Source: Raja brachyura
Taxonomy: Eukaryota
Reading direction: 5' to 3'
Assembly: GCA_963514005.1 (NCBI GenBank)
Contig: OY740787.1
Coordinates: forward strand, 72,106,001 to 72,170,000
Length of the DNA stretch: 64,000 nt
A program made the position numbers and the translations under genes. The notes beneath the pieces are model-generated. The model saw only the letters and a program-made list of their open reading frames with translations, had not been told where the DNA came from and did not search any database. Below, one piece after another: positions 1 to 64,000 of this stretch (positions are counted from its first letter, which is position 1; the number at the start of each line of letters is the position of its first letter).

Positions 1-899
1 ATCTGAAACATAATTACGATAAGATCTGGAGCTCAATGGTTTGGCAGAAAACAAACTCAGCAGTAATCTTCTCTCCTTTGATTGATTTCTTTAATTAAAT
101 GATGTTTTATGCCAAGAACGCAGATGTATATGCTCCTGGGTTATCCCCCAATAAATTGGCACAATTGATACCTCTCTGCATCATTTTTATGCTCATTGAT
201 TCTCTTAAAACTGTTCATGATGTGACTCATTAAGGTTACCACCTCCTTCAATTCTGCTGTACAGAAGTTGGGCAATGCTTCTGTACTCCTCCATCTATCC
301 ATCCGTCTATACATAACTAAAACTCTGATCTTGTGCTCTTCCTGTTTGTGTGGCTTTTCTATTCGCACAAAAATGGTACACGATAGCGCTACAATTTGTC
401 TCCACCTTACTCACCATTCTCCTGTACTGCAAGTGCAACAAGTTTTGTTCCGATCTATGGTATATTTTAAAAGTTATTAAGGTATAAAAATCTTAAAAAC
501 CGCGTATGCCCAGATTGGCCTCTTCAGTCAGTCAGCGCCACGTAGATTGGTCTCCTCTCCTGTCAGTCAATGCCATGGCTGGGACAGCGACACTCCTTCC
601 TGCACCGTGGCATCTCCCGCCTCACCCACAAACTCCTCTCTCCCCTCCTCACAGTAACTTGTCTACTGTCTTACCCCACGGCCTTCTCAGAAATCTTCTC
701 TACCAGCTCGCCGAAACTCGTGGTGCACACCGTGACGAACACCAACTCCATCCCCCCCCTGCAGCCCGGCCCAGCGGCAGCAGTGAGCAGGCAGGCAGGG
801 CAGGCTGAGTGGAGCAGCGGGTTTGCGGGCAGGGACGGGCCGAGCGACAGCAGCATGCGGTCAGGCAGGAGTGTGCAGAGGGAGAGTCAGCTTGCAGGG

Positions 900-1039
900 N
901 NNNNNNNNNNNNNNNNNNNNNNNNNNNNNNNNNNNNNNNNNNNNNNNNNNNNNNNNNNNNNNNNNNNNNNNNNNNNNNNNNNNNNNNNNNNNNNNNNNNN
1001 NNNNNNNNNNNNNNNNNNNNNNNNNNNNNNNNNNNNNNN
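900..1039. other. Assembly gap (140 N)
   Basis: Run of N. Confidence 1.
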
Positions 1040-1109
1040 CAACGGGATCTAAACCACAGCTAACAACAAATGACCTGTGGAGGAAGGAACTGCAGATGCT
1101 GCTTTATAT

Positions 1110-1590
1110 GGAGGGGGGAGTGACTGAGGGTAGAGGAAGGGAGAGGTGAGGGGAGGATTGGGGATGGGAGGAGGATAGAGGAAAGATCCTGGGGAGGTGA
1201 GGAGGGAGTGTGGGGGGATTGAGAAAGAGGGGGTAGTGAGGGGGTAGTGAGTGAGAGGAGGGGAAGTGGGGGAGGTGAGGAGGGAGAGTGGGGAGGAGGG
1301 GAACTAGAGTGAGATGTGGGGGGAGGTAGGGAGTGGGGAATAAGGGAGAGGACAGTGGGGGTAGGGGGCGATGAGGAGTGGGTCAGTAGGGATAGTGGAG
1401 GGGGATAGGGGGTAATGAGGAGTGGGGGGTTGAGGGGGTCGGGAGGTGGAAGGATTATGGAGGGAAGGAGGAAGTGACTGAGGGAAGGGGAAAGGAGAGG
1501 GAGGGAGAGATTGAGGGAGGGGAGGAGGAGAGGGGAAAGAAGAGGGAGGGTGAAGAGGAGGGGGAGGGAGTGCTGGGGATGAGGGAAAAT
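1110..1590 (+). repeat. Purine/G-rich low-complexity tract
   Basis: Almost entirely G/A with many GGG(G) runs; it explains the Pro/Ser-rich and Glu/Gly-rich ORFs here. Confidence 0.9.
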
Positions 1591-1929
1591 GAGCCCCGCC
1601 TGCGCAGTTGGGGGCTATGCGTGAGTGATGGAATATTGTGTTGGGGGAACGGGTTGCGTTGGGGGAACGGGTGAGTGGTGGAATATTGCGTTGGGGGAGC
1701 AGACCCAACAGTTCTGCACTTAGTCTAGTCTATCGTCTAACTATCACTTTCTTTATGGAGAAATTTGGTATTAATTTGTCTTCCTTCATCCAAACTTTGA
1801 AATTTAATAACACATGGACAGAATTCAGATACAGTTGGATAGAATAAATCCTAGAGAATACTTTACCATCCATTGGCTATTTGTCATAACTCCTTAAATA
1901 TCCTATAGTGTTGTCTGTATTACTTACTA

Positions 1930-2640
1930 CAGGCAAAAGATAAATTGCTGGAGGAACTCAGCTCGTCAGGCAGCATCCATGCAGTGAGTTGGACAAAGGA
2001 TGTTCCCTTTTACAGACTGATGGAGTGGAGGGGAGGTAGCCATTAGAAAACGTCAAGACGAAGGGATGGGTCAAGAGATGTCACGTGATAGGTGGAACAT
2101 AGTAATGACGGGTTGAATCTGGTGGCGGAGAGAAGGGTGATGGTCACAACAGCTGGAGATGTGAAGACAAAAGGGTGCAAATGGTGGAATGTGATAGAAA
2201 AGGAAGGCGGATGGCGGCCAGAAGGGGATGGGGAAGGGAAAAAGATGGGGGACTGGAGCAACGAGAGGTGGGTGATGAGCAGATATAGCAGAAGGAGGAA
2301 GAAGGAATTAGACGACAGAGGGTGATCAGAGTGAAAAGAAAGATGTGCATGGGGGTGGAAAAAATGAGTAGATGAAGAGCGGTTGTGGGCTCACCTGAAA
2401 TTGGAGAATTCAGCATTCATGCCGTTGGGTTGCAGGCTACCCAAGCGGAATACGAAGCGCTCTTCTTCAAATTTGTGTGTGCCTCACTCTGGCAGTGGAG
2501 GTGATCAAGGACAGACTATGTCTGTATGGGAAGGAGTGAAGTGGCTCCTAAACAGGAGCTGCAGCTGGCCCTGGTGAACAGAGCATGAGTGTTCAGTGGA
2601 GCATATGCCTCGTCTACGTTTGGTCTCACCAGTGTCACCG
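1930..2640 (-). mobile_element. Old Penelope-like element 3' fragment
   Basis: Homologous to the GIY-YIG C-terminus and 3' end of the PLE at 49.8-51.2 kb (e.g. GGCTACCCAAGCGGAATA..., GCTGGAGGAACTCAGC...GGCAGCATC). Confidence 0.7.
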
Positions 2641-3006
2641 AACAAAGTTTTGTTTTTTCTGATTATAAAAATCTCACTTTTATTTATATTTAGGTTATTA
2701 TCATTTCAATAGCAGATGTTTCATACAAAATATAAGTTGGGAACAATGAAAGCAGTCTTGACGGTATATACACTTTAGGATCTTATCATGTACTGCGAAT
2801 GCTGATTGACACTATTAAATTAGGTGCCGTGCCTCAAATCATAACGCCAGGTATGATTCCTCTCCATTGAGATATCATGTGGATTAATGCCTGAAAACAC
2901 ACACTGTGCTATTAAGTTGAATGTCATGGAACAAATAAAACTGTCCAATTTGTTAATTTCCAAGCATGTACCTTGTCTGAAGGATGGAGGCAATGGAGAG
3001 CAGAGC

Positions 3007-3753
3007 TCAGATTCAGATTCAATTTTAATTGTCATTGTCAGTGTACAGTGCAGAGACAACGAAATGCATTTAGCATCTCCCTGGAAGAGCGACACAGCAA
3101 ATGATTTGGATAAATAACAATAAGTGTCCGGGGGGGGGGGGGGGGGGGGGTGATTGGCAGTCACCGAGGTACGTTGTTGAGTAGCGTGACAGCCGCCGGA
3201 AAGAAGCTGTTCCTGGACCTGCTGGTTCGGCAACGGAGAGACCTGTAGCGCCTCCCGGATGGTAGGAGGGTAAACAGTCCATGGTTGGGGTGAGAGAGGT
3301 CCTTGGCGATGCTGCGCGCCCTCCGCAGACAACGCTTGCTTTGGACAGACTCAGTGGAGGGGAGCGAGGAACTGGTGATGCGTTGGGCAATTTTCACCAC
3401 CCTCTGCAATGCCTTCCGGTCGGAGACAGAGCAGTTGCCATACCAAACTGTGATGCAGTTGGTAAGGATGCTCTCGATGGTGCAGCGGTAGAAGTTCACC
3501 AGGATCTGAGGAGACAGATGGACCTTCTTCAGTCTCCTCAGGAAGAAGAGACGCTGGTGAGCCTTCTTGATCAGAGTTGAGGTATTGTGGGTCCAAGAGA
3601 GGTCGTCGGAGAGGTTGACTCCCAGGAACCTGAAGCTAGAAACACGTTCCACCTCCGTACCGTTAATGTGGATGGGGGTGTGCGTGCCGCCCTTGGACTT
3701 CCTGAAGTCTACAATGAGCTCCTTGGTCTTCTTGGAGTTAAGGGCCAGGTTGT
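3007..3753 (-). mobile_element. Rex1/Babar-clade LINE, 5'-truncated
   Basis: ORF 3161-3652 reads ERVSSFRFLGV...KKAHQRLFFLRRL...LLPSGRRYRS, the RT C-terminus typical of Rex1. It ends in a short tandem (CTGAAT)n tail. Confidence 0.85.
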
Positions 3754-4299
3754 CAAACTACATTTTGAGTACATGACAAGAAAACCAGAGTAGAACTGTA
3801 AAATCGTTACGTTATCTCATTTCTCACATAGGGAGAGAATACCGCCATACTTCCAACTTTTCAAATGAGAACAAGGAGAATACATTAGATGCCATTATAA
3901 GCCAACTAGAAATAGTAGACAATTACCACTTCTTTATTTACAACCAAGAGCAAGGAGAAATATTTAATATTTAACAGAGCTGGAATTGTTTGCAAATAAC
4001 TGCAATTTGATGTACTCATCAAATAGAATTGCTTGTGAAATTCTGGAATCCAGCCTGAGGAAATGGCTGCTAGGTGGGATGCAAGGTGCATCCAGACATC
4101 CGAAGTTTTCCAAAACCAGGCTACAAATGGTAGATAGCAGAAGATACATGCAGTGAAGTGCAAGAAAAGGTTCAGGAAAGTGAAAATATTGCTAAAGAAA
4201 TGCATATGGGAAAATGCACGCACAATGTGAATTGAAGTTTAATTTCTTCAAAGTTCAGAATGGAGGAGGTGAACTGTGCACGGACAAAGATAAGGTAAG

Positions 4300-5076
4300 T
4301 CAAGTCAAGTCACTTTTATTTCTATAGCACATTTAAAAAACAACTCTCATTGGACAAAGTGCTTTACATTGGTGGAGGTACTAACGTTACACAACAGTGG
4401 TTCATAGATTAAGTACATACATAAATACATACATATAGCCCTCCCTCAGAGGACGTCAAGAAATGCTTGAGAGTAAAGATGATTTTTAGTCTCGATTTAA
4501 AGGAGTCGATGAAGGGGGCAGTTCTGATGGGAAGAGGGATGCTGTTCCACAGCCTAGAAGCTGCAACCGCAAAGGCATGGTCGCCCCTGAGCTTATGCCT
4601 AGACCGCGGGATGTTCAGTAACCCCAAGTCAGACGATCTGAGGGACCTGGAGGTGGTGTGGTGGGCAAGCAGACTTTTGATGTAGGTGGGGGCAAGCCCG
4701 TTAAGGGCTTTGTAGACATAAAGAAAGATCTTGAAATTTATTCGGAACCGCACTGGGAGCCAGTGGAGAGGCCAGAATCGGGGTGATATGGTCCCTTTTT
4801 CGGGTGACCGTCAGGAGTCCTGTTGCGGCATTTTGGACCAGTTGCAGGCAGGACAGGGAAGATTGGCTGATGCCAGTGTAAAGGGAGTTGCAGTAATCGA
4901 GGTGGGAGGAGATAAATGTGTGGATGATCTTTTCGAGGTCATCAAACTGGAGGAATTGTTTTATTTTAGCTATTGTCCGAAGCTGGAAGAAGCTAGCTTT
5001 TACCACGGCATTGACTTGTTTGTCAAATTTCAATGCTGAGTCAAATATGAGGTAATTTTGTCAAATTTCAATGCTG
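4300..5076 (-). mobile_element. L2-clade LINE, 5'-truncated
   Basis: ORFs contain LDYCNSL, LQLVQNAA, HITPILA and RINFKI..KALNGLAP.YI, all L2 motifs. AATAAA plus a (GACTT)n tail; probable TSD AGGTAAG at 4293-4299 and 5077-5083. Confidence 0.85.
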
Positions 5077-5670
5077 AGGTAAGATTCAGACCACTAAAGA
5101 ACCAAAGGTGAATTCTGAGAATGGACACTCACTGTGACAAAACGTTGGTGCAAGAGCATTCAGTGATATTTCAACTTAAAAAAAGGTTGAGTTTTATTCT
5201 TTTGACAGATGTATTTATTGCTTGCAAGCCTGCTGAGCCAGCATGTGTCAGCCAACTACAACCCAAATAGAAAATACGGCATAGTCGAAGGATCAGGCAA
5301 GAATACAAGATACTCCCCAATGTACTATTCTTACTGATTTGGAGGAGAATCATAATTGGAACGTAACATTTCATGGATCTATTATTTCCCTGCACCCATG
5401 CGATTTTACCATCAATTATCCTGCAATTTTAAAAGAAAAACAAGTCTTGCATCATCTAACTGAATGCTTCAAATACACTAGAGATTCCTTCTTTCGATTG
5501 AGCATTTGACCTCCATTTGTAACTAAACAGTATTTCCCAATCCCTTTGTCTGCAGTGGAATTTTGTCTAATCCAATCATCAATCAGAATATGTTGGCCCA
5601 AGTGTTCCTCAGGACAACTTCCTGATAGTGCTCAATTAACCAAGGGCACTTCAGCTACATCATTGTGTTT

Positions 5671-5765
5671 GTCTGAAGAAGGGTTTCGACCCGAAACGTC
5701 GCCTATCTCCTTCGCTCCTTAGATGCTGCTGCACCCGCTGAGTTTCTCCAGCCTTTTGTGTACCC
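5671..5765 (+). mobile_element. 95-bp PLE-derived insert with hammerhead motif
   Basis: 11-bp TSD TCATTGTGTTT at 5660-5670 and 5766-5776; the sequence matches the PLE 3' end. Confidence 0.85.
5673..5700 (+). ncRNA. Minimal type I hammerhead ribozyme motif
   Basis: CTGAAGA-A-GGGT(TTCG)ACCC-GAAA-CG-TC: CUGANGA core, UUCG-capped helix II, GAAA, palindromic ACGU in place of helix III and a GUC cleavage triplet. Helix I is very short. Confidence 0.7.
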
Positions 5766-6799
5766 TCATTGTGTTTTAAGTCCAGTGGTAATCTAGTGAC
5801 TCATCCATATATTAGACAAATTATACATCCATTTCCACGATGAAAATGGAACAACGGTTCTGTATTCTCCTCAACCACAGCAAGAACCTGGCTTGGTTCG
5901 AAACTGAAGTTCTGAACAAATACTTCTCCAGCTCAGAAATCCCTTACGTTTGCATTTTTGTCATGCATTCTTTCATTTTCAATTGTTTGTTCTGTGCTAT
6001 TATTTTTCAAATTGGGAATGATGAGATCCCAGATTGACTTCAACTTCCTTGCCAAGTATAACTCACCTGGAGATAGTTCAGTTGCAGACTGCAGTGTAAT
6101 GATGTAACTGAACAGGAACTAAAACACATTGATTTCATTGCTGCCTCTGCATTTTCTTGATTCCTTCTTGAGCCTTCCGCCTCTGTCAATCTGTTATAGG
6201 AGGGATGAAATGGGGCAGAAGTCATACTATATTGGATTCAAAATTGGCTGGATCTTAGGAACAGGAGGGTAATGGAGAAAATTGCTCTCTGTTGGAAGTC
6301 TGTGACCATTGGTGCACCACAGGGATCAGCGTGGGATTCTTCTGGTTTGTGATATGTATTAAAAACTTGGATGTGAATGTGGGATGAATATGTCAGTTTA
6401 ACAATATTCTAACAGATAAACAATGACTAAATTGAACACAATCCTTAGTTTAATTTTATAAATTTGGAAACTAAAGGATCTTTTTTCCTTCAGTCTTTCC
6501 TACTTCAAACTTTATATTCCATGTTCACTTTTGATTCATAAATAGTTTTAGCTGCTCCTTGCAAACCCTGGGAGAAAGTAGTATTTGAATATCTTAATCA
6601 ATGCCTAGCATCACCAACTCATACTCTATTATGAACAATGATAAAGTCAGATGACCTCTCTCCAAAAGGTCTTGCAACAATTAGCACTTGCATTTTCTGC
6701 CTTTGTGATAAAATACAGAACTGGAACATTTTGTTACATGCACAGTATTTTCACAGGGGACACATCTTGTTTAACCCATCATGGTTGACAACTTCTCGT

Positions 6800-7470
6800 T
6801 CCTAGGCTTTAATATCATCAGCAATCTAACCTAGTCTCTTCACATTGATGTGGTAATCAAGAAAGGACATCAGCACATTACCTTTCTTAGGTATTGGCAT
6901 GTACACGAGGATTCTCTGCAGATGTGCAACAGAAAGTATTCTGACAGTATGCATCTAAGCCTCGTAGAGCAATAACTCTCTCTTGACCATCTGAACCTGC
7001 AGAGTGGTGAACATGGCCTTGTCCATCACAAGCTTGTCACTTCTTTTGATCAGCCCATTCTTGCAGTCTGTTGCATCAGGAAGGTGGGAAGAACTGTCAA
7101 GGATGCCTACCAATGTGGCCATTCCCTTTTCTTTTTTCTTCCTTTTGGGAGAAGTTACAGGAGCTGTAAAGCATAGACAGCCAGAATTAAGGACAGCGTC
7201 TTCCACACTGCTACATTCTCCTCCACCGATCACTTCTCACAACCACTTCTCAGAGGTGATGATAATTATTATTCCTCTTAACTATCTCAATCAGTCATTT
7301 GCACTTTATTTTTTGTACCTTCAGATTACTCAACGACCTTTGCACTATTCTGCTGTTTTACCATTGTCATTGCATTTATTGTTCGATCTGTTTTACCTTG
7401 TTTAGTCTGCAAATTTCATGCAAACAAGGAATGTCATTGCACTCTAGTCCATTTAACAATACACATGTAA
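6800..7470 (+). mobile_element. Old Rex1-like LINE 3' fragment
   Basis: Decayed similarity to the Rex1 C-terminus (TCAAGAAAGGACATCAGC..., CCATTC...AGAAGTTACAGGAGC) and a GAATGTCATTGCAC-type tail. Confidence 0.5.
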
Positions 7471-8199
7471 TCTGATCATAATCCAGACCCAACAGTTAAA
7501 TATGTGGAAAACATTAACTTTGACAATGAGCACATTTCCATTTTGCTGATCAGTCTCACACCACAGTCCAGCTTATACTTCAACTGGTTAAAAATAATGG
7601 TTGTGAAGCATTCTCACAATGAGCCTCAATGATATTCTGCCAGGAGCAATACGTTGACAGGCTGCAAGCCTCATACCCACATCATCCAGCATGCACTGAA
7701 TGCCAGCTATTCAACTTTGATTGACACATCATTCAAACACATTCTGTTGACATACATTCCTCTAGTTTAAATGTCAATACATCACAGAGCAAGAGGCATC
7801 AACAGCTACCTCACAGGGGATGAGGTCAGCTCCATGCCCTTATCCCAAAGGAAGAGGCAGTGTTTTCCATAACCCGAACAGCATTACTTAAGTTAAAGCC
7901 ATCGGAAATGAAATGATAGATAACTATACTCTCATGTTAAATCCTTTTGCATTATACTTCCCAACTTTTGCACAATATCCTCTCATATCTGATTCATAAA
8001 TGTGTTCACATGCACCTCTCATTTTCCCCTCATCATGCTATCTATGTGCCCCTTTCCTTTCAGATATCAGCACAGTGCAGCCTGACCAAACACTGCTGTA
8101 AGAACAACAGGACTAGTAATATCGATAAATTCAGTTGTAGTGACCAACTTGGACAATTAATTTGCAAATAACTTGAGGTGGAATCTGCATATAGCAAGA

Positions 8200-9230
8200 C
8201 ATTGGACAACATTGGATGTTGGGGGGTAGAATGCTGACATGGATAGGAAATTGGTTGGCAGACAGGAAACAAAGAGTACGGATTAACGTGTCCCTTTCAG
8301 AATGGCAGGCAGTGACTAGTGGTGTATCACAAGGCTCGGTGCTGGGACCGCAGCTATTTACAACATACATCAATGATTTAGATGAAGGGATTCAAAGTAA
8401 CATTAGGAAATTTGCAGACGACACAAAACTGGGTGGCAGTGTGAACTGTTGGGTGAGTGAGCAGATGGGCATGGCAGATGCAGTTTAATGTGGATAAATG
8501 TGATAAAAGGGGAAGTACAACGGGATCTGGGCGTCCTTGTTCATCAATGAAAGTAAGCATGCAGGTACAGCAGGCAGTGAAGAAAGCGAATGGCATGTTG
8601 GCCTTTATAACAAGAGGAATTGAGTACAGGAGCAAGGAGGTCCTTCTGCAGTTGTATAGGACCCTAGTGAGATCACAGCTGAAATATTGTGTGCAGGTTT
8701 GGTCCCCTAATTTGAGGAAGGACATTCTTGCTATTGAGGGAGTGCAGCGTAGGTTTACAAGGTTAATTCCTGGGATGCCGGGTCTGTCATATGCTGAGAG
8801 AATGGAGCGGTTGGGGTTGTATACTCTGGAGCTTAGAAGGATGAGAGGGGATCTTATTGAAACATATAAGATTACTAAGAGTTTGGACACGCTAGAGGCA
8901 GGAAACATGTTCCCGATGTTGGGAGAGTCCAGAACCAAGGGTCACAGTTTAAGAATAAGGGGTAAGCCATTTTGAACGGAGACGAGGAAACAGTTTTTCC
9001 TCACAGAGAGTTGTGAGTCTGTGGAATTCTCTGCCTCAGAGGGCGGTGGAGGCTGGTTCTATGGGTACTTTCAAGAGAGAGCGAGATACGGCTCTTAAAG
9101 ATAGCGGAGTCAGGGGATATGGGGAGAAGGCAGGAATGGGGTACTGATTGGGGATGATCAGCCATGATCACATTGAATGGCAGTGCTGGCTCGAAGAGCC
9201 GAATGGCCTACTCCTGCACCTATTATCTAT
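8200..9230 (+). mobile_element. CR1-clade (HER1-like) LINE 3' fragment
   Basis: ORFs contain GVSQGSVLGPQLF, KFADDTKLGG and EGVQRRFTRLIPGM; the 3' tail is GAATGGCCTACTCCTGCACCT. Confidence 0.9.
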
Positions 9231-10744
9231 AAGTTGCTCTCAAGGATAAAGGGAGAAAAGACCACACAAGTGGCAGCTCCCATGAAGGAAAGTTTGCGCA
9301 TGGATTCTGCTCCAGAAGATTCAGATGAGGTTACAAAGGGTGGCTGATACGCACATACAGTGAAATCATTGGTGCAACATCATAAAGCCCTCGTTCAATA
9401 ACAAGGAGTTGAAAGATTGGCAGCAGTTTGCATAGGACTTCGCGGATGGCTTGAAGCTTATGCTTCCCAGCACAAAGTAGCAATCAAATCCATTAACATA
9501 GTCAGAGAGCCAGTCTCCACGTTGAATCTGAAGAGTGATGTCTCGCTTATCAATATAATATGCACAAAGGTCATTCAATATCTGAGTGTTGCAGTGGATG
9601 CTCAAATCATGCAACATCAACTTCCTGTCATTAAACTTAGATAGTCCCACGCACATTCAGTAACATTTCTATGCAAATCCAGATGAGAATTTGATTATCT
9701 TATGTCATAAGTTTATGACTTGCGTATTGACTCATAAACTTGTGGTTTAACAGGTTGACTCAAATGCAGATGGAAAAATGGACAGAGAATATCAGAACAA
9801 CCACCTCTAAAACCTCTCTCCAAATACACACCCATACTGAGTATTCCAAGAAATTTCTACTTTAATTAATATTAAAACTATCTGCATTATTTTGTTTTTG
9901 AAACCATCATGATTTGCTGTCATGGTAACATACAAGCAGTATATTTTTGAGTCTTAAAGGCTGCTGAGAGCAGGTGTTTGGGAGATCTGAGGGCGAGTTG
10001 CTTATTCGGGACACAGTAGCGAGGTAGGGCTGTTGGTGCAGCATTGTGGTACTATAACAATTAAATGAAAGTACAGGACTTACCACGGAACAATTCATCA
10101 CAGCACGAAGAGGATCCAGCAATCCAGACAGGATTCAATAGTGGTAATTTTCAAGCTTGCCCACAATGTTTCAAAAGCAATGTTGCATCAGCATTAAGTC
10201 ACCAGCTGAAAACAGAAGTTGCATCAACACTGTACATTTCACCAGCTGCAAGGGCTGTGAATCCTTAGTTCTGGAGTGATGCCCAAGGCAGACATGTGTC
10301 GATTTTTGGATAGTAGCCTAATGAAGGGAGATGGGGATAGTTGAGCAATGTAGAATCGTGAGTGGACACAAAATGCTGGAGTAAATCAGCGGGACAGACA
10401 ACATTTCTGGAGAGAAGGAATGGGTGATGGGTCAAGACCCTTCTTCAGACATTTTTGTCTGCTCCACGTTAAATCATGACACCTCTTTGAATAGTTGAAG
10501 AGCTTAAAAGGCTAATAGCATCCAATAACAATACTTTGAGAGTCTGCATGTAGAGTTAAATATTGAAATGTGAAAGTTGCCCTCCGTGTTACCTTTCTCC
10601 TGCATGGCCTGTGCTATAAACCTCACCAATAAATTCAGTTATATCATTACAAGGGAATAAAACAATAAAATTTCACCACATACAGCAATAAAATGTTACA
10701 TTGGTGCATTCAGATCTCAGCAAAGTTTTACAATGGAAGTCATT

Positions 10745-11079
10745 ATTTAGTTTAGTTGAGAGATACGGAACGGAAACAGGCCCTTCTCCGGCCCACGATC
10801 AGGCCCTTCTTCGGCCCACGATCAGGGATCCCCACACATTAACACTACCCTACACCCACGAGGGCCAATTTTTATATTTACCAAGCCAATTAACCTACAA
10901 ACCTGTACCTCTTTGGAGTGTGGGAGTAAACTGAAGATCTCGGAGAAAACCCACGCAGATCGCGGGGAGAATGTACAAACTCCATACAGACAGCACCCGT
11001 AGTCAGGATCGAACCTGGGTCTCCGGCGCTGCATTCACTGTAAGGCAGCAACTCTACTGCTGTGCCACCGTGACCGCGC
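10745..11079 (-). mobile_element. HE1-type V-SINE (tRNA-derived)
   Basis: The minus strand has box A TGGCACAGCAG, box B GGTTCGATCC, the V-domain TGCGTGGGTTTTCTCC and a CR1-derived tail ending in (TAAAC)n. There is a short internal tandem duplication at about 10777-10828. Confidence 0.85.
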
Positions 11080-11517
11080 CAAATAATCCAACATTGCAAT
11101 TCCGAGGTTTCATTCTATATCTTTTTTACTCTCTAATATCTTCATGTATTTCCTTTATTTCCCAAAATGTATCATTAGGTAAAATATACTTATTCCCATC
11201 TCCTGATAAGCCTCTATGTGTCCAGTGAAAATTCATGAATCTCACTGATTGAACTGCTACACTGCTGCCTCTCTGCTTACAGGCATTATTGATTTCCTAT
11301 AGTAGGCACTATACTATATAAATTGATTGGTGGTTGTAACATACAGCTCAGACATCAGAAATTTATTGTTTGTGGACAAACAAATATTAGGATATAGAAT
11401 AACAAATACTATTCCTCATAGAAACCAGGAACTGAAGATTCTGGTTGACATAAAAGGACACTAAGTGCTGGACTAATTATGGTGGGCAGGCAGCATATCT
11501 GAAGAACATCGATACGT

Positions 11518-11545
11518 GACGTTTCGGGTCGGGATCCTTCTTCAG
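11518..11545 (-). ncRNA. Minimal hammerhead motif in a PLE 3' fragment (about 11420-11551)
   Basis: The reverse complement reads CTGAAGA-A-GGATCCCGACCC-GAAA-CG-TC; the core is intact with one helix II mismatch. Confidence 0.6.
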
Positions 11546-11779
11546 ACTGAGTACTTTGAATGCAAAATCTATAGCTAGATATGATCCCCATTTCCAGTGT
11601 AATCCAACTAATTATTCCCCTGTATTTCATTAAAAAAATGATAATTGTTTCACATTTCTAGGTATAATATGACTGATGGACAGATTATGTGATTTCATTT
11701 CAATAGACTGTCAGTGTCATTGTAAAAGTAAAAACTATGATGAGCTGAAAAATTCACCTGACAGACTCTGTGGTTGAAA

Positions 11780-12255
11780 GAGGATATCCTGGGAATGATT
11801 GGGTTAATGTGTGAGGAGCATTTGAAGGCTCTGAGCCTGTACTCGCTGGAGTTTACAAGGATGAGGGTGGATGTCATTGAAACCTACCGGATAATGAAAA
11901 GCCTAGACAGAGTGGACGTGAAAAGGATGTTTCCAGTAATGGGAGAGTCGGGAACCAGACGGCACAACCTAAGAATAACAGGATTTATCTTCAGAATGGA
12001 GGCGAGGAGGGATTTCTTTAGCCAGGGGGTAGTGATTCTGTGGAATTCATTGTCACAGATGGTGGTAGAGGCCAAGTCATGGAATATTTTTAAAGTGTGG
12101 ATTCATAGGGTCTTGATTCGTAAGCGTGTCAAAGGTTACGGGTAGAAGGCAGAAGAATGGGATTGGGAGGGAAAAATAGATCACACCGGATTGAGTTACA
12201 GAGTAAACTCAACAGGCTGAATTGCCTAATTCTGCCACTACGTCTTCTGGTCTAA
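11780..12255 (+). mobile_element. CR1-clade LINE 3' fragment
   Basis: ORF LYSLEF.RMR.DVIETY...FFSQGVV.LWNSL, plus a CR1 tail. Confidence 0.85.
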
Positions 12256-12447
12256 GTATAAACAGATTCAAATAAATGTGAAGGGTTTCACATTGCTCAG
12301 GGTTTTGATTATTTTAATAGACTAACCAGAAATTGGTTCTGTGAAGGTGGAACTTTCAAACAATCATTATATTACTTCCTTCAGACACATTTGTTAAGCA
12401 TTTATTATTTGTGCAACCCTTATAGATAAACATCTTAAAAAAATATA

Positions 12448-13268
12448 CTGGAGCAAGTGGGACCCATTGGGTCCTGTCCCCCAAGGCGTGGGGGGGGGGA
12501 GAGCGTGCAGCATCACAGGGTCACAGCGGAGGGCGTGGACCCGGGGGCGGATGTGGACCCAATGACCCCGAGCGAGGTCGTGGGCAGGCGTGGTCTCGAG
12601 GACCCGAGCGAGGCCGTGAGCGGGCGTGGACCCGAGCGAGGCTACGTACGGGCCTGGGCCCGAGGACCCCGAGCGAGGCTGCGGGTGGGCGTGGACCCGA
12701 GGACTCGAGCAAGGCCGCGGGCGGGCATGGACCCGAGGACTCGAGCAAGGCCGCGGGCGAGCATGTGTGAAACGGGCGTGGACCTGAGACATGGTGCACG
12801 CCCACCTTATTGTGACGTCATATCTTTGAAGGTCACAAAGTAGGAATGAACCGTGAAGGAGTGCATCAAGCAGTGAGAATGAAGCAGGTCGACCGTTGGG
12901 TAGGTGGTGAAGCATTTGAGGAATGTTCTGGAAATGCGGCTCTTCCCATGACGTTACTCGAAGCTCGTGGAATATTCTGTGTGTGAAACGGGCTCCGACC
13001 CGAGCCATCATGCCTGCCCACCTCATTGTGCCGTCATCAGTGGAAGCTGGTCATTTTAAAAGGGAGTTAAAAAAAAACAACTTTGATCAGCAATAAGTCG
13101 TGATATAAAGCATAAAATCTTAAATGAAGCTGTTCACTGCTTAGAGGGGACAAATGTGTGTCAGAATATGTAAATATCTTATTGTTACCGCATAGTGTAT
13201 TTGCGTAAATATAAAAACACACACATATACACACACACACAAGATGAGAGTTTTAAAGTTATTAGAGA
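12448..13268 (-). mobile_element. Non-autonomous Helitron with internal GC-rich minisatellite
   Basis: The minus strand reads A|TCTCTAATAACTTTAAAACTCTCATCTTG(TG)n ... hairpin GGACCC-AAT-GGGTCC, then CACTTGCT-CCAG|T. It is inserted between A and T with no TSD. Confidence 0.75.
12530..12790. repeat. GC-rich minisatellite (GGGCGTGGACCCGAG... units)
   Basis: Repeated GGCGTGGACCCGAG(CGAGGCC/GACTCGAGCAAGGCC) units. Confidence 0.85.
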
Positions 13269-14114
13269 TAATTTGCTGGTGTAATTACAGAGTACTTAAG
13301 GTGGACAGAGAATTTTAGTGATCAAAAGGAAAGTACCAAAGTGAATATTTTAAACAAAAATTACAATCACATTTAGAAATTAATATAAAACCTATTTTGC
13401 TAGGGGCTAGTCGAAAGAGTAAACACATAGATCCCAAATTCACAGCAGAAATTGTATTCAGAGAGAATTTTCATTGTTGTGATTTTGCCATCTTCGATTT
13501 GCAACCTATTCAGACATGATTTCCTGCTGTGAACACAGAATCAGTCCATTAACAATTAAAAGTGCACAGTAGAAGAATATGCTTAAATGCTTGTTTTGTG
13601 TGTGAAGCCTGTTGTTGCACTTGCAAAGTGATAAATCAAACACGATCTTATCTACAATTGTAATTAGTGACAACACTATATCACAATCATTAAGCTTGTA
13701 ACTGCCCAGCTTTAACATCTGGGGATTTACATAACAAATCAATGCAGTGATAACAAAACAGTAAAAAATGTGCATGCAAAAGATTTTGATTTGAATTTAG
13801 ATAAAGATTTTTCTTGAGTCGAATATTAAATAAATACCAAGATATACAAATTCACATGTAATATTCCCAGGTCCAAATGATACCCCATTCAACAAACTAA
13901 TAATGGTCTTAGATTTAAGTGCAGGAAAATGACCAGTGGATTCACTGAATACAAATCTAAATCCTCTCTGGAGACAATCTGCCAGGCATCAGAGCAATTG
14001 ATGATGCCTGTCAATCATCCAGACGAGACAACTGCAGCACACATTTAAAGTGCAGTCTGCAACTGGGTTTGTTCGTTTCAGAGACCATTACTGCGAGGAT
14101 TTGGCCCAGCCCTT

Positions 14115-14142
14115 CTGAAGAAGGGTCTCGACCTGAAATGTC
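14115..14142 (+). ncRNA. Minimal hammerhead motif in a short PLE-derived insert (about 14115-14206)
   Basis: CTGAAGA-A-GGGTCTCGACCT-GAAA-TG-TC; a second, decayed copy follows at about 14248. Confidence 0.55.
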
Positions 14143-14545
14143 ACCCATTCTTTCCCTCCAGAGATGCTGCCTGTCCCGCTGAGTTACTCCAACTTTTTGT
14201 GTCTATCTTCTGCTTTTCAAGCTTTTTCCCCCCCCGATTCCATTAGTCTGAAGAAGGATCCCAATCCAAAACATTGTCTGTCTATGCCCTCCACATATTC
14301 TACCTGATCTTCCAGAATTATATTTCTAAGTTTAATCTTGCATAAGGGAATCCTAGAAGGGTGATGGGAGAAATTGTGCAAACTGGGATGGTGGGGGCAA
14401 TACTTGAAATTGGGGAATTCAGTGCTCATACCTTTAGGATGTAGGCTACCCAAGCAGAAGATAAGATTCTGTTCTTCCAGTTTGCCTGTGGCCTCAATAT
14501 GAATGAATGAGGCCAAGAGCAGAAAGGTAGACATGGATATGGGAA

Positions 14546-15136
14546 GTAGAATATTGTACCTCCTCCAACCTCATCTACTGTATCCGCTGTTCCAGGTGTG
14601 GACTCCTATATATCGGCGAGACCAAACGCAGGCTCGGCGATCATTTAGCTGAACACCTCTGCTCAGTCTGCCTTAACCTACCTGATCTCCTGGTTGCCAA
14701 CAATAACTCCCCCTCCCATTCCCACAGTGACCTTTCTGTCCTGGGCCTCCTCCATTGTCAGCGAGGCCAAGCATAGTTTGAAGCTGCTTACACCCCAGTG
14801 GTATGAATATTGACCTCTAACTTCAAGCAACCCTTGCCTTCAGTCTCCCTCCATCATTCTCCCCATTCCAGTTATTTGACTCGTCTGACTGTCCTCGTTT
14901 ACATTTTATCTCTGTTTGCTTTGTTGTAACCTTCTCTAAGCTAACAATGGCCTATTCTACATTTTCCTTGATCACCACCCCCTTTCTCTCGTTTTCACAC
15001 CTAACACTTCCTTATCTCGGTACCTCCCTTTGCCCTGACTCAGTCTGAAGAAGGGTCTTGACCCAAAACGTCACCCATTCCTTCTGTCCAGAGGTGCTGC
15101 CTGTCCCGCTGAGTTACTCCAACATTTTGTGTCTGT
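14546..15136 (+). mobile_element. Penelope-like element 3' fragment (GIY-YIG plus hammerhead end) nested in an older opposite-strand PLE
   Basis: Encodes CTSSNLIYCIRCSRCGLLYIGETKRRLGDH. 14-bp TSD CATGGATATGGGAA at 14532-14545 and 15137-15150. Confidence 0.85.
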
Positions 15137-16029
15137 CATGGATATGGGAACCGCAGTTAAAGGGGGCTTGGTCCCACCAATGCAAAACTCCAGGTGAGCA
15201 TATGAACAACGCTGAGAAGCAACAAGATATAGGGAGCAGTCCCATGAACTAGCTGAGCAGTGTTTTAATGGGCACAATAACTGAAAATGGTATCCAGAGG
15301 GAGTTGGTCTGAGAAATCGGATTAGTGAAAGGTATCAGTATGGTATTGCAGTGGTCACTATTCGAGTTACAGACAGTATAGGCTTGGCATATCAGCAACA
15401 TTGATATGATGTCAAAAAGGTAGCTAAACACCACGGCAAAGGGTATTGAATGAAACATTTGAAATGGCATCCTGCAATCGAAGAAACAAACCTCCAGAGC
15501 AATGAAATTAGCTAGTCAGACAATTAGATGAAGGTGCAGGTCTTCAAACCAAATGTGAGTCCAAGTATATAAAGCCAATAAAAGTCAAGTAGTGATCCAC
15601 TAGAATCACAAGTGCCCATTGCAGTCACTTTATACATGTCAAGTTATGAACTCAGTGAATCAGGAGACTGAGAAATTCTGTTAATTTATACATTATGTAT
15701 TATCTATTAATATAAATAATTATCCATTATATATTATGTAAATTATTTTACTGCATGTTTGTATTTATTTCACTTGACATTTAGTATCTACAGTAAAGGG
15801 TTTTCTGTACTATTTTAACCTTGGTGTGATTGTCGATGTTTGTAATAACATTACAATAAAAACCAATGTCAGGAGAATATATGCTCCGGTATTAACTATA
15901 TGTTTGTGTTGTTTGAGTGACACAAGTTCTCCACCTTGTTCAATTTCCATGCATCCTCATTGAGTTGAAATAATTAATTACCTCACCGTCTCCTGTTCTT
16001 TCTGAATCTTTCTCAGGATTTAGAAAGTA

Positions 16030-17615
16030 CAGTGCATTCAGAAAGCATTCAGACCCCTTCACTTTTTCCACATTTTCACCCACGTTACAGCCGTATTCTA
16101 AAATGGATTAAAAAAAAATTAATCATCAATCTACACACAATACCGCATAATAAATAAGCAAAAATGTTGGTGTTTAGAAATTTTTACAAAGTAATTAAAA
16201 ATAAATAACTGAAATATCACATTTACATAAGTATTCAGACCCTTTGCTGTGACACTTAAAATTGAGCTTTGGTTCACCCTGTTTCCATTGATTATCCTTG
16301 AGATGTTTCTACAACTTGATTGGAGTCCACATGGTAAATGAAATTGATTGTACATGATTTGGAAAGGCCCACACCTGTCTATATAAGGTCCCACAGTTGA
16401 CAGTGCATGTCAGAGCAAAAACCAAGCCATGAAGACGAAGGAACTGTCCGTAGACTGAGACAGGATTATGTCGAGACACAGATCTGGGGAAGAGTATAAA
16501 ACAGTTTCTGCAGCATTGCAGGTGCCGAAGAACACAGTGGCCTCTGTAATTCTTAAATGGAAGAACTTTGGAACCACCAGGAATCTTCATAGAGCTGGCC
16601 GCCCTGCCAAACTGAGCAATCGAGGGAGAAGGGCCTTGGTCAGGCAAGTGGTCAGAACCCAATGGTCACTTTGGCAGAGCTCCAGAGTTCCTCTGTGGAG
16701 ATGGAAGTTGTCCAGAAGGCCAGCCGTATTGGCAGCACTCCACCAATTAGGCCTTTATGGTCATGTGACCAGACAGAAGCCACTCCTCAGTAAAAGGCAC
16801 ATGACAACCCACTTGGAGTTTGCCAAAAGGCACCTAAACAAGATTCTTTGGTCTGGTGAAACCAAGATTGAATTATTTGGCCTGAATGCCAAGTGTCACG
16901 TCTGTAGGAAACCAGGCACTGCTCATCACCTAGCCAATACCATACCGAAGCATGGTGGTGGCAGCATCATGCTGTTTTTCAGTGGCAGGAACTGACAGAC
17001 CAGTTACGATCGAGGGAAAGATGAACTGTGCAAAGTATAGAGAGATCTTGGATGAAAACCTGCTCCAGAGCGTTCTGGACCTCGACTGAGGCGGAGGTTC
17101 ACATTCCAACAGGACAACAACCCTAAGCACACAGCCAAGACAACGCAGGCGTGGCTTTGTGACAAGTCTGTGAATGTCCTTGAGTGGCCCAGCCAGAGCC
17201 CGGACTTGAACCCGATTAAACATCTCTGGAGGTACCTATAAATAGCTGCTCATTGATACTCCCCATCCAACCTGACAGAGCTTGAGAGGATCTGCAGAGC
17301 AGAATGGGAGAAATTGCCCAAATACAGGTGTGCGAAGCTTGTAGCTTCACACCCAAGAAGACTTGAGGCTGTAATCGCTGCCAAAGGTGCCTCAACAAAG
17401 TACTGAGTAAAGGGTCTGAATACTTATTTAAATGTGATATTTCAGTTATTTATTTTTAATTACTTTGCCAAAAAATTTGAAAGACCTACTTTTGCTTTTT
17501 TATTATGGGGTAGTGTGTGTAGATTGATGATAAAAAAAAGAATTTAATCAATTTTAGAATAAGGCTGTAACGTAGCAAAATGTGGAAAAATGTGGAATAC
17601 TTTCTGAATGCACTG
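16030..17615 (+). mobile_element. Tc1-like DNA transposon (IR/DR type), both ends present, decayed
   Basis: TA TSDs at 16028-29 and 17616-17; termini CAGTGCATTCAGAAAG...CTTTCTGAATGCACTG. Long TIRs at 16030-16245 and 17409-17615 contain the internal direct repeat ATTCAGACCC. Confidence 0.95.
16429..17406 (+). pseudogene. Tc1 DD34E transposase pseudogene
   Basis: ATG at 16429; GRPAKL motif; ILWS(G)ETKIELFG; KHGGGSIM; FQQDNNPKH with D at 17113; SPDLNPI(K)HLW with the E position exactly 35 codons after the D; ends AKGASTKY*. It has frameshifts and D->G and E->K catalytic changes. Confidence 0.92.
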
Positions 17616-18278
17616 TATGGAACCTTTTAATTCCCTCTTCCTACAATATGCTGGCATTTAAAACCCACGGTAAAACATTCTTGTTAATTCCATTTGAATT
17701 ACTGACTAATTACATTTGTTAGTGTTAATAAGTCTCTTGTGTTGTATATTTCAATTACTTAATTTAAATTATGGATATTTTATAACCTGAAATATCTTTA
17801 ATATCCTTCCTGATGAACTCATCCCATAATACTTTTGCCATTCAATCAATGTATTCTATATTACAGGTCATGACTCTGCATCAAATCTTTTCAATACTGA
17901 ATAGAGCTATTAATGTATTTGTTAGATCGACAATATTTGGAATAATATCACCTGGAAGTGATTAACTGTTTACATTTCGATACGTTTAGTTACATTTCCA
18001 GGAGAGGGTTCATTATATATAGTGATTTTTTTTAAAGCATTAAAAAAAATTTGTTTGAGTCATTGTTTGCAGTACAACGTAAGTGCCAAATACCAACTTT
18101 TGAGATAAAAATCAAACTGAGTAGAAAAAGCAACCACGAGGAAAGGTAACGAAAACATTGGGTCTTAAAGATGATGAAGGTCGTAAATAGACCGAGAAAA
18201 TACATTTTCAAAAGTGGGCCGTCAAAGACTATATGCACTGCATTACAACTGAAGTGAAAGGAAAAGGAGCAAGGATGT

Positions 18279-18400
18279 GTTTAAGAAGGAACTGCAGATG
18301 CTGGAAAATCAGAAGCTGAAAGGCAGACAAAGGTGCTGGAGAAACTCAGGATCTATGGAGCGAAGGAAATGGGCAACGTTTCGGGCCGAAACCCTTCTTC
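18279..18400 (-). mobile_element. 122-bp PLE-derived insert with hammerhead motif (core 18375-18402)
   Basis: 14-bp TSD AGGAGCAAGGATGT at 18265-18278 and 18401-18414. The minus strand reads CTGAAGA-A-GGGTTTCGGCCC-GAAA-CG-TT. Confidence 0.85.
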
Positions 18401-18984
18401 AGGAGCAAGGATGTCTTGTTGTGGAAGTGAGACCTCACCCGGGGTTTTTCATACTGTTTTTTATTATCAGAGGAAGGATGTCCTTACCATGGGGAGAGTG
18501 CAATTATTGTCTAAGATGCACTAGTATGATTCTTTGGGTGGCAGGATTGACAGATCAGGTAGGATCTTAATTCAGTTAGGTCTGAATACAGAGATATAGA
18601 ATTATGGAAGGGTATTTGTGTTGAAATCTAGGGCTATAATAGGTTTTTATAGACTGACAAGGAAGTCAAGAAAGATGGTCCTTGTGGCTAGCAAGTCCAG
18701 ACGTGGGATCACAGCCTCAAGATGTAAGTATTGCCATTCAGAATCAAGATCAGCAGAAAGTACTTCACCCAAAAAGCAATCCTCCACCACAAAAGGCACT
18801 GGAGACCAAGCTGTTAATTATATTCAAGCAGGTGAATGTATTTCTTAGTATTAAAGGATTAAAGGATTTCGGGAGAATACAGAACAGACGAGTAAAGTGA
18901 GTGGTAGGAAGCTAAATAAATTATTTCAATCATAATGATTAAGGTGTTCATGTACAATGTCGTTGAAATCAGGGTAAGATTGAA

Positions 18985-20816
18985 ACGGGTGAATTTATTA
19001 TGAGGAACAAGGAAATGGCAGACGAGTTGAACAAGTACTTTGGATCTGTCTTCACTAAGGAAGACACAAATAATCTCCCTGATGTACTAGCGGCCAGATG
19101 ATCAAGGGTGATGGAGGAACTGAGGAAATTCACATTAGGCAGGAAATGGTGTTGAGTAGACTGATGGGACTAAAGGCTGATAAATCCCAGGGCCTGATGG
19201 ACTGCATCCCAGGGTACATAAGGAAGTGGTTCTAGAAATCGTGGATGCATTGGTGATCATTTTCCAATGTTCTATAGATTCAGTATCAGTTCCTGTGGAT
19301 AGGAGGGTAGTTAATGTTACCCCACTTTTTAAGAAAGGCGGGAGAGAGAAAACAGTGAATTACAGACCAGTTAGCCTGACATCAGTGGTGGGGAAGATGC
19401 TGCAGGCAATTAATAAAGATGAAATGGAGGCACATTTGGATAGCAGCAACAGGATCGGTCCAAGTCAGCATGGATTTATGATGGGGAAATCATGCTTAAC
19501 TAATCTTCTGGAATTTTTTGAAGAGGGAACTATGAAAATGGACACGGGAGAGCCAGTGGATGTAGTGTACCTGAACTTTCAGAAAGCCTTTGATAAGTTC
19601 CCACATAGAAGATATTAGTGGGCAAAATTAGAGCACATGGTATTGGGGGTAGGGTACTGACATGGATAGAAAATTCGTTGACAGACAGGAAACAAAGAGT
19701 AGAGATTAACGGGTTCCTTTCAGAATGGCAGGCAGTGAATAGTGGGGTGCCGCAAGGCTTGGTGTGGGGCTATATACATTAATGATTTAGATGACAGGAT
19801 TAAAAGTAACATTAGCAAATTTGCAGATGACACAAAGCTGGGTGGCAGTGTGAACTGTGAGGAGAATGCTATGAGGATGCAGGGTGACTTGGACAGCTTG
19901 GGTGAGTGGGCATATGCATGGCAGATGCAGTTTAATGTGGATAAATTTGAGGTTATCCACTTTGGTAGCAAAAACAGGAAGGCAGATAATTATCTGAATG
20001 GTGTTAAGTTGCGAAAAGGAGAAGTACAATGAGATCTGGGGGTCCTTGTTCATCAGTCACTGAAAGTAAGCATGCAGGGACAGCAGGCGGTGAAGAAAGC
20101 GAATGGCATGTTGGCCTTCATAACAAGAGGAGTTGAGTACAGGAGCAAAGAGGTCCTTCTGCAGTTGTATAGGGCCCTCGTGAAACCACACCTGGAGTAT
20201 TGTGTGCAGTTCGGGTCTCCAAATTTGAGGAAGGACATTCTTGCTATTGAGGGAGTGCAGCGTAGGTTCACAAGGTTAATTCCTGGGATGACAGGACTGT
20301 CATATGTTGATAGAATGGAGCGGCTGGGCTTTTATACTCTGGAATTTAGAAGGATGAGAGGGGATCATATTGAAACATATAAGATTATTAAGGGTTTGGA
20401 CATGCTGGAGGCAGGAAACGTGTTCTCAGTGTTGGGGGAGTCCAGAACCAGTGGCCACAGTCGAAGAATAAGGGGTAAGCCATTTAGAATGGAGATGGAG
20501 GAAAAACCTTTTCACACAGAGGGTTGTGAATCTATGGAATTATCTGCCTCAGAAGGCAGTGGAGGCCAATTCTCTGGATACTTTTAAGAGAGAGTTAGAT
20601 ACAGCTCTTAAAGATACCGGAGTCAGGGGTTACGGTGAGAAGGCATGAACGGGGTACTGATTGTGGATAATGAGAAGATAGACAAAAATGCTGGAGAAAC
20701 TCAGCGGGTGAGGCAGAATCTATGTAGCAAAGGAATAGGTGGATAATCAGCCATGCTCACATTGAATGGCGGTGCTGGCTTGTAGGGCCAAATGGCCTAC
20801 TCCTGCACCTGTTGTC
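18985..20816 (+). mobile_element. CR1-clade LINE RT region and 3' end
   Basis: ORFs contain NYRPVSLTSVVGK, QHGF..GKSCLTNL, FQKAFDK, KFADDTKL and HLEYCVQF, with frameshifts. Confidence 0.92.
20672..20738 (-). mobile_element. 67-bp PLE-derived insert inside a CR1 tail
   Basis: 9-bp TSD GTGGATAAT at 20663-20671 and 20739-20747. Confidence 0.75.
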
Positions 20817-20971
20817 AATTGATGAGATAAAGAGATTGTTGATGGAGAAAATAGGAGAAGTAATTGCATGGTATGTCGACCTTTTTAGTAGTGACTCACT
20901 TTGGCTGAGCAGAACAAAGTTGTAATTCACACAGATATGCAGATGGATTGTTAAAGCTATTGTACATCAGA

Positions 20972-21430
20972 GCGATAGAATTATACAGCATGGACAAAGG
21001 CCCATCAGCCCAACTTATCCATGTCTATACAAGCTACTCTCATTTGCCTGTTGGCCCATCTTCCTGTGAACCTTTTCTATCCACGCACCTATCAAAATGT
21101 AATTGTACCCACACTAAAGCTTCCTCGAGCTTTCTCTAATAAGTCATCCCACACAGAGGGTGGAAGCTTTCCCATTCTGTGTGGGAAAGCTTACCATGGG
21201 ATCTCTTTAAATTCTTTCCTCTCTTACCATTAACCTATTCCCTCCAATTTTGGATTCCTTTGGCCTGGGGAAAGGACAGTGATCATTTACCATATGTACA
21301 CCCCTCATGTTTTATACATTTGTACCAGGTCACCCCCTCAATTGCTCCAGGGACTAAAGTGACAGCCTCTCCTTCTTCTTGGATCGCTCCAGTCCCCAGA
21401 AACATTCTGGTGAATCTTTCAAACACCATC
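20972..21430 (-). mobile_element. Old CR1-clade LINE 3' fragment
   Basis: Decayed minus-strand similarity (ERFTRMFLG, ...YKCIK) and a CR1-type tail. Confidence 0.55.
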
Positions 21431-22132
21431 TCCAGTTTCGGTATAGTACAGTGCAACACTGGAACAGGTCCCATTGACTCACAATGTCTGTGCTGAGAAT
21501 GATGCCATGTTAAACGAATCTTCTCTTCCAGCTTGTGATCCATATTCCTCCATTTCTGCATATCAATGTTAAATCTGATATCGGCACTACTCAACCTGAA
21601 GGTATGAAGACTGGTTGCTTGGGGGATTGATGCTGACAAATTAGTGCGGGAATTACTTCTATTGATGAAACAGCCGTTAAAGGTCGGGCTAAGAGATTGG
21701 TCGACTAGATTGACAAACAATTCAATGCCAATCAAATACATATACATATGAACAAATACATACCTTAGTTTAAGAAAGATTTTCTGTGTTTCTCTACAAA
21801 TTATTAAATTCAATTTCAGAACATTCTATCGTGACTGATCAACTTTTAGCTTCTGAGATGCAGTCAAGATGATAAAAGCCATGTCATGGATCATCTAGAA
21901 GACGGTATATCCTCATGTCTATTTTGAAATGTTCCATTTTGGATGATCCATTATATCAATATACATATTTACCATCAATCTCATTGATATCGACTCAATT
22001 TTCAGTGGGCTGCAGCTTTGTTTTGAAGCGGTATTTTTATATCTTTTAGAAAAGCTATCTGTCTTACAAGGTGAACAATCTTCCACATCTCGGAATGATT
22101 AAACGTTTGCTGGGAGTCAAACTAAAGCCACA

Positions 22133-22376
22133 AGGTCATAAATGTTATGCGCCGAATTAGGCCATTCGGCCCATCAAGTCTACTCTTCCATTCATTCAAC
22201 GCAGATTTATCGTTCCCTCTCAATCCCATTCTCTTGCCTTCTCCCCATAACCCACGACACTCTTACTAATCAAGAATCTGTCAATCTCCATCATAAAAAT
22301 ATCCATTGACGGCCTCTACAACTGTCTGTGGCAATCATTTCTACAGATTCACCACCCTCTGGCTAAAGAAAATCTC
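22133..22376 (-). mobile_element. CR1 3' tail fragment
   Basis: Reverse complement of the tail seen at 23400-23575 (GAATTAGGCCATTCGGCCCATC...). Confidence 0.8.
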
Positions 22377-22669
22377 AACTCACTCAAGAATTTCAAGTGT
22401 CTACTTTACAGATATGGAAATCTATTTTATTAATTACAGAAACATATTCTTTACATTTCACAATCAAAATTCATGATTGTTATTTACTTTTTTTCCAGTT
22501 TCTTAATTTTTCCAGTATTCTTAATTAACATCCGTTTTCACGTTGGCTCTTAATATTGCACGAAGGCAGCAACAAAGCATGCTGGAACTATGGCTGCAAA
22601 TTATTGAATTCCTGTTATTATTGCTCCGTTTATCTTTCTAGTCATTTACTTTCTAGTCATGCACTTTGA

Positions 22670-23577
22670 CAGTACGAATAAAGGAGTAGACTATTTTCTA
22701 AATGGGGAGAGGATAAAAATTCTGAAGTGCGAAGGGACTTGGGAGTGCTGGTGCAGGATTCCCAAAAGGATAATTTCCGAAAAGGTCTGAACTAGGGTCG
22801 TGACCTGAAACCATCCATTCTTTCTCTCCAGAGATGCTGCCTGTCCCGCTGAGTTACTCCAGCATTTTGTGTCTTTCTTCGGTTCAAACCAGCATCTGCA
22901 GTTCCCTCCTACACAGGATAATTTACAAGTTGAATCAATAGTAAGGAAGGTAATTGCAAAGTCAGCATTTATTTTGAGAGCACTAGAATATAAAACAGGG
23001 CTGCAATGCTGAGGCTTTATAAGGCACTGGTCAGGCTGCATTTGGAGAATTGAGAGCAATTTTGGGCAAGTTTGGAGGGATGTACTGGCGTTGGAGGAAG
23101 TTTACAAGATTAATCACAGGGATGACTGGGTTAACGTACAGTATGAGGAGTGTTTGATGGCACTGGGCCTGTACTTACTAGAGTTTAGAAGGGTGGACCT
23201 CATTGAAACTTACTTAATCGTGAAAGGCCTGGGTAGAATGAATGTGGAAAGGATATTTCCACCAGTGGGAGAGTCTAGGACCAGAGAACACAGCCTCAGA
23301 ATAAAAGGATGTACCTTTAGAAAGGAGAAGGCAAGGAATTTCTTTAGTCTTAGGGTGATGACTCTGAGACATTCATTGCCACAGACAGCTGTGGAGGCCA
23401 TCATTGGGTATTTTTAAAGCAGAGATTGACAGATTCTTGATTCGAGGATGTGAAAGGTTATGGGCAGAAGGCAGGAGAATGGGATTGAGAGGGAAAGATA
23501 GATCAGCCATGATTGAATGGCAGAGTAGAAACAATGGGTCGAATGGACTAATTCTGCTCCTATGACTTATGAACTTA
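22670..23577 (+). mobile_element. CR1-clade LINE 3' fragment containing a nested PLE-derived insert
   Basis: CR1 C-terminal ORF at 23091-23417. The nested insert 22777-22914 has a 10-bp TSD AGGATAATTT at 22767-22776 and 22915-22924. Confidence 0.85.
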
Positions 23578-24739
23578 CAGCTTTACAACTTCCCATCTCT
23601 GGCATCAGTCTCCGTTGTAAACTTAAATATCGTTTCTCACTGTCCACAAAACCACCAATTTGGGTGTCCTCTGCAAGTTAACTTACAATGTTAACAACAT
23701 TGTCATCCAAATTGTTAACGTACACAATAAGCAGCATTGGACCAAACATGACCCTCACAACACTTCACTAGTCATAGGCTTCCTTTAACTCCTTCGTCCA
23801 AGTCCATTTTGCTCCTTCCTCCAAGTCAATTTTGAATCCAATTGGTTAGCTCACCTTGAATTCCATGTGCTTTAACCTTGCAACTATACCGTAAACCCTC
23901 ATTATAATGGACCTAGGGGAGGGAAATGGTGGTTCGTTATTGCCAATTGTCCTCTCTGACTGTAGGAGAGATGACTAATTAATAGAATATCATTACACAA
24001 GTACTAGAAACAAAGAATTGCAGATTCCGGTTAATACACAAAAACACAGAGTGTTGGAATAACTCAGTGTGACAGGCTGCAACACTGGAGAACGTGCATA
24101 AGTGACATCTCGGGTTGGGACCCTAAGTATGTAACCCAGGTGACTTGATGGCCCCGGCCTGCTGGTAGTCAGGGGAGAGGCGTGGATCACCAGAGTCATC
24201 GGTCGTGCCTTATGGGCGGCCGAAGTGTATGCAAGGGACACGGTGGCAGTGTAGGCAGGCATGGCCCGGAAGCTGTGTGGGCTGGCGCGTGTAGCCGTGA
24301 AGGTCGGTAGGTCCGCCTGAAAGAGGCTGGGGAGGTGGTGCTTGCTTGGAGTGGTGTCACAGCCCCGCCTTGCGGTGAATGACAGAAGGCCCGTCTGCTA
24401 TAACTGAAATCTATTACAAAGAGGTTTGTAATAACGAGGGTTTACTGGAGGCAACACCATCAGAACACTTTAATATCTTGGAATACTTTATTGTCACATG
24501 TGACCAGGCACAGTATAATTCTTTGCTTGCATCCGCAAGGTATGCAAAATGTCGCCACATAAATGGCGCTGCCAAAGTCACCAAGTATCCCCGCCAGCTC
24601 CTCCGGTGTTCCTCCCCCGACCTCCCTCACTGTGGTCCCCCCCATGGCAGATCCTCCAGTTCTTCACCCTCCCCCCACTCACAGTGGTTCCCCCAGCCCC
24701 TCATTGCCCGCTGACTATGGCACCCGAGACCCACACCAC

Positions 24740-26165
24740 CGCAGCGAGGCCCAACTACCTTCAGGAAGCTCCGCCGTCGCTCCCGAGGATTCACCGTTGC
24801 AACTGAGGCACCGCTGCCGCCGCCGCCGAGGCTCCATCACTGCCACCACCCCACTGATGCCGTCGATGCCCCACCACTGCCACCGAGGCTACAGCAGGGC
24901 AGTCAAGGCCCCCCTCACTGCCAAGGCCTCACCGCCATTGATCCCCCAATTGCCGCGAGGTTCCACCGCTGCTTGGCCCCACTGCCGCCACCAAGGTCCC
25001 ACCTCCGTCTGCAAAGCCCTGCCGCCGAGGCCCCAGCGCCACCTGCAAAGTCTCACCATGAGGCCCCACCACCGCTCTCCCGCCGCCGCAAGGCCAGACC
25101 GCCGCCACGAGCCCCGCGGATGCCCAACCGTCAAGGCTTCACTGCCGCCAAGCCCCATCGGCGCAGGGTTCCATCGCCGCCGTTGAGGCTCCATTGCCGC
25201 CCTCTAGGCCTCATCACCGCCGCAGCCCCACAGAGGCCCCGCTGCCAAGGCCTCGCCGAGGCCCCACCGGTACCTGATGCCAAGGCCCCACCATCACATC
25301 GAGGCCCCAACGCCATTCTTCCGCCACTGCCACTGAGGCCCCACAGCTGCCGTCGAGTCTCCATTGCCGCTGTCTAAGCCCCATCACCGCCGAGGCCCCA
25401 CCGTTAATGTGACGCACCACCACTGCCTCCAAAGCCCAGCCATTGCTTGCAAAGACCCACCGCCGCCGCGAGGCCCCACCGCTGTCTGTAAAGCCTTACC
25501 GTGAGGCCCCACCGTCGCTCTCCCACCACCGCGAGGCCCGACTGCCGCAACCGACGCCCCACCGTTGCCGCGAGGCACCACCACCGCCTGCAAACCTCAG
25601 CCTGCGAGGCCCCTCAGCCACCTACATAGCCCCACTGCAAGGCCCCACTGCCGCTGCTAGGCTCCTCAGCCGCCAAGGGCCCACCGCTGCCATCGAGGCC
25701 CCCCCGTTGTCGCCGTTGAGGTCCCCCACTGCCGCGGCTTCACCGCCGCTGAGGCCCCATCGCCGCGAGGTTCCATCGCCGCCGATACCCCACCACTGGC
25801 GCTGAGATGACCACACTGCCGCTGCCGAAGCTTCACTGCCGCCGAGGCCCCACAGCTGCCTTTGAGGCTCCATTGCTGCCATCTAGGCCGCACCACCGCT
25901 GGGGTCCCACCACTGCCGCGAGGTACCACGGCCACCTGCAAAGCCCCACCGCCTCCAAGATAGCCCCACCACCACCGCTGAGAAGGCCCCACTGCTGCCG
26001 CGAGGCACCACCGCTGCCTGCAAAGCCCTGCCGCCGAGGCCCTGCCGCAGCCTGCAAAGCCCCACTACCGTGAGGCCCCACCACCGTCGAGGCTTCACCG
26101 CTGCCGCAAGGCCCCATTGCCACCGCGAGGCTCAGTTGGCCACCGTGAAGCTCCATCGGCTCAGG
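24740..26165. repeat. Degenerate GC-rich minisatellite (about 17-18 bp GAGGCCCCACCGCCGCC-like unit)
   Basis: Dozens of AGGCCCCAC/AAGCCCCAC cores followed by CGCCGC/CACTGC. The many overlapping Pro/Ala/Arg ORFs here are composition artefacts. Confidence 0.9.
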
Positions 26166-27967
26166 CAGGCTTCATCGCCCGTCTTCTCCATGGCCTCCTG
26201 GAAGGTGATCTGTCACCGCGGCCTCCTGGTAGGTGGTTCAGAGTCTGCAAATTATCCTGCAAAAAACACCTGCTACAATTTTTACATTTTGAGTACGCAA
26301 TCTGATTACTCAGCCCTCTCCTCTCACTTTCCCAACCCAATTAAAGATGCTTAGAGAACAACTTACAATCATGTTGCACTTCAATGTTTCAAGAGGTTTT
26401 CTCCAAAGTTATATGAAATTAACCCACAGAAGAAAATAGAGGCACGACCAGGGGCATTGTAGAGTTAATTGGGGGGGGGGGATATCAAGAGGACACCTGT
26501 GATATTTATCATCTGACATCATAGAAAGAAACACAAAGCTGTGACTTGTCCTTGAGAAACAAGGAAGTGCAGGTGCTGGAATCCTGAGCAAAACATAAAA
26601 TGCTGGACTAACTCAGCAGGTCAGGCAGCATCTCTGGAGGACATGGATATGTAATATTTCAGATCAGCACTTCATTTCTTTGGACCTGGAGTTCCCTTGT
26701 AAAAACTTGATCCCTTCACAAAACATCATGGGAAACCTGGCAGAAATGAGTTATGGCAAAATTACAACATATTCAACTAGGAACAGCTATAAGGACCTTT
26801 ACAGCCTTAAGAATTTAAACTTCCAAAGTGCAGCATGAGACTGGTAAACAAGATACTGGTCAATCACGGTCAATTATTTATTTCAACTAAATAAACCCAT
26901 AATAAACTGTTTGGGGTTGAAATTATCCTATGCCTGTCAGGTTGTAGAAATAAGCTGTAGGAAAACAACTTGACCTCCAGATTTTTGATTGAGCTTGTTA
27001 ATTAAATAAAGACATTGAACAGTTGACTAAAGCTCAATCTTTTTTTTGAGATACATAATTAGTTAAAGACTAAGTGGGTTTGATAAACTACTGTTTCCAA
27101 ATAATTGACAATGTAAGCACAACCTGACCTTCAGAGTCTTGGCAAAGGCATCTGATATCCACGGAAGAGCTCAATGATCCAAATGTTCCAACTTTTGTTT
27201 CACTGATTGTACTCGGGTTTCAAAACTGGTGGATGTCAAACTTACATTCAATTTAAAAAAAAAAATTTCACATCATCCAGATTGCTAGATTTAATACAAA
27301 TCCTACTTAAATAAGAACCCTGAACATTTATTTTCAACTGAGCTTTAAGCTTTTGTGCAACTGCCTAGTATATACTACCCCAAGATGTATGAAGACAGCT
27401 TTGTATTATTTTACATTTCACAATTGTGCAAGCTAACCACTTCTTTGTGATGCACCTTTTTGCAATGTATTTTTCCATGTACTCAGTTTAAAATGGAGTA
27501 TTTTTCTCAGAGATGTCGATGAGAAGGAAGATTGATTAAATTCTGAAAAGTCAAACACCATCTGTGGTCTGTAAAATAGAACTTAGATTTCAATCTTACC
27601 GGTGAACTGTTGAAGGCTAGTGTTACAATGCAGATAGAAAAGAGTGAGGTGTGAGAAAGAAGGGAAGATTGGTGACAAGGACATAAGTATCACTTTTCTA
27701 TGGGTTTCACACAAAGTGAACAACCTGGCAGTTGAACTCTGGGAACTATCAACATCAGCAGGAAATGCTTTACAAGCTCAACTTGCTGGAAGCAGAAAGT
27801 GATGGTCCTGGCCCATTAAGGAAGCTTCTCATGTTCTCATGATGGGTACATGGAGAAGAATGATTTAGAAGGGTACAGGGCAAACACAAGCAAATGGGAT
27901 TACCTTAGATAGCCATCTTTATCAGCAAGGATGAGTTAGGTTGAAGGGCCTGTTTCTCTGCTGTATA

Positions 27968-28181
27968 CAGACACAAAAGGCTGGAGTAACACATTTGCTC
28001 AGGCAGCATCTCTGGAGAAAAGGAATTGATGACTTTTGGGTCGAGACCCTTCTTGAAGCAATGTGAAGAAGGGTCTCGACCCGAAATGTCACCTATTTCT
28101 TTTTTCCAGAGATGCTGCCTGACCCACTGAGTTACTCCGGCCTTTTGTGTCCGTCAGTATCTGCAGTTCCTCCACACACAC
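27968..28181. mobile_element. Inverted (head-to-head) dimer of PLE 3' ends
   Basis: A minus copy at about 27969-28054 and a plus copy at about 28064-28180. 15-bp TSD TTTCTCTGCTGTATA at 27953-27967 and 28182-28196. Confidence 0.85.
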
Positions 28182-28634
28182 TTTCTCTGCTGTATAATTC
28201 TGCAGGGCTATAGAATGCACCACTTTCCTCTCCGACTCTGAATCCCCTGTCCTGGCTACATTTTTGATTTCCAGAGGCTCAATCTAAACTGCTGCCTTCG
28301 TATTTAGACTTTCCCATCTGGCAGCCAGCCAGTGTCTTCACATGCCTGACTGCTGCTCAGGAAAAAAAAATCATAATCACTTCCTGCTGTTAAATTTGGC
28401 ACAACAAGCCTGGTCACAGAATTTTTTCATTTTTTGGCTTACAGATGCCCTCATTTCCTCCCAATCTAAATCTCATGACCATCTAATTATGTACTTTCAC
28501 AACTTGCATTAGAAGGTTTACCTTTAAAAATAATGAAGATTAAAACATTTCTATGGTTGCAAATTTGCCTGCACATAATAATGTGACATTGCTCAAAATT
28601 ATCCTTCGCTTCACCCCCACCCCACAAACCTGAT

Positions 28635-30960
28635 GAGCTTATAGCACAGTTAGAAATTGGTAGGTACAACTTTGTGGGCGTTACAGAGACGTGGCTGAGG
28701 GCGGATCTGAACTGGGAGTTGAATAACCAAGGTTACACGTCCTATCGAAAAGACAGAGGTAGGCAGAGGGGGTGGGGTAGCTCTTCTGTTAAGGAACGAA
28801 ATTCAGTCCTTAGCAAGGGGTGACAGAGGATCAGAAGATGCAGAATCCTCGTGGACAGAGCTGAGAAACTACAAGGGTTAAAAAGGCCCCGATGAGAGTT
28901 ATTTTCAGGCTTCCAAACAGTAGCGAGGAAGTAGGGTGCAGGTTACAGCAGGAGATACAATCGGCATGTAAGAAAGGCAATGTTACGTGGTAATGAAGGA
29001 TTTCAATATGCAGGTGGACTGGGAAAATCAGATTGGTACTAGACCCCAAGAGAGGGAATTTGTAGAGTGCCTCCAAGATGGCTTCTTAGAACAGCTTATA
29101 GTTGAGCCTATCAGGGGAAAAGGCAATTCTGGATTTATTGTTGTTTAATGAACCAGATTTGATAAGGGAACTCAATGTAAAAGAACCACCAGCAGGTAGT
29201 GACCATAATATGATAACATTCTACCTGCAATTTGAAAGGGAGAAGATGAAATTGAATACCTCTGTATTTCTGTTGAGCAAAGGTTACTACAGAGGCATGA
29301 GGGAGGGGCTGGCCAACGTTGATTGGAAAGGGACCCTGGTGGGAATGATGGTGGGATAGTAATGGCAGGAATTTCTGGGGTCAATATGGAAGATGCAGCA
29401 ACTTTTAATTCAAAGAGGAAGAAAGATTCTAACTGGAGAACGAGGCCACCGTGGCTGACAAAGGAAGTCAAAGATAGCATAAAACTAAAAAAGAAGGCCT
29501 TTAACATTGCAAAGATTAGTGAGAAGCTGGAGCATTGGGAAGGTTTTAAAAAACATTAGTAATTAAAAAGGCAATACCGGGAAAAAAGATGAAATCCGAA
29601 AGTAAGCTAGCCAATAATATAAAAGAGGATAACAAAAGTTTCTTCAGATATATAGAATAAGAAAGAAGTGGACATTGGACCGCTGGAAAATGATGCTGGA
29701 AAAGTCATAATGGGGGATATCGAAATGGCAGAGGAATTGAATACGATTTCTGCATCCGTCTTCACAGTGGAAAACCCCAGCAATGTGCCGGATGGGGTTG
29801 GAGATTAGTGGAGTGACTTTCACTACAGAAATGTATGGAAAGCTGAAAGTTCTGAAGGTGGATAAGTCACCTGGACCAGATGGACTGCACTCCAGGGTTC
29901 TGAAAGGTGGCTTTAGAGATGGTGGAGGCATTAGTTGTGATCTTTCAAGAATCATTAGAGCCAGGGGTGGTTCAAGATGATTAGAAAACTGCAAATATTA
30001 CTCCGCTGTTCAAGAAGGGAGCAAGGAAGAAGAGTTGAAACTATAGGCCAGTTAGCCTGACTTCAGTGGTTGGTAAGATTTTAGTGTCCATTATAAAAGA
30101 CAAGGTTTCTGAGTACATAGAAGCACATGATAAAATAGGCTGAGGTCAACATGGTTTTATGAATAGAAGAACTTACCTGACAAACCCTGTTGGAATTCTT
30201 TGAGGAAGTAAATAGCAGGATAGACAAAGGATAGTTAGTGGACGTGGTTTACTTGGATTTTCAGAAAGCCTTTGATAAAGTGCTGCACATGAGGCTGCGA
30301 AAGAAGATGAGAGCCCATGGTATCAAACAAAAGATACTAGTATGGATAGCAGGTTAGCTGGATGGCAGAAGGCAGAGAGTGGCAATACTGGGGGCTTTTT
30401 CTCGTTGGCTGCCAGTGACTGGCGGTGTACTAAAGATGTTGGAGCTGGGGCCGCTACTCTTCATGGTGTATATAACGGATTTGAATGATGGAATTAAAGG
30501 CATTGTGGCCAATTTTACAGATTATACTAAGATAGGTGGAGGGGCAGGTAGTGTAGAGTGGTCTGAGAAGTGGCAAATGGAATACAGTGCAGCAGTGTTA
30601 TGCCAGTGCATCCTTCCTTAGATATGGGGCCCAAAACTGCTCACAAAACTCCAATGCGGTCTGACCAGTGCCTTATAAAGCCTCAGCATTACATCCGTTT
30701 TTGTATTGTAGCTGTTTAGAAAGGAAATGAAAAGGAATTGGTTTAGTCAGAGGGTGGTGAATCTGTGGAATTAATTGCCACAGACGGCTGTGGAGGCCAA
30801 GTGAATGAATATTTTTAAGGCGGAGATTGACAGATTCTTGATTAGTGAGTGTCAGGGGTTACGGAGTGAAGGCAGAATGGGGTTGAGAGGGAAAGATAGA
30901 TCAGCAATGATTGAATGACAGAGTAGACTTGATGGGCCTAAGCTCCTAGGACTTATGAAT
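28635..30960 (+). mobile_element. CR1-clade LINE, long decayed copy (APE endonuclease to 3' tail)
   Basis: Contains VGVTETWL, YRKDR, AILDLLL, GSDHNMI, PPWLTKEVK, DKSPGPDGLH and the CR1 tail, with an internal inversion at about 30602-30712. Confidence 0.88.
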
Positions 30961-30964
30961 CTCT

Positions 30965-31465
30965 ACATGGCCATAATTATGAAGGTGGCTCACTAATGCC
31001 TCTATTTTCTTATAAATTTGAGGTGATTCTGCACCTTGCCAAATAATTTATCGAATTTCTACAGCTGTATGCTGCAGAACATCCTCTCTGAATGCATCAC
31101 TGTCTGGTTTGATAACCCGAACATCCAAGAATGAAGGAGGCTACAGAATGTGGTGAATATTGTTTGGTTTATTGCAGGTATTAACCTCCCTACCACAGGG
31201 ATTGAAAGGATGTAGCTAATATCACAATCCCACATAATTCTAACCACACTCTCATCTTGCTGCTACCATCAAGAATGTGGGATAGGTGCTTAATATCTGC
31301 AGGTTCAAGAACAGCTTCTTCCAATTAACCATCAGGTCCCTGAACAACATCATTGTGTAAATGATAATTTATTGTATTGCTGCATTTTACATGCTCGTGG
31401 TGCTGCAACAAATAAGTATTTCATTGTTCCAGTCCTAGTGCATATGACAATTAAACACTTTTGAG
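30965..31465 (+). mobile_element. Old Rex1-like LINE 3' fragment
   Basis: Decayed KKA.Q.LYFL / CITVW / RLQ.VV similarity and a TTTCATTGT...ATGACAATTAAAC tail. Confidence 0.55.
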
Positions 31466-33364
31466 CTTCAGTGTCAAATAATAAAAAAACGGTGTCTTGC
31501 CTGTTGGCACACATTGAGTAGTGCATAGATTCAGAAATTTACCCCCATTGACTGTAATGCAGGTTTTATGTACAGATGGCAGCTAATCAAACACCACTCA
31601 TATACACCACTATCTCAAATATATCCCCATCCCAAACACTTTTTCGGTAAACATCCATTTCTCTTGTGGCTCCGTGAACTCATATGCGAGGCATTGAATT
31701 ATGAATTCTAACCTCACTCCAGAATCTTGAGTACAACACAGCATACTGACATAAAAACTGAAAAGTTATCAATCCTGAATTAATGGAGAGATAAAGGCAA
31801 GGGAAACATTACAGTCTCATTGAAGAAGTTAAATCCCAAAACAAAATTCAAATTTCTTAAACATTTCATCTATTTGATCAATTCATCACATATCATGCAT
31901 ATATAGTGTTACAGGATAGGTATAAGAAAAGATTTTAAGCTACTTTATGTTCTCAAATAAATGACAAAAATCAAAAACAACAGTAATTTAACGCTGTCGC
32001 TGTTCCATAATGAGGAAGTGTGAAAGTTTGTTTATTTTGTGAGAATGAAGGAGAATGAATATTTTATATTGCACTTAAATTACTTGAGTTACAATTTTGA
32101 GGGCTTGAGTTCAAATTCCATTATGTTCACTGCAGAATTTAAATTCAGGTAAATAATTTTTTTTTTTAAAAGAGCCAAATTGGTTCACAGCTATTCTTCT
32201 AAAAAAGGAAATATATCATTCTTAATCAGACTTGTCCAAACATGAACAACAACATAACTCTCAACTTTCTTTTGAAATATAGGGAATTATACTACAAAGT
32301 GTAGTGAATTAAATACCACTGAAGAACAAGAATAGAAATGGACAGTTTCAGATATGGCAACAAAAGTCACCACTTCACAAAGGCCTCCTCACAAACACAT
32401 AGGGCCTGGTGTCCATGTTGAAAGGGCTGCCCCACAGACGACCCAAGCAACAACCCAATGCAAGTCATACAAAAATCATTTACAGCTAATATTCCAGTCG
32501 CCTCGAACAAAATCCATGGATATATGCTATTCTTTATCAGAATCTACAGGTACATGCTATTCAATTGACAGGGCAGATCTACCCAAGGTGGCGATACAGT
32601 GCAGTCATCAACTAAATTCCTGCAGCCCACCAGATCTCGCAGCATTGTCAAGTCAAAAGGACATTTGCAGATTGTAATCTATCATCACCTTCAGATGATA
32701 AAAGAGTGCTTTTAATTTAAAAGAAATCAGAGTTGCATGGGGTTAAAATATACCACAGATGGAATATTTCAGAGTTAATCACAAAGTATGACTTGGTAGC
32801 ACCAGCATTGACTAATGCTGTTACAGACTCCAGAAAGAAGCGGTTGCCAGGCTAGTTTTGTATCAGGTAGTTAATAAATCAATAAAAGAGATAAAGATTC
32901 TGGAACTTAATCGTCAATGAGCATGCATCTGTCAATGACAGCAATTCCTTAACAAACTGTTGGATATGCTCAACATTTTGTTTGGGCTTTAATAAACTGC
33001 ATAGTCCTTCAACAAATTCTCACCTGAGACACCCTCCATAATGTTGTACTTCAAAACTATCAAATTATTTTTTTCTAAAACGGTTTACTTACACCCTTCA
33101 TCTGTTCCCCTTATTCAGTGTTTTCACTGTACTTGACTGCCCTCTGAAATATGCAAAATGGGGATAAACATAGAAATTATGGAGCACCTCCAAATGAGAC
33201 ACCCTTTAAGAATAGTGAGCAATCAACAATATTGTATTTCACTGCAATTCATAACCTCACTCTATCACTATTATCATGCCAGGGTAACAATGAAGAGTAC
33301 TGAAGCTAAATTTTCACTGTATCTAAGTACATGTGACAGTAATAAACCAATACAAAGAATTGCT

Positions 33365-33922
33365 CTGTCTGTCTATGCTCCCGGAGCTACGCCAAAATGG
33401 TAAATGATAGCGAAAAAGAAATTGCACCACCTTAATCACAATTGTCCTGTGGTTGTTTTGTCAAGTTTCGTTCAGATTGATGTTATATTTCACAAGTTAT
33501 TGACATTTTTACATTTACAAAATCCCAATTTGAGAAAAATGTCTTCCATGTTCTTACAGTTATGACGTCACAATGGGATTGTAGCCCTGCTTGCGACAAC
33601 TTGAGCAGGTGCAAATGCATTTTTCTTAAAGTCACAGCGCACTGAATTTTTTTTAAACAGGGAGGGTGAATAGGGCAAAATGAGCAGCCCCATGCGCAGT
33701 TGGGGATTATGGGTAAGTGGTGGAATATTGCATTGGAGTAATGGCTTGCGTTGGGGGAACGGGTAAGTGGTGGAATATTGCATTGGGGAACGGGTTGTGT
33801 TGGGGGACCAGGCCTCCACTGGGGGCTATGGGTGTGTGGTTGAATATTGAGTTGGGGGAACGGGTTGCGTTGGGGGACCAGACCTCCTGTGTGACAGGGA
33901 CCCAACAGGTCCCACTTGGTCT
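33365..33922 (+). mobile_element. Non-autonomous Helitron (5' terminus lost)
   Basis: The body is homologous to 340-480 and 34470-34600. The 3' hairpin is GGGACC-CAACA-GGTCCC followed by ACTTGGTCT. Confidence 0.7.
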
Positions 33923-34209
33923 CAAGAAGAATTTCTTCAAATCTGCATTGGCAGTTACGCAGTTACCAGCTATGACGTTACAATGCCCTACTGGCTACAG
34001 TGTTGTTATTCCTTCACAGCAAATGTCCTTCAGGAAAATAATCTGCCGGCCTAACCCAACACAGCAAAGTTTAATTATTAGATTTGGATAACAATGGGGA
34101 AGAATCTGCCAGCCTAACCCAGCCCAGCATAGTTTAATGATTAGATTTGGATAACAAAACATGTCGGTGGCACCTACATCACATTAAATCTTAATGTAGT
34201 GCAATTACA

Positions 34210-34411
34210 TTATTTTTTTAAGTTGAAAATGAGGGAGGGTGTGTTGGTGGACCAGGCCTCCCATAGGGGCCATGGGTGAGTGGTGGAATATTGCATTGGG
34301 GGAACGGGTTACGTTGTGCGGACGGGTGAGTGGTGGAGACGGATTGTGTTGGAGGAATGGGTGAGGGGTGGGTTTGGGGAACGGGGCCCCGACGGATCCC
34401 ATTTGGTCTAG
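34210..34411 (+). mobile_element. Helitron 3' fragment
   Basis: Subterminal GGAATATTGC repeats, a degenerate hairpin and ATTTGGT-CTAG (34408-34411). Confidence 0.7.
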
Positions 34412-35025
34412 TATATATTACTAAAACTCTCATCTTGTTTGTTTCTGTGTGTGTGATCCTGAAATTACACCAAAATGGCACACGATAGCGCAATAATTTT
34501 TGCACCACCTTACTTACAATTGTCTTGTGGCATGTTTTCATCGTTTCATTCAAATTTATGTTATATTTTACAAGTTATTCACATTTTTAACTTTACAAAA
34601 TCCAGTTTGAGAAAGAATGACTTGAACACAGCAGTGGCAGTAACAGGTATGACAACGTCACAATGGGATCTCATTTGCAACAATGTTGTAATCGCAGAAC
34701 ACGGAGTCCTGGGAGAGGGAGGCTGAACAGGAGGGGGAGGGTACTGGGGGAGGCAGGGGAAGTGGAATTTGATTTTTTTTAAAGTTCTGACAGCATGTGC
34801 TTGCAATTTTTTTAAAGTTTAAAAAGAGGGAGGATGAAGAGGAGGAGGAGTTCTGGGGGATAAGGGGAAATGAGCGTCCCTGCACAGTTGGGGGCTATGG
34901 GTAAGTGGTGGAATATTGCGTTGGGGGAATGGGTAAGTGGTGGAATATTGCGGTGGGGGAATGGGTTGCGTTGGGGTACCAGACCTCCCGTGTGACAGGG
35001 ACCTGACGGGCCCCACTTGATCTAG
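34412..35025 (+). mobile_element. Non-autonomous Helitron, both ends present (614 bp)
   Basis: The 5' end is T(A)TATATTACTAAAACTCTCATCTTG. The 3' end has hairpin GGGACCT-GAC-GGGCCCC, then ACTTGAT-CTAG|T. Confidence 0.75.
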
Positions 35026-35662
35026 TGTGTACCTAAATGTGAGCTATCAACCTGGTAAGGCTACAAAGGACTGTATACAGTTGTTAAGTAGCCTTGCCTG
35101 ATCCTAGCGATCTCATATCCAGGATATGCAATTTTACCAAATTAATCCATGAATTGTGGTTATTTTATGCGGCTTAGAGCATACAAGAACATTTTGGGGC
35201 ATGAAGACATGCCCCAAAATGTGATTAACCAAAGGGATCCTTTAAGTATTTGCATCCATCTTCAACCAGAAGTGCAGAGCAAAACATTTTATCTTCCTTC
35301 TAGTCCGTGCCAGCACTGAAGCCAGTCTCAGCTAATTTGATGGATTCCATGTGAAATTAAGAAAACTGATCACTCTGCATACAATAAAGATAATGTGACC
35401 AGAATCACTAGTGGCTGTTTAAGTTGCAATGTTGAAGGCATGTACAGCAGAAATAGCTACACTGTTTCAGTACACCACAGTGCCATCTGTCTGACAATGT
35501 GGACAGTTGTCTGCCTTGTCACAAGCAAACAGGACAAATTTTGTTTGGCTACCTATTGCCCCTTGACAAGTGTCCCAACTTAAAACATCACCCATCTATG
35601 TTCTCCAGAAATGCAGCCTGGCCCGCTGGGTTATTCCAGCACTTTGAGTCTTTTATTGCCCC

Positions 35663-35803
35663 ACGAGTCAAGGAATATGGGGAGAAGGCAGGCACGGGTT
35701 ATTGATCGGGGACGATCAGCCATGATCACAATGAATGGCGGTGCTGGCTCGAAGGGCCGAATGGCCTCCTCCTGCACCTATTTTCTACGTTTCTATGTTT
35801 CTA
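35663..35803 (+). mobile_element. CR1 3' tail fragment, preceded by a PLE 3' remnant (about 35575-35650)
   Basis: GGAGAAGGCAGG...GAAGGGCCGAATGGCCT...(TTTCTATG)n. Confidence 0.8.
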
Positions 35804-36624
35804 TGAGTCCATTTTCAAATCTTAATGTGAGGAAGGGTGCCATTTTCATTAAGTAGAAATTATCATTACCAATGCTCACTTTGGGTTTTGTCAAGATCCC
35901 TTAACTTCAGAGGTTTGGTCCAAACATCGGCTAAATAAATTAATTCCAAAGGTGTTGTGGGTAACTGGCCTTGGCATTTACACAGATGACATCAGGAAGC
36001 AATGGCCAAACTTGAAGTCAGTGGGAATCACTTTAACATGATCGTTTCTAATTCTTGCTTTTCCCGACCATGGCCTCTATTTTTGATGATAGGCCAACTC
36101 ATTTCTATAATATGCCCAGCATCTCATACAATACCTTATATTATATTTCCTTCTGCCCTGCTTCCATTAGGGGTATTATTCCATTTCCCCAAGCTGTCAT
36201 ATCTGCTATTTCAAGACTTCCTTACAACACATAAATAGACTATTTTGACCCAGAATCTATACCAGCTTTTACAGCAATCCCATTCTTTGATAATTTTCTA
36301 TTCAATCTACTTTTCCAATATTCCTATTAATTCTCCCTCACACTAGGGGATAAATGGTGGTCAACCCATTTATCTTTGAGATGCAGAAAGAATCAACAGT
36401 ACCCTGGAATAAACCCCACATGATCACAGGGAAGTGTGTAAACTTCAGACGGACACCACTGAAGGCCAGAACTGAACATTAATTGCAAGAGTTGAAAGCC
36501 AGTAGCTCAATGGTGCAACCCAATTATGATTCCACCAGTGCTGCGATAGTGCCAAGTGCACCCAGAATCACAATAGGGTGTTCCATGTAATTATCTCTAC
36601 CCAGCTGACTTCCACATTTATTTA

Positions 36625-38310
36625 ATCACCTTCCACCTTTTCCTGCAGATCCAGCACTGAATCCACATATCTAACCCTCAACATAGAAGAGCATGAGGTG
36701 AGGCGCACGCTGCGGGCCATCAATCCAAGGAAGGCTACTGGACCCGACGGCATCTCTGAACGCGTGCTGAAGCACTGCGCAGACCAGCTGGCTGGAGTCT
36801 TCACGAGGATTTTTAACCAGTCTCTGGCCCAGTCCACTGTCTCACCCTGTCTGAAGTCCGCAACCATAGTCCCCTTGCACAAAAAAACCCACATTTCCAG
36901 CCTCAACGACTACCGGCCAGTCGCACTCACACCAGTGGTGATGAAGTGTTTTGAAAAACTGGTCCGGGGTCATATCACATCACTCCTGCCCCGAAGCTTT
37001 GACCCCCACCAGTTTGCGTACAGAGCAAATAGATCTACAGAGGACGCTGTAGCCACAGCTCTCCATGCTGCACTGTCCCACCTGGAGCAGCGGGGAAGCT
37101 ATGTGCGAATGCTCTTTGTGGACTACAGCTCTGCTTTTAATACTATCCTTCCCCACAAACTGGTGGACAAACTGGGGGACTTGGGACTTCCACACTCCAC
37201 CTGCATGTGGATAAATAGCTTCCTGTCGGGCCGCAGCCAGAGAGTCAGAATGGGCCATCACACATCCACGGCCCTCAGCCTCAGTACCAGCTCTCCACAG
37301 GGCTGCGTGCTGAGCCCCCTGCTCTACACCATCTACACACATGACTGCACCTCCGCCCACCACAGCAACACCATTGTCAAATTTGCGGATGACACTACGG
37401 TGGTGGGGCTAATCTCCGGGGGGGACGAGTATGCCTATCGGGATGAGGTGGAGCAGCTGGCAGTGTGGTGTGGAGAAAATAACCTGCTCCTGAACACCTT
37501 AAAGACCAAGGAGATAATAATAGACTTCAGGAAGAACAAAACGGAAATGGTACCACTAATCATCAGAGGGGATTGTGTGGAGAGGGTGGTGGATTTCCGC
37601 TTCCTGGGAATCCATATTGAGGAGGACCTGACGTGGAGCGTGAACACCTCTACCCTGCTGAAAAAGGTCCAGCAGAGACTGCACTTCCTGAGGGTGCTCA
37701 GGAAGAATAACATCACACAGAGACTGCTGCTGTCCTTTTATCGGTGCTCCATTGAGAGCATCCTAACATACTGTGTATGCGTGTGGTACACCAGCTGCAC
37801 AGAGGCTCAGAGGAAAGCGCTCCAGAGGGCATTGACAACGCCCAGAGGATTGTCGGCTGCCCTCTCCTTACCTTGGATGACCTACGCAGTTCCCGCTGCA
37901 TCAAAAAATCCCAGAATATTATAAAGGACATTTCCCACCCCGGACACTCACTGCTTGAACTGTTGCCGTCAGGCAGGCGGTACAGATCTACAAGGACAAG
38001 GACAAACAGACTTAAAAACAGTTTTTACCCCACTGCTATAAAGGCACTAAATGTAGCCGCCAAGGAGCGCGGGGACTAAGGACTGTGGTTGGTACACTGT
38101 GAAATTGACAGAAGGATGTAGGCTTGGGTGTTTATGCGTGCTGTTTTTATATTTCATATTTATTTTAGTTGTTTATCATCTTTTTAATATTTTCCCTTGC
38201 ATGTATCGTTAGCTTTAATGGTTTGAATGTTGCACTGACTGGCTGACATTTTTAAATTTCGTTGTACATGGTTCATATTACAATGACAAAAAAAAACTAT
38301 ATACTATACT
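36625..38310 (+). mobile_element. Rex1/Babar-clade LINE with near-intact RT ORF (408 aa, 36698-37924)
   Basis: Contains [52 protein letters not shown] and KFADDT. One frameshift near 37830; (ACTAT)n tail. Confidence 0.93.
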
Positions 38311-38889
38311 AACCCTATTCTCTTCTTTCTGCATTCTGAACACTATTCCTGTCATGACATTGTTAATCATTAGCAATACCCTTTGCATCCCACGACAGCT
38401 TCCACACAATCACAGACCCAATGCCTGCTTTTCTGTTACAAATTATCAGCATTGAGGGTCCAGAAACACGCATTCCAGGAGAGAACTCTATATGTATTCC
38501 CCTTCACTGTGTTTAGTTTCCTCTACAATAAGGAGAGCAAACACTGATTGTCAGTGCTTAGGTGAAACATCTGCCTTCAGTCCACATACAACTCCTACTT
38601 TTCATTACACTTATTTGCTCCAATGAAGCTTGACTATACGTGTAAAAGTAACAATCTCAGTTAATGGTTTTGCTTCCATCATTTAAGTCTCCACTGGACC
38701 CATGTTTCTATATCTCTTTCATTTCTAACAGCTTTTGCAATTTAATCTTTACTGCCTTTCATAGACTGCTACATTTGTTCGTTCTTCCCTGCCGGACAGG
38801 GAAGTGACAGAATTGCAGCACCGCTAAAGATAAGTTTTGTAACATACCTATTAAAAGTAATGTAATTAATTGTATGTTTTCTTCTCATA

Positions 38890-39365
38890 TTTGACCTCCT
38901 TGAGTGCAACACCTCACACTTGCTCAGATTAATCTCCATTGTCCGCCTATTTCTGTAGCGATCAGGATTTCACTGTGTACTTTAACAGCCTTCCTCGCAG
39001 TCTGCGATCCAGCAATCTTGGTGTCATCTGCAAATTTACTAACCCTATCTATATTTATGTCCAAGTCATGTATATATATCCCAAACAGCAGAGGTCCCAG
39101 GACAGATCCCTGCGGAACTCCACTTGTCACAGATCTCCAGCTTGAATTTCATCCTCCCACCACAACGATGTCTTCTATCAGTAAACCAGTTCTGAATCCA
39201 TACAATCGAATCACTGTAAATCCTGTGCATTTTAATCTTCTGGATTAACCAATTATGGGGGAATTCATCAAATGCTTTACTAAAATCCATATCGGCAACA
39301 TTCACTGCCCCATCTTCATTGATAACCTGCCCAAAAAACTCGAATGAAGTTAGTAAGACAACTTG
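38890..39365 (-). mobile_element. Old CR1-clade LINE RT fragment
   Basis: Minus-strand ORFs contain [21 protein letters not shown] and SKFADDTKI. Confidence 0.85.
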
Positions 39366-40410
39366 ATTAAAGTTAGTAAGATATTTTATTTGTGCAATAA
39401 CTATCAAAAGGATCACATCATTTTTTCATTCACAAGTGAAAGTCCAAGGCTCCAGCCTCTCAGTGTGCAATGATAGGAGGACCTTAAACTGTGGCCCTTA
39501 ATCATGACATCCTTGCAGTAGATCCATCTGTAGACTTAGAGGTTGGAATGTACCAGTCTGTAACCTTTGGCCGTTCAGCACGAACCTCCACAAATACAAA
39601 TGCCTTTTTTCCCCTAGAGCTTCTTAGTAAATGCATGTTCCCGAAAGAAATGGATGACTGTCTCATCGTCGACGGAGACGCCTCCAGGGCAGCTGGTGCA
39701 GTGATGAAACTCAGTGTGTGATTGATCCGACAGGGAAGGCCTTCTCATCAATTACTCTCTCCACAGATGCTATCTGACCAGATGATATCTCCAACACTTT
39801 CTGTTCTTCTTCAGCAGGACAAATGACTGACCATTTGAAATTTGTGCATTTCATCCCGTACACTAAAAGCTGAGAAGAAAAAAGGAACAAGATTGTCTGA
39901 AGGTCTGCAGTGGCCAGAGCGTTTACCCGCCTGCCCGAGGTTAAGGTGAAACGCACATTCCGAGCTCACCTTGTCATCGGGATGCAGGCGAAGTCATGTT
40001 ATCCACTCCGTAAATAAGGTCACGAACTTTAGTACCACGATTTTTCTTTTCACACACCCGCTTCAAATATGTAGATCATCCAGTGGCCATAGGTTCCAAT
40101 AGTTATTTTAATGCAAAGAACACACTTTAATTTAATTACACAGGATGAAAGGTTAAGAAAAGGCTCACCTCTGTTTTATGTCTTGAATCCTCTCCAGGGC
40201 AAGGTATGATTTGGTCAGCGGACAACTCCAAAGAGATAAATAGTTGAATAGTAACAATCCGTGTACTGTAGTGTAGATCTGGCAGCAAACCTACTCCTGA
40301 TCTGTGCGAATGTCCCGAACGTGCAAAAGCCCCTGAGATGAGTTGAAAACTTCCTTTCGGACTTGGGTTTGGGGGACAAGTCCTGTTCTTTGTCAAAGCC
40401 ATTTAAAACA

Positions 40411-40760
40411 TATATATAAATAAATGTTATAATCCCACGATGGAGGCGGCAGCAGCCGGAGCCGGCAAGCACGAGCCGCCGGGCGGGTGCCACCTCCCTC
40501 ACGTGTCTGTTCGGCCGTTAACGGTCGCCCGCGCGCCTCCGGCCGTGCACGAGCGCGAGACACACTCACTCACACTGCCCACCCCGCTCGTGCTCGTGCG
40601 TGTGCAGGGCGGCGGCGGCGCGCACTCAGTGCTGCTGACTCGGCGCGATCCGTGCGCCGGCGGCGGGAGGCGAATTAAACAGCCGTGCGTGTGTGTGGGG
40701 CCGAGGAGAAATTGAGCTCGCTTTCGGAATCAAATGATTCATACCGCGGGCTCCTGACAC
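40411..40760 (+). promoter_or_regulatory. UBE2E3: CpG-island promoter of UBE2E3
   Basis: Sharp CpG/GC enrichment about 1 kb upstream of the first coding exon, not explained by a repeat. TATA-like TATAAA at 40415-40420; E-box CACGTG at 40500. Confidence 0.8.
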
Positions 40761-40867
40761 TTTTTTTCCCCCTTAATTTCCTTTCTCCCTGTCTCCCCCC
40801 TTCCTTGGATCATCTCCCCCCCCTCCCTCCTCCTCCCCCACCCTCCCCCCCCACATTTATTTTTCAG

Positions 40868-40969
40868 TTAAAAGAAGCAGTTGTTTGTTTTAAAAGCCCT
40901 CCCTTGAACATTGGCTGGCCACCCGACATTTCGGCCACAGGCCTCGGGCTCGGATCACTCTCATAAAAG
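40868..40969 (+). other. UBE2E3: Putative non-coding 5'UTR exon of UBE2E3 (3' boundary 40969; 5' boundary uncertain, may extend into the CpG island)
   Basis: Strong donor AAG|GTAAGG at 40969/40970; an upstream pyrimidine tract ends in TTTTCAG at 40867. Confidence 0.55.
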
Positions 40970-41707
40970 GTAAGGAGGAAGTTGGCCGTCAGTTTTTTGT
41001 TTCCCCCTCCTCTCAAAAGGTAGAGCATTCGGTCGGGAAACTTGATAAATTCCTCCTTATTGTTCCAGCGGTTGTGGAGTGAGCAGAGTTCACGCATCAG
41101 TGGCTGAGACCACGCTGATTGGAGCGCCCCTCGTTATTTTAAAATGTACCCTGAAAGAAAAATAGTCACCCAAGCCGGACACATATCTCCCAACCTGACC
41201 TGCTTTCGACTTTATGCCCTTAACTGCTTTAGTCTAAGTCCTGACTTTTCACTCCCAACCCCCCCCCCCCCCCCCCCCCCCCATCGTTTAAATGACCGTC
41301 AAGATTCTGTAATGTTAAAATCCTCAGCAGTGCCACCTTACACAACAAAACCTCGTTGTGCAGGAGGGAGATTTCTCTCCCCACTTCCCTCCCCCATACA
41401 AATACAACTTGGTTTTTTTTTCTGCTAAGGATATACTTTATATTTCTTAAATAATGCTTCTAATTTCCGTCGATGGTATGTAAATCCAATGCAAAGTGTG
41501 TGTTTTTATATCCTTTGGAGGGAAGGGGGGCGGGGAGGGAAAGAGGAAAAAGGCAACGTTGTTGTCTGGTTGTCCGATCTGTGGCCACAGTCATTGCTTG
41601 TTGATGTCCATGCGACGAGTTAGTTTAAAATAGTATTCGGCCGACTTATCCCCTCTCCTTTGGCAAGTGTGCTGATAGCAGTGGCTTCTTTTGACGCTTA
41701 AGGTAAA

Positions 41708-41892
41708 ATGTCCAGCGACAGACAGAGGTCTGACGACGAGAGTCCGAGTACGAGCAGTGGGAGCTCGGATGCCGACCAGCGTGACAACCCGCAGGAGGAG
41801 AGGAAAGAGCCATCCTCACAGCAACAGCCGAAAAAGAAAGACCCCAAGGTATCCAGCAAAACAACAGCAAAACTCTCCACCAGCGCTAAAAG
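41708..41892 (+). CDS. UBE2E3: Ubiquitin-conjugating enzyme E2 E3, first coding exon
   Basis: [26 protein letters not shown]...[14 protein letters not shown] matches the UBE2E3 N-terminal extension. Donor AG|GTAAGT at 41892/41893 (phase 2). Confidence 0.95.
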
Positions 41893-42351
41893 GTAAGTCC
41901 GGCCCTTTCTTCCTTTATTTAAAATCTGTTTTTGCACTTGAGTACCGGCATTTTGCCAATTCTGGTTGCACTCCTTTAAAGTCCTTATCGAATATGTCAA
42001 TATAAACACTCCTCTCCTCATTTGCATATAAACTTGAAAAGAGAATAATTCGGGGAAAGCGGATGTCTACCGGGATTAATCTGCCTTATTTGAATATTTA
42101 CTGCACTCTTCTACCATTTGTAGTCAAAATTTTATACATTGTCAAGCGACAGATAGTGGAAATTTATGAAAACTTGTCCTGTTATGGGATTTGAGTATAA
42201 CGCTGCTGAGAACAAAGAGGAAGCAGCCATGTTTTCCACTTTGGTTGGGTGAGCTGCTGAGAAAAGGATGGTGATAGAGGGCACTGTAATCGTTCTTTTA
42301 CATCTAAATGCAGCACAGTATTTTGTACTGAGTATCTCCATCAATTTTCAG

Positions 42352-42402
42352 AATTCAAAAGGAACTGGCTGAAATCACACTGGATCCGCCCCCGAACTGC
42401 AG
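42352..42402 (+). CDS. UBE2E3: Ubiquitin-conjugating enzyme E2 E3, second coding exon (51 nt)
   Basis: Acceptor TTTTCAG| at 42351; encodes (R)IQKELAEITLDPPPNC(S), the start of the UBC domain, in frame with the previous exon; donor AG|GTAAGT. The next exon (SAGPKGDNIYEW...) was not found in the window. Confidence 0.95.
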
Positions 42403-44179
42403 GTAAGTGAGGTTGATCAATTAGCAGGTTGCAATATGTGATTTTGGTTGCATTACAAAGATGTAATTTAAATGAATGTCATATGAGTGCGTACATGTTT
42501 CTCAGATAAACGCAGGCATATTATGTATGTAATTAGCATCTTAAGGCCATGAGATAAAACGTAAATTGAGCAATGGTTATTGGCGTTTGTGACAGTAAAT
42601 AATGGACTTGCTTGTAAACTTGAAAGTATGCCAATATCTCAATGAAAATGTATAAATACTTGTTTTGAGTGATTCTGTACATTTTAAGTAGTTGTGAATG
42701 GCATTGATAACTTTGTTGGAATAAGTTGCATTTGAGGTGGGAAAGTTGACTCAGCAAAGAATTAGCTGGTGTGATTTGTGACGTTGAAGTAGAGTTATTT
42801 TTGTTTTCATAGGAAATAAACACTGCTTGTTAATATTTGTAAGATGAAACTTAATTTTGAATTGAACCATCACAACTTCAAATTTTACTTTTGGTTTGAT
42901 TAACTTATTTTAGTTACATAATTGCTCTCAGAAGTCAAATCAGTGATGTTTCAGTTTTACCTGAAATTTTTTTTTTGGTGAAAGTGAAATAAGCTCACCT
43001 TGCTGGGAGTCTGCAGAAAAAAAAGTCATAGTCTGGGTAGGATGGCTATTAGTTTATTGGTCTTGTACAGTTTGTAGACATTGTAAACTTTAAGGGATTA
43101 TTTTTTTAATCAATGGTGTCACAAATCATGTTTCTGTGCTGCAGTAATCCTAAATTTGTATGTTAGTATTTGAAATTTGGTGATATTGGTATGCTAGAAA
43201 CTACACAATACAATTGGTACTTTTTCAAAGGTGTTGGTGCTTATTAGTTGGCTGTCTAATCAAATAGTTTTATTTAATCAGACTACACGAAGACTGTCAT
43301 TTTATCAGACCACACAAAATCACAAATTTTTGTGTCAAATATACTTTAGATATCTTGATGTTTGTTGGATTTTTTAATTGAAAGTACGCCTTAGCTGCAT
43401 TTTGTTGGATTTGTTTTTTATAGGGCTTTAACAAAATCAAAGCATCCCCTACTCATGAAAATATTGTCCTGTTTGTTTCTTGATTCGAGGTAATAAATGA
43501 CGTGAGAAATGCATTTTTCTGCTCAATGACCACAATTATAATTTAGTTCAGTGTGAAATCTTAAAATAGAATCGAAATTCCATATCATTTGCATGACAAA
43601 TTAGGTCATTATTTAATTGTGAATTAATTTTTTGAAGATTCTAAACATTTTTCTGACATGTGATGTATCAATTCTTTCCTACATTTATCTTGAAAAATAA
43701 ATTCTCGGTTTCTTTGAAAATTAACAGGAGGTTTTGAAGGGAAAATTGGACTAATTTCTTCCATTGTGCCTCAATCTAATTTGCAGTTATAACTTTTGTA
43801 CATCACTTAAATGTTCTAAGACAGTTCTCGGGAGTGGATTTAGACAGATAAGCTAAAGGCAGAAACAACATGCTGGATTATGTTTTTTTAAATAAAAATA
43901 TATTATTGCAGCATTCTTTATATATTTTTAAAGTGGGTTCCCTGTAGATCCACAGAAGAGAAATATCTAATGAGGAAGGAATATCTATGGACTCAAAACA
44001 TTTGTTTCAAGTATTCCTTTTGCAGAGAGAAAGAACAACTTTATTGGGGTGTTTAGTTTAGTCTTTCAAATGAGTAAATGCTGTATTTTTACATTTTGAT
44101 AAACCAGGACAGGACTTGCCCAGCAACTGACAAAGCCCTGCAGAGTGTAGAACAGGCAGACCTAAAGGTTCAGGTACAT

Positions 44180-44880
44180 GAGAAAAAAATATATTGCTGG
44201 AGCAACTCAACAGGTCAGCCAGCATCTGTGGAGGGAAATGCTGATAGTGTTTCAGGTAGGATTGTTACTTAGATTGGATCAGAGGAGAGATGGCTGGTGA
44301 AAGGCGAGGGGAATGGGTGGATAAGAGCAGGCCCGTGACGTGGATCCAGGTAAAGAGGGGTTGACTGGCAGATGTGGGAGAGAAGAGTGGAGATAGTAAC
44401 CAAGGCTGGAAGTGATGTGGAGAAGTCAAAATAGTACAAATGGAGGATCTAAGAAAAAAAGGTGGGGAGTGAAATGTTGAACTGTAGGGGGCATGGGGAA
44501 GTAGGAAGAGGGGAGCAGGGAGTGGTGGGGAAGAAAAATGGGGGACCAGGTGTAAGGATAGGTGGGTAATAAGTCAGTGAAGAGGAAAGGAACTGGTTGG
44601 TGGGAGGGTGGAGTGGAATGAAAGGTGTGACTGGGTGGTGGAGCTTGCTGGGCAGATGAGAGAGGATGGAGTTTGGGGGCAGGGTGAGTGATTTACCTGA
44701 CATTGAAGAATTTGGTGTTCAAGCTGTTGAGTTGTCGGACATCCAAGCAGAATATGTGATCTATTTTGCGAATGGTCTCGCTCTGGCAGTGGCAGAGACC
44801 AAGGATAGACAAGTCAGTTGGGGAAGTGGAACTGAAACGGAAACTGGTAAACAGGAGTTCCAGCTCGCCCTAGACTGACA
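44180..44880 (-). mobile_element. Old Penelope-like element 3' fragment
   Basis: Same layout as 1930-2640: PLE end motif, purine-rich 3' UTR and a CCAAGCAGAATATG GIY-YIG remnant. Confidence 0.6.
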
Positions 44881-44974
44881 GAAAGCACGTGTTTTACCTC
44901 TGGTTACAGGGGGAAATGCTTGAGGAGGCAGAGGGGTGGGTGAGGAGAAATGAGCGAGCAATGGATTCATAGAA

Positions 44975-45605
44975 TACTTCCATGAAAGTGGTGGTACAAG
45001 TAGACAGGATGATGATGGTGTTTCCTTTGGTCAATGCATTGAGTGAAAACATTGGGATGTCATGTAGAATATTGTGTACAGTTAATGTTGTGTGCAGTTA
45101 TGGTTTTTGGGAAGGATGTCATTCTGCTGGAAAGGTTGCAGAAAAGATTCAGATTAATGTTAGCAGTGCTGCAGGGCTTGAACTATAAGGAGAGGCTGTA
45201 CAGGCAGGGGCTCTTTTTCTTTGGAGTCTAGAAGGCAGAGAGGTGACTTCAGAAATATAAAATCACGAGAGGCATAGATAAGGTGAATGGTCAGTTCTCA
45301 CATTGTAGGTTGTAGGCTTGAGGTGAGAGGGCAAAGATTTGAAGCAGTCCTGAGGGACAAATTTATCAGCCTGAGGATGATGGGTATGTCAAACAAGCAG
45401 TGGTGTAAGTCATAAAGGCAGGTACAATTTTAAAATGTTTAGAAGTATTTAGACATACATGTGGATAAGAGTAGTTTTGAGGGATATGGACCAAACGTAG
45501 GCAAATGGGTCCAGGTAATTGTCTACCAAACGGTCGGCAACATAATGTGAGTTGGACTGAAAGGCCCATCTCCATCTTGTAAAAAACTCTAACTCTTATG
45601 ACTAT
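44975..45605 (+). mobile_element. Old CR1-clade LINE 3' fragment
   Basis: VEYCVQ...KDVILLERLQKRF...GLNYKERL, with a CTCTA-type tail. Confidence 0.7.
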
Positions 45606-48600
45606 TATATTTTGTATTGGGTGCACAGTTTTGCTCCATGGAGTAATGACAAGTTTGTTAAAAAAACATTTTTGTATATCTTGTCATCATAGAGAATCTT
45701 GAACAAAGTCTGTCACTATTTTGTGGCTTTTATTAGAATGTTAATTGTGAAATGCAGCTCTATTTTAAGGCATCAGCATAGTTCAATGAAGGCAGAATTG
45801 TTCTACTTTTCTCCAATTGAAGTTCTGTCTGAAGAAGGGTCCCAACTTGAATCGTTGTCTGTCCATTTCTTCCATAAATGCTGCCTAATCTGCTGCGTTC
45901 CTCCAGCACTTGTATTTTAGCCACACCAACAATTTGAACACTATTCCCCTATTAAGCATTTCATGCTTACGCCACTCTTATAGTAGACTTGTAACGCTTA
46001 ACTTGTCTAGGAACCTTTAAGAACAACTTGTAAATATCTTGAATTTAGGTGTCTTTTGTGAAATGAAATGATAAGAGTAAAATATTTTAAATTTGCATTT
46101 AAGAAATTTACTCACACTTAAAGCACTTTACACACAGATATTTAGATTTACAACATGCAGATGCAAAAAACATTTATTGTGCAGCATGAACATTTTGTCG
46201 TGTGACATGTTATGTATCTTTTCCTCAACTATTTGAGAAGCCAGTGCTGATATGTTATGGAGATTTTTTTCCAGATTTGAATGGAATTGGTAATATTAAT
46301 AAATCCTTGCTGTCACTAGACTCTGGTTACAGTCCTGGTAATGCAATAGGTCAATATTAATAAACTGATGAGAATTTTGGCTTTAAGATTTTGCATGTAT
46401 GTTTTTAAGGACAGGTGTTTTCTGAACGGTAGACATATTACAACTTCTAACTTTGCAAAAATAGTTTAAATACTTTTATCTTTGGCATAAAAGCTATGAT
46501 GGTGAAATACAGGATTAAAATAAAAGTAATCTTGATTTTTTTTTTAAATGTTGTATTTTTGAATCGGTGTTATTTGGTTTCTTAAAGCTTACCTATAAAT
46601 TTAATTATTTTGTAAATTAAACCAGTTGCCGTTTTTAAATTGTAATGCATGCAATTGGAATTTGAGTGTATTGTGTGTAATGTTATCCGTACAAAAAAAA
46701 ATTGGTCATTCAAGTTTCCAGATAATCAAACAAATAGATTTTGTAGTTCTCGCCAGATCCAAGTACTTTTCCTTGAGCATCAGAAATGTTGTACGGAATG
46801 ATATTCATTCTTCCTGGACATGTGTGTCAGATGTTAACGCTTTCTAATCTGTCTGTAATTGCCTAACAAGCTCTTCATGCTCTGTAGAATTTTGAACCAA
46901 AGTCTCAAAGTTCGCCCTGTATCCGTATTTTATCAACTTTAATACATACCAAACCTGTGTAATTTAGGCTTCACATATGTCATTCCATTAAAGGATCAAA
47001 TTCTACTAATTACTCTAATGCCATCACTAAAGAGGAAATTTTTGCATGAATGGATGATAAATCCTTTTCCCTTGTTCAAGTGTTCCTTGTCTAAATGCGC
47101 AGGCGTAAACATGGCTTATCACCCGCATCGTTTTAGTGTGACAATTTATCTAGTTTCATATGGTTTTTTTTCAAGCAGTAAATTACCAAAATTACCAGGA
47201 ACTGCACCACAGCTTTTGGATCCTGTTGAGATTGTACAAAAATCGTAAATGAAATCTCTTGTGCAAGTTGTACCTACACCAACTCTCTAATATGGCAAAA
47301 TAGAAGATTTTGGCTCGTAAATTTCTTGTGTTTCCTTGCTACCTTTCCCGTACGGAATCAAAAGATACCATAAATGAAGAACAAAGCTGAACCCATTAAG
47401 CTAAAAGTTTAAGATTGTTCTTGTGCCTCTTTTGGTTGTACAAATTGGATGCTAGTTAGCATGTTTTTGAAAGGGCAATCATATTCCATGAAGTGTTTAT
47501 GCCAATGTTTGAGCTTCACCCACCTAAAGTCATTACTGCAACCTGGCCATATTATCCTTGGTAATTATGCAAGTTCCTTTTGGACAAACTTTTATCACAT
47601 CGTATCTCTTCAAGCTACTGTAATTATTGCTCAAAATGAGCATCCAAACAAAGTTGTTCATTGATGTAACCATTAAATGTTCTTGTACTCTACAGGTTTT
47701 ACTTGTTGGCATTGATTTATCCTGAAGTCCAAATTTACCCCTGTATTGACTCTTACTGTGTAGATGAGCATGTGTACATTTATGTTTGATTTATAATTTC
47801 AAAGTTTGGTATGCTTTTTCCCCATTGCTATTTAACATTGAGGAAAATAGCTCCTAATAAAGGGTTTTGCCTGCATTAACAACTTACAACTGCAGTTATA
47901 ATGCTCAACAGTTCAGGTACTATATGATAGGGGAGGGTGTAGGAAGAGAGTATGAAAGTTAACATTTGATGTCAATTACATTAAATTATGTCATTGACCA
48001 AACTGGAAAGGGTAGATCCTGGGACATGATGAGACGTCTTTTGGTTTGAATAAAAACAACGGTTTCTCCTGTTAAGTTGTATATAATCATTCTTATTTAA
48101 ATAAGCTTAGTTTAAACTTGTGGATGGCTGGACCAATGTTCAGGAAATCGGGATGAGTGTGCAGAAATTGCAGTTTGGTACTGAAAATGTGCATCAGAAT
48201 TGGTTTGCATCACATTTAAATTCTCCAATTCTCGGTGCACTGATTGGAACTTTAGTAATTCATGTTTGTGGACATGCCTGGGATTAAGCTATGCCAACTT
48301 GGAAATTTGATCCTGCTTTGCTGGATGCAAATTACATATGTGCCCATAGTACACATTTGGCATCCGGGATGTGCATCATTTCTTGGGTAATGTTCCTTTT
48401 GCAGGGGAACTTGTATCATGCTGTTCAGAATGTACCTGTTATCAGGCACTCTCGGGAATATAATGCTAGTAAGTAAACCACGTAGCTAAATTCAGCGTGG
48501 TGTGCACAATGAAACCTCTCAATATAATCACCACTTCTCCCCACTCTGTTACTGATCCTGCTGTTGATTCAAGCCCTCCTCCTCCCACCATCCAATAATG

Positions 48601-49425
48601 TTCCCTCTTTCTCAAGTTTTGCCTCCTTTACCCCCCCCCCCCCCCCCCTCCCCCCAGCCGACCAAAATTAGTGGCATTCCTGTTTCTCTGTAAGTCATGC
48701 TGCTGATTATAAAACTGGTCTCCACGAGCCAAAACCTGGTCCTCGGTCTGATCAGCAATGTCCCCCACATCCTACTGCTGATACCTCTCCCTTGACTGAT
48801 CTCACAGACCTGAAGAAAGCAACCTTGGAGAAAATAGCAGTGGCATATTGTTGAATCCCAAAATCTGCAATGCAGTTTTTGGAAGTTGAGTGCTTTGGGT
48901 GTAGGGTGCTTGGCATTTCTAGCAATTATATCTCCATTTCTTTTGCTGCTTATAATCTTGTTCTTTTTCCCTTTGCCTTCTCGTACACTCACTTTTAACA
49001 AACATTTTTTTCATTTCAATTCCTTTCCTCTTGATCAATGGTGAGATTTCTCTCGTGATTTACTTTTTGTGTATTCTTCGGGTAAATGCTGAAAGGTGGA
49101 AGACAAAAAGAACTGTCAGATTATATTGAATTTGTTTTGTTAACAAGTTGCTTCAGTGAGCATTTCCATTCACTTCTAGTTGTTTATGTCTTCACTCGGA
49201 TACATTGTATTGTTTATTCCATTCGGCGTCCATGCTTCATCTTTACCATGTTTCTTTAGCCTTGTGAAACAACTACTCGATTATTTGCATATTTCATCCA
49301 AAACTCTTCTCATGATTGTTTGGAGGAGTGGTTTTGTTGATGGTGGAGGTAGCATTGTGGACATAATTGCATAATTTTAATTTTTATTCATTTCTTAGTT
49401 TTCCATAGATAGGCATTGCTTTCAT

Positions 49426-49550
49426 GAAGAAGGGTTTCGGTCCGAAACGTTGCCTCTTTCCTTCGCACCATAGATGCTGCCGCACCCGCTGAGTTTCTCC
49501 AGCAATTTTGTCTACCTTCAATTTTCCAGCATCTGCAGTTCCTTCTTGAA
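49426..49550 (+). mobile_element. 125-bp PLE-derived insert with truncated hammerhead core
   Basis: 12-bp TSD CATTGCTTTCAT at 49414-49425 and 49551-49562; the insert starts GAAGAAGGGTTTCGGTCCGAAACGTT. Confidence 0.85.
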
Positions 49551-49782
49551 CATTGCTTTCATTAACTCAGTTGTGGTTGCAAAACGCAACTTTGTATATC
49601 TTTGTTTATGTAATTTTTCCCCTCAAATTTGTTGCCCAACCATTCTATTTTCTATTTATTTTTTATCTTGATTCACTTTTTAGAACCTGAAATCTGGGTG
49701 GATTCTGACTGATCAGTAAACAAAAAAAAAATTGTTTTAACTTATTTTTGAAAATAACATGACAAATGATCATGGCATAAGT

Positions 49783-51252
49783 GGGTACACAAAATGCTGG
49801 AGAAACGAAGCGGGTGCAGCAGCATCTATGGAGCGAAGGAGATACGCAACGTTTCGGGCCAAAACCCTTCTTCGGAATGATGGGAGGCGGGGGGAAGAAG
49901 GGAAAAAGGAGGAGGCTGAGGGAGAGGTAGGAAGGGGAGGAGACAGCAAGGGTTAACGGAATTGAGAGAATTCAATGTTCGTGCCAAGAGGATGCAGACT
50001 CCCCAAGCAGAATATGAGGTGCTGTTCCTCCAATTTGCGGTGTTGCTCACTCTGGGCGTGGAGGAGGCCCAGGGCAGAGAGGTCGGATACGGAATGGGAG
50101 GGGGAGTTAGTGCTGAGCCACCGGGAGGTTGGGTTGGTTATTGCGGACCGAGCTGAGGTGTTCGGCGAAATGATCGCCAAGCCTCCGCTTGGTCTCACCG
50201 ATATAGATCAGTTGACATCTAGAGCAGCGGATGCAATAGATGAGGTTGGAGGAGGTGCAGGTGAACCTCTGTCGGACCTGGAACGCCTGCCTGGGTCCTT
50301 GAAAGGAGTGGAGGGGGGAGGTAAAGTGACAAGTGTAGCATCTCTTGCGGTTGCAAGGGAAAGTGCCCGGGGAAGGGGTGGAGCTGGAGGGAAGGGAAGA
50401 ATTGATAAGGGAGTTGCGGTTTGTAGAAGGCAGACGGGGGGGAGATGGGAAGATGTGGAGAGTGGTGGGATCGCGTTGGAGGTAGCGAAACTGGCGTAGC
50501 TGGGGTCCATGCGTGTGCCCATAACTACGCCTTGTATTGGGTGGAGGCAAAAGAGAAGTTATTGAGTGTAAGGACTAACTCCGCAAGCGGAGGAGAGTGT
50601 CAGTGGACGGGTATGGGTTGCTCCTCCAGTTGAGGAAGAACCGGAGGGCTTTGAGACCATCCTAATAGGGGATGGAGGTGTAGTGATTGGACGTCCATGG
50701 TGAAGATGAGAGGATGGGGGTCTGGAGAATGGAATGCGCAGAGAGTGTCTGAGGTGTCTTGAACATAGGTGGGGAGGGATTTAACCAAGGGGGATAGGAT
50801 GGAAGTAAGGTATGTGGAAATGAGTTCGATGGGGCACGAACAGGCAGAGACAATGGGTCTCCCGGGGCAGTCGGGTTTGTGAATTTTGGGGAGAAGGTAA
50901 AATCGGGCCATGCGGGGCTAGGGAACGATGAGGTTGGAGGCTCGGAGGGGCAGGGAGCCGGAGTTGATGAAGTCGTGATGGTGCTCGAGATTGTGGCCTT
51001 GTGCTCGTCAGTGGGGTCATGGGGGGGGGGGAGTGGAGAAGTTGAGGTGGTTGATGTCACAACGGCAGTTTTGGATAAAGAGTTCCTAAGCTGGAGGGCC
51101 ACAATGAAGGGTCCACGAGGAGAGGGTACCTTGGAGACGGGAAAAGGGATCATCAATGGGGGGGCAAGGACTTCTTCCCATGGAAGAACACGGTGAGGCG
51201 GAGGCAACGGTAGAAGAGCTCCAGGTCGTGGTGGGTGTGGAACTCATTGATT
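49783..51252 (-). mobile_element. Penelope-like retroelement (RT + GIY-YIG), internally deleted
   Basis: Minus-strand RT motifs: FYLLPKIHKP..PGRPIVS, IFTMDVQSL, MGTRM.PSYA. GIY-YIG/Zn motifs: PCNRKRCYTC, NLIYCIRCSRCQLIYIGETKRRL. The 3' end has a mutated hammerhead core at about 49848-49875. Confidence 0.92.
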
Positions 51253-52401
51253 TGATATAAATGGCTAACAGCTGTTGTGAGCTGTGCATAGCAAAATTAG
51301 TTTAATGAGGTAAAATTGGAGAGCGAGTCGACGAAACATTGGTGATGAGCATTATATATTTTTAAAGGGCAGCGTGATCAGAAACGGGATTTGGGCTATT
51401 CAATCCTCTGCCTGCTTCATTCAAAAAATCTTGTTCGATCTTCAGCATTACAGAACATTGGAGTTGTCAAATCTTAAAATAATCTGTACCAGAAAGATTT
51501 CAGCAGCAGGCATATTAACGCACGGATGAATGCAATTACTACCACTTTTATATAAAACAGGATAGAAATAGAAAGCTTAGTTATTGATTTAATTAGATAC
51601 AGGTTTCCATTGGTCTGATTGGGACTGACATTTTGGCAGATTGTTGACAATTAGATGTTGGATAGACTCCTTCAGTTGCCCAGATCTTAGGGAAGGGTCA
51701 AGAGAATTGGAGCTGTTATGTCTTGTTGAGCTAAAATAAAATCACAATATGATTGCTGGTATAACTTTGGTTATTATTACAAGGTTTTTTCACTATATTT
51801 AAGCACTTATGTTGGATATTATGAATCTTGCGACTGGACAATTTACTGAGGATTTATAAAAGTATTTGGCGTAATTTGTTAGAATCTAGGCAGTCAATGC
51901 AATTAAGTTCCTATAAAATAGTTTAGGATAAATCATGTACCAATGAAAACACGTACTGCAGTGCACATTTATGGTTACAGCAGATGGGGTGCTTTAACCT
52001 AAATGGTCACTTTGAAAAACAATGTAGTTGTGTGTAAGGTGCAGCAATTTTACCTTGATTTACAACAAAAGTTTAAAACTTTATGCAGTGTAAAGTCTTA
52101 CATTATGTATTTGTAATTAATTATGGCAGTATTACTTTAATTACACTGACCAAAAATAGAAAACCAATACCTTTTTCACAATATATAAGGAAAAACATTA
52201 AGCTTAGGTGGAGGTGGTGGTGCAGTGGTTGGAATGTTCAAAAGGGGAAAGGTTTAACTGAAGCAGCAAAATAAACTGAGACCCAGTGTCAAATCAAAAT
52301 GGTTAAGTAAGGAGTTGACGCTCCTCTCTTCACCTAAACTGAGGTAGGTGGAAAAAGGAAAGAGTATGGTGACATTCACCGTTCTTTTTCTTTCCCCCCT
52401 T

Positions 52402-52717
52402 TTTAGACTTTTACTTTAGACTGTATAGATACAGCGTGGAAACGGGCACTTTGGCCCGGCGGGTCTGTGACAACCAGCGATCACCCCGCACACTAGTACT
52501 ATCCTACACACTAGGGACAATTTTAGAATTTACCAAGTCCAATAAACCTACTAACCTGCACGTCTTTGGAGTGTGAGAAGAAACCGGAGCACCCGGAGAA
52601 AACCCATGCTATCACAGCGAGAACATACCAACTCCGTACAGACAGCACCTGTAGTCAGGATTGAACCAGGATCTCCAGCACCGTAAGGCAGCAACTCTAC
52701 TGCTGTGCCACTGTGCT
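52402..52717 (-). mobile_element. HE1-type V-SINE
   Basis: The minus strand reads GCACAGTGGCACAGCAGTAGAG...GGTTCAATCC, then the V-domain and a CR1-derived tail. Confidence 0.85.
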
Positions 52718-54249
52718 GCATTTTCTTGGTATTTTGTTCTTCTTTTCCTCCTCCCTACCTGCAAACAGTTTTTAGGGAGATGTTTGAGTACCTCTGAAAG
52801 CCATGCGGTCAAGAATGATGGGCTTGTCGGGTAGTATGAATGGTACCCTGAAAGCTAAGGCAGCAATGGTGTCTCATTTGTCAGGACATCAGTTTAGTTA
52901 TTGTCTTGTATACAGAAACACAGGGAATTGCTTGTTCTGCATGCTAGCCTGTCACATCATACTATACACGTGAACCTCCTCTGGAACAGAAATCGTCACC
53001 ACGTTCTGGTGCTATCTTTCCAACTTCCAAGTCTCTGAAAAATCTTATCTTGGCTGAAGGAGATGTGCAATTTCTAATTTTTGCAGAATTCTAGTATCCT
53101 TGCAATGCCTAAGTTTCAGTATCCTGGCAGCACTGGATTATTGAAGTAGCAGTCGGCCTGTATAGCTCGATGATGTTGGCTGCTTCCATTGCCGCTCCTT
53201 AAGCTGCCACAGGTTGCACTCTATTCACTCCCTCACCAGATTGCCAGAGGACCTCCTACAGCCTCCTCCACAAACCCCACAATCGCTGCAAACATGTCAT
53301 TTGTCAGGTCGTGAGTCTGGATGGATCAGAAATATAAAGAATTCTACCAAATCATGGTCTGAGTTGCAGGGAGCACTGATGGAAAGTGGGTTTTCACAAA
53401 ATTTCTCAGCACAGCAATGTGAAAGACAGTTGAACACCCTACAATAGAGGGTCAAAAATTCTGCACGACTTTAGTGCTATGTGGAATAAATGCAGCAATG
53501 CAGTTATAATTACCTGGGATGTTGTCAAAGTTCATTATGTTAATTGATATATTTTAGGAAGGATTAATGGTGTTTTTACCTGAACTGGGTCCTGTGTAGT
53601 GGCTGATGTACACCAGCTTACTTGATCTTTAACAGTTGTCATCAGCACCTCTTGGGGAAATTTTACATACAAAGGGCAGCTGTGTTTTGGAGAACGTGTT
53701 GTAGAGCAATGCCCCATTTGCAATAGTTTGGTTGAATTGCACACACAATTTGCAATTTTACTTGTGCTCTTATGGAATTTGCTAAATGGGTGATGATGAG
53801 GCTATCAGTTCTCATAGATATGGTGGAGGAAATCTGAGAGCATCCTTTGGAATATACAGAAATACATTCAAAATCGCAATTTCTTGTTACTCCGTTCTTC
53901 TACAGGGCACAGTTTTGCTGGATGTAATTGGAAGAATTGATGAATTGCTGAAGTACTTATAAACTGTTCTATCTATATAAAAACAAGCTCTGAGGATTTT
54001 GCTCTTCGTATGAAATGCAATTGAGTTTTTATTGGCATGCAAAGCCCCAACTACTTCACATTCTCTTTGGCTGACGTAAAATTAATTTTTGTGTTCGGTA
54101 TTGAATTTGGTTGGAATTAAAATTTCCTATTCAAATTACTTTTTGTCTTTTGGTGTTTGGTTTCTTAGTTTTAAATCTTGTGTTTGTTTAAATCTGCCAT
54201 TCTATATATCATCATAGTTGATCTGCCCTTCATTGATTATGGCAGGAAT

Positions 54250-55495
54250 CAACTCCCGCACCTGCTTCAATTTGTCTATAGCCACAAAAAGTCAAAAGCA
54301 GGTGCTATTTTACTAGCTCTCCACTTTGGTCTGGACCATCTGGATAACATGAACGTGTATATTCGGCTACTGTTCACTGACTGCAGCTTTGCATACAGTG
54401 CAATAAAACTCTCCAAACTTGTCAAGTTGCAAGCCCTGGGCCTCTATAATTCCAAGAATCAATGTCACTGGCTCCTTGCCTTCATTGGCAGACCTCAGTC
54501 GAGGATCTGGAACTTTTCCTCCTTTATGACAATCAATACAAGTGCTTAACCTCCACAGCTTTACCCTCTTCACACTCAGGACTGTAATGCTAAGCACAGC
54601 ATTCTGCCCACACATCTGATATAACACAACTGTTAGCCGAATCATGGGTGATGATGAGTCAACATATGGGAGAGAGAGACAACACCTGGTTGTGTGGTGT
54701 CGCTCAATGTCAACAAAATTGAAGAAATTGTCATTGACTTCAGAAAGGGCAAGTCTGGAGACTACTTACCAGTTTTCAATGATGGGTCGAAAGTGAAGAG
54801 AGTTAGCAGCTTCAACTTCATGCGCCTTAACATCTCTGATGTCTTGACCTAGGCACAACATATAAATGTAATCACGAAGAAGATGCACCAATGCCTCGAC
54901 TTTCTTGGAAATTTGAATCGACTTGGTATGTCACTGAATACTCAAACTTCTACAGATGCACTGCGGGATATATCCTGAGTCGTTGCACATGGTCTGATAT
55001 GGAAATTCCAATGTACAGGAACCCAAGGGCTGCATAGACTGGTGGATTGAGGCTAGCTCTCCCTACCATCAAAAGCATCTTCATGAAGTACTGCCTCAAG
55101 AATCAAGGATCCTCACCATCTTTGTCATGCCCTCTTCTTGCTGCTACCATTGTGCAGGAAGTACGGAAGTGTGCAGTCCTTCATCACCAGGTGTGGGAAT
55201 AGTTACAGTACTTTCTTATGACCATCAGGTTCTTGAACTGACCCGCACAATCCTAATCCTACCTCAGCAACAACGGACCACCTCTTGCCCTAGCTTGTTT
55301 TCTATTGTATTTTTTTTGTACTAATGTCTTTTTTTGCAATCTTTTTCTTTTTGCTGTCTTGAATTATTTGTGTATAATTTGATTTTCTGTGCTTGTCTAA
55401 GTCTACTTGCCTGTGATGCTGCTTCAGGCACGATTTTCATTGTGCTTGTACCTCACATTACTAGTGTATGACAATAAATACTTGACTGACTGACT
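54250..55495 (+). mobile_element. Old Rex1/Babar LINE 3' half
   Basis: QFVY, HLDN...YIRLLF.D.S.A; the tail is GACAATAAA followed by (TGAC)n. Confidence 0.75.
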
Positions 55496-55912
55496 TCTCC
55501 CTGATCTTGTGACTATATTCCACCCCCCCATCTTTCTGTATTTTCCCATTATTGGAAACATCTTGACATCTACTCTTAGGATCATGTATGTTTCAATAAA
55601 GTCACCCCTCATTCTTCTAAACTTGGGATTCATGTACAAAAATATCCCGATCCCTTCTTTGCTCATCTGCCTTTGTAATTTCTCTTACCAGAGCGTGACC
55701 CAACGCTTTGCACCTTAAACTCCATTTGCCAACATTTTGCTCACTCAACACGTGCTCTTACCTATATTCTGTTGCTGATTTCAACTTTATCTTGTTCACG
55801 CAGGGCATTTTTGTGCCAAAGGCAAACTCTCAAATTCCCTATTGCTGATTTGGTATCAAATGATACCCCTAATTGATAAATCTATGCCAAAGTGATCTCT
55901 TTATTTTTCTGG

Positions 55913-55999
55913 TAGACAAACATGCTGGAGAAACTCAGCGGCTGAGGCAGCATCTATGGAGCGAAGGAAATGGGCAACGTTTCGGGTCGAGACCCTTCT
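55913..55999 (-). mobile_element. 87-bp PLE-derived insert
   Basis: 13-bp TSD TTTATTTT(T/A)CTGG at 55900-55912 and 56000-56012 (one mismatch); the 5' end lies inside the hammerhead core. Confidence 0.75.
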
Positions 56000-56382
56000 T
56001 TTATTTTACTGGGCAGTTTACAAGGTTAGCATCAAGTACGATTGCTGCTACTGATCAGAACATTGTTGCTGCACCACCTTCGTCCAAAGCCTCTTTAGCT
56101 CCATTGAATATATTGGAAAGCAGTCTCTGATTATTTGGATGAAATTACACAAAGTGCTGGAATAACTCGGCAGGTCAGCAAGCATCCCTGGAGAAAAGGA
56201 ATAGGGGATGTTTCAGGCATGGATAGGTGATGTTTTAGGTCAAGACCCTCTTCAGATTAATTGGTGATGTTATGGGTTGAGGCCATCCTTTAGGCTGATG
56301 ATTTCTGCCTCATGACAGATTGATTAATCCCGACTTTACCTTCATATAATCTTGACCATTATCCCATGATATGTCCTGCCAC

Positions 56383-56993
56383 TTAAAATGTTGAGAAATA
56401 TTTCTTCCAATCTGCACTGGGAGTTACAGCTGTGACATCACAATGGGATTCCCATTTACAACAAAAAAAATCTCTGTCCCCGATAAAAGCACACAGACAC
56501 ATACATGGACTGGGCCCGGAGCCGCACTCCTCCCTCCCCTTCCCACCGTTGCGGGAAACAAGGCCCAACGGGTCCCACTTGGGGTAGGGAGGGGAGAGGG
56601 GTTATGGACAATGTTAACGAAGTCAGGACTCCCAGTCCAATAAGAGATTAGTAACATTGTTGTAAGGAGAGGGAGGGTGTGGGGGGAGGGGGCTCAGAGA
56701 GGATTGTTTAATGTTATTTAAACAGAGGGAGAGGAGGAGGGTTTAGGGAGGGAGTGAGGGCAGGGGAAAGAGGAAGAGGAGGGAGTGTTGGGGGATGAGG
56801 GGAAATGAGCCAAACGTGCGCAGTTGGGGGCTATGCATAAGTAGTGGAATATTGCGTTGAGAGAACAGGTGAGTGGTGGGAAAGGCTTGCGTTGGGGGAA
56901 CGGATGAGTGGTGCAATATTGTTTTGGGGGAACGGATGAGTGGTGCAATATTGCGTTGGGGGAACGGGGCCCAACTGGTCCCACTTGGCCTGG
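56383..56993 (+). mobile_element. Helitron remnant with two serial 3' ends
   Basis: Body motif GTGACATCACAATGGGAT. First end: GGCCC-AAC-GGGTCC CACTTGGGGTAG (about 56562-56587). Second end: GGGGCC-CAACT-GGTCCC ACTTGGC-CTGG|T (56990-56993, fits CTRR). Confidence 0.65.
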
Positions 56994-57607
56994 TTGTCTC
57001 TAAATTCCACTCGTTCAAAGTTGATTTTTTTTAGAATCCCTCCATCATTGTTGATCTTGGGAAGGTGGATTTTTAACTTGAAGATTATTGTGGCGATGGA
57101 ATCAAATATTCACAAATTATGACCCAGGAGGGAGTTATACCAGTTGGGTTTAATCTGTTTTTGTCAATGGAAGTAACGTTCAATTTATATTTAGCCATCT
57201 GGGGAAAATGGCCCTCCTTGGTATGTTGGTAAATTGTTCTAATATATCCATACATTTGATGGTGTGTTTGCCAATTGAACTTAAAATCAATTATTGGCCT
57301 GTTCATATTCAAATTGGCCAGATAAAACTGGCAGCTGAAAATGAAAAGCCACTTATCGTCTGATCTCTTGCTCTTGATATTAATCAGATAATAACATGAA
57401 TTTGGTGATAATGGTACATTCTGGAGACATTGAATCAGTATAAAATATAACTTGGGTAATAACTGAAGATCTACTGTATCCGTTGTTCAAGATGTGGATT
57501 CGTACACATCGGCGAGGCCAGAAGCAGACTGGGTGATCGTTTCGAGGAACACCTTTGCTCAGCCTGCGTGAAGCTACCTGATTTCCTGGTTGCTTTTTGA
57601 TCAACGT

Positions 57608-57765
57608 TAAGAGGTTAGATTTAGCTCTTAGGGCGAACGGAATTGAGAGATATGCAGATAAAGCAGGAACGGGGTACTGACTTTGGATGATCAGCCATGA
57701 TCATATTGAATGGTGGTGCTAGCTCGAAGGGCCGAAAGGCCTACTCCACAGATTTTCTATGTTTC
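57608..57765 (+). mobile_element. CR1 3' tail fragment
   Basis: AAGAGGTTAGAT...GAAGGGCCGAAAGGCCTACTCC...TTTCTATGTTTC. Confidence 0.8.
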
Positions 57766-58785
57766 TTTGTTAAATCTTGGCGATGTTATAGCTATCTGTG
57801 TACCTTCTGTTCGCAAAACAAATTACTATCTTTTAAGCTGTATAATTTATACTCTAGTCACTGAGGAGAGGCGAAGGAGTTTATGCTGCACTTGCATTAA
57901 TATATGTAACTTTTTTAAAGGTAGATTTCATTTTGCCACTTATAATGGGTTTATATTTTAGCTTTCTGAAAATTCCCAGTGTGTGGTAGTTTCACCAGAA
58001 GGAGTGCAAAATTTGGACGCAGTTGTGTATTAGAAAGCAGGCTGAATGCATTACATTATCGCAGCACAATTTACTGATTTAATTGCATTAGCAAGGAATT
58101 CAAAGGTGTTTGTAAAACTTGCTGTATTGCCAGAACAAAAGAGTAGCTGATCTAGCGAGTTCAGTTGAAGGTCACAAGTGACCGGTCCCTTTACTTAACA
58201 GACAAATAATAGACCGATAATGCAGAGTTTGGTGCAGTTGACTTAATGACTATTATTGTTTCCAAGATACTACTCATTTTTAATTTTAGATGCATATGAG
58301 GAATTATTTGCAAGTACCCTATTGATACTTGTTGCATTTAATCCTCACATGCTGTGAGGAGTCAATAATTTTGAATGTGGAAGTTAATATATTAATTTCA
58401 GGTTTTTTTAAAAAACACAGCAGGTCAGGATTTAGGAAATATCTGAAATATTTAAGGATTTTTAGAGGTCAAAATTGAGGCTGGGACTTAACACATGGAA
58501 TACAAGAAGCTGAAATAGCACTAGCTCAAAAATGCAAATTTTAAGTTTCTGTATTTTGTCATGAAATGCAGCAAATGATGCTTGATTTCATTAAATATGT
58601 TTTCAAGGCCGGAGAAGTTGTTAAGCAATTAGTAATCCACTTAAACTCCATTGAGTATCATTCCGCATGTATTGCAAATCCTGAGTGACTATTCTTACAA
58701 TACAAATAGTTATTAAAATTAAAGTTATACAATGTTATTTTTGTTGATGAAAACTACAATGAGGGACTGTAGAAGAGCTATGTAT

Positions 58786-59270
58786 AACTTACTTACATAC
58801 ATTTTATTACAGACCCAAGTCCAGGTAAAGGACAAGACATTACATAGAATAAATTGCATACAAAAGAACAATAAATTATATACAAAAGCACTGTAAATTA
58901 CTTACAAAAGCACAATAAATTGCATACAAAGGCACAATACATGGTTTAAGATCAAGAAGTAAAAAATCAGTGTCCTACAACGAGACAACTATACCAATGT
59001 CTCCACAGCTGGGATTGGTAGCGTGTAGTGCTAAACATTATGTTTGATAAGGCCGAGATGATTTCACTATCTGTCATTAATCCGGCAAATAAATTTATGC
59101 ATAAGATTTCTTAAGACAGTTTCTAAAGCATTGACTCCTGCAGCCACAAACATTTCACTTGCACTACACCATCTGGGTCTCTTAAGTAATATTCTCATGG
59201 CATTATTATAAGCTACTTTAAGTCTCTGTAAGTTTGCTTTTCTGTACTTTGACAGTAGGTGTGCAGTTTT
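58786..59270 (-). mobile_element. Non-LTR retrotransposon 3' end, probably RTEX-like
   Basis: The ORF TAHL..KYRKANLQRLKVAYNNAMRILLKRPRWCSASEMFV resembles LINE RT C-termini seen in fish. AATAAA plus a (GTAA)n tail; four 22-bp tandem repeats at 58848-58935 in the 3' UTR. The clade assignment is from memory. Confidence 0.55.
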
Positions 59271-60062
59271 CATGATTTCTGCAGTGTACTATGCATGTGT
59301 AGGTGGAACCAGTTGCTGGTTTAATAATGTTATATTGGTTTTGCCATGATCATAAATGTAAAATTTGATCTGTGTGCTATTTATAGTAATTTGCTAGTCC
59401 TGCAGAATTTAAATTTTGTGAGAGGACTTTACAGGCAAAATTGTTTTGGTGATGAGCTATGCTTGTTCCTTACCAAATTCTTGTAATCAATACTAGTTCC
59501 TTTATCATAAATTAAAAAGATATGAAGATAAGCATAAACAATTTGTGGCTATCTCTGGCAGGGATAATGTTTCAAACCACAGCTGCTGCCAGACTTTGCA
59601 ACCACACTCTTTTAAAGAGAGAGGACATTGAATGATCTGTGAAATTAATATAGCCTTTGTACTGACAATTATGGTCAGTCTTCCATTCTTCAATATTGGA
59701 CAGTATTTTTGACATGAAAATAGAAGTTCAAAGTCTAGTCCTGTTGCAGTCAGATAGAATGCAGTTAATGGAAAGGAGAGTTTGATTGCAATGTATTTGG
59801 CCTGAACTTTCTTTCCTACCACTTTGCTGATTGGTTTTAGTTCTGTGCTTTGAGGGAGACATCCAGGATTGCTGGGGACTTTTTTTAATGTTTGTAATGA
59901 CTTGGGTTTGATGACATGAAACTTAAAAGTTATAAACGGAGAGAATAATATCAATAGATTTCAAAAGTACACAGACATGGCAGGTTAAGTTTCAACAGAA
60001 TTGCAAGTGTTGCAATATTGAAAGGAGGAATGGAGGAAACAAATGAAATAAGGCTGGAGTAA

Positions 60063-60364
60063 ATGGCCTGTCCCACTGTACGAGCTAATTCAAGAGTTCT
60101 CCCGAGTTTCCCCTGATTCGAACACGGAGAATTACGGTAATAGTCGCTCGTAGGTACTCGGGGCTCTCGTGGACATTTTTCAACATGTTGCAAAATCTTC
60201 ATGAGCTTACCGCGTTTTCTGAGTACCTGCCGTTAGCGTTACGAGCTGCTAAGAGATGTTCCGACGTACCCGCTACGTACATTCTACGTGTTTACCACGA
60301 GTTTGATTTCATTTTTAAAACTTGGGAGAGCTCTTGAATTGCCTTGTACAGTGGGACAGGCCCT
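60063..60364. mobile_element. MITE, probably PIF/Harbinger-type (about 300 bp)
   Basis: Imperfect TIRs of about 45 bp, GGCCTGTCCCACTGTAC...GTACAGTGGGACAGGCC, flanked by TAA and TTA. Central palindrome TTTTCAACATGTTGCAAAA. Confidence 0.8.
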
Positions 60365-60458
60365 TTACTCAGATGCATGTACGTTGCAATTTTAATGTAG
60401 ATGAAGGAACAGAGTATACATGCTGAAATCCTTGAAGGCGTTTTGCGAATTAAGATGA

Positions 60459-60745
60459 CCGCACAGTGGCTCAGCGGTACAGTTGCTACCTTACAGCGTC
60501 AGAGGCCTGGGTTCGTTTCTGATTGTGGGTGCTGTCAGTATGGAGTTTATACATTCTCCCCGTGACGCATGGGTTTCATCTGGGTGTTCCAGTTTCCTCC
60601 TACATCCCAGACATGTGGGTTTGAAAGTTAATTGGCTTCTTTAAATTGTCCCTATTGTGTAGGATAGAACTAGGGGATGGGTAACCAATCCTTGGTCCGG
60701 GTAGCCGGAAGGCCAGTTTTCACGCTGCACCTCTAAACTAAACTC
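60459..60745 (+). mobile_element. HE1-type V-SINE (older)
   Basis: GCACAGTGGCTCAGCGGTA...GGTTCG..., V-domain GCATGGGTTTC and a (TAAAC)n tail. Confidence 0.8.
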
Positions 60746-61659
60746 TGTTGAAATTGCCGGGAGGGATTCAAAATTATATTTCATGAATAGGGCATGTTTT
60801 ACACTGGGCAGCAACTAAAGAAAACTGATTTAAGTTGATTGTTGAATGTAAGGCTTCCAAGCTCAGTTGTTGTGCGCTGACTGGAATGCACTGCTTGATG
60901 CAAGTTAATTTCGCAATAGAGTTGAATTAATGTGGATGGAGAGATCATTTACAGGATTGTGGGAAAAGAATGGGGATATGAGATTAATTGGCTTCATGAC
61001 GATCAGAGTGGCCTCCTCTTATGTAATTCGGCTATTTAATACATTCTAAATTATTCAAATTTAATTTTATGTTTAAGTATTAATACAATATTACATTGCA
61101 GCTGCAGTTATTTTAAGTTTGTGCTTATTTTTCATAGCATTGTATTTATTCTCTGCTCCACTGTCCATGCTTATTGGATATTTTTTCTAATGTTCAAACT
61201 TGCATGAACTTCAATTTCCTGTAGTTAATGTAGGCATCTTGGGATCATCACAAAGTCCTTAGTCTTGACACTGATTTCATGTTCTCAACATCTGATACTT
61301 CAGGGTTAAAGCTGTTTGCTGTATTGAATTTACAATTATTTCTGTAATTTAAAATGCAATTGTTTTATCATGAAGATTATTGACATTGCCCTTGCAGGGG
61401 TTCCCTTGATTACTAATGACTTAATTTACAGAAAACTGACGTTACTCAAATATTCCCGTGTATTTTCAAGCTAGTAATATGAATAATAAAATGTTTCATA
61501 ATATTCATTAGGATACCACTAACAGACTAGAAGTAGTAATCCAATTTCAATGAAATGAAAGTATTATACCAAGTGTAGGTAGAGTGGTATGACAGGGGCA
61601 GTACAGTGACAGCAGAGAAAACACAAAACCTGGCCACACACTAATGTCAGTCAAAGCGA

Positions 61660-62859
61660 AGTGAAACAAACTTTATTGTCATTTAGAAATACATCAATAT
61701 ATGCAATTCCAAACGAAATTCTGTTGCATTTGGCTGCCTGTGCAACACGATAATTAACAGAAGGATAAACTGGAAAAAAAAATGGATAAAAGGATAAATA
61801 GACAATGGTGGCAGCCCATTACATGGCATTCAGGAGTCTGATGGCTCGTGGGAAGAAGCTGTTGCAGAACCTTGATGTTCTGCTCCTTATGCTACGATAT
61901 CTTTTGCCCGAGGGCAGCAGAGTGAACCGTCCGTGATGGAGATGTGCGGGGTCTTTTATAATACTGCTGGCCTTAGACATGCAACGTTTGGTCGCAGTAT
62001 CCCCCGATTGAGGGGAGAGAAGTCCCGATGATTTTTTCCGCTGTCCTCACCACTCTCTGCACGGACTTCCAGTCGGAGGCTTTACAGTCCCCAAACCAGA
62101 CAGATACAGCTGGTCAAAATACTCTATGGTGCCCCTGTAGAAAGTGGTGAGGATGGGACGGGGGAGGTGAGCTCTTCTCATCTGGCGCAGAAAGTGCAAC
62201 CGCTGCTGCGCTCTCTTAACTGTTGATGAGATGTTATTTGACCAGGTCAGACTGTTAGTGATCTGCACCCCCAGGAACTTAGTGCTACTGACCACCTCCT
62301 CATCACTGTCATTGATGTGAAGTGGTGTGGGACTGTGCCGGTTTTTCCTGAGGTCGACGATGACCTCCTTTGTTTTTTCGACATTCAGGATCAGGTTGTT
62401 CGTATTGGATCAGTCCACCAGTTGTTTCACCTCCTCCCTGTAAGCCAGCTCATTGTCGTCCCGGATGAGGCCCACCACTGTTGTGTCATCTGCGTACTTC
62501 ATGATGTGGTTTGTACTAAACCTGGCACAACAGTCGTGGGTAAACAGCAGTGGACTCGGGACACAGCCCTGAGGGGAGCCGGTGCTCAGAGAGATGATGT
62601 TAGAGGTGTTATTTCCAACCCTCACTGACTGGGGTCTGTCAGTGAGCAAGTCTAGTAGCCAGTTACACATGGGGGTGGGCCTATTGGAACCAGTTTGCTT
62701 ATCAGGTGCTGAGGGATAATTGTGTTGAATGCTGAACTAAAATCCACGAACAGCATTCGCACAAGTGTTCTTCTCCTCTAGATGTTCCAGGCTCAGATGG
62801 AGTACGGAGGATATAGCGTCCTCTGTGGAGCTGTTTGGCCTGTGAGCAAACTGGTATGG
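61660..62859 (-). mobile_element. Rex1/Babar LINE 3' half
   Basis: Minus-strand ORFs contain [35 protein letters not shown] and [10 protein letters not shown]; AATAAA tail. Confidence 0.88.
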
Positions 62860-63173
62860 GTTACTCCGCTGCCATCAGGTAGAAGATACAGGAGCCTGAA
62901 ATCTGGCACATCCAGGTTCAGGAACAGCTGCTTCCTCACAGCCATCACATTAAACACAACTTCAAACAAACTCTGAACTTTAACAGCCAATTCTACTTTA
63001 TCTGTTTATTTGTGTATGTGTAATTCTCGCACACACTCACTCACTCTTATTCTATGGTACATGGACACACTGATCTGTTCTGTATTTATGCCTACTATAT
63101 TCTGTTGTGCTGCAGCAAGCAAGAATTTCATTGTCCTATCTGGGACACATGGCAATAAACTCTCTTGACTTGA
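62860..63173 (+). mobile_element. Rex1/Babar 3' tail fragment (different subfamily)
   Basis: PLPSGRRYRSLK...RFRNSCF; tail GCAATAAACTCTCTTGACTTGA. Confidence 0.8.
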
Positions 63174-64000
63174 AACCTGGGGAAACCTATAAACCTTGAC
63201 CTCAACTGATCTGCTAAGAGTTTTGTCATCCCCTCTTAATTTCTTAAGTGGGACAGTCACCCGAATGTTAGTACAAGTGTATTTCCACATCTTAAATCCT
63301 GCACAATCAAAGAATTTAGACCTTATATCTAAGCTAACTGGCATGACTCGCATCTTACTTTCAGTGTCTTGCAGCGGACAATCTAATTAACCACTTGTAT
63401 TCTCATGTGAATTCTTTCATTACCATATATTCACAATCTTCTTAAACTTGTGAAAGCCCTCACTCTTTAAAAAAAATTGTGTTCCTTGAATGATGAAGAC
63501 TTGTACATTTCTCCCTCCCTTCCTTCAGCTAACCAGAAGTATCTAGGTACTGAGCTGTAAGGTTTTCTATCTAAACTTCTCAGCATATGTTTATTCGGAT
63601 CTCTGTTTGAAATTACCATCTTGGGCCGAGTTTTGGTTCACTCTTGATTCTACCACTCGAAGCTATCTTAGATGCATTTCTACATTACTAGATGTTCAGT
63701 GAATACAGTTAGTTGATGGTGTCCTTTTGAATGAGAAGAATTTGTGTTGCCATCTGCTCAAAGATGTAAGGGTGAAGGTGGGAATGCCATTATATATGGA
63801 AAAATCAATAAGTGGGATTGAAAATGGGGCCAAACTGCTCCTTTGTATGATGACTAAATTGATCTTTGGCTGCTTTGTGGGAAGGCAAATAGGTGGATGA
63901 ATGTACCATATGACATTAAATGTGTTTTAATAGAGATTTTAAAATTATAATCTTTATTGAATGTGTAGTCTTGTGGTTTGTCTGGGCTTCCAGATGCTGT

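Follow-up and report, generated by a model that had tools for sequence, protein, structure and literature searches.

Short inserts scattered over the 64-kb window, the whole stretch of skate DNA analysed here, are probably by-products of the internally primed TPRT of a Penelope-like element (PLE), with a 5' edge that is fixed beside a hammerhead motif. The hammerheads and the dispersed single copies are already published; the unexpected part is the fixed 5' edge and its position at a predicted splice acceptor. This edge provides a countable handle on two questions, the origin of the pseudo-LTRs (pLTRs) of these elements and the retention of their introns and, if our reading is true, the start point of the inserts marks where the RNA of the element begins or where its copying stops. 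In the literature, including that on skate and shark repeats and on solo pLTR inserts, we found no account of the unit or of the fixed edge, repeat libraries and most subscription papers lying outside the scope of this search.

Extent and boundaries of the short inserts

A profile built from 10 copies in the window gives 23 matches at E<=0.5 in the 64 kb, 10 on the forward and 13 on the reverse strand, with a single weak one (E 0.17); the same profile gives no match in the reversed window, used as a control. The density in the window is about one copy per 3 kb. This density and the strong-looking splice acceptors suggest that the unit may be a major repeat that is easily mis-annotated.

The seven inserts named in that description were found again at their coordinates, with the same shared sequence at each. 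Their TSDs, described as clean and 9-15 bp long, are indeed exact in six cases (11, 14, 9, 10, 15, and 12 bp), and the description does not hold for the insert at 55913-55999, which has 8 bp when exact or 13 bp with one mismatch. At 400 random sites, a TSD-like score of at least 9 occurs in 6.5% and of at least 10 in 3.25%. Monomer inserts in the window span 67-138 bp.

With positions in the unit counted from C3 of the hammerhead core, insert 5671-5765 (forward strand, subfamily A) starts 2 nt before C3 (-2) and ends at +92, between 11-bp TSDs at 5660-5670 and 5766-5776 (TCATTGTGTTT). Two further members of subfamily A carry a tail, namely 18279-18400 (reverse strand, start 0 to +2, 3' end +123, 14-bp TSD), which has a 12-nt internal deletion and whose core is completed by the final CT of the TSD, and 49426-49550 (forward strand, start +1 to +2 and hence without C3, 3' end +126, 12-bp TSD). 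Insert 55913-55999 (reverse strand, subfamily A) starts at +3 to +4, without CUG, and ends at +90. The subfamily B insert 22777-22914 (forward strand, with tail, 3' end +127, 10-bp TSD) has a mutated core, and 8 nt matching no unit sequence precede its -2 position. At 27968-28181, a head-to-head pair lies in one 15-bp TSD; both arms stop at the hammerhead 5' edge (starts +3 and +1), one ending at +89 and the other carrying the tail. An older insert absent from the preliminary description, 35563-35653 (forward strand, 9-bp TSD), starts at about C3 (~0) and ends at +91. The 67-bp insert 20672-20738 (reverse strand, subfamily A, 9-bp TSD) is without any core and is the only one to start at the predicted cleavage site, 1-2 nt after it (+29/+30).

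Seven loci of decayed copies, besides the long copies, were checked for a TSD, and none was convincing. The decayed copies 10356-10450 (reverse strand) and 45827-45912 (forward strand) both start at -2 with no TSD found, 56141-56256 (reverse strand) starts at -1 and has the 3' half of the hammerhead duplicated internally, and 11423-11552 (reverse strand, with tail) retains about 7 nt of the upstream spacer (ACTCAG). A short stretch resembling an inverted 3' end precedes 10356-10450. Two adjacent forward-strand copies at 14114-14309, 133 nt apart (14114/14247) and from different subfamilies, the second with a mutated core, form the only dimer-like arrangement in the window.

Seven of the eight TSD-bounded inserts start within -2 to +4 of C3, a span of 7 nt, and 12 of 19 ends fall inside this span when copies without TSD are counted; for this span, picked post hoc, the binomial p against a uniform 76-nt range is 4e-7 (7/8) and 1e-8 (12/19). 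Most 5' ends cut into the catalytic core or just precede it, 28 nt upstream of the cleavage site, and the joins to the target show 0-2 nt of microhomology. The 30-mers upstream of the short ends are 37-60% pyrimidine in 14 of 15 cases, the exception being 14247 (80%), and those of the three long copies described below are 73-93% pyrimidine; 14247 and the long copies carry the spacer. The sharp clustering of 5' ends agrees with the earlier proposal that the inserts are not random truncation debris, and their lengths are not smoothly distributed.

Eleven 3' ends are clear, seven of them at +89 to +95, including both tested long copies, and four at +118 to +127, the second end lying about 33 nt beyond the first. 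The +91/+92 end and the TSD lengths are common to short and long copies, and these TSDs and shared 3' ends bear out the proposed mobilisation by the PLE machinery. An optional tail of 30-40 bp is known in PLEs (PMC8557442), and the two 3' ends of the anole PLE are internal RT start sites (PMC11167929). By analogy, the two classes of 3' ends observed here would match these two start sites. They support internal RT initiation in a genome and in a Neptune-type element, such initiation having so far been shown in vitro for one Poseidon element. The tail also contains a putative ATG frame that is open and in register in several copies. The search for a PLE protein starting with this frame gave two candidates, neither significant; no such start was found by pattern in 279 proteins, and tblastn with 133 proteins returned chance-level short matches only.

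The same edges are seen in contigs of four public runs, probably all DNA, which were compared with 49300-51400 at 85% likeness. The summed depth of the two hammerhead and tail bins is 3.8, 2.5, 4.5, and 10 times that of the best endonuclease bin (X6, X8, X1, and X5, respectively), about 50 times that of the RT region in X6, and five orders of magnitude above the unique flank; since summed depth is no copy number, we read these values only as a step plus a gradient, the depth declining steadily further 5'. The 24 loose-end rows listed, out of 3249 more, include low-agreement ends that lead into unrelated flanks before 49425 (X1, 39 contigs, last letters CAGTC), behind 49517 (X6, 224), and behind 49552 (X5, 42), as in the window, and the one behind 49525 (X8, 211) runs on as tail sequence. 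The 12 joints listed with their letters, beside 416 others, include head-to-head joints at the hammerhead edge (X8, 49870 to 49427 and 49866 to 49427). No spliced-form joint occurs among the 15 best-supported of 377 joints, which does not amount to their absence.

The hammerhead motif

The motif at 5673-5700 (forward strand) is a predicted minimal type I hammerhead, with cleavage expected after 5700. Its layout is CUGAAGA, a bulged A, helix II (GGGU/ACCC) with a UUCG loop, GAAA, CG, and UC. Helix I consists of 2 bp, GU (5671-5672) with GC (5701-5702), confirming the visible helix I of about 2 bp mentioned in the preliminary description; the 4-5 bp usual in PLE hammerheads are not matched, and a 2-bp helix I also occurs in a D. 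virilis variant (PMC4209133). The layout equals that of the ribozymes in PMC4209133, in agreement with the earlier assignment to the minimal type I hammerheads of PLE pseudo-LTRs.

A strict minimal-hammerhead descriptor has three matches in the window (5673 and 14115 on the forward strand, 18402 on the reverse strand) and none in 100 shuffles; an Rfam scan of the window gives no match at E<=1. The whole core is found in two of the seven named inserts (the 5673 and 18402 matches): C3 or more is missing from 49426, 55999, and both arms of 27968, the core of 22777 is altered, and 20672 has no core. The inserts had been called hammerhead-bearing, which is right in that the motif is present and overstated in that most of them lack a whole core.

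Majority agreement among the 15 motif-spanning copies is 138/160 (86%) for the core, in a count whose first core columns include copies starting later, 694/852 (81%) for the tail, 108/120 (90%) for helix II, and 45/60 (75%) for loop 2. The core is thus barely above the tail, which argues against a core conserved above its flanks. Pairing in helix II reaches 89% (85 cells) and exceeds that of each of the six slid controls; the underlying alignment includes one partially duplicated row as well as decayed rows whose alignment runs through the flank. Four of the five cells counted as two-sided changes come from such decayed rows, and covariation of helix II comes down to one clean compensatory change, G-C to A-U in 14247. 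A U-G variant of helix II is shared by three subfamily A copies, and where the closing pair reads G-U, this looks like decay of a CpG.

Among 279 proteins, one (a PLE model from zebra shark) has the C-terminus SLMKGLRPKRQ, which corresponds in frame to skate LKKGLDPKRH. Read back from the protein, this ending would leave the free N7 base as the sole difference in the first box. Together, this frame match and the comparison of copies indicate a hammerhead that is apparently conserved among parent elements and decays in copies.

In most monomer folds, the core is base-paired to the pyrimidine stretch that follows it, and all nine fail to exceed shuffled sequences in stability (z -1.47 to +0.70). 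For a dimer of one 33-nt copy, the structure with helix II and the intermolecular ACGU has -12.7 kcal/mol vs an MFE of -16.1 kcal/mol, i.e. 3.4 above it. We predict that the hammerhead does not act as a monomer and depends on a dimer or on the PLE protein; minimal PLE hammerheads are inactive as monomers and have low activity as dimers (PMC4209133). A distal extension of helix I (ACUCA with UGAGU of the tail), seen in the fold of the long subfamily B copy, was discarded, as it amounts to only 3 bp in the other subfamilies.

The parent elements and their predicted intron

The mini-insert unit is the 3' terminus of three longer RT/GIY-YIG PLE copies, which belong to three subfamilies. Two of them, 49783-51252 and 14546-15136, had been reported to end with the motif, which holds true, and the third, 1934-2672, is absent from the preliminary description. 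The 5'-truncated Neptune-type copy 49783-51252 (reverse strand, subfamily A, 3' end +92) comprises a broken RT, a CX4CXXC linker, GIY-YIG, a pyrimidine spacer of about 80 nt, and a hammerhead with U4C; no TSD was found for it, and its 5' limit is taken from the preliminary description, tblastn covering 49956-51021. The 5'-truncated copy 14546-15136 (forward strand, subfamily B, 3' end +91, 14-bp TSD) sits nested inside an antisense PLE piece and comprises a GIY-YIG piece, a 217-nt pyrimidine spacer ending in CTCAG at 15043, and a hammerhead with G12A. The copy 1934-2672 (reverse strand), from an older subfamily, has a GIY-YIG piece, a hammerhead with a deletion, and the tail. No full-length PLE copy lies within the 64-kb window. 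Pattern scans for further copies of the unit gave no match in viral, metagenome, or prokaryote genome contigs, and a related-locus search in viral contigs gave 37 pattern matches, none of which was confirmed.

The coding pieces are 66-76% identical to proteins from Leucoraja, Rhinoraja, and Rhincodon (best three of 15 matches), which by itself points to a skate or ray as the likely host. In the 902-aa relative P0009, RT and GIY-YIG are both above the Pfam cut-off, and tblastn with P0009 and P0003 covers the RT and EN pieces (49956-51021); the GIY-YIG of the broken window peptide has an E of 0.002, below the Pfam cut-off. The window ORF 50107-50574 shows the linker CNRKRCYTC (CX4CXXC) and IYCIRCSRCQLIYIG, with CXXC inside GIY-YIG, and the linker and this CXXC are likewise found in P0003 and P0009. 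A CX2-5CXXC linker and a CXXC between GIY and YIG are marks of Neptune and Nematis PLEs (PMC8557442). By its motifs only, the parent would be a Neptune-type EN+ Penelope-like element, Nematis also having the linker.

In the long copies, a pyrimidine tract and YCAG directly precede the edge. Copy 1934-2672 has CAG/GTGAG at the end of the ORF (2394), a 378-nt spacer with 75% pyrimidine, and ATCAG/ at 2017, from which we predict a GT...AG pLTR intron at 2017-2394 (reverse strand) whose 3' splice site is the hammerhead 5' edge. The 217-nt spacer of the subfamily B copy starts with GC, and the spacer of the subfamily A copy, about 80 nt, shows no clean donor and an eroded acceptor. Both labels given to the edge, splice acceptor and Inr-like (YCAGT), follow the respective consensus sequences.

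The intron of D. virilis Penelope ends at the 5' strand of helix I (PMC4209133), 46 nt of exon being followed by a 75-nt intron (PMC2377424). The intron of Chlamys-3 at the corresponding position is 398 nt long, and pLTR introns, common to Penelope and Chlamys-3, are retained on transposition. Transcription starts before the pLTR intron, and not at its acceptor, in D. virilis Penelope (PMC2377424) and in Chlamys-3, and a rotifer pLTR contains an Inr-like TCACT (PMC3846280). With these cases and the CAG edge of the long copies, the 5' edge appears both acceptor-like and Inr-like.

Origin of the short inserts

In a tree of 21 rows from a short alignment (95 columns), the copies group by subfamily, with one long copy in each, and the subfamily A clade (five short copies and one long) has a support of 99/96. 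An AU test on nine TSD-bounded short rows and three long rows rejects a clade of short copies (p-AU 2.2e-6) and likewise a clade of long rows; the short copies are thus interspersed with long PLEs and do not form a clade of their own. The unit occurs in none of the 32 TRF rows of the window, i.e. in no tandem array, and one of the eight TSD-bounded inserts starts at the cleavage site, the other seven starting about 28 nt upstream. The inserts hold no sequence missing from the long PLE end, and ARAGORN finds no tRNA gene, although degenerate heads could escape it. A SINE with a tRNA, 5S, or 7SL head and a Pol III promoter is not supported by these results (0 ARAGORN genes, 0 Rfam matches, nothing beyond the long PLE end). 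Host-exon chimeras or back-spliced circles were rejected as a source, because the TSDs adjoin the hammerhead edge without common extra sequence, 22777 having its 8 unassigned nt there.

Given two whole cores in seven inserts, no tandem arrays, one 5' end at the cleavage site, and interspersed copies, the status of independent retrozyme or SINE put forward in the preliminary description is unsupported. Short copies that are transcribed, self-processed, and re-inserted in trans, as a retrozyme or a PLE-dependent SINE, would account for the discrete lengths, the fixed 5' end, the presence of TSDs, and the several-fold greater abundance of short than of long copies. In its favour are also the insert that begins at the cleavage site and the dimer-like pair of 133 nt (14114/14247), and the tree test is compatible with a single short master in each subfamily. 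Both retrozymes derived from PLEs and non-autonomous PLE derivatives are known (PMC8557442; 10.64898/2026.07.22.740005). We nevertheless regard such an origin as quite unlikely, as five of the seven named inserts lack a complete core, the short-copy clade is rejected, 0/32 tandem-repeat rows involve the unit, the 5' ends precede the cleavage site by 28 nt, the two members of the dimer-like pair come from different subfamilies, no tRNA head is present, and the monomer folds bury the core and are no stabler than shuffles in 9/9 cases (z -1.5 to +0.7). Plain random 5' truncation, with a boundary that is an alignment artefact of the low-complexity spacer, is very improbable and is largely refuted here. 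PLEs are known for heavy 5' truncation and abundant 3' ends (PMC8557442) and the depth declines 5'-ward, but the TSDs set the boundary independently of the alignment (7/8 in 7 nt), the sequence upstream of short copies is not pyrimidine-rich, and both arms of head-to-head pairs stop alike.

A block to copying is a rather doubtful cause of the edge, yet it agrees with several observations. RT on unspliced 3' pLTR RNA would usually stall at the 3' splice site, owing to bound splicing factors or to the start of the pyrimidine tract, and the minority passing it would give the long intron-retaining copies. In long copies, the edge falls at a YAG that follows a tract of 73-93% pyrimidine, 1934-2672 has CAG/GTGAG 378 nt upstream, the 5' strand of helix I is where the intron of Penelope ends (PMC4209133), and retained pLTR introns are common to Penelope and Chlamys-3. 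The steady fall of depth upstream is as expected from a poorly processive RT, and the 15 best-supported of 377 joints include no spliced form. Start sites upstream of the intron, as in D. virilis Penelope and Chlamys-3, also make a block fit better than a start site at the edge, and no TSD-bounded copy begins at -3, the A that an Inr would use. On the other side, only two of 14 edge-region copies (11546 and 14247) retain part of the tract, so that drop-off within the tract is rare, and the donor is GC in the subfamily B copy and absent in the subfamily A copy.

The best explanation, which we favour tentatively, is that the inserts are internally primed products that likely run off at an RNA end by the hammerhead 5' edge. 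In the anole PLE, the RNA must reach past both RT start sites and include the first 172 nt of the ORF, both DNA strands are cut and extended, ribozyme cleavage needs protein and is dispensable for insertion, and RNA reads neither start nor stop at the cleavage site (PMC11167929). If the anole rule holds, it is the start site of the upstream pLTR that has the binding region after it in every case, and only short products ending at the RNA 5' end can come from there, which leads us to prefer run-off over a block. By analogy, the start sites and the binding region are carried over from this Poseidon-clade element to a Neptune-type one.

As in the anole PLE, the GIY-YIG endonuclease would nick AT-rich DNA, and RT would prime inside the RNA at one of two sites, about 92 or about 125 bases downstream of the hammerhead. 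Copying stops at -2 to +4 of the core, presumably at a template end, given either by an Inr-like start (YCAGT) or by a 5' end trimmed as far as the hammerhead domain that the protein binds. Head-to-head pairs such as 27968-28181 would arise where both target strands are primed. Most of the products, presumably missing the protein-binding region further downstream and in many cases some of the ribozyme core, would be dead ends, and the hammerhead would be a passenger from the parent element. Insert 20738 may reflect occasional copying of cleaved RNA (n=1). A further reading is unlikely, namely that Penelope elements of skates and rays make a discrete small RNA, or a discrete RNA end, exactly where the pLTR intron has its 3' splice site, and that the PLE protein re-inserts this 95/125-nt hammerhead domain as a separate class. 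If true, the genomic copies would represent a very large natural primer-extension experiment on pLTR formation and intron upkeep.

The PLE hammerheads of PMC4209133 have the same core boxes, bulge, and G10.1-C11.1 pair, no helix III loop, and a palindromic 15.2-16.2, and they too are mostly single, dispersed motifs tied to truncated PLEs. Helix II is 4-5 bp here compared to 7-8 bp in those hammerheads, and the available text of that paper reports neither cartilaginous fish nor a fixed 5' edge of solo copies.

Non-LTR retrozymes are tandem units, each with a hammerhead, that give linear and circular RNA of 170-400 nt (PMC7229834). Retrozymes derived from PLE pLTRs are present in the one chondrichthyan sampled, and dimer cleavage was seen in one of nine tested (10.64898/2026.07.22.740005). 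The type I hammerhead, PLE pLTR ancestry, lack of coding sequence, dispersed monomers, and TSDs >4 bp are shared with the inserts (PMC7229834; 10.64898/2026.07.22.740005). Retrozymes are, however, tandem units with complete hammerheads (PMC7229834), whereas the inserts are 67-138 bp monomers, mostly with an incomplete core, and form no arrays. Chlamys derivatives, e.g. MRC1, likewise share their 3' end with autonomous families, but they have their own pLTRs and head-to-tail insertions and form their own families (PMC8557442), and no such family is present in the window.

Poseidon_Ac of the green anole belongs to the Poseidon clade and not to a Neptune-type element as here, and the main text of PMC11167929 contains no fixed 5' end of short copies. 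It likewise has two 3' ends about 30-35 nt apart, which follow the hammerhead at a distance of some 90-130 nt; its insertion ends bear no relation to the cleavage site, and both strands are primable (PMC11167929). With Neptune-clade PLEs, the elements described here have in common the RT, the linker, the C-terminal GIY-YIG with CXXC, the pLTR, and 5' truncation, and also the inverted 5' copy, the optional 30-40 bp tail, and the TSD (PMC8557442).

Hairpin and internal motifs of the tail

In the tail-bearing copies of the inserts, which join a hammerhead to a tail and correspond to the 3' terminus of a Neptune-type Penelope-like element (PLE), the two 8-bp arms of an inverted repeat, AGATGCTG / CAGCATCT, close a long hairpin (e.g. 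49426-49550 and 22785-22914). The first class of 3' ends (+89 to +95, counted from C3, the first core base of the hammerhead) falls inside this hairpin and the second (+118 to +127) just beyond it.

Each copy also has a second acceptor-like site at +45 to +52 (e.g. 5716-5723), in which a pyrimidine run is followed by TAG or CAG-AG. A conserved ATG comes directly after this site, and its frame is open across the tail in several copies. The site with its ATG is a putative ORF start or alternative acceptor.

The 5' edge and related PLE pieces

Two short stretches, 10451-10462 and 22777-22784, abut from upstream the -2 position, two bases before C3, and resemble the reverse complement of the insert's own 3' part. 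These stretches are possibly tiny inverted arms. The hammerhead's 5' part recurs several times in a row at 56141-56290, each time as an incomplete and decayed repeat.

The long subfamily B copy (14546-15136, plus strand) interrupts an older PLE piece, found at 14394-14545 and from 15137 onward, that is antisense to it, and a TSD of 14 bp accompanies this insertion. Two GIY-YIG fragments belong to the same PLE family as the inserts' parent, one at 2394-2672 and the other at 57469-57593, the latter with no hammerhead end close by.

Genomic surroundings of the inserts

An exon at 41708-41893 (plus strand) matches the N-terminal end of a ubiquitin-conjugating enzyme from the UBE2E family (E 6.5e-13 to UBE2E2), and many of the inserts probably lie within the introns of this gene or close by, in either orientation.

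The window also holds ORF pieces that resemble LINE reverse transcriptases (3161-3757, 4409-4810, 8457-8975, 19184-20587, 36626-37924, and 62047-62409) and one that resembles a Tc1-type transposase (16459-16995). Loosely tandem GC-rich repeat tracts occur at 24563-26354 and 12541-12763. A short tandem unit containing GTTGGGGGAAC, with periods of 16-50 bp, is common to four places (1636-1672, 33711-33807, 34887-34966, and 56840-56967), which likely represent one other repeat family.
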